DNA of 64,000 nucleotides. It comes from Balanoglossus misakiensis (Eukaryota; Animalia; Hemichordata). Positions 1 through 64,000 of this stretch are shown piece by piece (within the stretch, counting starts at the first letter, position 1; each line of letters begins with the position of its first letter). The position numbers were made by a program, and so were the translations under genes. The notes below the pieces were generated by a model. That model was not told where the DNA came from, ran no database searches, and worked only from the letters and a program-made list of their open reading frames with translations. The stretch lies in contig CM082578.2 in NCBI GenBank assembly GCA_040954595.2, forward strand, positions 8,789,519 through 8,853,518, written 5' to 3'.

Positions 1-64
1 ATTTATACATATTATAATGACTTGAGGCAAGCAAGATTTCGTTTTTTTTTTCTTCAGGTCCTCC

Positions 65-252
65 TTACGTGCAGACTAGCTCGAAGGGACTGCCTGGGAT
101 GTGGTCGTTGCCCCACTTGACGATCATGATGTAGTTGCCTTTCTCCTTCAAGACGTAGTTGATGACATAGCGGTTCCTCCCATTGTGTTTGACGATGATT
201 TCATCGCAGGGGGTCTTGGGACCAGCAATACCCACGGTCAACATGTTGTTGC
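65..252 (-). CDS. FLN: Filamin last coding exon, Ig24 (dimerisation repeat) C-part plus stop
   Basis: acag|GC AAC...; [23 protein letters not shown]...[17 protein letters not shown]. Confidence 0.95.
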
Positions 253-3200
253 CTGTAAACAGTAAAATCAATTGATTAAAGGGTGTGAAATATTTCAGAA
301 GAGCAGATCTTCAGGTCAGAATAACCAATACTGAAAACTGGTTATGATCGAGTATATTTATTGCTAGGTGGGGATCCCAATCCGTTTTCAAAGACCCTCG
401 AGGCTCTTTGTCATGATAGGAATGACTTCTGAAATTTGCGCTAAGTTTGCCATATCACATAACAGGGATACAAGGGATGTACAGAAACCAGTACCAACGT
501 CCAATAATACAATTGAAATTCATGTCGAATGTTAGAATATGATGGTCCTGTGGATAAACTGCCCCACTACAAGGCAAAAGGTCCGTGCAGATTGAAATAT
601 CCTAATTTTAGCTTAGTAGTTTTGCACTCTACACTGGTAATTTGTCGACAGCCTTTGCATGCATCGCCATTTGTCATTGGTTAACTTACCGGCATCGCTT
701 GCATTGACAGTGAACTGTGCCTTCCTGTTGATGAAGGCTTTCTTCAGTCCCATACCGGTGGATGACACTTTGCTGGCGTCGGAGACGAAAGTGGGCATGG
801 AGGCGTAGTTGGTGGTGGTCGTTGTCTTGGTGACCGTCTCAACAACCATCTGAGAACTCTCATGCACACCAGTAACACCAGCCTTGTTGGCTCCTGTTTG
901 TTACAAAAATATTAGAGTTATTACGCGTGTGTCTTCTTTGATTACTTTTCTCAGCACTACCTTTAGGAGTCTCTCATAAAACATTGGTCAAACGCAACTG
1001 TTTTAATTCTCCACACGGCAGTTGAGGTGATTTGGGATTAAACTGAAGTACGTCTGGCTTCACTGTGAAGATCTCATTGATGTGCCTCTTTGCACTGACA
1101 CATCTCAAGTTCAAAGAATCACGAATGACCTGGCTTTATCTTTGCCTTTCCTGCATTCGATAGTAACACATGTAGCATATGCCCCACTCCAACTGCAATA
1201 TGTTTATCATGCAACTCTGGACGAGCACTCGACTCAAAGATAGACAAGATGCAAGATCACCATCAGATCACCCTACCTGTCACTTTGACCTTGAACGGGC
1301 TGCCCACAATGTGGTGAGCGCCGGCGTACTTGATGGTGATGAAGTAGTCACCGGGAGCCATGGGGGTGTACATGCACTTGTATCCCTCGGGCACCTCCTC
1401 CACGTCCATTTTGACCTTAGAGGGTCCGTCAATAGTGATTGCCAAAGCCCCTGCACCAGCACCACAGGTATTCACAGTGAAGTGGGTCTTCTCACCTTTT
1501 GAAAGGGAACACATGCACAGAGTCAGTCAGTCAGTCTCACAATTAACCCTTTTCACCAGCATGGTTCAGTCCAAACCCATTGTTTTCTATGGTAAGGTTG
1601 GACCTCCAGAGAGGGAACTGGGGGTGATAGGGTTAAACCCAGACAAAGAGACTTCCAGAGAAGCATGCAGCCACAATGGACGAAAAAAGAAGCATAAGAC
1701 TGGACTTGGCTAATTTGGATTGCGATTGGATGTCAGGGTTGGGTTTAGGATGACTGCAGTAGGTACCGGTAATGTATTTCACATTGATTTTGCAATGGTA
1801 TTAACTCTGAATATGAGTCAGAAGTTGGTGCCCTTGGCAACACGGTGAAATTTGAGAAAACATACCACCGTGCCCTACACTTACCAGTACGACCAGATTC
1901 CAGGCCAGGACCACTGGCATGGACCATTCCCGGATCTCCATCGTAGCTGCCGACACGAACACGGAATGGACTTCCAGGGATGTGAGCACCCTTGAATCTA
2001 ACATGGATCATGTGGACGCCATTCTCCTTAGGCATGAACCTGACGGCGTAGTTTCCTGGAATGTCGAGAGAATCGGGATGAAACATCACTTTTTCTGGCA
2101 AAGCTACCTTGAATTTCAAACCTTGCATACAGATCCCCAATTTTTTGCACTTCTAGACTAATGATTTATTGTGTGTCTGTATACACAAATGAGTATACCA
2201 CATGTGGTGATCAGGACGATTTGAATTGGAAAACCAGTGGCACATCATGCTGAAACTGATGGCGCACTGTGCTTACACATCTTCAAAAAACACACTGATC
2301 GACCGCAGGCTCTCACCTTCACTTATTTCAGTAATGATGCAGTCATCCTCAGCTCCAGAGGGCGCCACCACTTTGGCGTCAATCAATCCCTGAGCACCGT
2401 TGAGCTGCACAGCGAATGACGCTGGCTGGTTGGGCTTCAGTCCAGTCTCTTGAAGGCTGGTGACGCTGAGTCTGCGGGCGTCGCCGATGGGCGGGGTCAC
2501 AAAGACCTTGTAGGGACTGTCTGGGATGTGCTCGTCATTGTACTTGATGCTGACCGTGTATTCACCTGTGTGTGATTGTGATTGGTTGAAATAGTTATTG
2601 ATTGACAGCACTGTTTTGAATATCCCTATGACTACACTTGCGCCATATACATACAAGTACATGTATGTGTGTGCAGCATTGCCTCCCCTCCTCCCCTTTC
2701 ATCAATGAAGAATGGTTCAACCCTGCTTTTCTCAGTGTTAAAGTTGGACTCGCTTATACAGGCAAACAGGGGTGAAAGTGTTCAGGAAGTTGTTTAACTT
2801 TATAGCCGAGTAAGTAAAGCCAATAAGTTCTAATGTGAACAGGAAAACAGCTCACTAACTTAAGGAACATGGTGTGAAATCATTTGGTGTGAAAAACTTT
2901 GATGCACTTAATTCCAATAGTGTTACCTGGTTCAGTTGGTTCGTAACAGACTTGGCAAGATCCATCTTTCTTGTCTTCGAAATCAATCTCGGCTTTGGCG
3001 GGGCCTTCCACAGAGATCGACAGGCTACCAGGTCCAGCTTCTCTTGTCCACACTGTAAATTCAGCTTTCTGGTTGACCTCGCCTCTCTCGAGACCAGGAC
3101 CTCCTGCGTGGACCTTGTGGGCACCTCCCTCGCCTAGTGGACCGACTGTGAACTGGAACGGGCTTCCTGTTGAGGCAAACAAAAATGAAAATGAAATTAT

Positions 3201-6200
3201 AGTTTTTTTACAAATTATAACACACAAATGAATATGGAATCGAGCTTGTATATCAAATCAGAATAGGTAGGTAGCAATTTTCCTGATAATGGCTCTGGCA
3301 TTAATGGAATGATGATGAGTAAGAAACCTTTCATTAACATGACTTTATCTGCGTAACACTGACACCATCAGGATCAGAATCAGAATCCAGTTATTACAAA
3401 AAATAAATCATCAACCAGAGAAATTTCAGATACAATGTACCTCGACTCGGTTGGACATCTAGCAACATATAATGGATGGGTTTATGAAGGAAGTATGGAA
3501 GTATTTCCACAAAATGAGAAAAAGCAAGCTGTGCTTACCTGCAACATGCAAGCCCTTGTGTTTGACACTGACTGTATGAACACCCATCATGGTGGGAACA
3601 AATCTGACTGTGTAAGTGTTGGCAGAGCCATCCAGAATTTCTGCATCTTCAGTCTTGCCTGCAGGGTTGGTTACCTGTGCAGTCATGTCTAATGGGTCAG
3701 TGTCTGGAAAATAGGAAAACACAAAGAAACAGTTAAAAAAACAGAAGTTGGCTTTTATGAATTAAACTGTTGCTTTGAATTTAAAAGTTGCTTTGAATAT
3801 AGACTAATCCATTGCAGTTGGTCAATAAAAATACAAAATATAACTGCAACTAATTATAAACAAAAATTTTGTTTGCTGAGGCAACTCATCTGTCGTGGTC
3901 CAATACAGAAGCTTTGGACTCTGTATATTTTTTGTGTTAAAATCTAGAGAGATTCCTCATGTATGGATATTCCACAATGTCAAGAAACGGCACTGTCATA
4001 GAAATAATATTAGTTCTGTTAGACAAGTACTGTGGAATAAATTGGTCTCTGGAAAATGCCTAATTGTTACATGCTCTTACTTGGTATTTTCAGACCCAAT
4101 TCGCATTCACTTCCAACATGAGATACAGCAGCAGCCTGTCTCTTGCGAGTGATTGTCTCCACAAATTTGCCCGATCCTTCTCCATGAACCTTGACCTTGA
4201 ATGGGCTTCCTGGAAACGAAAAGTACAATACATACATTTGAGATTTGGGCACGTTAGTTCATCATAACGAGGCGATATTAGTCATGCACTTGGCATTGAG
4301 ATCCATACGATGTATCCTACATGAGAAAATAGGTGCAAATATTTAAAATATTCAATACTGTTTGGTTGTTTTCTCATCGCTAGAAACATTTTATGACTGA
4401 GCCAACTGGGCATTCTAAAAATAAGTGTCATTGCCCTCTGTATGAACTTCAGACATCAGCAGTAATTTCAGTTAGTCAAATGTAGGGTATCACATTTTCT
4501 GAAGGGTCTCTTACCTCAGAGTAGAGACATTTGACATACATTATCTTCCATATCAAATGACAAATGAACAAATTTCTGGAAACACTGACCTGGTACATGC
4601 TGATCAGCATACTTGACATTGAGGATGTAGTTTCCAGGTTCAGTTGGGCGATAAGTGACTGTGCAGGTGCCGTCGCCGTTGTCTTCACAGTTGATGTCGG
4701 CTTTGCTGGGTCCTTCTATCGAGACGCCCAGACCGCCGTAACCTTGGAACGACAAAAATTGATGCGATTCATAATTGGGACACTGCAGACATGAACAAGG
4801 TGTTCTCCACTATCGCTTTGTGTTAACGGTGCACCTCCCATTTCCGAAGGAATTCACAGAATCCCACATTCCCCATATTTCAATCTGAACATCTCCCAAA
4901 CACTACAGAACCATACCAACATTTATTTCAAATCTGGATGTGTCCTACATGTATTTGTAAATCAGTGTGGCAAAGCTTTCTATTTACTTACTATAGGCTG
5001 CAATGCAGCTATATTTTTTGTTTTTTTGTGTGTTAAATTCTGCTTAGTGATTATGCCACCAATCTTAAACCTGCACTCACCAGCCTTTCTTGTGTCTACT
5101 AAGAACTCTGCAATTTCGCCAGCATCGGCTTCAGCAATGCCAAGTCCAGAAACCTTAACCTTGCTAGCATCACCGATCTCTTGAGGTCCCACGGTAACCT
5201 TAAAGGGACTGTGGGTAACGTGGCGGCCATGTTTCTTTACGCTTACAAGATGTTGACCAGTCTCCTTGGGGGTGAAAGAAATACCTAGAGGGGTGGATGA
5301 ATATGACAGGTTGGTGATCATTACAGAAAGACTATTATGATTTAGGTTTCATAGCGTAAGTTTTATTAATGTAGGAACAGGGCCAGTTGGTAAGATTTTC
5401 GTATTAATTTGAATGAATTTGTTATATCACTGTTAAAGGAACGAAATGACCCTTTTAGTAGTATTAAGATGGTTGTTATACCTGTGCAAATGTCAGATTT
5501 TCAAGCTGTCCTGATGGTATGTTTAGTTTAGAAATCTGACCATACAGTCAACACAAAAGTCAGTCATCGCCAAGCTTTTGTATTTGATTGAATCTCATTG
5601 TTGCAGCCTGCCCTCTACACGTCGCATATTGCACGACCACAAGCTGGAAGATACAGCTTCTAGGATTGGCTGTGATGAATGACAGCGCATCTTTTATAAG
5701 CCATGGGCAGAATGCACAGAAGCCACTTTTGTGCAAGCACAAGCATGTTTTCAAATTGCCCTGTACATGTATGGCTGCTTTCATTTTCTCTTCAAAATGA
5801 AGTACATAATTTCAAGATGTAAAGCCTCACCAATATTGCCATTGGGTAGACGTTTCAACTGACAAGGTTCCTCTTGAGTCGACGATGGGCTGCGGATGGT
5901 TGCAGTCAATTGGCTGAGGTCAGTCTCAGTGATCTTGAGAGGAACTTCACTGGCTTTGCCGATGGGAACATGCCTCATTGGACCATCTGAGGAGAGAGGG
6001 ATGTTTTTAATATAGGTGGCCTTAAATCTTAATCGCAGTTTTCCGGGATTTCATGAGGTTACACACGCTAAGTAAACCAACATGTCATTCTTGATACAAT
6101 GCAATGAATGCAGGTGGCAACATTTTAAAGGTATAACTCCAGACCCCTGCACTTAAAATTTACTGCAAGCTCTCACTGTTGCTTACCTGTGATTTTAGCA

Positions 6201-9200
6201 TTGAATGGACTTCCGGGGACATGCTTGTCGGCAAACTTGACAATGACAGAGTAGTCGCCGGGTTTGGTTGGGTAGTAGGAGACACTGCAGGTGCCGTCTT
6301 TGTTATCTACACATTTGATTTCAGCTTTGGATGGGCCTTCTACAGCCAATGCTAAACCACCTGAAAATATAAAAACATACAACACATTTGACTGGGTGTT
6401 ACAATTAGTGTACATAGTGTATTGACAATCTGAATCTCAGCGGGTCAGCTTCCATCTTTATGGTTAGCATCCTTCAATTACTTGAAGATGTCCATATACA
6501 TTTGTGTAATGATCACAATCACAGGTGTATTTAAATCATCACAACATTTTCTTTGGATCATGCAGCAGACTGCTAGGACTTGCCACTCAGAGATGTTCAT
6601 ATATTGAGAGCGCCCCCAAAGCAGTGAATCTTTCAGTCTAATAAAAACAAGAGATTTCTTTTTTCTGTGTTGCACTTACCAGCGCCAGCATCTTTAGTGT
6701 TGATGGTAAAGTTGCAGGGCTCACAGACCATGCCATGGGTAAGACCGGGACCATAGGCATTCACCTGGCCACTCTTTAATTCTACTACGTGGAACTCAAA
6801 TGGACTACCTGCAGAGACAATGAACAAGAGCAGAGGTCGGAGGTCAGATGATGTGACTTGTACAAAGGATTGCAATTATTAATCAATGTGATTAAACTTA
6901 TCAATCTGATCACTAACTAACAACAACTTTCTAAGCAGTTTTTTAAAGGGATGTGAAATTGCTACCCTTTACTGTCTTTGTTTATAAGCTAATTGAAACA
7001 GGCTGAATCATCATATTAAACAACTAACTCCCACAGTTGGACCTCAATAGAGGGAACTGGGGGTGAAAGGGTTCAAACGTGTGTGCGTCCCTGATGCCAT
7101 CTGCACTCACCTGGAACATCTTTGTCATTGTATTTAATGTAGAGTATGTGGAGTCCCTTTTCTGTTGGTGAATATTTGACTTTGATTGTACCATCTTTGT
7201 TTTCTGTAATGTGGGGTTTGTGCTTCTGTCCTGACGGAGTTCGTACTTCACCTGAAAGTCGATAAAAAATAAAATATGTTTAGTGTTTTGTTCAATGTGT
7301 TTTTTCTGACTAGACATTTACCAGAAATATTACCAATGGTATTTTTAGCTGTGCCAGATGACAGGTTATACATGTACGTCTCTCGCATGTTGACGGGTTG
7401 CCGATAACATTAAGTCATTCCGGCCATCAAAAGTTGGCCTTTCCAGGGAATGGGTCAAGAAAGGCAAAGCCTTAAAACTGAGAGTTTCCAGTGAGTTTAA
7501 AAGGGAGGCTTATTTAAAGGGGCATATTTTAACAGTGGTGACATTCTTCTTCCGACTTTGAGTCTCTGTCTGCTGGATTTATGGCCGTGTCTGCGTTACT
7601 CTGCGCATTTCTACAGACTGCAAACCATGGACCAAAGAAGCAGTGGTGTGCATGCAACTCTACTCAGATCCTGTCTAGACTTTCTTCAAGTCATAAAATA
7701 TGCGTACTAACACCATCACAGAGATGTGTCGTCTGGGATTAATACCTTTTTGGTACACTGCCCAAGGAGAATTTATGAAGATCGCGGACAAAGTTCAATA
7801 GTCTCTGAAAATAGCAACACCACTTTGACCCCCCGGGGGCGAATGTGATATTGGTTGGTAAAACAATTCCTCCACACTTGAACTAAATATAGACGCTGCC
7901 ACTGCTGAGAGTTTGTTATGGTTCGTGGAACATCAAGCATGCACGCTGCAAAATCTGACACGCGTTATGAAATTTGTACGAAATTTATGTGTAGCTGCAG
8001 ATGACCCACAAAAATCAAAGACATCCGTCAGCTGAATAAAAGTGTGAAATGTTAAAGTGCGCCCTCAGTTGACGCTTACGGGTGTCCCCCATATGATGAA
8101 GTGGTTTCACGCCATGCCCAGTCTCTGAACACTCTTTGCAACCTGACATTTAGAAGAAAGAATTTGACAGATCGCTAGACAGCATTACATCTGTCCGCAC
8201 AGTCACAGTCATAAACAACCTATTGAAATATGCTTTCAAATTTCAGGTATGCTGACTCTCAAAATATACCATATTAATTACGCAGAATATTTGGGATTCC
8301 TGAAGTTCCACTTTGATAAAGGTAACTGATCCAAAAATATGCACCGACAATAGGAAAAACTGCAGCATGTTTGTGCTAGCGGATACCAACACAAGACATC
8401 CACGTATTTTGTTCAGACTACACTGTATGCCTTTCACCAAATACATCTAGATCTTCTGTGTAAGTCATTTTCTATGTCTGCTTTTTTATGTTTATGAAAG
8501 CCCTGAATGTCATGAATCATACTTTTGTTCATAAAATCATGTTTTGGGTTTCTGTTTATATCATCGATGCAGGGAGTGGGGACCAGTGTCTTGGGTTTTT
8601 ATTTCATTTTGCAGGCTGGGTTCCTGTCACCCCAAGACGATGGCAAAAGCAAGTAATATAGTACCGCTTTTACTTTTCATAAATACAAAACTATATCCTT
8701 TGTGAAAGACCATGTGAACTAAACACAGAACATTCATTTGGATTTGGTGGCATGCTTGTTCAGTCTCTTGAAAGTACATGTATTCATATGTAAGAAGACA
8801 GTTAGTCTAGAATCCAGACTTGTGGGTTTTTTTTCACTATGCTGGAGCATAGACTAGGACATGGTTTAACTCACCAGTTATCTTGCCTGTACCAGCACCT
8901 GTGACTGGAATAACTAGATCGAATGGTCTCATATCCTGTGACATGCTGTCGATATCTGTGCGAGGAGGACCCTCTTCAGCCTACAGACGAAAAGAGAACA
9001 TGAAATTTTTAAAATCTCATCACATTTTTTGTCGTATCTGAAACCACATAGGATGCAACGTATTCTTACATGTCTCTAGCAAGCTAATAATATTTTGACA
9101 CAGCATTCTTGTTGGGTAAATCCCAATCATGATTTTTCGATTGAATGCTCTACACACTGCAAAGTGCACATCAAACTGAAAATAAATTCCATCTCTGTCA

Positions 9201-12200
9201 ACATACACTGAGAGTGTTTCATCACCTTCAGCCACTCACAAATTATCTCCTAAGCACTTCAGGAAAATCGTCCTCCCAGAATACCCTGGGCGAGTCGTAA
9301 AGAAGCTAAATTTGCAACGCTGACATACACATTCTGTCACTTGACGCCGGGCGACTATTAATCACGAACGTAATACAGACAGACTACTCGAGACCACCAT
9401 CCTACAGACAACACTCTCTCAGCTCAACACAAGCACACTGCAAACCACCATGATTACATCATACACATTAACATTCATATTCCAGTTTCTGACAATATCT
9501 GGAAATCAAAGACCGAGACAGACACAGACAGACAGACAGACAAACATCAACAGTACACTGAGACACAAACACACACAGACGACAGTGGAAGATGGCACGT
9601 ATAACTTTCATGTTTAGTAGAATAAAAGAGATATATGTAGCACAGGTCAAAAGTACAGTTCAAAGAAAGGTACGCGTATTTGAGCAAAGGTTCATTCCAT
9701 TTAATGGGGGTGTTTTTTGACATCTTTCAATACCATACGATATTTCACTATGAAATGACTGTTTCACTGTACCCTGAATTGTTTAAAATATTGGAAGAAA
9801 TAAAAGACGCCTGTAGACCAGTTATGTGGTAGTGTGTGAGAAAGAACCAATGTGTAACTCTTGAATTATATTGCTCTGTAATGTTGGCTTTTTTTTTATG
9901 TACTGTTCCATAATTAACATTCACCGACTCATATAGTCATAGTATCATGCAGACAGTTGTGACACCCATGTAATTACAATGCCACAGACAAGAATGGGCA
10001 ATCAACAAGAGATAACTATGTGGTGCACACAGCCAGGTGGCGGATGAACGAGATGAGCTCATGCAGAAAAAATGTTGATAAAAGAAAACAGAAGGGCAGT
10101 TTGTGTGAGAGAGCCAGGTTTACAGTCAGACAATTTGTCAGCAAACACTTCAGTGGGGGTATTCAACTTTCAAACTGGGCCAATTTCATTCATAGACTGG
10201 GGCTGACTTCTGTTGAATGTACGGTTAGTACATGTATTACATTCCGGTGTACTGCAAGCCCATCAAATCTGCCCTGCATCTCAACCTAATGTTACAAGGA
10301 GTTCAACCGACCCCTCACGTCGGCAAGTTCACAGATGAAACCTGCCGAGGAATGTTGGCTATTTTCCGTGACATTTTCCTTTTGAACTCTGCGTGATTGT
10401 GAATCCGTAAAGTTACGCTTTAAGTCCGGTCATTTTCGCGAAATTAAATTTTTTATCAAGTAATAAACACAACTATGCGACGGTTTAACTTGGCATATAA
10501 ACTTCAGAGAGGCGGAGAGATACACTGGATGAACGAATGCACAGAGATAGGCAAAGATAAATTGCCATGGTGATAAGGACAGACTGGCAAACAGATGGTG
10601 GGACTATTCTGTGGGGTTCCTCTGAAGACTGACTTTAACATCTCTAGTAAGTGAAACAAGAATGTGTGCAGATGGATTTAGCGAAAAATTCACAAATAGA
10701 TCCTAAAATTATATCTACATTGGGTGCTGTCTGAATGTCATTTGGAAGATGTTTTCACAGTGAAGGAGATGAATGCAAGAATGATCAGTCACATTATGAT
10801 TTCAGAAAGTCTCATCTTAGGTACACCGAGAAGCTGTTCTGCTAGTGTGACTTTGTTGGATGAGGTCCGCAATGTATGTTGGCATCAACTCACGCAGTGC
10901 TTTATATATAAGTGACCAGTGGGATTTCAAATTGGATTCTGAAAGTGACTGGAGGTCAGTGCAGCTGTTGGGACAATAGGTGCGATTTGATCAAACTTCT
11001 TGACAGGGTCAGCCAGAGTCAAGATCATTTTGCACGGTATGAGAGTTACACCCCCTGGCAAGAGGTACACCCCCTGGCCACCTGGCTGACTTTTAAATGA
11101 CCTCAGCTTCTGGGTCCAACAAAAACCTGCAGATAAACATTCACCGATTCAGGCTCCCAGTTTCCAGCCCAAAAGTGCAGATTCCTTGATATATTGCAAA
11201 TAACAGTACAGATGCCTTTTTTTGCTTGACTTTTATTTGCTCGAGAGGCTATAACCAAATAGTGCCTGGTCCGGTGTCTGAGCAACACCACTGCAGTTAT
11301 GCCGTGACATCGAATGACCTCTGCTGTCCAGGGAACCGAAACTCTTTTTACACACCTAATTACCGCATATCCTTAGAGGCATAAACAAACAAGTGATTAC
11401 GACCAGATTTTTTTTACCAGATAATACAAAACCTCCACTAGCTAGCCCTACTCCGGTATTGTTATCTTTGGCTTCAATCACAGTGTGAAAATGTAATTAG
11501 TGACAATTAAGATGAGGTCACATGGCACTGTAAGATGAAACTCCCAAAATTGCCTTGAGGAGAACGCACCCAAAATGAACTGAGGATCAGATGGAAGTCT
11601 GGACAACTTTGCAGCTTCGAGAGAAGAAGCAAATCCAGACAGGACAGACGATGCCGGAGACATCGCATAACCGATCGGTTTCACAGTTACATAAGCTGTA
11701 AGTCTGTAGCTCCCTGCAGAGGGCAAAACTTTCATAAGTGAAATTTGATTCTGTTCGACGCATGAACCTAATCCTGTGGAAATGCCTATTCTAATGGCAC
11801 TGCTATGCCGGTAACGAGATTTCTGACTGGAAATTGGAAACAAGCCCAGCCCCACATGAATATACTAGTCTAGACATACCCGAGTATAAGGTGCAGTTTA
11901 TGTCTTACATTTTCTTCTCTCAACAGCTTGGAGACCACACAAAAATCTGCTCCGTGATGCAAGGAACCGTCCTCGGTGATTACACAGAGGGCATTTTTCA
12001 TCCAGGCCCCCTTATCAAAGTTACCAAAACAACAAATTGATTGATCATCATGATTAATTTAATGATGAAATTCCAATCTCCCGATGGATGCCCCAAAAAG
12101 GATATTTTTCCAGGGTATAGCCCTCCTGAGGAGTTTACGGACAGCCAACTGTGATTTCTGTGCCACAAGGTTGCCGCGGGGTACGAACTGGCAAAGAAAT

Positions 12201-15200
12201 TCATCAGGGCAGAGGACAAAACCTAGGTTGCCATAAAAATATAATTCGGTACAACTTTGGTTAAATGAAGCCTGTTGTCTCCCTTTAGTCTTAATATTTC
12301 ATGATGCCCAAGACTTTTTTCATCACTTCCGACTGCAATCAACTTCTTCAACAAAGACAGGATTTCGCATAAAGTCATGACAAGCCTTTATCACAGGTCT
12401 GATGCGGTGTTTGAAGGGTTGAGAATGCCCTATGCAACACAAAGCCTGAAAGAATTCCAAGTATGGAGAAAACGCTGCTCGCTCTAACCAAACTATGTGC
12501 AGACACGGCCTATGAGTAATACACTAGTCACGAAGCAGTGCACGTACATGTACATGTTATAAGGGAGTGATTCCCCTCTGGATAAAGACATTAATAGCTA
12601 AATTGGAAAATAAAATAAAACCGCATATTATTGAATATACATTTACTGGTACTCATAAATTACACTGATGTCAATTCTTACAGAGATCAGTGCAACTGTG
12701 ATTTCTTCACTGCAGACAATAGACATTATACTGATTTTTACCATGATCATTTTTATATGATGGTTTAAAAAAAACCTGATAAAGCTTCTTGCCAACAACA
12801 AGCTGATCTTAACATGCAACTCCTAGTACAGTGATTAGCACTATAGAACTTGTCCAGTACACATTTTTCAACAAGTGTATCTGGAGAAACATTTTTTCTT
12901 GAGTAGACATTATGAGAGTGGACACTGCTTTGACAGGACATTCCCAGTCCCCCAAAAGCTGCTAACCTGACCCCATTCCTGTACTGAGCACACACACAGA
13001 CTTGTGATTGTAAAAGACAGACACTGTTTGGCATCACATACCACAACTGTGTCAACAAACGCAACTTTTGGCCGAGAATTCAACAGATACCAGCATTATT
13101 GATGCTACGGACAGTGCATGTGTGATGGCGGAACCGCTTCCTGTGATTGGCAATTTTGTATTCTCTCTGTGATCTCCGAATGTTGACATTTCTTCCAAAA
13201 GGAATTTTTGGTGGACTGGTTCGGGTCATCAACACGCTGTTTACTGCAAAGGTTTCTAAATTTGGGTCTTGTTTGCTAGATGGGACAGACTCTCTACATG
13301 ATTTCTTAAAATGTAACTATGATTCTTACTAGGTATCATATCAGCACATAAACATTTTTGCAGCCTGGCAAGTCTGTCTTTAAAATGTCTGTCTTTAAAA
13401 TGAATACTGAGAGTGGTTAGTTCACAGGACAAGTCTGAGTTACACACACATTTATAGCTGTAAATGTCATTGTAAAAGATAGCAGACAAACTTGTCATGA
13501 CTTGGTCACGACAGAAAACAAAGTAAATCCCCTTTCTTTCATATTAGACTCTCAGAGGTCAAAGTGTAGGCTGAAATATTTTCAGGGAAACCTGGTATTT
13601 GACGAGCTACAGATATACTCCAGAAATAACTACAGCAACTATTGCTTCCTGTCTGTTTATTATCAAGTCCTATTATAAAGTAATCTATATACATATATCA
13701 ATTACCCTGGCATCACATTGGACATAATTGACATCTGCATGGCTCCATTTCACACTTTCCAAATAATGATAGACAGGTTGCAGGGATTTATAGCTGTGTT
13801 AAGTGCTAACCCTCTCACCCCTATTATGCTCCAAATGGATTCACCCACTTCAATGAAATTAGTTGGGCCTTACCACCTGGTGGTGATGAAGGAATTAGAA
13901 TTGGCCAACAAACAACCTTTCGTTCCTTCATTTATTCATTCCATCATGGTCTGGAAACCAATGCATAGGTATCTGTATGTGTGGGATTGGGTCTGTGACT
14001 GTCTGGGTGTGTCATAGTCTCCATCACACTGTGTGGCATCAAGATAATCCATCATCTCTAGAGAAATGGACGTCTATTTTTGTTGTCTTAACTTATTGAT
14101 GAGAGGCATTTTCTACGTACGTGTACAGCCTGTGGCAAATGACCAAAATGTTGCATTATTTAGAAATTGTTAAAGCCATAGCAGCCATGAATCTTCCCTC
14201 AATTTACAGTCAGTGACGACACTTTAAAATTTACAGATGGCAATTTTGATGAAGTGATCGTTGTGCAATGCACGTCTGATTACAAGAACTGAGTGGAAAG
14301 ATAAATAAGAACCGACAGCCGGCTGATAGGAGTTGCTGAAATCCTGACAGTCTAAATTGAAACGTTCAAATTCTTAACGGTGTCCTGGGGCCTGCGAGGT
14401 GAATGAATTCACTATTTATATACTCTGCCGCTTTCCCATGAACTGAAGCTTGTGTCTTATTTATCTTTAGAAGTCAGGCAGCTTTACGCCAGATGATTGA
14501 CTAGCCGCGAGGTTCTAACCTCTGGATAACGGTTTCACCATATAAGGAAGGGCGGCACATTGCTCCCTCTAATCTGGACGACTGAAATCAAAGCTCGGCC
14601 TGGCCAGCTCCATTTTCACTCAAGCTTCTCCCGGCGGAATCGGTTTCGTATGATTACGTGAGACGCGGGGCTGACATCTGCGTTCAAACCCTCATCTGCC
14701 AAATGCAGCTTGTTGTACGTGTCACATACATTACGGTAACATCTTGGGAATTTAAACTGAATTGTTACAATTAAGCCTCGCTGGCAAGAAGCGCCTGGTA
14801 GATAATTACTCACTTGTCACTCGACGCGTTTAAACAGACACTCACTTACAAAATCTGAGAACGACAATTACGGTATTTTGGCCCATATATGTTTTTTTTT
14901 GTTTTCAGGGAACACCCTGGTGGCTGTTTTGACATCCACACCGTGTTAATCAGGAATACTGAACACAAGAATGCAGAAAATGGAGGCGAACTTTGACCTC
15001 TGTGGAGACTGATCACCCCTGCATAACTTGCAGCCTGTATATACATGTACCTGAAAATCTTGACATTCTCCAAACCTCCTCCATAAACACAAAAAAAAAA
15101 TCTGCTAATCACAGCACAGATTCTGAGCTCTATAATTTCATTGAACGAGTCTGTGACACAAAAAGCAGTCCCATGATAGTATAAGCACACAAAAGATCCC

Positions 15201-18200
15201 ATTATCAAAAAAAAAAAAAAAAAGAAGAAGACTAAACTGTTGAAAAGTCTCGCTACTTACGCAAAAAAATATCCCAGGACACACGAACAATGCGTGTGTC
15301 AAGCAGATATTAGCCTGTGTTGTCCATCTTGACTTCTTGGAGTTCCAACCTTCCAAACCCTTTTTTGAAGTGGTAGAAACATTATTTACGAGCGTGAAGT
15401 ACAAGCAGTACGGTATGTAACACCTGGGGAAATTACCAAGGGCAACATTGGTGCGCCCATCAAGAGTTATGGCACCTCGTTTCTCTCGTGATTATAGAAA
15501 ACACTCCTCAAATGGCATATCTTTGCATCGATGGTCCTCATTACTCCTCTAGTTATTACTCCCCAATTGCAGAGTCAAAGAATGAACGTCATTGACAGAG
15601 AAAAGTGAGAGGGGTATCATCAAGGCAAAGACCCGAGACTGTAAATCTTCCAAACTGTGATGCAAGCGACAAACTTCACAATCCTACGTCAACTGCCACC
15701 GCAAGGACGCACAGTAGCTCTGCAGCTCAACAGAAAAGGGAGACAGGGACTGTGCCTCTTTTAGAACAGTGCAGACTACCAAGGGTCCATCCACTTACCT
15801 GTACAATAACAGTGGTTGGGAACCAGAAAACACACCCGGCGATCTCAGGCATTTTTTTAAGGATGCGCTTTTGAAACCGACAAAAAAAAAATCTGTTTCT
15901 GAATTGAGTTGCAAATGACAACACAATGTTCCTTCAGAGAGATGGCGGAGGAATCCTTTTCTTTGCCAAATGTTCACATTGGTGGTATCTCTCGCTTTCT
16001 TGAGTTCACAGGCATTTCGACTAAATCACTCCAAGAAGCGCATATCGCACCCACAAATGCTTGTGTTGATTTATAATGAACTGCAGGACAGATCGCGTCA
16101 CACCTGAGCGACCTCCACCACCAGCCTTCAAAAGAGCTTGGAATCCACCGTTTTTCCTTTTATCCTTTTTAGATGGGTACCAGCAGGTTTGGTGCCGAGG
16201 ACAGCACAATGAAGGAACGAGCTGAATGCCTGGATACAGCCTCTTCTGTATGTTTTGCTACATCTGCGATCCCCGAACTGCAGTTAATGTATTCTGAGAT
16301 GCTTTCTCATCTGTTCCGCACGTAAGTATAAGCCTCAGAAAATTTACAGTCCACTTTGACCAATCACCATAAACCACCCGGTTACCCTCGTCATCACACT
16401 CCGAAACCTCTCGTCCCCAATTGGGCGTCCTGTCCTGCGCCAGGGAAGGTGACGGCGGCCAGCAGCTCTGCTCGCCCAGAAATATCGACAATTATCCGTA
16501 ACGGCAATCCGTACGGCAGTCAACAGAGTGACGTCCCGTGTGTGTTCCCTCCGTATGCGGATCGAGGTTTGACAGCAAACAGCTGCAGGGGGAAAAGGGG
16601 GTGACCAATCCTGGTGGCATGCAACACAAAGCAAGCAGAGCGTACGTAGCACAACAAATGCGAGCGATAAAATCAACCCACAGATGCTCAAAGAGCCAAC
16701 ATCTGTGCAGTTCTGGGGGAGAAGAAGCCAGGCTCATGTGTATTTGGATTTCACATCCATGCATGGAGCTGACCACTCGACTGGATCTGCCTGGTGGATG
16801 GATGGGTGGAGTTCAAGCGTGAAGAGCTCTCTGATGAGGGCACGACTTAACTTCCCTTAATTGCAAGCAGCAGGGGTAAGTGTATACACACCATTCACCT
16901 TGACCAGCAAAATATTTACAATTGAGAAGAATCCCCAACGCTGCTAATTAAAATGTTTTCAACCTAACTATTTGACTGTACAAACAAACCCAAGACGCCG
17001 GATTAGTTCAAAAACACTCCCAATGGCCTTTCTTCGCTGAAAATCCCCTGTAGCATCTTCCAGCTAAGCGGCCAAACAGAATCTAAACGATGCAAACAAT
17101 TGAAGGAGGCTTATAGATGGACACTGCCAGTTGCACTAAACAAGCTCTGGAAGGACCCACTAATCCAGAGCTGACTTTGCTTTGAGTGGATAATGCACCG
17201 TATCGCTTCCTCAGTCAAGCTGATGCCTTCCAAAGCACATTTATACGCCAAACAAACCCACAGGCTGTTAATTTGAAATGACAACACAAGCTGTATAGCA
17301 ATTAAATTCAACCTGTCCCACCCATTACAGTACAATGTGTGTTCATTCGCAGAGTCAGCCACCTTTTCTGCGAGTTGGTATCTGCTTACTTAAGCATCAA
17401 GTCAGACTTAATGAAGGAGCAACAGAGAATGCTCAAGGCAAAATTACGGAGATAACTTGCTACATCAAATAAACCAAACAAAGTATCAATGGTTTTTATT
17501 TCTTTCCCCCTACCAGCAGTAGTCAGGTGACTTGGATTTGTACTCTCACTCGACAAGGGAGCTGAACTTGAAACTTGACACACAGTGATTGAGGTAAGAA
17601 GTTTCATCCTGTACTCCGACTGTTGCTTTACATAGAGCAATGGGAACCCTGGTCAATGCCAGGGGAACACCGGTAACATTTACCTATTGTACCTCCATTA
17701 ACTGCTCCACATTCTGAGTTCCACAATAAGGCATTTCTCAGCATAAATTTAACATGCCCAGGTTAAACAGGACTCTCACGTTCTGAAGACACACACATCA
17801 CAAAAGCTGAGAAATTCAACAAATCGTACAATTTTAACTGTGAAATTACGGCTTCACAATTTTTGGAATTCCTTGGGCACCCTTTTATTTGGGAGATTTG
17901 TCATCACCAGGCCGGTATAATCACCCGTGGGAAACTTTACCCTAAGTGCAATGTTTCAAATCTATCAGCAACTCTCTCCCGTCAGTTCTATTTTCTTCAA
18001 GATGTTAATAGGACGAGCTGGACAAACAACCGCGGCTATTTTCACATAGTCCTGTTTTGGGTTAGCTAAATATATATGACATATAGTCTTCTAGATGCGT
18101 GTTACAATTTCCTGTCACAGTCCCTTTTTAAGCTGTTGTTTATTACAAACTTGAAAAAAAAGACTTGCAGATGTTGATTTCAATCTCTTCAGAAGTTTCA

Positions 18201-21200
18201 CTATAGCATGTAGCTACTACCAAAATTTATCTTTGAGCTGTCCAGAATTACAGTCATACACTATGTGTAAATAAATTGTAGACACCATGCAAGAACAGAT
18301 TTCAGATTTTCTGCTCAACATGCCAGCATACGTTCTATGAACCTTAACCAATACCAAAGGACTTCAAACTATACTCTTCCATGAAGTATAGGATAACATT
18401 TGCTCCTAAAAACTAATTACTCACTGGTATCTGTGAGATTTATGTGAATTTTTCACCATGAATTTAACCTTAATGACTGTGCATTGACACTTAAACCTCA
18501 GAGGGAGAAGTGCGTTAAAATAAGATTTAAAGTCGACATTTGGCAGCGATATGCAGGTTGGTCATAAAACATCATGATGAGATCTGGGTTTTCATGTCAA
18601 GGGCAAGAAGATGTCCACCATACTTCATGTGATGTAAAAATTCTCTCACTTTATGTTGTTTTTCTATTATTTTTATTATTCAGAAATAATTCATTTTCAC
18701 TTGCTCACCTGGCCAACTTTTACTGTAGGGGGAGGGGGTATGTTACTTAGCCCCCATCCAATCTCTCCCTGCTTGTGTAATCATTTTACTATAAAGTGTG
18801 TGCTATCTGCTATCTACAGTAATTCTATCTACTGATATCTAACCCTATACAACATCAGTATCATCTACAAGTTGCATTCTTATCTTGAACCGCAGTTCAC
18901 ATTTTACACTTTCAATCAAATGACAAGCTGAGGCCCATCCATGTTCAGGGGTTCAAGTTCGACTATCGACAAATTACTAGTAGACAAGTTGGTGATTTAA
19001 AAATCTTTCTTCCCTTTTTTTCTCTCACTGAACTTTATCATACTTTTTTTACTTTCTCTTTTTGAAAACAAATCAAGACAAGAGACAGCAGGAGGATGGG
19101 ATGGCTGAAATGATTGGAAAATTCACCATTTTTAATCCCTGCTAACCAAGGCTGTCCCTTGTGGTTGCTTGGTACGAAGGTTTGCCACAAATGAATGGAA
19201 TGTGGCGGCGTTATCCCATCGCCCTGGTTACCCCCAGCGATGAAATCCATGGATACCAGGCCGGAGTCTCTTGAGCTCACGCAGCTACAAAAAGAACACA
19301 CCGGTTTAAACGGTAGTCCCATCAATCCCAAACTGCTTTGCAAGTAAACCGCTTACATCACTTCCTTTAAATGCTACAAGCTAGCTATTATAAACTGTCT
19401 GTTCGCAATTGGTGCCAGGTAAAGTTCTTTCAATGTTACTCCGAGCAGACCCCACCAATTCGAATCTGGGGCCTGTTCGAATTCTTTGGCCATATCGCTG
19501 CTCTTAACTTTGGCTCTGTAGCCTGATATCGGCAATCATTGCCGATAGATAAATGTTCTGACCCAGAAAGAAAAATGCCGACCCTGGCAATTTTAAGAGG
19601 CCCAGGCTGTTATCATCGGATGTGATAATGACCTTAACAAAAATCTGACCTTGGCAATAATGCTATCAGTGAGAGTTGTTGCAAATGTGCCAATCCAGAG
19701 TAATTGGTGATGTGATGCCCTTCCCTTTGACCTTGTGCCAATTTTAGAATGCTGGGGCAGGTCAAGTTTGTTATTTGGATCAAGAGTTAGCTGAATTAGA
19801 GCACATTGCTCCTACATATTGTATTTCTGCCAGTATCTTACATAAAATATGGGCACTCGTTAATTTATAGGTTTTTTTTCTTTACAAGAAATTCCAGTGT
19901 TAATTGCAGAGGATAAAATTGATCACAGAAAACAAATTGGTGTGCATTGGGCTTGTGTTGACGGCCTCTACAGTTTAAACCAAATCAGTTACAATTTAAA
20001 TCCAGCCCAAAATTAGCAAAAAGCATCTGTGCTGTGATACTTATTAGTTTTCACATTCCATTCAAAATAGAACACAAGCTGTGATTGGCTCGTGTCAATG
20101 GCAGGACATAATTCTGATATCAGTAAACAAATTTCAACAAAATGCTTTCAAAATTTTAATCTTGTCTGAATTTACTGTGCTGTTAAATCATAAAATAAGT
20201 GAACAATGTTATTGTGGCCTGTAGCCATGACAACCAACTTGAGATGAAGTGAAACTTTCAAAAATGAATTTCAGTCCAAAATATCAAGGTTAAAGTGTGA
20301 GTGAAGAGTGTTTTCATTGTTGAATTTTCTTCAGTGATTATTTATAAAGCTGGCATTAAAATATTTTAAAGGCAATAAGACTTGAAATACCGCCATTATC
20401 ACATATACGCCAAGAAAAGGTCCTCCCCCCTCCAGGCACTGGTGAAATATGAGCAAGAAACACAAGTCCCATCTTGTGACCTAAACATCTTGGGAACAAA
20501 TCGAATCACTGCACCTGGCATGCTAAATTTCCCAACATGACTGCATGGTAGAAACGAAGAGATCCACGCTAGCTATTGCGTCTGACAAATGAACATTCAG
20601 GGAATTCTCATACACACTGAGCATGCCATATCGTAGCGGATTAGGGTTTACGACACACGCAGCTGTGGGGACGAAGTAACGTTCTATCAGTGTGGGGGAA
20701 AATCACACAAAGTAATATTTCTAAACATCTGCCCTTTAGATGATCCAGTAAGCATTCCAATCTGGATGTTTTGTTCTATATATTGCTTCAGATTTTACTA
20801 AAAATGAACTTATAAAAGGCTCTTGCTGTTTGGGGGACTTCAACAAGACCACAAAATTCAACATGGATACTGCTCTGGGAGGCCCTGGCTGAAACTAATC
20901 CCTGAGTGCCACCCCAAGTAAAAATATTCAGATTATCTTATCCCGTAGGTCATATAAGTTGTCTTATTGGTCATACAATACGCGGTAATTATGGATTCTG
21001 AGCTGACCACAAGCAACGGCAGTTCAGATTTATTAGCGCTGTCTGCCCCACAGGCAAATATTTCAAGCAGTTCTCGTCGAAAAAAAAGTATCGTTTTCCC
21101 CGACATGATGTATCTCAATTTCTTAATCTGCAGCTGTTTAGAGGCACTTTCTTCTCCAACTTCCAGACCACACTTCACAGAAAATATTTCTGCATGATCC

Positions 21201-24200
21201 CCAAATATCTGACAATGTATCCCTCATCCCTTTTTCTTTACGCAGAGCGGAAGAAGAGTGGAAAACGACCGGACTTAGCGGTGTTCACTGTCAGGCTGGC
21301 ACTGCAGGACGCAGAGACATCATTACGTGGAGGAATTTATGAATCAACACAGTCTTTAGATGACGACCTTACACGCCAAGAGACATGGGCATGTTATTCA
21401 GGCTTGTAAAAAAAAATGCAAATCACCAGGACAGTTAGACCACAAATTTTTCCAACAGGGGAATGCCATTACATTTCAAAATAAACACCATGAGTTTAAT
21501 TGCCGCATGTCTAGACTAATTATAACTATCTATCAGTATAATGAAAGACAAACACAAACAATCTCCTGATTATATCTAAAGATGACCTGAAAAAACTGTT
21601 CACTGATTATTTTTTACTTTGCAGTACTTTCAGTGCTTATCTCTGGAACAGAAAGCCTGAAGAGTGAACTCTACAGGACCTTTAATACAACAGCAACCCC
21701 TCCCCTCCCAAAAAAGAATAGCAAGTTACATGTATGTAGGGTGTTTTGAAGAGAGACAAATCTGTTGATGAGTCTACTTCAAGTGAGAAGTCTGATAGGT
21801 AAGGATTTAGATTCCTTATAAGAAGAATACTAGAATCAACTTCCAAATGTCACTGAACTTCACATTCCGTTTGAAAATAATTACATGTAGTTGGGCGAGA
21901 CCGATCAAACTCTGGCATTGTCATTCCCTCATCTTGTTCAACTAACTAGGGAACCACGGCGGCTATATATAAATACATGTACAACTAGGTTGTACACGTA
22001 CGCCGAATGTCATTCGAGGCACATTTCATATCCGACAGAGACATGAGTCCTATTACAGCAAATTGTCTCAGCATCACTGGCATTTCATGTTGCGGTTGGC
22101 CGACACGGTGTAAAGTGGGCCCGATTTCAGCAGGCCAGGCTTTAGTCGTTTTTTCCCCTTACAGATGCAGACGGTCGGCCGTGGGAGTCGATTACCTCAT
22201 AAAATCTTGTAAGCAGGGCATTCATGCATGCAGAGCATGCCCAATATGGAAGTGGAAAAATCTCCGGCCATTTTGGCTAGTGGTGGATTCGTCCAAAACA
22301 CTCAGTTCAGTTACAACTCCCCCAGGAACCGGAGAAATTTCAGCCGGCAATCCACGGCTATTCCGTAAAAACCGCCTGGAACGCGAAACTATAGTACGAC
22401 TGAAATGGAAAACAGTTTTCACATGCAAACACGACATAGTGTAGCTCCCCATTCCTTCAGAAACTCTGCCAACAGACAAGACATAAAAAGGGTTGGCCCC
22501 ATAAAAGTTTACCACCATGAAAATTGGATTTGACAGCAACTTTGATTTTGATAACCCCCTAGAGGACAATGCCAGATGTTGTTTGTGTAAGATGAGATTA
22601 GCTCCATAAATTTCCACCTGAAATCCGATTAACTCTTCAGATACGGCACTCAAAAACAAAAATGAATGAGCCAGTCATCTTTTCGAGTCGACCGGCACAA
22701 AATGAACATATCCTTATAGGGGGAGGCATAAATGCTCCCTGTATACAAAACGAAGACAGTACGTGCCAAGCAGCCGGTATGGACTGTTGTTGCTTATGAG
22801 AAGCATTAGGATTATAAGGAGGGCCAAAATGTTGTGAAATTATAAACAGAGGTGGCAGAGGGCCACAACCACCTATCCATCACACATGGAGGAGAAGACG
22901 AGAGTCATTATCGGTGAAAAAAACCTACCTACCAATAAAAATCCTGTGTTGATTCAATGGAATAAACAAAATGTCCACTCGGAAATAAACGAGCAAGGCT
23001 CCGGGCCTACGAGGTCTTCATCCAAAGAAGGTTCAAAATTCCTGAGGTTAGCACTAAGTTCTCTGCTGCAGGACGGGCGGAAAAAAATCCTCCGGTCAAA
23101 TTCAGTGATAATCCAAGAAAGATTTTAAAAGAGTTTTGGGATCTGGAGGGAGACCAGTTGTCTGAGATGAATTTGACACGAGAGAACAAGTGATGGCTTG
23201 CGACGGAGCGAGGCTAGGCAAGGCAAGGCCCACTGGTTTGACATTTACGTAGTAGTTGAGAGAAGGACTGGTATCGGGGAGGGGTGAGAGTTGACGGATG
23301 CCTAATGTATGATCCAATCCGCCAGCCCAAATATGTCCTTTTGAGCGAGCGAGAGAAGAGGCCACGAAGAGGACGGTTCCCGCATAAATTGAATCAGAAA
23401 CGTGAGACGGTCGCTGGTATGCTGCAGATGGATTGTCAACTGCGGGGACCGACATCTAAACAAGCCACATTTCATCTTCTCCGGGTCTCTCTCATCTCCT
23501 AACAGAGGAGACGATACGGCCGGCATAGAAACAGGAATGCCACGCACCGCTAAAAAGGGCAAATAATCTGGCTATCTTTGAAATTATCTCATTTTTTTAT
23601 CAAACGTTTACTCCCTTCATAATTGCCAATAAAAGTGGATTCTGATAAAACTCCATTTTTTATCAGCATGACCAGTGTGCAATTAAAATTCACATTTCCA
23701 TAAATACCCCCGGAACAAGACAACCAGAGTGCCAACTTTCGCATAAAACATAATCACTTCAAATATTTGTTTCATGGGGTGTCACAGTATCATCTCCGCT
23801 AAAGCAGACATCAGATCAATTTTTATCAGTCCATGCCTGTCTTTTATTTTACTGTTATAATAACATGTCATCCTTCAGACAGAGAGGCCATAAAAATTAT
23901 GACATTTAACCAGGCATGAGGGTTGCTGAGTCTGGGTATTTTTTTACAGTCATTCTTGAAAGGACATCGAGATAACAAAACAGGCCATCTTGCAAGACTA
24001 AAAATACCACCATACCTCGAGTTCTAGACTCTCGACAAGGCGTCTGTGACACTGACAGAGCTCTGCACGCCGTTTCTGTCGTGTCGTGTTTGTACATGTA
24101 GGTATAACAGTTCTCGAGATGACATACTCCCCCATAAACGGGCTGCTATGCTGAACGAAAGATTTTGCATTGGAGTAGTTAGCAAGCTGCCATTGCAGAA

Positions 24201-27200
24201 TATAACGTTTCCTAATGGACGGCCCTGTCAGCTATTCCAAGTAACATGTTCGACAAGTGATACAGAACACAAACAGCTGAACATTTCTCTGTCTAGTCAT
24301 CATTCCTGCTTCACCAAATTCTATCATTTAATATCGAGTATCATTGAATTATCAATTTAAGACTCCTAACTGTTTTTCGAGCTCATGCATGAGCTCAGAT
24401 TCAAATCAATTGGGCATGTATATTTTACATTCCAAAGGGTGGAAGTTACTGCCTAAAAAAGATGACACTGCATCATTGTCCAATGATGTACTGAGTTTTA
24501 TACTTTTTTATCTGTATACAGTAAACTCTCAAAGAAGATCTAATGACAGGAGAAGCAGAAATTCCTTTCTACAATAAAAACAAGTCTGTACAGGGGAAAC
24601 CCCTTGCAAATTGTAATTGATGACCTTTTTCAGAAATCCTCCCAAGCTCATGTAATCCCTCAGAACATTTTTTTTCTTGATAGATTGTGAAGACATCCAA
24701 GGTATCTGCTCAGCAAAACCCACGAAATCATCTTTAGTCACGACTACATGCTTCAAAAGATCCCTAAGAAGTGTTGGCATTCCACTTGGAGCTGGGAAAT
24801 ACTGTCAGCTGTCATGCTCGTATTACTAGTAAAGCCACAGTGATTAGACAAAAAATCCTTGTCACTCTCTCCTGGTTTATAGCCATTTAACAACCTCCGG
24901 AAGGATTGCCACAACTAAATGCAGATGGTCCAATTAATAAAATCATCAGAGTCATAATTGGCCATACGATATGACCCACCCCTGGTGCGTTTGGCCGAAC
25001 TCTGACCCCCGCGACCTTTTGATATCCGCACTGAAACCTCATCTGACCTTGACATTGCCAGTAAATCAATACAACCACATAAGAGCGAGACTAGCTAGTA
25101 CTTGAACTGGATCCTTGATCAGAACTTTGTCCTATTGCTATGCTGCTGCTTATAGAAAATTAGAATTTTCTCCTCCCCCACAGCCACGCGCAGAAACTGA
25201 GCAAATGTGCAGAGTACGTGACTGGGCCAAACTCCTCAGCAATGAAACTTAAGAACACATCATGCCACCTCTGCTACGAAACTGTTTCACTGTTTGCACA
25301 CTGCACAGACATCCATCCCCTCTTGTAGTCCTCTCTGCCTTAAAAGGCAAATTTCCCCCGATCTCCGTGGCAACCCGACTTTAGTTGCTAAGTTTAAGTG
25401 AGCCCGGTGAAATGTATCTGCCATCTGCTAGCCCTGTAGTTCACTTGAAGCTAACCCCAAGATGAGAACGTCATTTGGTTTGGAACGATGTGCTGAGTTT
25501 GGGCGGAGGAATATCGTTTCCCAGTGGTGCTGGGACGAAATATTAGATATGAAATGAAGAAAATGGGGATGTATTATCCAATTAGAACAGTAAAATTACT
25601 GCTATTCCTGCCAGTAACATAAACATTCCTGTCATATTTCAAGCATACTGTTTCTACCAGCGGAGTTCAGCATTTTTAATGCATCCCCCGTATCACTGCA
25701 AAATCTTAGTTCAACAAGGGGACAGATTGGTTCGCACAACATGCTTGACCCCCCTGACCTTGGACGGCTTTTCTAGACTTAAAAAAAGCTGGTTGGTTGT
25801 GTGAATGCCGGAAAATGCAATGCAATGTGATGTCATGGTGCTGCGATGTCGTTTGGCTGACTGTAAGCGTTTGAATTCCCTGAAGAAAATTCGCAGACGT
25901 TTTATGCACCTAGACACCTGGCAGAGCCTGTCACTCCCACGGCAGTGTGTCACTACTCATAGTGGCAGCTCTAGGCCTGCTCTGCTGTACTTTCATTGGA
26001 TCATTTTCTTAGAATACAATGGTAAAATATACTCTGGACAATGTCGAATGGGTACTATGCATTGTTGTTTACAAGAACAGGAATCCATTTGCCCCTACGA
26101 AACACACCACAAACAATTTTCTCTCCCATGGAGGCCAAGGCAGAAAGTTGATATGAAAACCATCCACTGATACAGACACGAAAAGAAAAAAGACCTGGGA
26201 GTGATTTATAAAACTGTGTACATAAGGCGTATGATTGACTTGATGGATTGTGACACTTAACGCGTATCGAATCAAAATTAAATCCAATATAGAAAGTGCG
26301 ATGATGAAACAGGAGAGTGAAAGATGGCTATGACTTGACCCGACAATAATTGGTTTGTTTTATTGCCCTATGCATCACTTTGACAGAGACTGAATTTGAA
26401 GAGCCTCCCTTTTCTTTCTCTCTCTACAACCATATGCAAATTTGAATAGGTCACATGATGCTGTTTTCTTTCAACGCCTCACACCCATCCAACTACGCCC
26501 AGCCTAAACTATTGTCAGCTATAAACATATAATGGGTTAGGCTTCGAATTCTTCAACCTACAGTTTATAACTCATCTCTGTATTTATGTCCAAACATCCA
26601 AGACTTTTTTCCAAATTTCTAAAACAGTCTGTGAAAACTACAATGTACATGTATGAGTTTACCACTGTCTGGGTGTAATCAGTACTACTTTAAGAATAAC
26701 TTCAGTTGTACTTTTTCATTGTCAATTTTTTTTCATAGAAAAACAATGAATAACTTCAGTGGATAGCAGCCAGCTAGCTTCCCTTGTTGGTTAAAACATG
26801 CACAACAGAACAGCACACTCAAATGTGTTATTGGCAATAAGCAAAACTACGAAGTGCCCTACCTGTCATCTCTTCGGTTTACAACAAGACCGCAGATTCC
26901 CTGAAGCAATTATCTTTCCAAGACCCACTTGGTGTTTCAACCTACACTTATCCGATCACGAAAGTGGACAGCATGGATAAAATCCTCACTTCCAACCTAC
27001 ACCCACTTGATATCCAACGTTTAGGCCAATCAAAACAATGGTACCAACATCACATGAAAATTTTCTGCCAAAAATACTGTTGGATTCTCGCATAACAATT
27101 TGACAGGCCGACGGTCAAACTGCTTTTGAGGGTCTTAGTGCTTCTAACCAACAGTTTAATTCTTTACACTAAACTTAAACCTAACTTTTTATTATATTTT

Positions 27201-30200
27201 ACAGCCTGTTTTGTCAAGAGCCTATTTGATCAAAAGCCAACACCTAAATGTTCCACAATAAAACTGTCTGACCCTGTAAAACCATCCTATTATATTCAGT
27301 TGTGTGTGAGAAACAAAAAGGGCTGCTGTCCATTTGGACTGCTATTATGCCGAACAGGGGGTGTCAAGCCTTGGCCCTATCATCACCAATGCACAATCCT
27401 CCAGACACAACACCCTGTCACATGTTAAAACACATCTCTGATCGTGAAAACATACAGTATATTTCGGAAGATGTGGTTGTTTGAAATTAAAAGCAACTGA
27501 TATATAACTAACTGAGATGCGACTACAAGCTTAACATTCCAGTTCATTTTACAGAGAAGTGATACACATCATTAACGAGGAAAGAACTGAAAAAAATGCA
27601 ATATTTCTGTAATAAAAATCAATATCACCATCACATGCATTGTTTTCTTATTTATTAATTAATGAAAAGTTTTTGTGATATATGTTCTTTTTGTCGTAAA
27701 AATATTCAAGACCCTGCACAATAAATGTTCTTGTAATCGTAAAAATATTCAAGAGCTGTATCGCGGAGCTGTTTGGGTATTTCCATTGACAGTTTAACTA
27801 CAACTGTGCTATTTCAGGAATCTGCTACTGCAATAAAAAATCTGACTTGATGACAAGTTGCAAAGATTTTCATCTTGTCTTCATACATCGATAAATTGAC
27901 ATTTTTCCCTTTTTGGGTTTAATACTCCTTTGAAATTTTTGTGTTTTTTTTATCCACGCTGAAGTAGTTTTAAATACTTGAACTTAATGTACTATGTTCC
28001 AATAAATAAATGTCGGATTATCTCACAGATTAACTTTGCCTTTTTTTCCATTTTTTTTTCTTCATCTGAAATACTAAGCCTACACAGCAATGTCACTTCT
28101 TATGGAGAAGATTTATGTTGTTTCAAATGACCGTTTCAAATTTCTGTTCAAACTCTGATGCCCCTCTAAGTTTAACTTGAGTAGCTACATGTACGTGCCA
28201 GACAGTATGTTGGAAACCGGTTGTTTTTGTTGCTGTTCTAAAAATCCATCTGTACATATTCAAGTTATGGTATGTGTGCCATTCTACTCCCAGCAGAGGG
28301 CACGTCTGCCTCATAAATTTAATCCCTTTCAGAGTTTCCATAAAAAGCCAGCACGAATAGCTTTAATTAATATGGCCGATCTGATTCCATCTTCTCTGCA
28401 GAGGAAGCAGGGGGTCTAAGGGATTCAATGGCCTAGCTGATGACAGGCACCACGAGAGGGCGCTATTCAGATTCAAGTTTAACTCTCAGTCACTTGTGTT
28501 GCCACTGGTGATGTATCGCACAGGTCAAACAAGGTTGAAAACCTAGACGATGAACGTTTTTGTTTCTAACCGTTCCATTCTGCTCTAAGTTTCATTCTGG
28601 CAGCCAAAATATTTGAACTCGGGGGTAGATTTGGAATTTGTGAGTGAACTCTGGTGGAATAAAGAAAGTCATATTTACAATTTTAAATTTCAGCATGTAC
28701 AGTCTACGAACAAATTTTAAGGTACAGTGCTGCACCACACTGTACTGCAATTGCAACACTCCACACCTCTGATTTTCTGACCTTGACATTGCTAGGAAAC
28801 CAACTATTGGGTAGCCAGTGATCTTCTTGGTTCTTCTTGATATCGAGATTTGCACGCAGCTTTGACGTTTTCGACATGACTGGGTCTTCACAGAATGGTT
28901 TTCTACAAAACCTGCTACCACACTTGTGCCCTGAACTTTGGTCAAGTGTTGTTAGTTTTTTTTTTACTTCAAATTTGGCATGTAAAAACGTGGATACCAG
29001 ACACGATCACTACTTTGATCAGTGTCACAATTTAACTTGAACTTTAACCTCTGGCCGTTCAATGTCCCATGCTCAGTTTGACAGGGCTGAGTTAGTTCAG
29101 AGTGCTAAATTTGGCTGATATCTCTTCAAAACATGTGATATGATGAAACACATTGACCTAGAATTATTTGCACCAAAAACAAGAAAATCAGCAATGACAA
29201 TGTATTTTATGGGGACAGCAATAAAGTTTTCTAGTAACTTAAACACATTTTTTTTTCTGAACTAACAATATAAAGAACTTACATTTGGCATGCACCTTCA
29301 ATTATCAAATTCAACTTTCATTCATGACAGTATAAATTGGGGTCTCATAGCTAAACTAAATTACCTTTAAGTTTACTTTTTTTTAAAAACCCCTCCAAAT
29401 ATCAGAAATTTATTCAGGTGTACTATGCATTTGACAATGAACAGACAGCTTATTGGGTTGTGGACATTTTATGATTTTTACAAATCGCTTATTTTTTGGG
29501 GGAAATAGGACCTACACTTCATTGTCTCTTGTTACATCGTGTCAAAACCGGTCAGATTTTCACTTATAGCCTCTTGTCACCACTTACCTGGGGTACCAAG
29601 TCCTTCAAATTCCTTTTTTTCTGAGATCAACTTTTGCAGACCAGAAATAACTCCGGAAGAAGACGTATATCATAAGAGCCGGTATGATGACAGAGTAATT
29701 TGTAGATAGCAATAGAAACAGCTACTGTTACAAACGAGGGGAGCTCTCATGGCTGGCTGAACACGTAATGACATACCTACAAATCTTACACGTACCCAAT
29801 ATGCACATGTTATAATTATAATTCATGATGGGATTATTTCAGACACACTAAGGGGACCCGTTTTTAAACAAGTAAAAGTCATCTTAACTTTACACAAATT
29901 TTTCACTCAACTCAAGACGGTGTAGACATTTATGCCACTAAGAAGCAATTGGTGTTATTGAATTATCCCCATAGTGATAGCACAGTTTGGCAGCCATATT
30001 GGATTTCATTCATAACAAATAATGTGATATATTTGGATTTAACACTTTTCTAAAATGTTTACTAAAAGTGTGGTTGAGAATTGCATAATATGACTCAATA
30101 CAAAGTCACCACAGTGACAGAGGTAAAAGGGCCACTTTCGATTTTACTTGTGTTTCGCTTTTAACTTTGCAAAGATTTTTCTGAAAACAATTACACCTAT

Positions 30201-31422
30201 TTGCAAAATATAAGAAACAGAAGGGCAGTCCTGACAAAAAATCTGATGCATTGAATTAAAACTCAGAGAAGGGGAAAACAGTGAAAAATGTACATCGTTG
30301 GTCCTCCCCCGCAACCTAAGCAACCATATTACATTGCAAGCATAACATCACGTCTCCTCCAGATGCATTTCTCGTTAGGCAACTATTTCATATCGCTGCA
30401 GTTGGAATTAGAAGCACTCAATTTGACAAGGAGGCCACTTATGATCAGACAGGGGATACGTCTCCCATCTGAGCTGTAATCAACCCTGGCACTCCCCCAA
30501 TTTAATTTTAATCTGTCAATCACGCGGAATATAATCTCTCAGGGGGAAAAAAAACGCCATGGGGGAGAGAGAGTATCGGTGGCAAGAAATATGTGTGAAG
30601 AAGAACAACTGATATCAAAATTCAACCAACAAAAATAAGTCGTACTGGGTGCAGTCGGAGAAAAAATGATAAATTTCTTCCTTGGCCGACGAAACAGTAA
30701 CTTGGTTGGAGACAGCGGATGTACAAGTACAACCGTACTTGATGTGGGGTATGTTGAATGTTAAGACTGACCTCAGTCAAGAAATACATGCAATATGATT
30801 AATTCATGGGGCTGCATGTGAAATGAAAAGACAACAGGCACAGGAGAATTGGCTTATTCGTTCAATGGTAGGGGAGGCACACTGCAAGGGTGGGAAACAT
30901 GAACAATATGGGGAGAGATCACATGGGTATGTACCCAGTGGACATTCACAGATAGGTTACAGATATGAATGACAACAGTACACTGCCATCTCAACTCCAA
31001 TCTCCAATATGCCTATACGCACGCGCACACACATGCACAAACACACACACAACTGAAGTGCAATATCTTGCAAAATATTCACCTGCAACCTCTTAAATTC
31101 ACAAGAATGCAAATATCAAACACATACACACAGCAGAATCTTTCAGTCGATCAAATTGGAAAAAAAACATTCACAGCAAAGACTCTTTTTATCAGGTAAC
31201 ACATACATCTCCCACCACATGTAGGTCAAAGTCATAAGTGACCTCATTAATATTAACACGAACAATCGTACCAGAGTACGTAATGGGCTCACGTTTTCCC
31301 TCACTGGAAAACCTGGATGCTTTTGTAATCTTATGGAGATGACACACATACAAGTGTTTCATATCATGAATACAACATTCTTAAAGAGACATGTACTCAT
31401 GCCAGACAGCCTGACAAAGACT

Positions 31423-31466
<44 letters not shown>

Positions 31467-34400
31467 TAGACTGACAGACAGATAGACAGACAATCTGGGC
31501 TTACCACAACTTTGAATGGGCCACCAGTGATAGCCACGCCACCAAACTTGATGTCCAAGGTGTAACGCCCTGTAGCGGGACATGTCCAAACGATGTCGAA
31601 TGTACCATCGCCATTGTCGATCACTTTGACATCACCGACGTCGGTGCCGTCGGGTGCAGTCACTGTGGCTGTGACGCGTCCCTTGCCAGCGTCGCGGGAG
31701 TTCACCTTGATGACAGTTTCTTCGTGAACAGTGACAGTCTTGGTGATGGTCTCTCCTGCAGGGAAGGAAATAACAAAAAGTCAAAAATTTGAAGACAGAG
31801 AAAATGGCAATTGACAGGGAAAGGAATGACGCCTTTGCTGTAGGATTTGCATTAAAAAAAGACTAACTCTCACACGACGGAAAAATCAAACAGCACACAA
31901 ATGTTCAGTACTATAAAATCACATGACTGTCTCTCGCCCATAACAGTTGAAAAACCGACCAGCACTCAAAGCTGTGCGAGACGCACCAAGTTCCAAAGAT
32001 TCCAGTTCACATAACTTAGTTCCTTTTTCACTGCCGCAATATAACCAAACTCAAATTTCAAACAATCCGTCCGTTCAAATAACCACTAAAATTCCCCCCC
32101 TTGAGCGAGCTTCAGAAATGTATCCCCCCCCCCCCCAACAAGGCCCTGATTTGCTAGGAAAAACAGACGACCCACAGGTCGGTGGAAGAAGCCTCGCTGC
32201 CCAAAGAGGACACGGATCATGGTTCAGCCGAGAGAGAGCGAGAGAGAGAAGTGCTTAGAGAAAACTGGGCACAGTACTTCTAGGGTACATTCTTGACAAG
32301 GACAGAAAAATATATATACAGCAGGCAGAAAATACTTGTCAAACATTGCACAACTCAGACGGCACTTAATGCAACTGTGGAAAATCACTCTGGATCAGAA
32401 CACCATAACAGGTGCAGGGACTAAATATGGACAAGCCTCTGCCTCCAGTAATAAATGGACGGATTCAATTGTGAAATAAATGCTCATAATAAAACAATTT
32501 CAGAGGTCCAAAAATGGTTTTGGTCAGATCTCCAATTTCAACTTTGTCCAGAAAAAAATATAATTTTACAATTTGTGACATACATGTATCTTTTTAATCA
32601 ATAATTTGAAACGATGCAAAGATGTTTTCACATGTTGTCATGGCAATGCCATGACAACACATACAAACATGGCAATGACATGACAACATATACATGTAGT
32701 GTACTACCAAAGCCAGACCAGTACCCTCAGTATATAATGTCATATAGAAAATTGTCAGAATAGATTTCGTATTCTGAGACAGCCAGCGTGCCATACTCCC
32801 TGAATCACTTGAAATACAATCTACACAAACTATTCAGGGGGATAAAGACACACTCTGTCTGCAGCTTTCGCCCATAACTCATCCAACACACCCACACATC
32901 CCCACACAGTCATAGGATGAGTCAGTGTGAAATCACTCCATACCACCTACAGTGACTTTCCCAGACAATGAATATAATACACATATTTTCCTGTTTCTTT
33001 TTTTTAAAAAGGTGGAAAAAATGACAACATTTTCAAATGTGCAAAATGTGAAAACGACACTGTGCATTAACCAGTTGAACCCGACTCAGAAGAAAACTTC
33101 TAGGTCACAAGAGGGTCAGGGTTCAATAGGTTTAATAGTGAGGGGTAAATCGAAACAAGCATAACAAAAACACACAACAAGATGACGCTTGATTTCTACG
33201 ACTTTCTGAGTCAGGCAATGGTTATAGACAGGTATCTCTATGGAATAGCATATACATCTATATACATGCTGTTAGAGATGTATCTTATGGAATATGTTAT
33301 ATATAATATGGCCAAGTCCATTTTTTAACTGCATGCAGCTCTGTACGGAATAGGATAATATCAGTTAGTATAGAGAAAGTGTTACTGTATATTTTTGCAA
33401 AACAGCACTCATTAAAAACAACACGGGATTGCACACACGGCTGCTGCATGACATCTATTTTCTCTACAGCAGTGAAAGAGAGAAAACAAAAACAAAGAGG
33501 AGGGTCAGAAAGCCAGGGAGTCAGACACTGCACTGTTGCTATGGCAACTGACCGGCAATGAGGATGATGATGGTGATGTTGGTGGAGATGAGGCAGAGCC
33601 ATCTGAAACACAACTGTGAGCAGTTAATTATGTCTGGAGGAGGGTGCAAAATGGGGGGTGGGGGAGGGGTGGGGACAAAAACAAGTTTCGCAAACAGAAT
33701 GCAGTGAGTCTGTTATTATTATTTTGTTTTTTAAATCTCTATGGTTTGGGGGTTTCGGTTGTTCTCTTTTTTTTTTATTTATTCACTCCAGGAGAGAACT
33801 CCTTACTTGTAGTGGTTGTGGTGGTTGTTGTAGTTGAGGTGGATGCATAAGACGAGACAGAGCCCTCAGTGTCCGTGCTCATGCGTCTCACGATGGGAAT
33901 GTCCACGTCTCCACACTTAACACCTGTGAAATGGAATTAGAGGGGGGATAAAAGAAGGAAGGAACCGGGAGGAATGGCGTCAGTTATTCTGGTTATAAAA
34001 GACCTGAAAAAAGTCGAGCTTGTGGGGTATTTTTTCTTTATATAAGTCTGTATGGTTAGAATGAATCCTACCAAAGGCATCTGCAGTAGTTGGCATGATA
34101 ATGATCTCGTTGCAAATTGGGAACTGGCTACACTGTCACAAACTATTTTAAACCATCAGTTATGGTCCAATTTGTTAGGGCACGATTTTTGAATACCTTG
34201 TGTCAAATAAGTGATACAAGACCTCATGGCAAATGATCACAATGTTTATTTTTGCAATTGTAGAATTTCCAGGTATGTGTGTGCCCACCAAGACAACCAT
34301 GGGGCCCGGGGACCCCTTGGCATTGACAGAAGGATGCGAGAAAAATTTGCAAATAAAGCTGCAGATTCTTTAAGGGTTTTTACTGTATGCAGATATCTGT

Positions 34401-37400
34401 GTTTAACATCCAGGCAATGCATCTTTAACGCCGCAGAACACATGACGATATCAATGTGCATTACTTCTATTTCAGAGTAGGGCTATGACAGAAGTCTTGA
34501 TCCTACTGAGCTCACATGCAAATCGGCCAACTTTTAAGAGCATTTTGCATTTAAGACTGCCAAAATGGCATGTGTCATGTCAGTTTTGAAGTGACCAATA
34601 CTTGGATTTAGCATCAACCATGCACCTGTTGACGGGTAACAAACTTTACTGATACCAAATCTGTCTTCCAGAGACTTTTTCAAAATTGATTACGGTTGCT
34701 TGATACAAATGACTCACCTTACTCTGCTATGAAGTAAATTTAATACTCTGATCATAAAAAGCTAGGCCATTATGTGAGAAATGTGGTTTCATTGCACTGA
34801 TATGGTTTAACCTGTGAATCCATAAAAGTTTGCATTTCAAAACATATTTAGACTTGATCTTTCACCTTTTTCTCATGAGGGTCCTATGCTTCTCTGTATT
34901 GGTGAGAAATGCAATAAATATCAAATTATGGCTGCAGTGCATAAATTTGATACGTATGGGTGTCGTATTATTCTGAACATGATAACTCTGCATGTTATCA
35001 GGGCTGGTTTGAAATCTATGATAATCCCTTCTGTTGGTATCCTGAACATTAGAACTGGAAATTTGAGATTTTGAGCAAGTTCACTTTCGGAAGATGAAGG
35101 CGCTTAAACTAAACCATCCCTCATCCATCAAAGTCAAACTTGGCAAATAAGCAAAGTTGGTGTAGTGACACAAAATATATCAGGTCTTATTACAGCCTGG
35201 TATCTTCAAATACTACAATAACCAAGGTCAAAGTTCACACTTAAACAGTTGTCCCAGAATGCATTTTTGAATTTGGCCCTTGTTCCCTACCCTCTACAAA
35301 AGGACCGTTGGGAAACATCGTTAAGTGCATCGAAAGTGATAATGCATTTCGCAGGACAATTTCTGAAAATTGGTGTATTCTTGGGTGAAAAACAATAACA
35401 CTATATATGGCTTTGATCTCAACTATAACTTAATACAGTGGTCGTACCAAAGCTTGTCAGAAAAAAAAATGTCAAGAAAATGCACACCATCATTCTCCAG
35501 TCATAATCAGAACATGCAACTTGCTTTTGAAACACCAATATTACACCTCAGTTGAGGTCGGTCAACATGTGTGAAAAATGTGTGTGTGAAATTCTTGTTG
35601 AGAGAAGATGCTATTCTAGACTATTGCTTTGTGGTTTGACATGCATTTGACTCCACCAGGCACTACTGAGATAATCACTCCGCAAGACAAACGTGAGGGT
35701 TATCTCTGCTGGCGTTAATAAACGATGCGGGATCAGCCCAACACTGCATTCCTGGGAGAGATGCAATTGGTTAGTGGAAGAAATTGTTTGTTAAAAGAAG
35801 TTAGTGGGGGGAAGAAAGTCTCCAAATGTCAACAAACAAATAAATAAAAACACAAGGCGCACACTCCACACGAAAAACGGGTCAATCCTGAGTTGCCAAG
35901 AACGGTGGTGATTCACACGCAAGTCAGTGTGAGTATAGAGTGTGTGGATTATATTACCCATATCACACTGAAAACAATAAAATAAAAATCTACTGTGGGT
36001 TTGTATAAAGACGAGCCCTGTCTTCGCGGAACTTACCGACGATCTCAACTTTGCTGGCGTCACCAGTTGGGCTGGTACGGACGTGATACGGCGAGTAAGG
36101 CACCTGGTCGCCGCCATATTTGACGGTGATGGTGTAGCGGCCGACATCGGTGGGAGTGTACCTGATTCTGTAGGTACCGTCGCCGTTGTCAATGATGTCG
36201 GGCTTGATGTGCTTGCCATTGGCATCCTGAATTTCAAGAAAAACAGACAATGATTTTCAATGATTCACATACATCTCAGAGAAATCGTTCATCGGTAAAA
36301 AAAATTGTATATATCATATGAAGGCAATTTTTGGGTTCTCGCAGACTTCGACACGGCAGATACAATGTACTCATAAACACATGACATGCCATAAACTACT
36401 GTCACTTACAGTGATGGTGATGGTCAGTTCGGCGTCACCGGCATCTCTCGTGTCGACAATAAACTCAATCGGCAAACTGGCAGGGATACCAGTCTTCTCC
36501 AAACCAGGTCCTTGAAGTTTGACCTTGCTTGCGTCGTGGGATGGTAGGATCTTGGTATGGAATGGGCTGAAGATAAAGAATTTATGCACGAAAATAAACA
36601 TTAATACAAGCAACATTTGAATTTGAAATACATACAATACATGACTGTGTATCTTTCGATTTTATATTTCAGGTTTTATACAGGATTTCAGCAGAGAATT
36701 ACGGACACCTTATCTTTGGAAAATATACAAAAAGAGATTGTTTGCCCATGCCATACCTTTGAGGGATCTGTTGATCGGCATATTTCACCTCTACATCACA
36801 TTTACCCTCTGTCTGGGGCATGTAAGTGCATTCAAAGGTTCCGTCACCATTGTCTTTGATCAGTGGCTTCTCCTTGGGGCCTGCACACACAAAAAATGAA
36901 AACAATGTCAAAGATGGAGGAAGGAAAGAACAGTTTTGACATTGTGTCTTTCTTATCTTCCCTTGTGTCTGCAGCTGAGACCCAATCACAAATCTATATT
37001 GCCAGTGTTGTTGTCGTCATTATTACCATACCTTGTAGGCTACAGCCATTATAGAACTCCCTATATCCAGACCTTATTTCTCATTCAAAGGCAATTTTCA
37101 GGGGAACAAAACGGTTTACGACCAAAAGGTAAGGAAAGAAAACTATACTCAACTCCACTTATCTGAGCATCACTCGTTGTGTTCTTTGAGTGAAAGTGTC
37201 ATTTTCTTGCAGTATCATGTGTCCTGTCTGTGAGGCTGTCTGTCTGTCCTTATCTCTATCTGTCTGACTCTCTGTATGTATGTACATGTATGTCAGTGGC
37301 TCTCTCACCTTTCTCTGGGATGACAGTCACATCCAATGGAGCCACTCCAGCCTTGGTGGCATCAACAGTGAAGGTAGCTGGGGCACCAGCACGGACACCG

Positions 37401-40400
37401 GCACGCTCCAGACCAGGACCGCTAGCCTTTACCTTGGTGGGATCAACAACATCTTGGACAGCAGCATGGAATGGACTTCCTGTAATAAATAATTTGCGTC
37501 ACAAGAAAATGAAATACTTGGTTTCATCACAGTGTACTGGCAAGTAAATGGTTCATATTGATATGTATGCTATCATGTGCATTTGAGCAATGCGTGTTCT
37601 GTGTATAAAGCAAAATTTAGACTTGTATTCTACAGCTCACATATTTGTTTTCATTAGGTCGGTTACAGTCTGAGAGGCTACGAATTCAAGAAATTCCTCA
37701 ACAAAGACATTGTAATTTTTATACAGTGTGGGGTACTTGAAACAGAAATCTAGCTCACCTGGAATATGCTGATCAGCAAACTTGATTTGGATATCATAGT
37801 CACCAGGCTTGGTGGGCATGTACTCGACACTACATGTGCCGTCCTTGTTGTCTTTGCAGGTCATCTTGGCCTCGGATGGACCCTCGATGGCCAGCCCCAG
37901 ACCTCCGGTTCCGGCGCCTTTGGTCTCCACGGTGAACTTGCAGGGTTTGTTGGTGTTTCCGCCTTCCAGGCCAGGACCGTAGGCCTTGCACTTGGTGGCA
38001 TCGCATCCTTCGACTACGCCAACCTTGAATGGGGACTTGCCGACCGGTTTGCCAGCGACTTTGACGTCGACTTTGTGAGGACCTGACAGTGAATGATTGG
38101 AATGAATGCGTGTTTTCTAGTGTTTTTGTTAAGGGCGGTACCCAGGTAAATGTCACTGGGGTTCCCAAGTCATTTTACCGGGGTTACTCTTGGTATATCA
38201 ATACAGTCATATTAGTACATACATGTAGCAGAAGCGTTACTGGGGTTCCCGAGTCATTTACCAGTGTACCCCGGGCCTTAGCAAAAACACTGATGTTTTG
38301 TTAAAGATATCCTGATGAATTCGCATCCCATGAATTCTTACACGGTGTGAGATATCTTCACAAGTATTTGTCCGTTTGAAAAACTACCACAGAAGTCAGG
38401 TCTCTGTACATGTATAGAACATACCGGCAGACGACTTCCACGATACCATTCCTGATTAAAATCCTCAATTATGTCACTAACCTTCCTCAGTTGGTGTGTA
38501 GGCAACGTTGTAGGTGCCATCCTTGTTGTCTTTGATGAGCGGTTCGGTCACTTGCCCAGCTGGGTTTGTAACAGCGCACTTCAGTGCATCCTTGGGGAGG
38601 CCTCCGATGGGTTTGGCATCGACCGTGAACTCCGTAGGTGAATCCAAAAACACTCCTGTCATGGGAAGGCAAAAAGATAAGTTGCTATCTGCACCCCATA
38701 ACAATATATTTACCAGTGAGAGAGTATTTCGTTCAAGTTCACTGTTTTGTGAAATACAACTTAATGATGATGGTTTTCTCACAAAATAACCATTGTCCGG
38801 CCAAGTTTTTTTTCATATGTATGTCAAAAAGAACTTATGGAAACTAATTATAAGAAAGTTTCACTCTAGAATAGGCATTGAGTAATACGTTGAAAACTCT
38901 GTTGATCAGAGAGTTTTCACAAATGTTGCCAATATTAGTAACATTCAGCGGACAGAAGAGCTGAACACTTTGGTGGGTGCTGGCATAAGAAGCGATTTGC
39001 GTTTGGTGCAATGTGCTCTTTTTATCACTCCTCTATAAGCCAGTCAGCTGTATGTATTCAAATAATATGCACTTTGAAATATTATTATCACGCCTACATG
39101 ATTGTGTATTTCAGTTTAACAGATTGATATTCCAGCAAAACTGAAGATTTTAAAAGTACAGCAAATGCAATTCTCACGAGAATGCATTATATTGTGTGTG
39201 TGTGTAAAATAAGATCAACGCTGTCAAAATTAAAAGTTAGAAATTAAAACAGAAAAAATGTTTGAGACATGCTTTTACAGCAACTGAAAATACTGTAACA
39301 ATAAAATACCATGCAGTCTGTAACTAATTAACAGAAATATATGAAATGAAAATGATGTATGTGTCTTGTTACAGAATGCAAAATATGTTAGAGAATGTTA
39401 ATAACAAGACTGGGTGTGTGCCAGACCCAGTCTTGCTTTTAGAATATGTGGAAAAACATGCGATGCAACCATAACTCAAGAGATTTATTTGATAATGTAT
39501 TTTTTTCTCAGTCCAATTTTTAGAAGGTGACTTATTTTTCTTGACCTTTCACCCCTGATTTCCCATGCACAACACAAAAAAGAATGGGGAATAACAAAAC
39601 CAGTCCAATGAGGCAACAGGTTTGAGAGCTTGTTGAAAACGTAGCAAGTTTGTTTTCTTTTACTTGAAAGACAGACTTTATCAACAAGAAAACAAGGAAG
39701 AAATTCTGAACAAGACACATAGAATATTTATGATCCAATATGGAAATAAGGATTTGAAAGAAAAACATGTGGAGTAGAGAGATGTTATGTAGATTTTACT
39801 GAAAAAAATATTCAAATTTGAACCTCCTTTGAATGAGAATGGTTAACAACTGATATGAGATGAACATGACAGTCAGATGAGATGGAGATGTCTTTTTATC
39901 TCTTGAAATATTAGTTTTGACTTTATGTAAAAATACTGTGACAGATATGCAATGAAAAGGTTGTTAAGAAAACCATGTATGACAAATGTAGTCATTCTCT
40001 GTCAGTACATGGATCAATGACACATAAGATGCAAGATTAATCTGAGAGAGAGAGAAAGAGAGAGAGATGGTTAGCGTCATGTGGACAAGACGGATATCGT
40101 TCTCTGTTACATGACTCTGCAGCAGCAGAAGATAGGTGGTGCTGCTCTGCCGTGACTGTTAGTTTCAGAGAGGATTCCGTGTCAGTGAACGAAGTCCAAC
40201 CATCGTTAGTATTAGAGATGCAGAGTAGATGCGCTACACCACTACGTTTTGATCGATCTCTAGTGCTACGTGTCACACAGTATGACAATTCATTGAAATT
40301 TACCCTTGGGTTCGATACCCGGTCCAAAGACCTTCACGGCGTCGGTCTTGACGGCAGGCTCCACTGGGATGGTCTTCTTAGCCTTGGGGACGTCGTAGCC

Positions 40401-43400
40401 GCCATATTTGACGTCGACCGTGTGCGGGCCTGGCTCCTTGGGGTAGTAGGAGACGTCGAATGTGCCGTCGTTGTTGTCGTCGACGTCGCACTCCACTGGT
40501 TTCCCGGTGGGGCTCATCACGGCACAGGTGACCGGTTTCTCTCCCTTCTCGACGGGGGCTTCTCCGGCCTTGGTGCAGTCCACCTCGATGTCGGCCGGTT
40601 CGCCAGCTCTGACGCCCGGCTCCAAACCGGGACCCTTGGCAACCACCTTGGAGGCGTCGAACACCTTGGCGGGGAACGGCGATCCCGGGATGTGCTGGTC
40701 GGCGAAGGTGATGTTGATGTTGTACTCGCCGATCTGGTCCGGCGTGTAGTTGACGGTGCAGGAGCCGTCGCCGTTGTCCTTGCAGTCGATCTTGGCCTCG
40801 CTGGGTCCTTCCACGGTCAGCCCGAGAGCGCCCGTGCCGGCTTCCCCGGTCTCGATGGTGAACGTGGCCACTTTGTTGATGTGGCCCCCTTTGAGACCCG
40901 GACCGTGCGCCTTGCACTTGGTGGGGTCGGCCCCGGGGACGGCGGTGGTCTTGAACGGGCTGTTGTTGATCGGCTTCAGACCGAAGGTGATCTCAATGGT
41001 GTACTCGCCCTCCTCAGTCGGAGTGAAGCTGACCCCGTACCCGTCGACGGTCTCCTCGGTGACGACCTCCACGGGCTTACCGGTCGGCGACAGGATGGTC
41101 ACGGTCAGAGGTGCCTCTCCGGCTCCGGACGTAATGACGTCAAACTCCACAACCTTCTGCATTGTGACCGCTGCATTAACAATTGAGTTGGTGGGATCAA
41201 AATCAACAGGAAAACATGCAATTTTCTACCACAGGTCGCATGCAACAATACTACATGTATACTCGGAAGGAAAGATCTATCAACAACTACCGGTAACAGC
41301 AATACGAGGAGAAAGAAATTCTTGGCTGCGTCTTGTGATGCAAATCACTGAACTTTTTGAAATGTCATGAACAGTGTCAACATTCAGAAAATTTAGAAAA
41401 AAAACTTTGGCAATTGATCTGTCAAATTGGACCTATATCATTTGATATATTTAGTACTTGATAGACACTATAAATGTTTAATCTACGTATACATGGCAGA
41501 CCCAACAAAGAAAACTCAGCAATGATGAATTTGGCAGCACACAGCACCATTTCCTTCCCCCTTGATTGTCTAATACCTAGCAAAATAACATGCAGGGCTG
41601 GGTATTTAAAATACCATCAATTATGAATGGATGCAACGAGGGTAAACAGTTTGAACTGTTTTTAAATATATCCACAGTGAGGCAGCTGCTGAAATCAAAA
41701 CACAGTGTAGTCTGACACACATTTCTCAAATCAACAAAAATGAAAGATTTTACTTGAAATAGTAAAAATTCCTTAACGAGGATGAAACCTAACTTACTTT
41801 TTTCAAGACCATCCACATACACTTTAGTCAAGTCGATCTTGGGTTGCACGTCCAGGTAGATGGGGCTCTGGGGGACAGGCTTGCCGTGGTAGCCGATAGC
41901 GATGGCATACTTTCCGGGATTCTCCGGGGTGTAGTGCACGGTGTAGGTGCTGTCTCCGTTGTCCTTGACAGTGGATTTGATCTCCTTCTCGCCTTTGGCG
42001 TTGACGCCCGGGGCTGACTTGACAGCCACATTGATGGGACCTATCAGGAAAGGTGGAAAAGAGGTACAGTCCAGGTCTTGTGAACGACAAATTAAACAGA
42101 AATATCAAAAGATGAAGATTTTGTGAGGAACAGAATATCCAGGAACTGGGAATCTGCCGAAAAAAGTGGTCCTACCTGGTCCACCGGCTTCCTTAACATC
42201 GATGGTGAAGTGGGTGGTTTCCGTGGCTACTACTTTGTCCTTCTCCACACCAGGACCATAGACTTTAACCTTATCGGCGCCACCTTCCACCTCCACTCGG
42301 AAGGGACTGTTGGGGATGACGATGTTGCCGAACGAGATGCTGACAGAGTGCTTCACGGGCCTCGGGGCTGTGTAGGTGCACCTGAACGTCCCGTCTCCGT
42401 TGTCCTTGATGTCGACCGGGACTTCGTTGGCGTACTGGTCGGTGACGGTGACCTTCAGTGGCGCTTTGCCGGCCGCCTTGGTGTCGACGGTGAACTCTAC
42501 CGGCTGGCCCAGTTTCGGACCGTTCTTCTCAACGCCTTTGCCGTATGCCTTCACCTGTGTTCAAAATAGTGCATCGAGTCAAGTGTCATCAATTAGCAAA
42601 ATCAATAAAACGACATTCGTAATTTAGTAAATTTGTCCACACATGGAAGACCTGCCAGATTTCACTCAGGAATTTCCAATGGTGGAAATCAGAATGAACC
42701 ATGGGGTTACAGGAACCAGTCTCACCTTTGATGGGTCGAATCCACCTGGGTTCAGCGAAATCTGAGCCATGTACGGGCTGTGCACAATGTCCTCATCGTC
42801 GCAAGTGATGTGAATGGCATATTCACCAGGTGCGGTTGGAAAGTAGGACACCTCACAGGAGCCATCGCCGTTGTCGACGCACTTGATCTCAGCCTCTGAG
42901 GGTCCCTCGATGGAGAAACCTATGTAGGCAAAAAAGTTGAATGAAGAAATCATCAATTTATTTATCCTATTTTTCCCAATATTTTTTTTCAAATGAAAAC
43001 AGATAATGAACAAAATACTGAGCAGAAACGGCAAAACAATTGAACGAAGAAATAATTTTTAATGGAAAAAATAGCAACTCATCATTTGAAAATAGTGGTT
43101 ATATTTCCTAATATTTTTTTCAAACGAAATACCACAGGAGGATACATTGTGTTCAGGAGATCAACATCTAATAACTGCAGCACAACACTGGACGCATGTG
43201 GCAGGAATCTTCGGCTTACCGAGAGCACCAACAGCACCGTTGGTTTCCACGGTGAAGTTACAAGGCGATCCCACGCAACCACTTTCCAATCCGGGGCCGT
43301 ACGCCTTGACGTAGGACAGTGGCGGTTCAGCCTCTGGCGAGATGTTGACGGTGAAGGGACTCTTCATCACGTGCTCTTTGCCGTAGGTGACATTGATGAT

Positions 43401-46400
43401 GTAGCGGCCGGGCTTCAGGGGGCGGTATCTCACGGTGAACGTGCCGTCGTTGTTGTTGACGATCTGGGCAGGCTCGTTGATGCCTCCTATTTATATGCAC
43501 ACAAAAAATAGCTTGCTTGTTTCTTTCAGTAAATGTGATACAAAATTATGTTGTTTTTTTCAATTTGTCACTAGAACTGTCTTTTGCGTTTGCAATTGAT
43601 AGCTAGTGTCCCAACACTGTTATGCTTGAATCACTCACACGCCATGAACACAGAAATCTTTTCCACACATGATATCTGAATCTTTTCTAAATGAAAGCAT
43701 GTTAATGGTGTACATTTCCTAATAGTTAAATCATTCAAGAACGTGACAAAAATGACAGGCGTCAAATTTGTTTATAAGAAATGACATCCTTTGCAGTATT
43801 AGACACACAGATGATTAGTATGAAAACACACTTAGCGGTGAAATCGTTGGTCTGAATAACACACTCAACGTTACAGTGAGACAGTTGAACCAAGTCATGA
43901 ATGCGTCAAACATAGCACAGCTCAAAGGGTTCTACTTCCTCCACACAGAGAACAAATTTAAGGGGGTCCCTATTCCCTCAACAACACAATCAAGCCAGTC
44001 CCCCGAAAAACTTGTGGAAAACAATTTTAACTAGAAACTTAAGGACAGAAGACCATGGTAAGACCACAGTATTCTCGAAAAGGAAACAGCCATTTGTTTT
44101 TATATAATTTTGAAAAGTTTGTGTTATCCCAAATGGAATATTTTTTTAAATCCATGACTTGTCATATTTGCTGTAATTGCAAATTCACAATTTTGATGAA
44201 GACAACACATAAGCAAATGAAACATGTTACATGATACAAATTGACTTGTAAACAACATCCAAACCAACAATAGCATGTCAGTGACAACAGTTGAGCCTGA
44301 TTATAAATGCATGACAGAATGGTACTTTTCGTTTGAATGTTTTTATTGTTTCAAATTAATGATTAGATATGGATGAACATTGTATATTTGAGTAATTCTA
44401 TGTAGTATTTTTATGAAATGTTAGAATGATCACCAATTGTCCGCTAATGTATACTGATGAAAGTGCATTAGCTACAGCTAGAGAATCTATTTTTGTGGAG
44501 GGAAGAAGTTAGTTTAGAGTATGAGCTCTTAAAGCTATGCTAGTATGAGTCAGACATGCACAGCTCGAAACCTTGACACCCCTAATTCTACATCAAATGG
44601 ACTAGCTATGCCTACGAACCAAATGCTACAAGAGCATCCCATTTCAACTAGAATCTGAGGGGTGGGAAGGTTGATATGAACACTGTAAAGAGGAGTGTAC
44701 CTGGACCAATGATTTGTACTCTGAGTTCGGCCTCCCCAGCTTCTTTAGTGTGCACGGTGAAGACGGCATCCTCTCTGACGCGGATACCCTTGGCCTGTAT
44801 GCCGCGTCCGGTGACGTAGGCTTTCTTGGGGTTGAACACTGCAAGACAAGGCGGAAGAAAAAAGAAAGTTACGTGGAGCTTAGAAATCCAGTCAATGACC
44901 CAAGGTTTGAGAATCATACCTTAATGCCATAACGATCACCTGCTATCGAATCCTTCCCACAGACATTCAGATCCATTACATGTACATCATTGAATGATTT
45001 ACTATAAACAAGTTATCAATTTCCCTTTCAACATGTAGTGGCATTAGACATGCATTTTGTATATGACCTTAAAACCATCCATTAGTCAGAAGAACATTCA
45101 TTTTGGACACATCCTTGTTATTCATTGAAAATGCAGCTCAGACTGCATTGCCATAGTGCTATATCCAGATTACCCTCACACATGCATGGAAAAATTGCGC
45201 CCATACATTATCCCCTTATCACAGTATCGCGCGTGCGTATATACCATATGAAAGAATCGCGCATATACATTCATAGTTGTCGCGCATGCAGCCAGCACGG
45301 AGACCTCATGCGGCAGTCATTTATCGCACCAACGGACCAAGCACCACAGAAATGGCACCATCGTACGGTCAAAATGACATTGCCTGCAGTTTTACCTGCC
45401 ACTACCCTGGCTCGGGCCGGAGCGCGTCTACGACCCAGCTCTTGTGCGGAGAATACACCATTGTGTCCCTCTGCAATGGCATATTTGCAAATTTTATAAC
45501 AATTTTAGTACTTCTACAATAAAATCTTTTCAAAATTATAAAAAGATTTTTTCCGCTTGGTTTTTTTTGGACATACATGTAGCATACTCACCTTCATTTT
45601 ATAAAATCACATGACAATACAATTAAAAACTTGATGTCTCACACGTGGCATATTTGTGTACTTGTTTGTTTTTGTAAATTTTGGAAATTTCATAATGTGA
45701 CACCAAAATTAAAACTGTGCAACTAACATGCAAGTGTGACTGTACATTTTGTTAGTATCAATTTCTCCCGTACTTGTCACCAAACACCATTTTGTTACCT
45801 GGTACAAGATCTTCTTCTATCACCTCAAAGCTGTGGTCTCTGTCAACACGCTCCAGGCTCTCTGGTATGGTAGATTCATGATATTGAAGAGTTTTTTTAT
45901 CCACAGAGATTATATCAAATTAAGAAAGTACAACCCTCCTATTCAAGGGCTGTCAATATTTTAGTTGATCAGAGATCAGAGAGATAAACTCCTGAAGCAA
46001 TGCCATGTTGATGGCTCAAAAAAGCTCATTGTATATGTAGAGACAGTCAAAACTTGAGCTGTGAGTGCCTACATACGGCATTCTAAAAGCCACCTGCTCA
46101 TGGCAGAATAGACCCAAATTTCATGATCCAATTAATGAACAATGCCGCTGGGTATCCTCTTTTATGTTTTAAGAGAGGCAGTTGTCATGACGATAGAAGA
46201 TAAACATCACACACCACAACACTATAATATTTCTTTCTTTATTTTGGAAGGTCTTGTTGGTGTAACATGTACAGGTATGTTATCAGTAAGATAAAAAAAT
46301 TTCACGAACAGCATGACAATTCTCATGTACCGACTCATTAAAACTGATGACCTGATATTTTCATTCTCTGAAGATTGTATAAGCTTGAGCAGAACACAAC

Positions 46401-49400
46401 AGTGACCCCAAAACACCAGGCAGTATTATGCAGCTCTGATAATTACCTGACAACAGAAACTCAACGTCCAGTGCACTTTCAATGTGTTCTTGGACCACTG
46501 GCATGATTTCTTCTTCTGGAAGGATCAGATTTCACAGATTGAGAAGACCAGGAATCAGATTTCAGATACCGTAACACATCATTTTCAGAAAACATACTCC
46601 ACTGACTGACTGACTTGTTTATTTCAGCACTGACGCGACAGTGACAAGTCAACATACAAACATGCCAAATCTAACACCTGAAAATGTCACAGTGAAATGC
46701 TGCAATGTTTCTATGTCAGCCTCTTTCATTTACCTTGAATAACATTCTCACTCTTCACAATCTCAGCACCATCTCCTTCCACAACTTTCCAGAACTCTTC
46801 TTCTGGTGAATGCAAAACAGACTTTTACCTCTTAGTGTCTTGTCTGTTATACCACCACTCAACATGTTGTGCTACCTAACGTTGCCCCAAATAATGGCAT
46901 TGTTATCCTTTTGACTGACATCATCAATGTAAATTAAAACCACCCTCATGTTCTGTGATACACCCACTACAACCTATCAGCCCACCTGTCCACCAAATAT
47001 ACCAGACCAACTGACCATACCAATGTGCTCACCAAAATGTTCTTTTCTCATTTTACCTGCTGCAAAATTCCTTTCAAATGACATCTTCACGGTCTGTTTG
47101 TCCACGTGGGAGATTTCCTCCTCTTCTGTTTCAGAAAACAAGACATCGTTCAGAAAGTCACCCCGTGTTCAAATTTGTGACTCAATCCCACGGAATGTTT
47201 AATCACACTGACTGCCAAAATCCCATGCTAGACCCTACTTGGTTCTGATCGCCTAGATGAGAAATGACTGTACCTCAATACTGCTAACAAGAAAGATACA
47301 AATTTGTGACCTGCCAATGTGCATGTTACGGTGCTGGAGAAAAACAGTGCTCAACCATTCACAGCATTGCTCATATATTGAGCAGGACACTTCAGTCATC
47401 ATCTTTGCACACTTTACCTGGTTGAAAGTATGTGATTTCTGTGCGTTCAATTCTTGGTGTTTCTGCTTGCTGTGTACCTTCAGTTCTTCTCTCAAACATC
47501 GTGTGAAATCTTTCTTCGATTTTGGATATACCCTTCCTTACAGTGGTGACTAGTTTTATACACAAAGACATTGGTTTACACAAAGTGTTCAGGAAAAGGC
47601 TTTGATGATCACGTTTGAAAACACCGCATCACTTCTTGGTTATGTCTTGAGGTGGAGGTATCTATCTCTCCAGGAGATGAATATTTTATGCATCGTCTTG
47701 CTTTGATTTTTCAACTGTTTTGCAATGAGTCAGAATTTTCCCACCAGTACATTGGTATTGAACTAATCACTTGATGTTAACAGAGATGATAGCCATGGAT
47801 GTTCAAAAGAAATACAAATGTGATTCACAAACGTTGATGTTACTATTATTCAATGCACCATTCAAGTGGTTTGCATGATACTATGCTATTCATAACTATA
47901 TACCGCTAACTGAACACTTAACAAGTACCTCCAGAAGATAAGACTTCACTGACTCCACTTTCTTGCACACTGACAGCTTCCTTTTCAAAGACAGTTTCAG
48001 GAGGTTCAGCTTCTGTTACAACATCTGATTCCAAGACAACCACAATAGGTTCTTCAACCAGAGTGGGTTCTTCTACCATTGCAAAGTCGCTTTCTATCAT
48101 GCCCAGACTTTGTTCTGATATGAGAACAGAGACCATTGTATCATGTGTGCATGGTTGTCTAATCGAGCAATAGAACACCACCTTAAAGTCCTGAGTTGAT
48201 AACAATATATAGTGTCATCCATGGCCCTGATACCTAGTGGCATCAATGCCTAACCGGTGCAAACCCTGTGAGCAGGGTGTTCATTGCCATATGTGTTATT
48301 CTGTTCTCCTAACAAACAGACAGTTAAAGGTAGAGTTGTACTGGAACATGAAAGAGTTGGACAGATTGAGAGTCCATAGAAAGTCTTCAGACAAGATGCA
48401 TATAGTTGTAAACCAGTGAAGATAATATTCGCTTTCCACCAGGTATTATCCGGTGGTAATGAATGTGAAACATCTTGTCTTGTGTCCACTTCATCACCGT
48501 TCCCCAACCAGTGTATGTGCGTATACCAAACATATAACAATCAGGGATGTTCACTGTTTACCTGGTTCAACACTGACTTCAACTGCACTTTCGATTCTTG
48601 GCTGTTCAGTTACTTTCACAACTTCTTCCTGTTCATCAACTGCGTCTTTTTTCATCAATGACTGAAACCTCTCTCCAATTTGAGTGAAACCACTCTTGAC
48701 CACCGTGACTGGTCCACACAAATAATGCAAAAATATCATGATTACAATCTCTGCTTAATCATACCAAATACAACAATGATAGAGATCAGTCCACTTTTAA
48801 TTTTGTACCAATGGGAGCTGACAAACACCAGACAAATTTATAACCATACTTTCCCACCAATCATCTTACACAACATGTACCTGTTCTAGACATTATTTTA
48901 GTGTTGCTTTCATAATCTTGATCTTCTGATTCTTGTAAACTGACTGTAGCCTTTTCTAAGATGATTTCTGGAGGTTCAGCTTCAGTTACAACATCTGTTT
49001 CCAAGACAACCACAGCAGGTTCTTCAACCAGAGCAGGTTCTTCTACCATTGCAAAGTCGCTTTCAATCATGCCCACACTTTGTTCTGGTGTACGAGAACA
49101 TGGACCACTTAATATTCATTCCATAGTCTTTGGACAATGTGCACAATTGTACATCTGTCAAGCTAGTATCCACGTTCTGCCAAGTATTATGGCAGTAATG
49201 AATGCAAAACGTCTTGTGTATTGTCAAATTCATCACCATGAACCCATCCCGGTGTGTGTGCATATACCAAACATATAGCCATCCAAGCCAATGTTCACTG
49301 TTTACCTGGTTGTAAATTGACTGCGATTGCACTTTCAATTGTTGGTTGTTCAGTTACTCTGATAACATCTTCTTCCTGTTCATCAACTGTGTCTTTTTTC

Positions 49401-52400
49401 ATCATTGACTGAAACCTCTCTCCAATTTGAGTGAAACCTCTCTTAACCACAGTAACTGATTTACACAAAGAATGGGAAAATATCATGGTTACAAATTGAT
49501 CTAATCATACCAAAGTCAACACTGATAGCAACTGTTCCACTTTAGATTTTGTACTGATACTAATAGGATCAGACAAAATTCTAACCACACATTGCCACCA
49601 ACAATTTCGTACAACATGTACCTGTTCTAGATGTAATTTTAGTGTTACTTTCATGATCTTGATCTTCTGGTTCTTGTAAACTGACAGTAGCCTTTTCAAC
49701 AATAATTTCTGGAGGTTCAGCTTCTGTTACAACATCTGTTTCCAAGACAACCACAGTAGGTTCTTCAACCAGAGCAGGTTCTTCTACCATTGCAAAATCG
49801 CTTTCAATAGTGCTCAGACTTTGTTCTGGTGTACAAGAACAAGGGCCAGTTCATAAAATTTTCCCAGTTTGGTTACATCTACCTACTCTTTCAACCACCA
49901 TGACAAATGACAGAAAACAACCAAGTCCTGAGTAGACGTACAACACAAGTGTTATCCATGTCCCTGATACCTAGTGGCATCATTGCCAAACCAATGTAAA
50001 CCATGTGAGCAGGGTGTTCAGTGCCATCTGTTATTCTGTACTCATAACAAGAAGACAGCTACATTGTAGGTAGAGATGTACTGGAACAAGACAGAGTTGG
50101 ACAGAGTAAGATTCCATAAAAAGTCTTTGAAAACCTGTGAACATAACATTCACTTTCCAACGAGTATTGGTATTTGGCAGTAATGAATGTGATACATCTT
50201 GTTTTATGTTAACTTCATCAAAATGCACCCACCACAGTGTATGTGTGTGTACCAACATCACCCCTACTAATCAAACAGGGATGTTCACTGTTTACCTGGT
50301 TCAACACTGACTTCAACCGCACTTTCAATTCTTGGCTGTTCAGTTGGTATCACAACTTCTTCCTGTTCATCAACTGTGTCTTTTTTCATCATTGACTGAA
50401 ACCTCTCTCCAATTTGAGTAAAACCTCTCTTAACCACAGTGACTGCAGGTTTACACAAATAATTCAAAATTATCATGGTTACTAAATCATCCATTTATCA
50501 AAAATCTCTGCTGAATCATAACAAATTCAGCAACGATGAAAATCGTTCCATTTTTGATTTTGCACCGAAAGGATCAGACAACAGACAGACATATTCCTAA
50601 CCACACTTTCCCCACCAACAATTTTGTACAACATGTACCTGTTCTAGATGTAATTTTAGTGGTGCTTTCATCATCTTGATCTTCTGGTTCTTGTAAACTG
50701 ACAGTAGCCTTTTCAACAATAATTTCTGGAGGTTCTGTTTCTGTTACAACATCTGTTTCCAAGACAACCACAGCAGGTTCTTCAACCACAGTGGGTTCTT
50801 CTACCATCGCAAAATCGCTTTCAATCATGTGCAAACTTTGTTCTGATACGAGAACAAGGACCAGTTTATCACTATTCCAAACTGATTACATCTACTGTAC
50901 TCTACCACATCAACCACCATGACAAACAGAAGAACACCACCAAGTCCTGAGTTGGTAACATCTGTGTTATTTATTTCTCTGACACCTTCTGGTATTATTG
51001 CCAAACCATGTGAGCAGTGTGTTCAGTGCAATCTGCTCTACTGTACTCATCACAAGAATACAGCAGACAGAGGCGTACTTAAACGTGAAGGAGTTAGACA
51101 AGGTCAGAGTGAGATTCCGCAGAAAGTCTTTGGGCAAGGTGCATAGTCGTAAACCAGTGAAGATAACATTCGCTTTCCACCAAGTAATCTGGTGGTAATG
51201 ACTTTGAAACACCTTGTCATGTATCAAATTCATCACAGTGTGTCAGTGTAAGTGTGTGTGCGTACATGTACACCAAAATCACCAAACATACACCCATCCT
51301 AACAAACAGGATGATCACTGTTTACCTGGTTGTAAATTCACTGCGATTGCACTTTCAATTCTTGGTTGTTCAGTAACTTTGATCACTTCTTCTTCCTGTT
51401 CATCAACTGTGTCTTTTTTCATTATTGACTGAAACCTCTCTCCAATTTGAGTGAAACCTCTCTTAACAACTGTGACTGGTTGGGTGGCAAGACAAAAATG
51501 AGATGTTTACAACTTTATAGGAACATCTGCAGGCTGAACTTGACTACATTCGATCACCATCTAATGAACACCATTACCGAAGCACTACAACACCACAGCT
51601 GGTGCAACATGTAAACCAGTTACGGCTTACAAATAAAAACATGTTCTGCATAGACTTTCCATGGGTTTACCTGTTCTGGATGTAATTTTAGTGTTACTTT
51701 CACCATCTTGATCTTCTGGTTCTTGTAAAGTCACAGTAGCCTTTTCGAAGACGATTTCTGGAGGTTCAACTTCTGTTACAACATCTGTTTCCGAAACAAC
51801 CACGGTAGGTTCTTCAACCAGAGCAGGTTCTTCTACCATTGCAAAGTCGCTTTCTATTATGTTCACACTTTGTTCTGATATGAGAACAAAGATCACGAAA
51901 TCAGGTTTGCATACAGCGTCAGTCTAATCTACCAACCAACATGACAAATGGCAAAAACCACAAGTCCTGAGTTATACATGTACTGGTGCCTAAGAAGTGT
52001 GAACAATGTCAGCGATGTGTTCAATGCAATCTGTTCTTCTGAACTCATGACGAGAAAACAGCAAAGTAGTGATGTCCTGGAATATGACAGAGTTGGACCG
52101 ACACAGATAGAGTGAGATTCCATAGGACGTCATTAGACAAGCTGCATACCAGTAGTTGTAAACATGTGAAGATAACATTTTCTTTCCACAAAGTATGATT
52201 TGGTCCTAATGAATGCAAAACACCTTGTCCTGTGTCAGATATCATCACCACGAACCCACCACAGTATGTGTGCGTATACCAAACATATAGCCATTCTAAG
52301 CAATCTGGGATGTTCACTGTTTACCTGGTTGTAAATTGACTGCAATTGCACTTTCAATTCTCGGCTGTTCAGTTACTTCCTCAACTTCTTCATGTTCCTC

Positions 52401-55400
52401 AACTGCTTCTTTTTTCATCATTGACTGAAACCTCTCTCCAATTTGAGTGAAACCTCTCATAACCACGGTGACTGGTTTACACAAATAATGCAAAGATATC
52501 GTGGTTACAAATTGATCCAATCACTAAAACTGATTTTGTACTAGCAGGATTAGAACAAAACAAGACATACAGTATTTTGAAACACATTTTCCCACCAACA
52601 ATTTTGTACAACATGTACCTGTTCTAGATGTAATTTTAGTGTTACTTTCATAATCTTGATCTTCTGGTTCTTGTAAACTGACTGTAGCCGTTTCTAAGAC
52701 GATATCTGGAGGTTCAGCTTCAGTTACAACATCTGTTTCCAAGACAACCACAATAGGTTCTTCAACCACAGTGGGTTCTTCTACCAATGCAAAGTCACTT
52801 TCAATCGTGCTCAGACTTTGTTCTGGTGTACAAGAACAAGGGCCAGTTCATAAAATATTCACAAACAATCAACCACCATGACAAATGACAGAAAACCACC
52901 AAGTCCTGAGATGAAGTACAACACAAGTGTTATCCATGTTCCCGATACCTAGTGGCATCATTGCCAAACCAATGTAAACCATGTGAGTAAGGTTTTCAGT
53001 GCCACCTGTATTCTGTACTCGATCATAACAAGAAGACAGCAAGGTAGAGTTGTACTGGAACATGAAAGAGTTGGACACAGTAAGATTACACAGAAAATCT
53101 TTAGACACGTTGCCAGTTGCAAACCTGTCCAGCTTACATCCACCTTCCACCAAAACTCGCACTCTGAGGGTATTGAATGCAAAACGCCATGTATATTGTC
53201 AAATTCATCACCACGAACCCACCACAGTGTGAGTGCATATATCCAACATAAAGCCATCCTAATCAAGCACGGATGTTCACTGTTTACCTGGTTGTAAATT
53301 GACTGCAATTGCACTTTCAATTCTTGGCTGTTCAGTTACTTCCGAATCGATCACTTCTTCTTCCTGTTCACCAACCGTGTCTTTTTTCATCAATGACTGA
53401 AACCGCTCTCCAATTTGAGTGAAACCTCTCTTAACCACGGTAACTGGGTTTTATGCAACACAAAAAGGGTACCTTGACGATTTGATAGCAACATCTGTGA
53501 CAAAATCAGGCTAATTTTCCACAACTGGTCCGAAGGTACAACACACTACACCTGGTGTAAGATGTAAACATGTCACAATGCTTATAAACAAAAACATTGT
53601 CTGTATCCACTTTCCATGGGTTACCTGTTCTAGATGTAATTTTAGTGTCATTTCCGTCGCCTTGATCTTCTGCTTCTTGTAAACTGACTGTGGCCTTTTC
53701 TAAGATGATTTCTGGAGGTTCAGCTTCCGTTACCACATCTGTTTCCAAGACAACCACAGCAGGTTCTTCAACCACAGTGGGTTCTTCTACCATTGCAAAG
53801 TCGCTTTCTATCATGCCCAGACTTTGTTCTGGTGTACGAGAACAAGGGCCAGTTCATAAAATATTCACAAACCGGTTACATCTACCGTATTCCATCAACC
53901 ACCATGACAAATGACAGAAAAGCACCAAGTTCTGAGTAGACAACACAAGTGTTATCCATGTCCGGATACCTCAGTGGCATCATTGCCCATCCTGTGCAAA
54001 CCATGTGAGTAGTGTGTCCAGTGAAATGTGCTTTAATTTCTGTATTCAATTAGAATACAGCAAGGTAGAGTTGTTTTTTGAATGGGACTGAGGTGGACAG
54101 ACATGCCACTGAAAATATGGACAAATGTAGGACTACAGAACTGTCAAGGAAGACAATTACACCCTCCACCCGAGATATTTGGTGACCATGACTTCAAGGC
54201 ACCAGGTTTCACATCAGGCAAACTCATTTTGCACCCAAGTATGTTAGTATGTCCCGGTATATACCGAACATGTTACCCATCCAATAATTGCCACCGTTTA
54301 CCTGGTTGTAAATTGACTGCAATTGCGCTTTCAATTCTTGGCTGTACAATTACTCTGATCACTTCTTTTTCTTCCTGTTCACCAACTGCATCTTTTTTCA
54401 TCATTGACTGAAACCTCTCTCCAAGTTTAGTGAAACCTCTCTTAACCACAGTCACTGGTTCATGGAACACAAAGAGCATAGGCTGACAATCTGAACATTT
54501 TCAGTGCAGAGACAACAAACTTTCCACCACACCTGTTAGATCTTTCATATACTGAACACTTTATGACTGACAAGAATATATTTCCAAGTCAAGTTTATAC
54601 ACAAAACACCAAACCCCAAAAGACAAAATCTGTAGATGAAGTCACTCCATGTAAATAAATGACATTTCCACTAACAGCTATATGCACCGCTTTTGTTCCA
54701 TGACAGTTACCTGTTCCAAATGCAAATTTTGTGCTACTTTCATCGTGTTCAGCTTCTGTTTCTTGAACACCGACAACATCCTTTTCCGAAACAACATCAG
54801 GTTCTTCAACTACTGTAATCTCTCCTGCATGCTCGCGACCACTGCCTCTGCCCCGTGTCACAATTGTGTGGAACTTTCCCTCGATGGCTGTCAAACCTCT
54901 TTTCACTAAGGAAGCTGAGAGGTAAAGATAACTCAGAGTACACAATCATGATTCTCCCAAAGAATTTCAAGATTGTGGAGAACAGATAAAAAGAAAAATA
55001 GTAGCATCTGCAAATCAGGCTGACGATCAAGCAAAGGCAAAACAAGAAAGAAGGAAGCAACAACAAATCATGGATGCTGGACTGACCCAACAGAGTACGT
55101 GAATGTTTAAGAGGAGAGGAGTTTGATTTGCCCAAAAGCAACATTCAGTATCTCGACGTTGTCATGCAACAGCATCGGAAGAAGAGAACAGTACTAAGGG
55201 TTAGAGTAGACAGGTTTGTGTCACCCAAAGATCCCATTTAAGACACTGTGTGTCACTCAACCAAACCGGAAGAACTCTGAATGTATTCTTGTACCTCTCG
55301 TTTTCTTGGGGATAACTTGGACTTCTATTGGGATGTTCTTGACAAAGACGGTGATGAGAGTTTCCACTCGGACATGTATCCGTACTTTCAAGCCACCAGT

Positions 55401-58400
55401 CAAGGAAAACATAGCCAAACGTCAGGATAACGACTAATTAAACGATGAACTTGTAAGTATTCCCACCAAAACTATACATGTAAGTGCTGCCATGGTCATT
55501 GCTATAACACAACATGCATATACATGTACAATGGACCCTGGTCCCTCATATCATCCAGATCAGAACAACAATATGTCAGAGGTGTGTAGTATGCCATATC
55601 TGTTAATGTGGGACTGTCCAACCACCAGCGAAGCAAAACAAGAAAGCAGCAAGAAAATCAACCAAAATAAAATTACATTTGACTATACACACTGCCACAA
55701 AGATATACTAATGTTTCAGATGTGCATGTGCATGTGCATGTGATTGAACCTATCCTCATCACCACATGGATTCACAATAATACCTGGTGGGAAATTCTTT
55801 TGTTGGACGCTCTCAATTCTGGGTTCTATGCGAAGTGTAATGATCCCTTCTTCTTGTCCCTGCCTTCTTGGGCTGACATCCTTTGTCACCATGGAAACAG
55901 GTTTGTTTACCTTCTTTCTCACTGTGGTTACTGGTTTATCAGATACAGACACAGGCGTCATGGTTTATATAGTGCATGAGGCATGTCTATCAACTGACCA
56001 ATGCCCCCCAATTCGACAGTAATTGTTCAAAAGAATTTATAAAAAATACATGCTTCTCTCAGCAGAACATGTAACAAACAAAAATTCTTATATAATATAG
56101 TATAATTCTCCTTCTGGTATATGATTCAGATAATCCAATCTTTATCAACTACCTTCTCTCGTCCAACATTAATATTTATTGCATAATATCATATGAACCT
56201 GTGACAGATATCATAAAAGTACACAACTGAAGTGCTGTGAACTCTTTTCTTTTCAGTACCTGTTGTAATTATCATCTCCCCAGAGTCTTCCCAACCTCTG
56301 ACCACTCTTTCTCGCAAACTGACATTGTCCATTGTAAAATCCTCTTCAATGATGGAGGCATTTTGTTCTAACAAGTGAATAAAGCGCATTATGCATTCCA
56401 TGACTGAGAGTCATTTAAATCATGGCTTGCTTTTCACTGGAAAAATATTTCGTCAAACACCAGATAATGTAAGAACATTTTCAGTTATGAAACGTGCCAC
56501 CAAACAGAGCTATACCCCAGACCAACACATACAATTGTGCATCTAGCCATGTACACCAGTACAAATACACCCCTATGCTTGAATGTACGTTTTACCTGCT
56601 TCTTTTAAATCAATCACCATTGCACTATAGACCCTGGGTTCTCTTTCGGTGGACAAGGAAACTTCACCTTCGTGACTACTGTCTGTTCTCTGTGCAACGG
56701 CTGAGGATAACTCGATTGTTGGTTCAGAGTTTCCTTTTATAATGAGTGTGACTTTTTTCAAAAGGAAAAAAGGGAAAGAATTACTCTGGATGATGATGAT
56801 GAAGCAACTTTGTAGAATGCCGTTATCATCATTTAAAAAAAAAAGTCAATACAACTATGGTATAACGAAAAAAAATTCAAGTACTAAGAGGGATAATTCA
56901 ATCCGTCTTTATTGAATCCAAAAAGATCAGCTTCATATTATTATTATTTTCATGTATTATTCACAGCCAATCCTACCTGCTGGAAAATTCATCTCAGTGG
57001 TATTTTCATTATTGGTTTCCTCAGGTAATGTGACTTCCTCCTCTACAACTGTGACACTGGACTCCACAGGAATAGAGACCTCTTTCTCCAAGATGGTCAC
57101 GCTTGGCTCTTCAGGTAATGTGACTTCCTCCTCTACAACTGTGACACTGGACTCCACAGGAATAGAGACCTCTTTCTCCAAGATGGTCACGCTTGGCTCT
57201 TCAGGTAATGTGACTTCCTCCTCTACAACTGTGACACTGGACTCCACAGGAATAGAGACCTCTTTCTCCAAGATGGTCACGCTTGACTCTTCAGGTAATG
57301 TGACTTCCTCCTCTACAACTGTGACACTGGACTCCACAGGGATAGAGACCTCTTTCTCCAAGATGGTCACGCTTGACTCTTCAGGTAATGTGATTTCCTT
57401 CTCAATAACTGTGACACTGGACTCCACAGGGATAGACACCTCTTTCTCTAAGATGGTCACGCTTGACTCTTCAGGTAATGTGACCTCCTCCTCTATAACT
57501 GTGACACTGGACTCCACAGGGATAGACACCTCTTTCTCTAAGATGGTCACGCTTGACTCTTCAGGTAATGTGACCTCCTCCTCTATAACTGTGACACTGG
57601 ACTCCACAGGGATAGACACCTCTTTCTCCAAGATGGTCACGCTTGACTCTTCAGGTAATGTGACCTCCTCCTCTATCACTGTGACACTGGACTCCACAGG
57701 GATAGACACCTCTTTCTCCAAGATGGTCACGCTTGACTCTTCAGGTAATGTGACCTCCTCCTCTATCACTGTGACACTGGACTCCACAGGGATAGACACA
57801 TCTTTCTCTAAGATGGTCACGCTTGACTCTTCAGGTAATGTGACCTCCTCCTCTATAACTGTGACACTGGACTCCACAGGGATAGACACCTCTTTCTCCA
57901 AGATGGTCACGCTTGACTCTTCAGGTAATGTGACCTCCTCCTCTATCACTGTGACACTGGACTCCACAGGGATAGACACCTCTTTCTCCAAGATGGTCAC
58001 GCTTGACTCTTCAGGTAATGTGACCTCCTCCTCTATCACTGTGACACTGGACTCCACAGGGATAGACACATCTTTCTCTAAGATGGTCACGCTTGACTCT
58101 TCAGGTAATGTGACCTCCTCCTCTATAACTGTGACACTGAACTCCACAGGGATAGACACCTCTTTCTCTAAGATGGTCACGCTTGACTCTTCAGGTAATG
58201 TGACTTCCTCCTCTAGAACTGTGACACTGGACTCCACAGGGATAGACACCTCTTTCTCTAAGATGGTCACGCTTGACTCTTCGGGTAATGTGACTTCCTC
58301 CTCTAGAACTGTGACACTGGACTCCACAGGGATAGACACCTCTTTCTCTAAGATGGTCACGCTTGACTCTTCAGGTAATGTGACCTCCTCCTCTATAAGT

Positions 58401-61400
58401 GTGACACTGGACTCCACAGGGATAGACACCTCTTTCTCTAAGATGGTCACGCTTGACTCTTCAGGTAATGTGACTTCCTCCTCTACAACTGTGACACTGG
58501 ACTCCACTGGGATAGACACCTCTTTCTCCAAGATGGTCACGCTTGACTCTTCAGGTAATGTGACCTCCTCCTCTATAACTGTGACACTGGACTCCACAGG
58601 GATAGACACATCTTTCTCCAAGATGGTCACGCTTGACTCTTCAGGTAATGTGACCTCCTCCTCTATCACTGTGACACTGGACTCCACAGGGATAGACACA
58701 TCTTTCTCTAAGATGGTCACGCTTGACTCTTCAGGTAATGTGACCTCCTCCTCTATAACTGTGACACTGGACTCCACAGGGATAGACACCTCTTTCTCCA
58801 AGATGGTCACGCTTGACTCTTCAGGTAATGTGACCTCCTCCTCTATCACTGTGACACTGGACTCCACAGGGATAGACACCTCTTTCTCCAAGATGGTCAC
58901 GCTTGACTCTTCAGGTAATGTGACCTCCTCCTCTATAACTGTGACACTGGACTCCACAGGGATAGACACCTCTTTCTCTAAGATGGTCACGCTTGGCTCT
59001 TCAGGTAGTGTGACTTCCTCCTCTATAACTGTGACACTGGACTCCACAGGGATAGACACCTCTTTCTCTAAGATGGTCACGCTTGACTCTTCAGGTAATG
59101 TGACCTCCTCCTCTATAACTGTGACACTGGACTCCACAGGAATGGAGACCTCCTTTTCCAAGATGGTCACAATTGACTCTTCAGGTAATGTGATCTCCTC
59201 CTCTACAACTGTGACACTGGACTCCACAGGGATAGAGACCTCTTTCTCCAAGATGGTCACGCTTGACTCTTCAGGTAATGTGACTTCCTTCTCAATAACT
59301 GTGACACTGGACTCCACAGGGATAGACACCTCTTTCTCTGACACAGCGTAATTGGTCTGTTCTGGCAATGTCACTTCATTCTCCGTGACAGCGACAGTTG
59401 AACTGCCATGCTGACTGACACTGCGTTTGACCGAGGTAAAAGTTGATGACTGTGATGTTGAGAAGCTGCTCCTTGTGCTTGAGAAGACGGACCCTCCTTC
59501 AATGGTGGAATTCTTGGTGGTATCTTTCTCTGAGGCAGTGATACTCGACAGTTCAGGCAGTGTGACTTCCTTCTCGGTGAGAGTGACAGAGGACCGGCCA
59601 GGTAATGTGACGTCTTTTTCTATGATAGTGACATTTGATTCTCCTTGCTGAGTGCCATCTCGCCTCTCTGAATAGAAACTGCTTGACTTTGTTGTAGTTG
59701 TTGATGTTGTTGAGATACTTTCCCTCATTCTAGTGGAGACCGACCCCCCTTCCAGTGTAACATCCTTGGTGCTAAAACTAGACTGGGATATTGATGGAAG
59801 CATGGTCGTCGTAGTTTCGCCCTTTTCTATAATGGTGATGGTTCTCTTCCCTGGTTCCCTGACCTCCTTCTCAAGAACAGTCGTCATGGACTTTTCTGGC
59901 GCCTTCATCCCATCCTTCTCGACGATCGTAACAGAGGAATATGCGGCTATAGTAACAACATTGGAGGAGGCATGTTTATGGTGGAACACACTTGACTATT
60001 GTGTGAAAAAACAAAATACTGCATGTGCCTATCCTGATCTGGATTTGAAGTGTCATGGTTCAATCACCAGCACTTTCACAAAGGTTAAGAATTGATGATA
60101 AATGGGGAACAGTTTTCACTGTGTGTGCACTGAGTAGATTAGCAATTAGGACAATACATCTCAATGATGTTCTGCTGTAGTCAACAAAATATACCTAGTA
60201 TGTTTAGTCTAGAAGGTTGTGGGCAAGTCAATTTTCGTACCCGGTTGAGCCGTTCACCTTCACCAGACAGTATAACTGTTTACCTTGCCGAGATCTGATC
60301 TTCTTTTCACTTTGCACCCTTCGCACTTCTGTGCTGGTAGTCTCGTTTTGCATGAACATGCGACTGCGCTGTTCAATGAACGATGAAGTCTGACGGCGCG
60401 CTGACACACAAGGTTGAAATGAGAAGAAAATCAGGTCGTGATGTCATCGTTGAACGGACTGAACTGGACGACTACTGGTACTGAACATATCCCTCTCTCC
60501 AACCGAACGTGCAACTGACCGCTGTTAGATTGTGGTGCTTCAGTTGTGTTCAACGAAATAATTCTGGGTGAAGTGCAACACCTGTCCGCGGGTGTAATCA
60601 GTGGATGTTTCCAGGTGCAACCCTCCACGTTCCCAGGTGCACCCTGTGTGTACTGGTATGTCAGGGTGCAATCTGGATATGTCACATATCAGAGGCACTG
60701 CCTGTACACATCACTTGTGCACCCGATCTGTCTGTAACAGTGTCAACATCTGCTCTCACTGACATGAATATAGTTGTTGGTATGGTGGGGTTAGTATCTC
60801 TTTGCTGACAAAACGCAGCCCTGTACACCAAAAGTCAGAGTGCCTCCCGATGGTCCCCACTGTGAATTTTGTTTTATTTCGTTTACCTGGTGGGAATGCC
60901 ATCTTGCTGTTTCTAACCTGCTCTGTCGCAGATGAGCTGAAAACCAGCCCATTTCCTGAATTGGATTCAGACAACATTTATGATGAAAGGCAGCGTTAAT
61001 TCCTTGACAAATCAAAAACTCACCAGCCAAAGTTAATGGCAACATAACTTTACATAAGAAATATATATCTGTTATCACAACCACTGAAAAAAATCTTCAT
61101 CTGTAACCTATAAATGGTGTGTGACAAGATGTTCAGGTCTGACGATAACCTATTATCATCAAAACAAATACACAAATATGCCATTTGGGACTGGACCCTT
61201 AAGAATACATTATAATCTTTTATCACTAACTTAACTGCCCATGCACTGCTGGGCATTTTATAAGACAGTGAATTTGGCTATTCCCCCTTCACCACTACCA
61301 ATTCAGTCCACCTCTTACTGTTGATAGTGTGACCTGACCCTGAAATGGCTATCAAATCAAGCGCTGCTCGCTGCTGTAGAATATCTCCGCTTGAATCTCG

Positions 61401-63896
61401 TGATCACAAGCACTGAAGAAAGCGACGGAAACGCCTACAAAGCACTTCCAATACTAAAGCTGCTTTCGCCGTTTCTGAAAACAAAAAACGCGCGTGATTA
61501 ATTCTGCCAACCATCTGGTCGTCTGTCCACCCGCTAACCTTACCTGGTGAGATCTTCACTCTGAATACACTTCCGGGGATGTTGTCGCCAGCGAAGGTGA
61601 CCGAGATCTGATGCTCTCCTGACACGGTGGGCGTGTACTGGCAGAGGTAGACGCCCTGTCCCTTGTCTATGGTTTTGGGGTTGGCACTCTGTGTGTTGCC
61701 GTTGCAGTCCGTGATCAGTACACTCACAACACCAGCTCCAGCACCTATCATAGAGAACGAAACTTGTTTCAGTTTCAAAATATATTAATTTAAGCAAAAT
61801 TTCCACACAGCAATTTCTGCATTTTTGTTCTGCACTGCTGCATTCAAACCAGCATGCTAGCAATGGTCCAGGTTTCTTTTCTGTTCAATAGCTGCTATCA
61901 AAACTTGCCCACATTACATGTATTGTTGATGAGCATCAATGCTTTATTTTGTCCTGACTGTAGCATAGGTCATTCCAGGTAGAACACAGCCCTGATGAAA
62001 GTCAGAGATTTTTCAACTTTTAAACTGACGACGGACTCCACTTGAAAATCTTCTCACCTGCAGTGAAGACTTCAAAGTGAGTTTGTTGGCCAACAATGAG
62101 TCCTGTTGGCTGCAGACCAGGGCCCTTTGCTGAGCACTTCTTGGCATCTCCGGGAACATCAGTCACACTTACTGTGAAGGGGCTCTTAGGGATGTGATTC
62201 TTGGAGTACAAGACAATCACCTGAGAGCAAAACACAATGTATTTACTTCTGATTACCTGCTCGTTATTCTCTTCTTTGTCACTTTGAGTGTTGGAACAAA
62301 CTGGGTGAGATTTGATTCTGGAATAAAAGTTCTAAATACACCAGAAAGCTCCCTGTCTGTATGTCTGTCTGTCTGTACTAAGACACATAGTAGCCTTCTG
62401 TTTATGCATCAGGTTGCTGCAAAACACACGGAAATCTACCAGTCGACCTATTAAGTGATGTCTGCTTGGGTAACGGTTACAAACCTGTTACCAAACAATA
62501 GGCTGTCGGTACAAGAAACTGATGCCCATAATTTGACACAAATTTGATGAATCATGGCATGGGGCGAGTTGTGTTGTATAATATTACCTACTTTTCTGTG
62601 TTGGTATAATCTATATTTATATGGGAGGGGCTGTATGATATCTGTCATGGGAGTGGCATACAATGATTTTAACCATTTCACATGACCCCCCCCCCCCCCC
62701 ATATCATACGGGCCAAAACACATCACTGAAAAACAACAAACCAAAATTAATTGTGGCAGAACGAGGTTTCAGCTCAACTCACTTTGTAAGTTCCAGCAAG
62801 CTTCGGGGTATAGACAACGGTGTACGTCTTGTTCTTGTCCTTGTTGAAAGTGACCTGGCAGTCTTCGCGTTCTCCTTTGGGGTTCTCAATGGTGACGTCG
62901 ACTTTTCCACTGCCGGCGCTGAAAGTCTCAATGGTGAAGCGGGTTGGTTTGGAGACTGCGTTTCCTTCTGGTTCAATACCGGGACCATAAGCACGAACCT
63001 GCCGACCGGAAAACAAACACCAAGGGGTAAAATCGTATATAACGGAGAGGCTTAAAAATCTAACACACTGAAAATTCAGTTCTTTTATAATAAGCGTTGT
63101 GCTGGAGCATCGATTCATAGACAGAAAATATTTAAGGCTACATATATTCCACACAGACTACTCTCATCATTGGAACCTTCTGTATTTATAACAGAAATTA
63201 AAAGACCCTTTCATAAGTGAATTTTAATAATAAAACCAACTATGAAATCAAATCTCAAATCTATGATATCAACAACGCTTCACGCATCCGCATCTCTACA
63301 AGTTGTGTAAACAGCGCCCCCTTGAGATCAAACCAACATTTTCTTGTGGAGAGTTTCAAGTTCCTGAACCAACTATTTTCCTGAGAGCTCAACAGTGCAC
63401 GTTTCTGTTTCTTTATTTATATTTTTAACCTTGGAGACATTCCTGAGCTTTCCCATTGCATCTGCGGCACTACACACATCCACTATGAGTTAACCCCGCC
63501 TATCCTTCACACACGACTATGGCAAACATTTCAGAAACACTCCTTCAGTCTTGTCAACAGGCAAAAGAGACACTGTTTTCAAGATTGACACTAATTCCTG
63601 TTCAAACACGTTTGAAAATCACTTGAAAGAGAAATTCACACTTTACCATTTGCAGCAAAGGCGTAAACTGTTTCATACTGTTTTGGGAAATGAGATAATT
63701 TGAGTTTTAACGACGTGTGCCTCTGGTTGTCAACACCAGCTCAGGAAAAAACTGGACCGATCCCTACCTTCTTTGCGTTGGAGCGGGGTCTGAGGGGTGC
63801 GTTGGGCTTCAGTTTGGCACTTGGGAATTTGGACAGGTAGGTCATCATACTGAGGTCGTCTACTTTGGGGTTGACCATGTCTTCGGGTCTCAACAC
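65..63896 (-). CDS. FLN: Filamin (actin cross-linker), multi-exon gene, 5'-truncated by the window: end of CH2 plus 23 filamin Ig repeats
   Basis: 32 GT-AG exons join in frame (6,816 nt, divisible by 3, ends TAA at 65-67). The peptide is colinear with human FLNA from [10 protein letters not shown] (CH2) to [12 protein letters not shown] (Ig24). Confidence 0.98.
690..893 (-). CDS. FLN: Filamin exon, hinge 2 plus Ig24 N-part
   Basis: 204 nt, phase 1-1, donor G|GTAAGT; [13 protein letters not shown]...[16 protein letters not shown]. Confidence 0.95.
1277..1495 (-). CDS. FLN: Filamin exon, Ig23
   Basis: 219 nt; [30 protein letters not shown]...YTPMAPGDY...GSPFKVKVT. Confidence 0.95.
1543..1636. 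mobile_element. Small piggyBac-like MITE (86 bp between two TTAA)
   Basis: TTAA-CCCTTTTCACC ... GGTGATAGGG-TTAA: imperfect terminal inverted repeats with CCC/GGG ends and a TTAA duplication. Related fragments occur at 2712-2784 and 7036-7074. Confidence 0.6.
1885..2055 (-). CDS. FLN: Filamin exon, Ig22/Ig23
   Basis: 171 nt; [15 protein letters not shown]...[18 protein letters not shown]. Confidence 0.95.
2317..2565 (-). CDS. FLN: Filamin exon, Ig21/Ig22
   Basis: 249 nt; [18 protein letters not shown]...[31 protein letters not shown]. Confidence 0.95.
2712..2784. repeat. Degenerate copy of the 1543-1636 element
   Basis: Shares atggttca...aagttggac...ggggtgaaagtgtt with the MITE. Confidence 0.35.
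2927..3166 (-). CDS. FLN: Filamin exon, Ig20 end plus Ig21
   Basis: 240 nt; [28 protein letters not shown]...WTREAG, near-identical to FLNA. Confidence 0.97.
3539..3703 (-). CDS. FLN: Filamin exon, Ig20
   Basis: 165 nt; [22 protein letters not shown]...[13 protein letters not shown]. Confidence 0.95.
4081..4209 (-). CDS. FLN: Filamin exon, Ig19 end plus Ig20 strand A
   Basis: 129 nt; [43 protein letters not shown]. Confidence 0.95.
4590..4742 (-). CDS. FLN: Filamin exon, Ig19
   Basis: 153 nt; [39 protein letters not shown]. Confidence 0.95.
5081..5284 (-). CDS. FLN: Filamin exon, Ig18/Ig19
   Basis: 204 nt; [18 protein letters not shown]...[12 protein letters not shown]. Confidence 0.95.
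5831..5986 (-). CDS. FLN: Filamin exon, Ig18
   Basis: 156 nt; [29 protein letters not shown]...[11 protein letters not shown]. Confidence 0.95.
6187..6360 (-). CDS. FLN: Filamin exon, Ig17
   Basis: 174 nt; [29 protein letters not shown]...GSPFNAKIT. Confidence 0.95.
6680..6808 (-). CDS. FLN: Filamin exon, Ig16/Ig17
   Basis: 129 nt; GSPFEFHV...[28 protein letters not shown]. Confidence 0.95.
7036..7074. repeat. Right-end fragment of the 1543-1636 element
   Basis: gttggacctcaatagagggaactgggggtgaaagggtt vs gttggacctccagagagggaactgggggtgatagggtt. Confidence 0.6.
7111..7251 (-). CDS. FLN: Filamin exon, Ig16
   Basis: 141 nt, not shown in this frame by the ORF track; [47 protein letters not shown]. 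Confidence 0.93.
8875..8980 (-). CDS. FLN: Filamin exon, short hinge 1 plus Ig16 start
   Basis: 106 nt, tgtag|GCT ... G|GTGAGT, phase 0-1; [35 protein letters not shown] matches [19 protein letters not shown]. Confidence 0.93.
14538..14547. promoter_or_regulatory. Perfect CArG box (candidate SRF site)
   Basis: CCATATAAGG fits CC(A/T)6GG and lies in a CpG-richer patch of the long intron; chance hits are expected. Confidence 0.3.
15799..15852 (-). CDS. FLN: Candidate alternative first coding exon of a short filamin isoform
   Basis: aaaaaaATG CCT...GTA CAG|GTAAGT; [18 protein letters not shown], phase 0, in frame with exon 8875-8980. Confidence 0.5.
29588..29620 (-). CDS. FLN: Candidate 33-nt hinge-1 microexon (or 3' end of a non-coding first exon)
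   Basis: ctcag|AAA AAA AGG ... CCC CAG|GTAAGT; [11 protein letters not shown], phase 0-0; weak pyrimidine tract. Confidence 0.35.
31424..31464. repeat. (AC)n microsatellite, about 20 units
   Basis: Read directly; about 40 nt downstream of the Ig15 exon donor (UG repeat in the pre-mRNA). Confidence 0.95.
31505..31755 (-). CDS. FLN: Filamin exon, Ig15
   Basis: 251 nt, phase 1-0; [37 protein letters not shown]...GGPFKVV. Confidence 0.95.
33807..33923 (-). CDS. FLN: Candidate cassette exon inside Ig15 (S/T-rich, RRMS motif)
   Basis: 117 nt, ttcacag|...A|GTAAGG, phase 1-1, stop-free; [39 protein letters not shown]. Confidence 0.75.
36037..36226 (-). CDS. FLN: Filamin exon, Ig14/Ig15 start
   Basis: 190 nt, phase 0-1; [25 protein letters not shown]...[11 protein letters not shown]. 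Confidence 0.95.
36410..36566 (-). CDS. FLN: Filamin exon, Ig13 end plus Ig14
   Basis: 157 nt, phase 2-0; [35 protein letters not shown]. Confidence 0.95.
36757..36880 (-). CDS. FLN: Filamin exon, Ig13
   Basis: 124 nt, phase 1-2; [26 protein letters not shown]...IPQ. Confidence 0.93.
37309..37479 (-). CDS. FLN: Filamin exon, Ig12 end plus Ig13
   Basis: 171 nt; [49 protein letters not shown]. Confidence 0.95.
37759..38082 (-). CDS. FLN: Filamin exon, Ig11 end plus Ig12
   Basis: 324 nt; GPHKVDVKV...[49 protein letters not shown]. Confidence 0.95.
38118..38292. mobile_element. hAT-like MITE, about 175 bp
   Basis: Terminal inverted repeats tagtgtttttgttaagg ... ccttagcaaaaacactg; flanks gtgttttc / atgttttg (6 of 8 match); internal duplicated actggggttccc-agtcattt. 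Confidence 0.55.
38482..38655 (-). CDS. FLN: Filamin exon, Ig11
   Basis: 174 nt; [16 protein letters not shown]...[14 protein letters not shown]. Confidence 0.95.
40304..41170 (-). CDS. FLN: Filamin exon, Ig8-Ig10 plus Ig11 start
   Basis: 867 nt, phase 1-1; [12 protein letters not shown]...[12 protein letters not shown]...[12 protein letters not shown]...VFGPGIEPK. Confidence 0.96.
41798..42040 (-). CDS. FLN: Filamin exon, Ig6 C-part joined directly to an Ig8-like start
   Basis: 243 nt; [13 protein letters not shown]...[23 protein letters not shown]. Confidence 0.95.
42176..42554 (-). CDS. FLN: Filamin exon, Ig5 plus Ig6 start
   Basis: 379 nt, phase 0-1; [10 protein letters not shown]...[10 protein letters not shown]...[11 protein letters not shown]. 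Confidence 0.96.
42726..42919 (-). CDS. FLN: Filamin exon, Ig4
   Basis: 194 nt, phase 1-0; [38 protein letters not shown]...FDPSK. Confidence 0.96.
43220..43486 (-). CDS. FLN: Filamin exon, Ig3/Ig4
   Basis: 267 nt; [29 protein letters not shown]...[14 protein letters not shown]. Confidence 0.95.
44701..44838 (-). CDS. FLN: Filamin exon, Ig3 start
   Basis: 138 nt, phase 1-1; [35 protein letters not shown] (FLNA GRGLQPKGVRVKE). Confidence 0.95.
45396..45470 (-). CDS. FLN: Insert cassette exon 28 (75 nt)
   Basis: ttgcag|...G|GTAAAA, phase 1-1; [25 protein letters not shown]. Confidence 0.55.
45799..45861 (-). CDS. FLN: Insert cassette exon 27 (63 nt)
   Basis: accag|...CAG|GTAAC, phase 1-1; [21 protein letters not shown]. 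Confidence 0.65.
46447..46515 (-). CDS. FLN: Insert cassette exon 26 (69 nt)
   Basis: ttccag|...CAG|GTAATT; [23 protein letters not shown]. Confidence 0.7.
46734..46802 (-). CDS. FLN: Insert cassette exon 25 (69 nt)
   Basis: caccag|...AAG|GTAAAT; [23 protein letters not shown]. Confidence 0.7.
47057..47125 (-). CDS. FLN: Insert cassette exon 24 (69 nt)
   Basis: aaacag|...CAG|GTAAAA; [23 protein letters not shown]. Confidence 0.7.
47418..47549 (-). CDS. FLN: Insert cassette exon 23, diverged type B (132 nt)
   Basis: Phase 1-1; [22 protein letters not shown]...[13 protein letters not shown]. Confidence 0.75.
47929..48114 (-). CDS. FLN: Insert cassette exon 22, type A variant (186 nt)
   Basis: Phase 1-1; [39 protein letters not shown]...VLSSG. 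Confidence 0.75.
48562..48708 (-). CDS. FLN: Insert cassette exon 21, type B (147 nt)
   Basis: [21 protein letters not shown]...[13 protein letters not shown]; CAG|GTAAAC. Confidence 0.8.
48881..49084 (-). CDS. FLN: Insert cassette exon 20, type A (204 nt)
   Basis: [17 protein letters not shown]...SNTKIMSRT; CAG|GTACAT. Confidence 0.8.
49306..49455 (-). CDS. FLN: Insert cassette exon 19, type B (150 nt)
   Basis: [21 protein letters not shown]...[13 protein letters not shown]. Confidence 0.8.
49622..49825 (-). CDS. FLN: Insert cassette exon 18, type A (204 nt)
   Basis: [17 protein letters not shown]...SNTKITSRT. Confidence 0.8.
50296..50442 (-). CDS. FLN: Insert cassette exon 17, type B (147 nt)
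   Basis: [15 protein letters not shown]...[13 protein letters not shown]. Confidence 0.8.
50639..50842 (-). CDS. FLN: Insert cassette exon 16, type A (204 nt)
   Basis: [17 protein letters not shown]...STTKITSRT. Confidence 0.8.
51326..51475 (-). CDS. FLN: Insert cassette exon 15, type B (150 nt)
   Basis: [21 protein letters not shown]...[13 protein letters not shown] (translated by hand). Confidence 0.8.
51671..51874 (-). CDS. FLN: Insert cassette exon 14, type A (204 nt)
   Basis: [17 protein letters not shown]...SNTKITSRT; CAG|GTAAAC. Confidence 0.8.
52325..52471 (-). CDS. FLN: Insert cassette exon 13, type B (147 nt)
   Basis: [15 protein letters not shown]...[13 protein letters not shown]. 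Confidence 0.8.
52619..52822 (-). CDS. FLN: Insert cassette exon 12, type A (204 nt)
   Basis: [17 protein letters not shown]...SNTKITSRT. Confidence 0.8.
53288..53443 (-). CDS. FLN: Insert cassette exon 11, type B (156 nt)
   Basis: [52 protein letters not shown] (translated by hand). Confidence 0.8.
53625..53828 (-). CDS. FLN: Insert cassette exon 10, type A (204 nt)
   Basis: [17 protein letters not shown]...NDTKITSRT; CAG|GTAACC. Confidence 0.8.
54302..54454 (-). CDS. FLN: Insert cassette exon 9, type B (153 nt)
   Basis: [15 protein letters not shown]...[13 protein letters not shown]. Confidence 0.8.
54711..54914 (-). CDS. FLN: Insert cassette exon 8, B/A hybrid (204 nt)
   Basis: ctctcag|...CAG|GTAACT; [19 protein letters not shown]...[11 protein letters not shown]...SSTKFAFGT. 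Confidence 0.75.
55295..55384 (-). CDS. FLN: Insert cassette exon 7 (90 nt)
   Basis: tgaaag|...GAG|GTACAA; [30 protein letters not shown]; weaker splice sites. Confidence 0.5.
55784..55930 (-). CDS. FLN: Insert cassette exon 6, diverged type B (147 nt)
   Basis: aaccag|...CAG|GTATTA; [11 protein letters not shown]...[13 protein letters not shown]. Confidence 0.75.
56260..56367 (-). CDS. FLN: Insert cassette exon 5, diverged type A (108 nt)
   Basis: tgttag|...CAG|GTACTG; [36 protein letters not shown]. Confidence 0.7.
56596..56751 (-). CDS. FLN: Insert cassette exon 4 (156 nt; an alternative acceptor would start it at 56733)
   Basis: Strong pyrimidine tract, aag|...CAG|GTAAAA; [11 protein letters not shown]...[14 protein letters not shown]. 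Confidence 0.7.
56977..59946 (-). CDS. FLN: Insert giant exon 3 (2,970 nt, 990 aa): S/T-rich lead-in plus 26 x 30-aa E/V/S/T-rich repeats
   Basis: Inside the 1010-aa ORF; phase-1 acceptor actatag|CC GCA and donor GCA G|GTAGGA; acceptor chosen by phase compatibility. Confidence 0.8.
57021..59339. repeat. Coding minisatellite, 26 copies of a 90-bp unit (two related 45-bp halves)
   Basis: actccac(a/t)gg recurs every 90 nt from 57061 to 59311 with no indels; unit [30 protein letters not shown]. Confidence 0.98.
60284..60400 (-). CDS. FLN: Insert cassette exon 2 (117 nt)
   Basis: tgtcag|...AAG|GTAAAC; [39 protein letters not shown]. Confidence 0.7.
60887..60955 (-). CDS. FLN: Insert cassette exon 1 (69 nt)
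   Basis: attcag|...CAG|GTAAAC; [23 protein letters not shown]; FPP ending shared with other cassettes. Confidence 0.55.
61544..61744 (-). CDS. FLN: Filamin exon, Ig2 C-part
   Basis: 201 nt, phase 1-1; [13 protein letters not shown]...[31 protein letters not shown]. Confidence 0.95.
62058..62220 (-). CDS. FLN: Filamin exon, Ig1 end plus Ig2 start
   Basis: 163 nt, phase 0-1; [17 protein letters not shown]...[17 protein letters not shown]...FEVFTA. Confidence 0.95.
62783..62998 (-). CDS. FLN: Filamin exon, Ig1
   Basis: 216 nt, phase 0-0; [29 protein letters not shown]...AGTYK. Confidence 0.96.
63768..63896 (-). CDS. FLN: Filamin exon, end of CH2 (actin-binding domain) plus linker
   Basis: 129 nt, phase 0-0; [43 protein letters not shown]. 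Confidence 0.96.
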
Positions 63897-64000
63897 CTGC
63901 AAATTGAAGAAGAAGATGAAGAAATGGTGGTAAAATGTCAAGTACAAACATAAAGAACAACGTTTGGGCAACACTGGCTGTAAAAGTAGACATCTTCTAG

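Follow-up and report, generated by a model that had tools for sequence, protein, structure and literature searches.

Filamins are treated as cross-linkers of fixed length, with force sensing in the C-terminal rod. Titin PEVK, also part of a giant cytoskeletal protein, is strongly P/E/V/K-dominated and proline-rich and is encoded by many small symmetric exons. In mammalian FLNA, poison exon N probably lies in intron 9, at the Ig2/Ig3 junction. Reviews describe this exon as PTBP1-repressed. The variable exons of CD44 encode the extracellular stem of a receptor. They are a new, lineage-specific series under Esrp control, with at least nine members in mammals (PMC5703972). Caenorhabditis elegans FLN-2 and Drosophila jitterbug belong to a divergent filamin-type subfamily that has three CH domains; long stretches of these proteins show little homology, and their isoforms are numerous (3,747 aa, PMC3143143; 27 isoforms).

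The locus analysed here is a filamin gene of the canonical type and, unlike FLN-2 and jitterbug, carries one block of symmetric cassette exons. With FLNA it shares the presence of a candidate regulated exon in a filamin gene, although a coding array takes the place of the one decay-triggering exon. With CD44 it shares a run of new exons for which Esrp control is predicted, although the host insert belongs to an intracellular actin cross-linker. On balance, we favour the reading that the block is co-regulated by an ESRP-type switch and would lengthen filamin by an acidic spacer with predicted filamin-binding strands.

Host gene and cassette array

In the window (the whole 64,000-nt stretch of Balanoglossus misakiensis DNA that was analysed), the host gene spans positions 65–63896 of the minus strand, in 32 constitutive exons that begin with the end of CH2 and finish at the stop codon. 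A filamin Ig9 profile identified 23 Ig repeats in the gene and none inside the insert. The calponin-homology region within the window consists of the last CH2 exon only (63896–63768, minus strand), which aligns to filamins directly N-terminal of Ig1. A hinge exon (8980–8875, minus strand) precedes the second rod, which is 61–63% identical to vertebrate filamins. Tandem Ig repeats, the hinge, class A repeats and the C-terminal repeat, together with the end of a CH domain as the part inside the window, are common to the host and to canonical filamins (human FLNA/B/C, Drosophila cheerio and C. elegans FLN-1); the host has 23 repeats rather than 24, within the 20–24 tandem repeats that, with hinge 1 and a C-terminal repeat, characterize this type. 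In a quick tree of 26 rows (without a jitterbug, amphioxus, hemichordate or echinoderm row), the host filamin was sister to the tunicate and vertebrate rows (SH-aLRT 96) and grouped with FLNA/B/C and cheerio.

Two constitutive minus-strand exons of phase 1-1 flank the insert, one closing Ig2 (61544–61744; Pfam Filamin, E 8.8e-12) and one opening Ig3 (44701–44838; Pfam Filamin), the latter matching the first residues of Filamin-A chains 4m9p/6ew1. The 32 constitutive exons alone encode 2,271 aa, and inclusion of all cassettes gives 4,537 aa, with one terminal stop in each case. What distinguishes the host from canonical filamins is the optional insert at Ig2/Ig3, which is non-Ig and can reach 2,266 aa: the skipped junction aligns gap-free to 36 of 42 filamins examined, and no insert of such size was found in the 42 filamin records that cover the junction (records up to 2,000 aa only).

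An independent rebuild recovered the same 28 segments, 6,798 nt in sum, that an earlier note on this DNA had placed between the Ig2 and Ig3 exons. All lie on the minus strand, follow AG, precede GT, have phase 1-1 and contain no stop; their lengths (63–2,970 nt) are all divisible by 3, and they are separated by introns of 147–588 nt. Same phase at both ends, an open frame and splice signals thus characterize 28/28 as symmetric cassettes, two or three with weak sites. Cassette 1 (60887–60955; 69 nt; acceptor 5.3, donor 8.9) and the basic, R/S/Q-rich cassette 2 (60284–60400; 117 nt; donor 7.6) precede the giant exon, cassette 3 (56977–59946; 2,970 nt), in which an S/T-rich head of ~206 aa is followed by ~26 copies of a 30-aa (90-nt) E/V/S/T/I repeat and whose remaining two frames contain 73 and 37 stops. 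The 90-nt repeat is 96% identical, and its copy number could be mis-assembled. Cassette 4 (56596–56751; 156 nt) is a diverged B-like exon with a loose filamin-ligand pattern (Z 6.6 to cassette 15), and is followed by cassette 5 (56260–56367; 108 nt; alternative acceptor at 56403), cassette 6 (55784–55930; 147 nt; diverged B-like, Z 6.0 to cassette 9), the doubtful cassette 7 (55295–55384; 90 nt; acceptor −1.6, donor 1.1) and cassette 8 (54711–54914; 204 nt, or 195 nt if from 54905), which is related to both A and B exons (Z 5.9–7.2).

Cassettes 9–22 are seven tandem copies of a two-exon unit. The B exons are B1 (cassette 9; 54302–54454; filamin-ligand-like motif at its end), B2 (cassette 11; 53288–53443), B3 (cassette 13; 52325–52471), B4 (cassette 15; 51326–51475) and B6 (cassette 19; 49306–49455), all with the filamin-ligand-like motif, and B5 (cassette 17; 50296–50442) and B7 (cassette 21; 48562–48708), with a variant motif. 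They alternate with A1 (cassette 10; 53625–53828; 204 nt, acidic), A2 (cassette 12; 52619–52822), A3 (cassette 14; 51671–51874), A4 (cassette 16; 50639–50842), A5 (cassette 18; 49622–49825), A6 (cassette 20; 48881–49084) and A7 (cassette 22; 47929–48114), the last reduced to 186 nt by an 18-nt in-frame gap. The array closes with the diverged B-like cassette 23 (47418–47549; 132 nt; Z 9.0–9.6), three 69-nt exons—cassettes 24 (47057–47125; donor 8.6), 25 (46734–46802; donor 8.1) and 26 (46447–46515; loose filamin-ligand pattern, Z 4.3 to cassette 9)—cassette 27 (45799–45861; 63 nt; donor 8.3) and the basic cassette 28 (45396–45470; 75 nt; donor 8.6), which has three UGGUG downstream. Donors are weak in cassettes 5, 6 and 22, and in-frame alternative acceptors occur at 54905/54914 and 56367/56403, with tandem AGs in cassettes 24–26; the count of 28 is therefore soft by two or three. 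Nor are the 28 independent, 14 of them being copies of the A/B unit.

Splice signals and coding constraint

The acceptor and donor of each cassette both match the phase of the host intron, and no cassette junction can create a stop because all 29 upstream exon ends are G. The earlier proposal that coding cassettes could add up to 2,266 aa in frame between Ig2 and Ig3 (250 kDa by our estimate) is supported. In the 16.7-kb Ig2/Ig3 interval, 20/32 strong donors (score of at least 7) are cassette ends, and the longest upstream open run is in phase 1 at 22/32, compared with 7/21 in the 22.5-kb hinge intron. A blind scan likewise found phase 1-1 pairings at 18/32 in the insert versus 2/17 in the hinge intron. 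The opposite strand of the insert also yielded 23 such pairings, which we tentatively attribute to an open frame that the 90-nt repeat has in antisense (ORF 56916–59351). The cassettes are probably spliced into the filamin mRNA between Ig2 and Ig3.

Cassette donors are about as strong as constitutive ones (median 8.6 versus 9.0), whereas cassette acceptors are much weaker (median 1.9 versus 7.9). The donor strength and the ordinary intron size (147–588 nt) would suit a block that is constitutive in this species, whose filamin would then always be giant and untuned; a loose ligand-like pattern recreated at 6/6 A-to-B junctions also suggests that runs are spliced in order. We consider this very unlikely given the weak acceptors, the dedicated intronic motif that marks the cassettes (see below) and the gap-free alignment of the skipped junction to 36/42 filamins.

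Truncated isoforms would either start at an internal promoter, with the cassettes and everything from Ig3 on but no actin-binding head, or end early after the head, Ig1–2 and the cassettes. There are precedents: internal starts or early ends are described for C. elegans fln-1b/c and fln-2b/c/d (PMC3143143) and for Drosophila cher. Cassettes 1–4 contain in-frame Met codons and the sense strand of the region has six AATAAA. However, the acceptor of cassette 1 is good (5.3) and the donor of cassette 28 is strong (8.6), both in the host phase, and the last intron has neither a stop-bearing exon nor a polyA signal, which makes truncation improbable.

The A and B exons and the giant repeat evolve under protein-coding constraint. 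Among the duplicated copies, dN/dS was 0.44 for A exons, 0.37 for B exons and 0.25 for the giant repeat (pairwise values that are not independent and lie well above expectation for a folded domain), with an excess of synonymous variants in each (P = 0.0096, 0.0017 and 0.0019, respectively). A and B copies are 87–88% identical in exons versus 66% in introns, and gaps keep frame at 4/4 in exons versus 14/63 in introns. The test covers all 14 exons of the A/B units plus the giant repeat; the other 13 exons lack copies that are close enough. The array grew by tandem duplication, through seven copies of the two-exon unit and 26 copies of the 30-aa unit. Assembly duplication of the A/B units was ruled out, as the copies have diverged by 12–13%. 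A mutually exclusive cluster of the Dscam type was also rejected: every length is divisible by 3, no intron is shorter than 147 nt, A and B alternate, and all 28 exons together stay open. A separate gene nested on the same strand, or decayed repeats in which splice signals arose by chance, would fit an insert that is repeat-rich and for which limited searches found no homologue, but is highly improbable: no first or last exon is evident, in line with the earlier note, the uniform phase is that of the host intron, and coding constraint rules out decay for the A, B and giant exons.

Candidate control of inclusion

UGGUG, an ESRP-type motif, occurs downstream of 22/28 cassette donors versus 4/31 constitutive donors, an enrichment that was found post hoc and that ranks TGGTG first among 1,024 5-mers (Bonferroni 3e-4). 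Insert introns contain 55 TGGTG in 8,979 nt (10 on the antisense strand) versus 46 in 39,351 nt of other introns, so the enrichment is strand-specific. Most of these UGGUG/GGUG elements (within 44839–61543, minus strand) sit in the 5′ half of an intron that follows a cassette; they are candidate ESRP-type enhancers. Once duplicated exons are removed, TGGTG is found at 9/14 versus 4/31 (P = 9e-4) and no 5-mer passes Bonferroni correction (best 0.066), so that the likeness to ESRP-enhanced exons, which have UGG-rich motifs in the downstream intron, holds in a weaker form. TGGTG is also found upstream of 14/28 cassettes, the position where ESRP is said to silence, and is absent within 130 nt of six cassettes, including the giant exon. 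GU-rich RNA is also bound by other proteins. RBFOX, QKI, MBNL, PTB and GUGUG motifs showed no enrichment. The three ESRP hexamers named in PMC4566030, in which ESRP binding downstream of an exon is tied to inclusion, occur 30 times in 6,281 nt versus 3 times in 7,193 nt. The intronic motif hints at an epithelial regulator of the ESRP type rather than at a muscle regulator. Skipping by default and inclusion in epithelia by an ESRP-like factor is a plausible but tentative extension.

Predicted spacer and ligand strands

With all cassettes, the insert comprises 2,266 aa (250 kDa) with a net charge of −326 and a contour of ~860 nm if unfolded. Its composition is of the E/V/S/T/I type (P+E+V+K 45%, Pro 5.6%), and the signs of disorder are mixed: FoldIndex is +0.02 overall but negative for A exons and small cassettes. 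For six giant repeats, AlphaFold predicted repeating beta-strands at low confidence (pLDDT 57.5), a model for which Foldseek found no match at E ≤ 0.001; a B exon was predicted with a single short helix (pLDDT 62). Many small symmetric exons, tandem duplication and a giant cytoskeletal protein are shared with titin PEVK, but the E/V/S/T/I composition with 5.6% Pro, the near-zero FoldIndex, the lack of muscle splicing motifs and the lack of a sequence link set the insert apart, and we rejected membership of this class. The earlier interpretation is partly supported: it holds for cassette-type coding exons that fit in frame, whereas titin-PEVK likeness and the claim on vertebrate filamins (see below) are not supported.

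A titin-like muscle spring, with combinatorial splicing in muscle, plain entropic tuning of stiffness, and an incidental ligand motif and UGGUG, draws on the symmetric exons (phase 1-1), whose product would be in series with the load path, the charge and contour length, the negative FoldIndex of A exons and small cassettes, and the position of fly muscle filamin at the Z-disc (PMC5521747). It is unlikely given the low proline content, the beta-prone composition and repeating beta model, and the lack of enrichment of RBFOX, QKI, MBNL and GUGUG motifs. For the long isoform that we favour, there is about an even chance that the insert is a spacer, mostly non-globular, which connects the actin-binding head in series to the dimerising rod and would make the cross-link longer and softer.

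All seven B exons end in a filamin-ligand pattern—alternating hydrophobic residues, S/T at +2 and Pro at +10—that was written after the B exons had been seen, versus 0.37 expected (background, 7 matches in 238,512 aa); with duplicates collapsed this is one event (P ~0.04). The pattern fits the printed FilGAP, migfilin and integrin beta1 peptides and does not fit a weakened migfilin mutant, and is kept in two B variants that differ at 5/11 positions; A exons and the giant repeat lack it. The B exons thus match the alternating hydrophobic beta-strand pattern of class A ligands. Unlike the known ligands, these predicted binding strands would be optional, repeated seven times and near the N-terminal Ig3–5 unit. 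Filamin blocks a CD face with its own strand in Ig20/Ig21 autoinhibition. The B-exon motifs might likewise dock on CD faces of class A repeats (the neighbouring Ig4, for example), either in cis or in trans on another filamin, a possibility that we regard as tentative.

Limited searches found no homologue of the insert. A query with the giant exon's first 300 aa returned 22 matches, none over the unique head (21 without a filamin domain by Pfam, the remaining one judged by eye), and a B-exon profile gave 0/7,997 candidates (proteins of 91–2,000 aa only). A PDB sequence search returned 0 matches, the best ESM Atlas value was 0.78 (below the useful range), Pfam gave a compositional DUF2804 match to the giant exon with no passing stretch, Rfam gave 0 matches in 44000–62000, and metagenome scans turned up 0 and 2 distant loci, of which the latter (L001 and L002) were left aside. 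The insert, seen in one genome, appears lineage-specific.

The statement in the earlier note that vertebrate filamins have no insert at Ig2/Ig3 is contradicted by three FLNC-type records (gecko P0042, cod P0059 and croaker P0110), which are predicted gene models (P0042 is flagged UNVERIFIED_CONTAM by its source). They carry mutually homologous, Pro/Lys-rich inserts of ~40 residues, absent from P0046, P0054 and P0162–P0166. The junction is the same as in the host, but the vertebrate insert is short, Pro-rich and basic, with no similarity to any cassette (best score 23–29). Apparent use of Ig2/Ig3 for an optional insert in these records counts in favour of the cassette reading. Limited literature searches returned no description of a comparable insert in canonical filamins, nor any of the FLNC insert.

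Discussion

In the mechanism that we propose, the cassettes would be skipped by default, joining Ig2 to Ig3 in a short filamin. Binding of an ESRP-type factor at UGGUG downstream of the cassettes would promote inclusion of the weak-acceptor exons, placing an acidic spacer of up to 250 kDa behind the actin-binding head. The spacer, in series with the dimerising rod, would give a longer, softer cross-link, and B-exon strands would reach CD faces of class A repeats (Ig4), in cis or on other filamins. A fuller version, which we think rather doubtful, is that an ESRP switch would convert a ~265-kDa filamin into isoforms of up to ~515 kDa, with an acidic tether bearing seven or more ligand strands of its own; splicing would set both reach and the class A repeats that are blocked in cis or bridged in trans (self-assembly), and the Ig2/Ig3 intron would be a hot-spot of long standing, exploited independently in vertebrate FLNC and FLNA.

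The UGGUG downstream of cassettes, the ligand-like B-exon ends and the FLNC-type insert at Ig2/Ig3 are new, the last a side result that points to an insert, conserved and optional, which predicted vertebrate FLNC-type models have at this junction too. When spliced in, the cassettes would nearly double filamin, likely in a tissue-controlled way. An optional 250-kDa segment behind the actin-binding head would change the reach and stiffness of filamin and the force arriving at its sensor, and, should class A repeats bind the B-exon strands, splicing would also supply competitors or cross-bridges from within filamin itself.

A cassette array inside a canonical filamin gene

A gene model built from tblastn with 120 filamin records and splice-site inspection placed a single minus-strand filamin gene in the window; it begins with the last part of CH2 (63896) and reaches its stop codon at 65. 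Its 32 constitutive exons (those outside the array) encode 2,271 aa with a single terminal stop, and the Ig3 exon (starting at 44838) matches the beginning of the Filamin-A chains 4m9p and 6ew1. Start points of homologue alignments put approximately 230–265 aa of the N terminus outside the window, which would bring the complete protein to about 2,500 aa without cassettes and about 4,770 aa with all of them. In a quick tree of 26 rows retained from 35 candidates (window included; no amphioxus, hemichordate or echinoderm records among the rows), the gene stood beside tunicates and vertebrates with a support of 96, a position that would fit an invertebrate deuterostome. An Ig9 profile recovered 23 Ig repeats, none of them within the insert. 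Vertebrate filamins have 24; apparently one fewer is present between the Ig5 and Ig8 equivalents (42554–41798), as numbered against FLNA. Phase 1 is used by 25 of the 31 constitutive introns, which makes many of the filamin exons symmetric as well.

Between the Ig2 exon (ending at 61544) and the Ig3 exon lie 28 segments with AG/GT ends (cassettes 1–28 in gene order, 60955 to 45396; together, the insert), every one of them phase 1–1, divisible by three in length and stop-free. The earlier note had listed 28 such same-strand segments, and our rebuilt set reproduces its total of 6,798 nt exactly. With all cassettes included the frame is 4,537 aa, of which the insert contributes 2,266 aa (250 kDa, net charge −326). 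Cassette ends coincide with 20 of the 32 strong donors in the insert region. The longest open run was in phase 1 at 22 of these 32 donors, compared with 7 of 21 in the control, the hinge 1 intron (8981–31504, 22.5 kb), and a blind scan gave phase 1–1 pairings at 18/32 versus 2/17. The opposite strand of the insert region also yielded 23 such pairings, probably because the 90-nt repeat in cassette 3, the giant exon (56977–59946, 2,970 nt), has an open antisense frame. An open frame of 811 codons on the plus strand (56916–59351) overlies this repeat and is most likely its by-product. Cassette 7 is doubtful, and cassettes 5, 6 and 22 have weak donors.

Three consecutive cassettes of 69 nt each (46447–47125) have tandem in-frame AG acceptors and are probably old duplicates of one another, with marginal similarity. 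A further candidate phase 1–1 cassette (33807–33923, minus strand, 117 nt; acceptor 10.0, donor 9.0), open and S/T-rich, is located in the 4.3-kb intron 36036–31756. The hinge 1 intron contains strong orphan donors, including 29588, 18709 and 15799, that might be the 3′ ends of alternative first exons or of a phase 0–0 cassette of 60 nt at 18768–18709; the short filamin isoforms of fly and worm begin at the hinge 1 position.

Coding constraint among duplicated cassettes

The strongest test against chance is the comparison among the array's own copies. Fourteen cassettes (9–22) are seven tandem copies of a unit consisting of a B exon (147–156 nt) and an A exon (186–204 nt), across which exons are 87–88% identical and introns 66%; gaps are divisible by three in 4/4 cases in exons versus 14/63 in introns. 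The giant exon holds approximately 26 copies of a 30-aa unit, and its other two frames contain 73 and 37 stops. dN/dS among copies was 0.44 (A), 0.37 (B) and 0.25 (giant-exon repeat), and the synonymous excess, counting each distinct codon variant once, was significant for all three (P = 0.0096, 0.0017 and 0.0019, respectively). Cassettes 4, 6, 8, 23 and 26 are diverged kin of A or B (Z 4.3–9.6).

Splice signals and a candidate regulator

Cassette donors score close to constitutive ones (median 8.6 versus 9.0), whereas cassette acceptors are weak (1.9 versus 7.9). Normal donors with weak acceptors are the pattern expected for exons skipped by default, which the cassettes fit. Motifs of the muscle and neural regulators RBFOX, QKI, MBNL, PTB and NOVA were not enriched around the cassettes. 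TGGTG, a signal found post hoc, occurs 55 times in 8,979 nt of insert introns versus 46 times in 39,351 nt of other introns and 10 times on the antisense strand, and it lies within 130 nt downstream of the donor at 22/28 cassettes versus 4/31 constitutive exons; the six cassettes that lack it include the giant exon. It ranks first among the 1,024 5-mers downstream of cassettes (Bonferroni 3e-4). After removal of duplicated exons it is retained at 9/14 (P = 9e-4), and no 5-mer passes Bonferroni (best, 0.066). TGGTG also lies upstream of 14/28 cassettes, partly because the introns are short; 37 occurrences fall in 5′ and 17 in 3′ intron halves. The Esrp motifs are given as UGGUGG, GGUGGU and GUGGUG, with downstream binding promoting inclusion, in an excerpt of PMC4566030; the cassette side has 30 of them in 6,281 nt, versus 3 in 7,193 nt. 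Esrp programs are reported from vertebrates as well as sea urchin, and the CD44 exon cluster is Esrp-dependent (excerpt of PMC5703972). ESRP-type control of cassette inclusion may be regarded as a specific testable lead from sequence.

Composition of the insert and putative ligand strands

The insert is rich in E (19%), V (16%), S (11%), T (10%) and I (7%); with only 5.6% Pro it is not PEVK, the titin segment to which the earlier note had compared it. Its FoldIndex is close to zero. AlphaFold modelled the giant-exon unit as a low-confidence beta repeat (pLDDT 57.5), for which a fold search with the model returned no match, and one B exon as coil for the most part.

Each of the seven B exons terminates in [11 protein letters not shown] or [11 protein letters not shown]. 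Both endings are in register with the FilGAP peptide, in which groove-facing residues are at 0, 2, 4, 6 and 8 and Pro is at +10 (as printed in the part of PMC2654154 consulted), and with the peptides from migfilin and integrin beta1 shown in PMC3197140 (likewise an excerpt); the weakened migfilin mutant does not satisfy the pattern. The pattern, defined with knowledge of the B exons, was observed 7 times in the cassettes versus 0.37 expected (background, 7 in 238,512 aa), or P ≈ 0.04 if taken as one independent event. A looser pattern adds cassettes 4, 7 and 26 and 6/6 A-to-B junctions, and is not significant after collapsing duplicates (P = 0.07). Class A repeats are 4, 9, 12, 17, 19, 21 and 23, and repeat 21 is self-blocked by a strand from repeat 20 (passages of PMC7714767 and PMC10164935); the insert sits one repeat ahead of Ig4. 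Putative built-in filamin-ligand strands in the B exons are a specific testable lead.

The Ig2/Ig3 junction in other filamins

Among 42 filamin records with a recognizable Ig2/Ig3 junction, 36 join directly, three resemble intron read-through in the gene model, one is uninformative and two carry a Pro/Lys-rich insert (gecko P0042 and cod P0059), as does croaker Filamin-C P0110. The three inserts (approximately 40 residues, in FLNC-type gene models) are mutually similar (Z 5.2–13.0), so vertebrates do make small-scale use of this site, contrary to the statement in the earlier note that FLNA, FLNB and FLNC have no insert there. They occupy the same site as the array, but their sequence is unrelated to the cassettes. 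Six models from cavefish and one from Komodo dragon lack the vertebrate insert, which looks like a conserved optional exon; the literature searched contained no published description of it. FLNA presumably has its poison exon in this same intron. That exon is described as PTBP1-repressed (excerpts of PMC8652244, PMC13542418 and PMC5816070). In C. elegans, FLN-2 combines long regions of low homology with numerous isoforms but groups with jitterbug (excerpts of PMC3143143 and PMC12966323), and fly cheerio isoforms span 90–260 kDa, with no such insert mentioned in the part of PMC5521747 consulted. A word-index search of proteins of up to 2,000 aa, a scope outside which annotated long filamin isoforms fall, found no homologues of the insert, and the literature searched contained no description of an insert of this kind in a canonical filamin.

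The array is a real, selected, apparently lineage-specific set of cassette exons that code for protein within a canonical filamin gene, and its cassettes are likely to be joined to filamin mRNA. They would then be placed in series, behind the actin-binding head and ahead of the dimerizing rod, where each run that is spliced in would make the cross-link longer, with a putative role as a spring.

What the first reader, a model, noticed from the sequence alone, without database searches (positions are those of the whole stretch)
46447..59339. Insert repeats resemble canonical filamin-binding beta-strand motifs: a filamin that may carry its own ligands
Seen: type B cassettes end in [11 protein letters not shown] or [11 protein letters not shown]. 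Diverged cassettes keep [11 protein letters not shown] (56596) and [11 protein letters not shown] (46447). The giant exon repeats PVESSVTVI and PEESSVTIL about 26 times each. Known: ligands bind the CD face of class A filamin repeats (Ig4, 9, 12, 17, 19, 21, 23) by beta-strand addition, using a hydrophobic-x-S-x-hydrophobic-x-hydrophobic-x-hydrophobic pattern. Examples recalled from memory: migfilin KRVASSVFITL, integrin beta7 PLYKSAITTTI, GPIb-alpha [19 protein letters not shown] aligns position for position with RVASSVFITL. Inference: the insert may be a multivalent array that auto-inhibits the filamin in cis (Ig4 is nearby) or clusters filamins in trans, with valency set by splicing. The giant-exon versions lack the last hydrophobic position and are very acidic, so they fit less well.
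Basis: partly seen in the sequence, partly recalled or inferred. Interest (0 to 1): 0.78.

Follow-up and report, generated by a model that had tools for sequence, protein, structure and literature searches.

The report
Acorn-worm filamin carries ligand-like cassettes
An acorn-worm filamin gene holds a long array of conserved, likely optional exons between two rod domains, seven of which end in a peptide shaped like filamin's own binding partners and are predicted to plug the protein's binding grooves, while the neighbouring giant repeat exon lacks that shape and is likely a spacer.

Summary
The window holds a minus-strand filamin gene, 93.6% identical to Ptychodera flava filamin. Between Ig2 and Ig3 lie 27 candidate phase-1 exons (about 2,240 codons). 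The A and B cassettes are under purifying selection (dN/dS 0.44 and 0.37). P. flava gene models skip the whole insert or single cassettes. All 7 B cassettes end in a 12-mer in register with four published CD-face ligands. At most 5 of 2,000 shuffles reach its score; without the terminal Pro, 20-79 do. The pattern persists in five P. flava copies, with only hydrophobic swaps at groove positions. The giant-exon repeats fail the pattern (0 hits, 2.0 expected), and the 46447 copy is not kept in P. flava. B cassettes also open with a conserved block spaced like an F-actin-binding motif (weak match). Binding and expression in this species are untested. Best reading: spliced-in tethered ligands for rod-1 class A repeats (0.45). 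New variant of known filamin auto-inhibition. The scan's notes held no earlier finding of it.

The parts
61544..61744 (-). Constitutive exon ending Ig2; its donor opens the insert region
60887..60955 (-). Candidate cassette e1 (69 nt); no counterpart seen in P. flava models
60284..60400 (-). Candidate cassette e2 (117 nt)
56977..59946 (-). Giant exon, 2,970 nt, 989 aa: S/T-rich head, then about 52 alternating 15-residue acidic units; no CD-face pattern match; net charge -0.19 per residue
56596..56751 (-). Diverged cassette e4 with [12 protein letters not shown] at 56600-56635 (pattern met, no terminal Pro)
56260..56367 (-). Candidate cassette e5
55784..55930 (-). B-related cassette e6 with a decayed motif ([12 protein letters not shown])
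54711..54914 (-). Cassette A0: 5' KRG helix block, acidic body, no CD-face motif; repeated in P. flava
54302..54454 (-). B1: helix block 54408-54437, CD-face-like 12-mer 54303-54338
53625..53828 (-). A1, acidic spacer cassette (204 nt)
53288..53443 (-). B2: 12-mer 53289-53324
52619..52822 (-). A2
52325..52471 (-). B3: 12-mer 52326-52361
51671..51874 (-). A3
51326..51475 (-). B4: 12-mer 51327-51362
50639..50842 (-). A4
50296..50442 (-). B5: variant 12-mer [12 protein letters not shown] 50297-50332
49622..49825 (-). A5
49306..49455 (-). B6: 12-mer [12 protein letters not shown] 49307-49342
48881..49084 (-). A6
48562..48708 (-). B7: variant 12-mer 48563-48598; 221 codons from Ig3 if all later cassettes are included
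47929..48114 (-). A7 (186 nt)
47418..47549 (-). B8: intact frame, helix block kept, CD-face motif decayed here and in P. flava
47057..47125 (-). Short cassette s1; conserved in P. flava and skipped in its isoform X2
46734..46802 (-). Short cassette s2; conserved in P. flava
46447..46515 (-). Short cassette s3 with [12 protein letters not shown] at 46451-46486; positional counterpart in P. flava lacks the motif
45799..45861 (-). Short cassette s4; conserved in P. flava
45396..45470 (-). Short basic cassette s5; 67% identical over 21 residues in P. flava, where isoform X11 includes it alone
44701..44838 (-). Constitutive exon starting Ig3; closes the insert
42726..43486 (-). Two exons encoding Ig4, the nearest class A repeat (C/D strands [17 protein letters not shown])
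40656..40931 (-). Class A repeat equivalent to human Ig9, within one exon

Best explanation
The insert is a conserved, likely alternatively spliced and likely disordered segment of an acorn-worm filamin, in which each B cassette ends in a peptide predicted to add a beta-strand to the CD groove of a class A filamin repeat, likely the protein's own Ig4. Shown: exon anatomy, purifying selection, motif register, cross-species conservation and intact class A grooves. Inferred: with the insert spliced in, a B peptide tethered about 220 residues from Ig3 would reach 0.3-0.6 mM near Ig4 and compete with outside ligands. Tension along the rod would pull it off, giving rod 1 a force-gated site like Ig20-21. 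Spare copies would be free to bind other filamin molecules. The giant exon and the A cassettes would set length and charge rather than bind. The 5' block of each B cassette may be a weak F-actin anchor.
For: Four ligand peptides read in papers share one register, groove residues at 2, 4, 6, 8, 10 and Pro at 12: migfilin (PMC4554727), integrin beta7 (PMC1948075), GPIb-alpha (PMC5484675), FilGAP (PMC2654154). B 12-mers score 15.3-16.8 on a matrix of these four; held-out ligands score 9.9-16.3; shuffles reach the B score 0-5 times in 2,000 for 7 of 7 copies. Among 695,845 windows of 270 other fetched proteins, 5 reach 15.1 and 0 reach 16.8. P. flava filamin has 5 such motifs, 4 scoring 15.1-18.6. 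Over 8 distinct variants from both species, positions 2, 6, 8, 10 show only V/I/L/F and position 4 only Ser, while outward positions take polar residues. dN/dS is 0.37 for B and 0.44 for A; exons differ by 12-14%, their introns by 29-39% with 3.0-3.4 against 0.2-0.6 gap openings per 100 nt. All 7 class A repeats keep the C/D signature. A review states that the CD faces of repeats 4, 9, 12 and 17 are not covered by a neighbouring strand (PMC10889191), so they are free for a tethered ligand. P. flava models X12 and X13 join Ig2 to Ig3 directly; X5 and X8 drop a B motif. Worm-like-chain estimate: 0.27-0.57 mM at 5 nm, within reported Kd values of 150 nM to 500 uM.
Against: The seven copies are one duplicated family, and the pattern was chosen after seeing them. 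Without the Pro, 20-79 of 2,000 shuffles (groove positions only) or 4-45 of 2,000 (all positions) reach the score, marginal over about 20 exon families. The Pro is partly a splice-site effect: 11 of 27 insert exons end in Pro and 24 of 27 in P/T/A/S, and 1 of 5 P. flava copies lacks it at position 12. Position 3 is an invariant Glu in all B variants but A, K, R or S in the four ligands, which could point to another partner. The motif is degenerate: a Drosophila screen found no clear pattern among predicted ligands (10.1101/2025.05.02.651884), and this filamin's own Ig20 strand A scores -2.2 on the matrix. Related cassettes e6 and B8 have lost the motif yet are kept. The unrelated cassette array at the same junction in Ciona has no matrix or pattern hit, so a long insert here does not need it. 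The P. flava models that carry the cassettes begin inside the insert and lack the actin-binding domain, so no fetched model shows a full-length isoform with B cassettes.
Confidence: 0.45

Rival explanations
1. The B peptide is a real binding motif, but for another protein that accepts an added beta-strand; the likeness to filamin ligands is the generic look of an amphipathic strand. The insert would be a spliced docking platform.
For: Invariant Glu3 and acidic outward residues differ from three of four ligands. Modest significance without the Pro. The 5' block is as conserved as the strand across species, so the cassette holds at least one motif with another purpose.
Against: Ser at 4 and Pro at 12 are not required by amphipathy alone, yet match the four ligands (Ser or Thr at 4). 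The FilGAP peptide has the same acidic E-x-x-V-E-P ending. A suitable receptor lies in the same chain.
Confidence: 0.25
2. The insert is an elastic or length-setting acidic spacer, as in titin PEVK or giant ankyrin exons (recalled, not tested); the conserved blocks reflect recent duplication and splice signals, not binding.
For: Composition E 19%, V 16%, S 12%, T 10% and net charge near -0.2 per residue in giant and A exons. No credible Pfam family. Unrelated long inserts in Ciona, Branchiostoma and Patiria filamins without the motif. This is the best reading for the giant exon and the A cassettes.
Against: Conservation inside B is uneven: two blocks are kept across species and the linker between them is not; dN/dS is 0.21 in the first 20 codons, 0.50 in the middle, and 0.06 in the last 13 among the five IAVNL-type copies, though 0.36 over all seven. 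Substitutions in the strand keep one face hydrophobic.
Confidence: 0.2
3. The main role of the cassettes is F-actin binding through the 5' helix block, giving a multivalent side-binding array; the strand is secondary.
For: Spacing of hydrophobic residues at 1, 4, 8 with invariant Phe8 in 9 KRG-type blocks of the window and 11 of P. flava, as in the SFM motif VxxLxxxFE; Gln at position 9 is tolerated in USP54 (PMC13364712).
Against: The strict motif and the V/I/L-at-1 version match 0 window cassettes; only with Phe allowed at position 1 do 7 of 7 B match, with 323 of 20,000 shuffles matching too. Position 1 is among the most conserved and is Val. 1-4-8 spacing is common to amphipathic helices.
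Confidence: 0.07
4. The cassettes are decaying intronic duplications or assembly artefacts and are not translated.
For: No transcript evidence for this species could be examined. The giant exon has no relative among candidates or in the P. flava models, and its copy number could be an assembly matter.
Against: Open frames and splice sites in all 16 A/B-type exons while introns drift; dN/dS below 0.5; homologous cassettes in annotated P. flava isoforms.
Confidence: 0.03

Closest known systems
Filamin A auto-inhibited pairs Ig20-21 and Ig18-19 (PMC1948075; passages read)
   Same: A strand of filamin's own chain occupies a class A CD face in place of an outside ligand, and splicing (var-1) can remove it. 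This gene keeps its own Ig20 strand A (4136-4165).
   Different: There the strand is donated by the neighbouring Ig domain, one per site, in rod 2. Here the candidate ligand lies in a long insert between Ig2 and Ig3, in seven near-copies, each on its own exon; binding is not shown.
CD-face ligands migfilin, integrin beta7, GPIb-alpha, FilGAP (PMC4554727, PMC1948075, PMC5484675, PMC2654154; passages read)
   Same: Twelve-residue register with hydrophobic 2, 6, 8, 10, Ser/Thr 4 and Pro 12; FilGAP depends on avidity, as an array would.
   Different: They are separate proteins; three of the four are neutral or basic, while the B motif has an invariant Glu at 3.
Ptychodera flava filamin isoforms X1-X8, X10-X13 (RefSeq names given)
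   Same: Same junction, homologous B, A, A0 and short cassettes, five B motifs, cassette skipping between models.
   Different: Unit order is B-A-A0 rather than B-A; no giant exon in the fetched models; models with cassettes lack the actin-binding domain, possibly because they are cut short.
Ciona intestinalis long filamin isoforms and vertebrate filamin C Pro-rich insert
   Same: An optional insert just before Ig3; in Ciona an array of about 50-residue repeats that vary between isoforms.
   Different: No detectable sequence relation (hhalign probability 0.3%) and no CD-face pattern hit in the inserts.
SFM short linear F-actin motif of ITPKA and Lifeact (PMC13364712; parts 1-4 of 19 read)
   Same: 1-4-8 hydrophobic spacing with Phe at 8 in the 5' block of B, A0 and B8.
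   Different: Position 1 is mostly Phe or Leu and position 9 Gln or His; the strict motif is not met.

Membership tests
Filamin (animal, class A repeats intact) | Tandem filamin Ig repeats after a CH domain | tested here: met
   Pfam PF00630; 23 repeats by HMM in the exon model and in P. flava X13; end of the CH region at 63896
Filamin (animal, class A repeats intact) | Seven repeats with the C/D-strand signature of human 4, 9, 12, 17, 19, 21, 23 | tested here: met
   7 of 23 repeats carry it; alignment to solved human repeats 4, 19, 21; list of repeats from PMC10889191
Filamin CD-face ligand (B cassette) | Alternating groove-facing hydrophobic residues with Ser/Thr at 4 | tested here: met
   7 of 7 B copies and 5 of 5 P. 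flava copies
Filamin CD-face ligand (B cassette) | Proline right after the strand | tested here: met
   7 of 7 here, 4 of 5 in P. flava; feature from PMC4554727; partly favoured by the splice donor
Filamin CD-face ligand (B cassette) | Measured antiparallel strand addition to strand C of a class A repeat | not testable with these tools
   Needs NMR, ITC or a structure
Filamin CD-face ligand (giant-exon repeats) | Alternating groove-facing hydrophobic residues with Ser/Thr at 4 | tested here: not met
   0 matches against 2.0 expected; Glu falls at groove position 10; unit scores -1.0 to 3.5 against 8.25-9.25 for B
Filamin auto-inhibitory domain pair (Ig18-19, Ig20-21 type) | Blocking strand is strand A of the preceding Ig domain | tested here: not met
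   The B motifs lie in cassette exons at least 221 codons before Ig3 when all are included; the likeness is in function only
SFM F-actin motif | VxxLxxxFE consensus | tested here: not met
   0 strict matches; V/I/L-at-1 version 0 in the window and 3 in P. flava; met only if Phe is allowed at 1
SFM F-actin motif | F-actin binding lost on changing positions 1 and 8 | not testable with these tools
   Bench assay
Alternatively spliced cassette array | Symmetric exons under selection | tested here: met
   27 of 27 are phase 1-1 multiples of three; dN/dS 0.37 and 0.44
Alternatively spliced cassette array | Transcripts with and without the cassettes | tested here: inconclusive
   Seen only as annotated gene models of P. 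flava; no reads examined for this species

The most novel reading that the evidence does not exclude
Ptychoderid acorn worms evolved a splice-tunable, built-in ligand array for filamin: each B exon is a two-headed module, an F-actin-binding helix and a CD-face strand joined by an acidic linker. Together they clamp the otherwise open rod-1 sites, cross-link filamin dimers in trans, and act as sacrificial bonds that release up to about 850 nm of hidden length under load.
Probability: 0.2. Interest if true: 0.78.

Novelty: new variant of a known kind. Interest (0 to 1): 0.5.

Why it matters
The rod-1 class A repeats of filamin have ligand grooves like those of the rod-2 force sensor, but no known cover, and a review leaves open how they could be force-gated (PMC10889191). 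A natural filamin with a tethered, repeated and spliced ligand would show one way, and offers a peptide that is simple to test. It also marks the Ig2-Ig3 junction as a site where acorn worms, a tunicate and vertebrates each carry optional inserts. Five paper searches listed no study of this insert; the library lacks most subscription papers. The limit is reach: the cassette family was found only in P. flava among 1.84 billion cluster representatives, so it looks lineage-restricted.

Tried and rejected
Complex prediction of the Ig9-equivalent with the last 30 residues of B4 gave no verdict (0.31 against a mark of 0.34; controls 0.02, 0.02, 0.01); it is not evidence either way. No RNA holder was listed for 44650-54600, so no reads were laid; this says nothing on expression. 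No genome is held. A fold of a cassette together with Ig3-5 in one chain was not obtained, so docking in cis is unmodelled. A single-sequence model of 240 giant-exon residues gave strands every 15 residues at pLDDT 58, pTM 0.41; rejected as a likely artefact, since AlphaFold 2 folds perfect repeats into unrealistic beta-solenoids (PMC11795689, abstract only). The giant exon found no relative among 7,977 candidates of 1,732-4,945 residues (weak evidence), and its Pfam hit DUF2804 had no passing stretch. The Atlas gave no usable hit for B4 and did not answer for the giant exon. The second profile hit P0283 is a Cys-rich repeat matching 15 positions; taken as chance. Homology of B to the Ciona repeat: not found. 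An apparent frameshift in B8 was my misreading; the frame is intact. One search used a wrong frame and was repeated. An ELM filamin motif was not found among the 15 listed papers. A SUMO-interacting-like look of the giant units (recalled motif) was considered and not tested.


Full report
Setting. The window holds most of an animal filamin gene on the minus strand, from the end of the CH region (63896) to the stop near 65. The exon model has 23 Ig repeats and is 93.6% identical over 2,228 residues to Ptychodera flava filamin isoform X13. Over the C-terminal part the next relatives among the 120 long filamins are Patiria (69%) and Branchiostoma (63-66%). The organism is therefore likely an acorn worm close to Ptychodera (inference). 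Seven of the 23 repeats carry the C/D-strand signature of the human ligand-binding repeats, matching solved human repeats 4, 19 and 21. I use human numbers for them; that mapping is my inference.

Anatomy. Between the Ig2 donor (61544) and the Ig3 acceptor (44838) lie 27 candidate exons, all phase 1 at both ends and multiples of three, 2,236 codons in all. In order: two small exons, the 2,970-nt giant exon, three diverged cassettes, A0, seven B-A pairs, B8 and five exons of 63-75 nt. In most homologues where the junction could be placed, Ig2 joins Ig3 directly. The named peptides are present, with the count corrections given in the observation check.

Are the exons real? Among the seven B and seven A copies, exons differ by 12% and 14% and their introns by 29% and 39%; gap openings are 0.6 and 0.2 per 100 nt in exons against 3.0 and 3.4 in introns; dN/dS is 0.37 and 0.44. 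These are pairwise averages over related copies, not independent counts. P. flava has homologues of B, A, A0, B8, s1, s2, s4 and s5. Of its 11 models, X12 and X13 join Ig2 to Ig3, X11 adds only s5, and X1-X8 carry cassettes; six of these compared with X1 each lack one cassette or one unit, two of them losing a B motif. These are annotation models, and those with cassettes start at a Met inside an A exon and lack the actin-binding domain. I read that as likely truncation but cannot exclude real short isoforms. No reads were examined for this species.

The motif. I took four ligand peptides from papers (passages only; alignment figures not visible, supplements not read): beta7 (PMC1948075), migfilin (PMC4554727), GPIb-alpha (PMC5484675) and FilGAP (PMC2654154). 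The FilGAP paper names the groove-facing residues, which fall at positions 2, 4, 6, 8, 10 with Pro at 12; the migfilin paper notes a Pro after the strand in all solved partners. The B 12-mers fit this register. On a four-ligand matrix B scores 15.3-16.8, held-out ligands 9.9-16.3, shuffles 0-5 of 2,000; 5 of 695,845 windows in 270 other fetched proteins reach 15.1 (P. flava isoforms left out). Against this: the copies are one family, the test is post hoc, and without the Pro the shuffle counts rise to 20-79 or 4-45 of 2,000. The Pro is also favoured by the donor site (11 of 27 exons end in Pro). The stronger argument is the substitution pattern. Eight distinct variants from two species keep V/I/L/F at 2, 6, 8, 10 and Ser at 4, while positions 1, 5, 7, 9, 11 vary among mostly polar or small residues. 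That is a selected one-faced strand. Which protein receives it is not shown; the invariant Glu at 3 is unlike the four ligands.

What does not fit. The giant exon has 0 pattern matches against 2.0 expected, and its best window is reached by 199 of 200 shuffles; Glu falls at groove position 10. It is acidic (-0.19 per residue) and is best read as a spacer. This does not exclude weak binding: the gene's own Ig20 strand A scores -2.2, and its human counterpart binds despite a poor fit. e4 and s3 meet the pattern but are not significant on the matrix, and the P. flava exon in the place of s3 lacks the motif. e6 and B8 have decayed motifs.

A second block. The first 20 residues of B are as conserved across species as the strand (dN/dS 0.21). 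They have hydrophobic residues at 1, 4 and 8 with invariant Phe8, the spacing of the F-actin motif VxxLxxxFE (PMC13364712, parts 1-4 of 19). The strict motif is not met; allowing Phe at 1 and Gln at 9 matches 7 of 7 B and 8 sites in P. flava, with 323 of 20,000 shuffles of B4 matching as well. This is a lead only.

Mechanism. Shown: exons, selection, register, conservation, intact grooves. Inferred: the insert is disordered. B7 lies 221 codons from Ig3, which gives 0.27-0.57 mM at Ig4 but under 0.01 mM at 25-35 nm for a 900-residue tether, so binding in cis favours Ig4. With one near site per chain, seven copies would raise occupancy or serve other filamins in trans. Tension between the actin-bound end and the dimer would run through the insert and strip the strand, freeing the groove. 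I give this 0.45; another partner 0.25; plain spacer 0.20; mainly actin binding 0.07; not translated 0.03.

Comparison and novelty. A filamin that carries its own ligand strand is known (Ig18-19, Ig20-21). What differs is a repeated, exon-encoded ligand in a rod-1 insert, aimed at repeats that a review lists as uncovered (PMC10889191, passages). Long inserts occur elsewhere: before Ig3 in Ciona and, short and Pro-rich, in three vertebrate filamin C models, and at hinge 1 in Branchiostoma and Patiria. None of the Ciona, Branchiostoma or Patiria inserts has a matrix hit. A profile of the B family found 2 proteins among 1.84 billion, one being P. flava filamin X10 and one a likely chance hit. Searches listed no paper on it. 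Also seen: 10.1101/2025.05.02.651884 (parts 1-3 of 5), PMC10164935 and PMC5521747 (passages), PMC11795689 (abstract). The class A term and the titin and ankyrin analogies are recalled.

Noticed in passing
window 33807-33923, minus strand: A 117-nt phase-1 cassette inside the Ig15-equivalent, with an RRxS site and a Thr run; near-identical in P. flava, where 9 of 11 models include it, and similar in Patiria.
   Followed up: partly
window 40304-41170, minus strand: This 867-nt symmetric exon, which holds the class A Ig9-equivalent, is skipped in P. flava model X10, so the number of receptor grooves may also be spliced.
   Followed up: no
   Followed up: partly
window 8981-31504: A 22.5-kb intron before the hinge-1 exon (8980-8875); an exon scan found no other convincing exon there. 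A possible site of an internal promoter, as in Drosophila cheerio; not tested.
   Followed up: partly
window 41798-42554, minus strand: The gene has 23 rather than 24 Ig repeats, as does P. flava; the missing one appears to be in the Ig6-7 region (from recalled human sequence).
   Followed up: no
window 832-864, minus strand: Hinge 2 begins with a strand-like [11 protein letters not shown], identical in P. flava, right after the class A Ig23-equivalent; a possible further self-ligand, not among the top matrix scores.
   Followed up: no
P0133 690-1470, P0136 1-1725 (Ciona intestinalis): An unrelated array of about 50-residue repeats with a KKGF-led block before Ig3, varying by 50 residues between isoforms.
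   Followed up: partly
P0126 1835-2779 (Branchiostoma), P0167 1712-2136 (Patiria): Large optional inserts at hinge 1; the Branchiostoma one looks like a long coiled coil.
   Followed up: no
P0048, P0057, P0112 (vertebrate filamin C models): A Pro-rich insert of up to about 65 residues at the same Ig2-Ig3 junction.
   Followed up: partly
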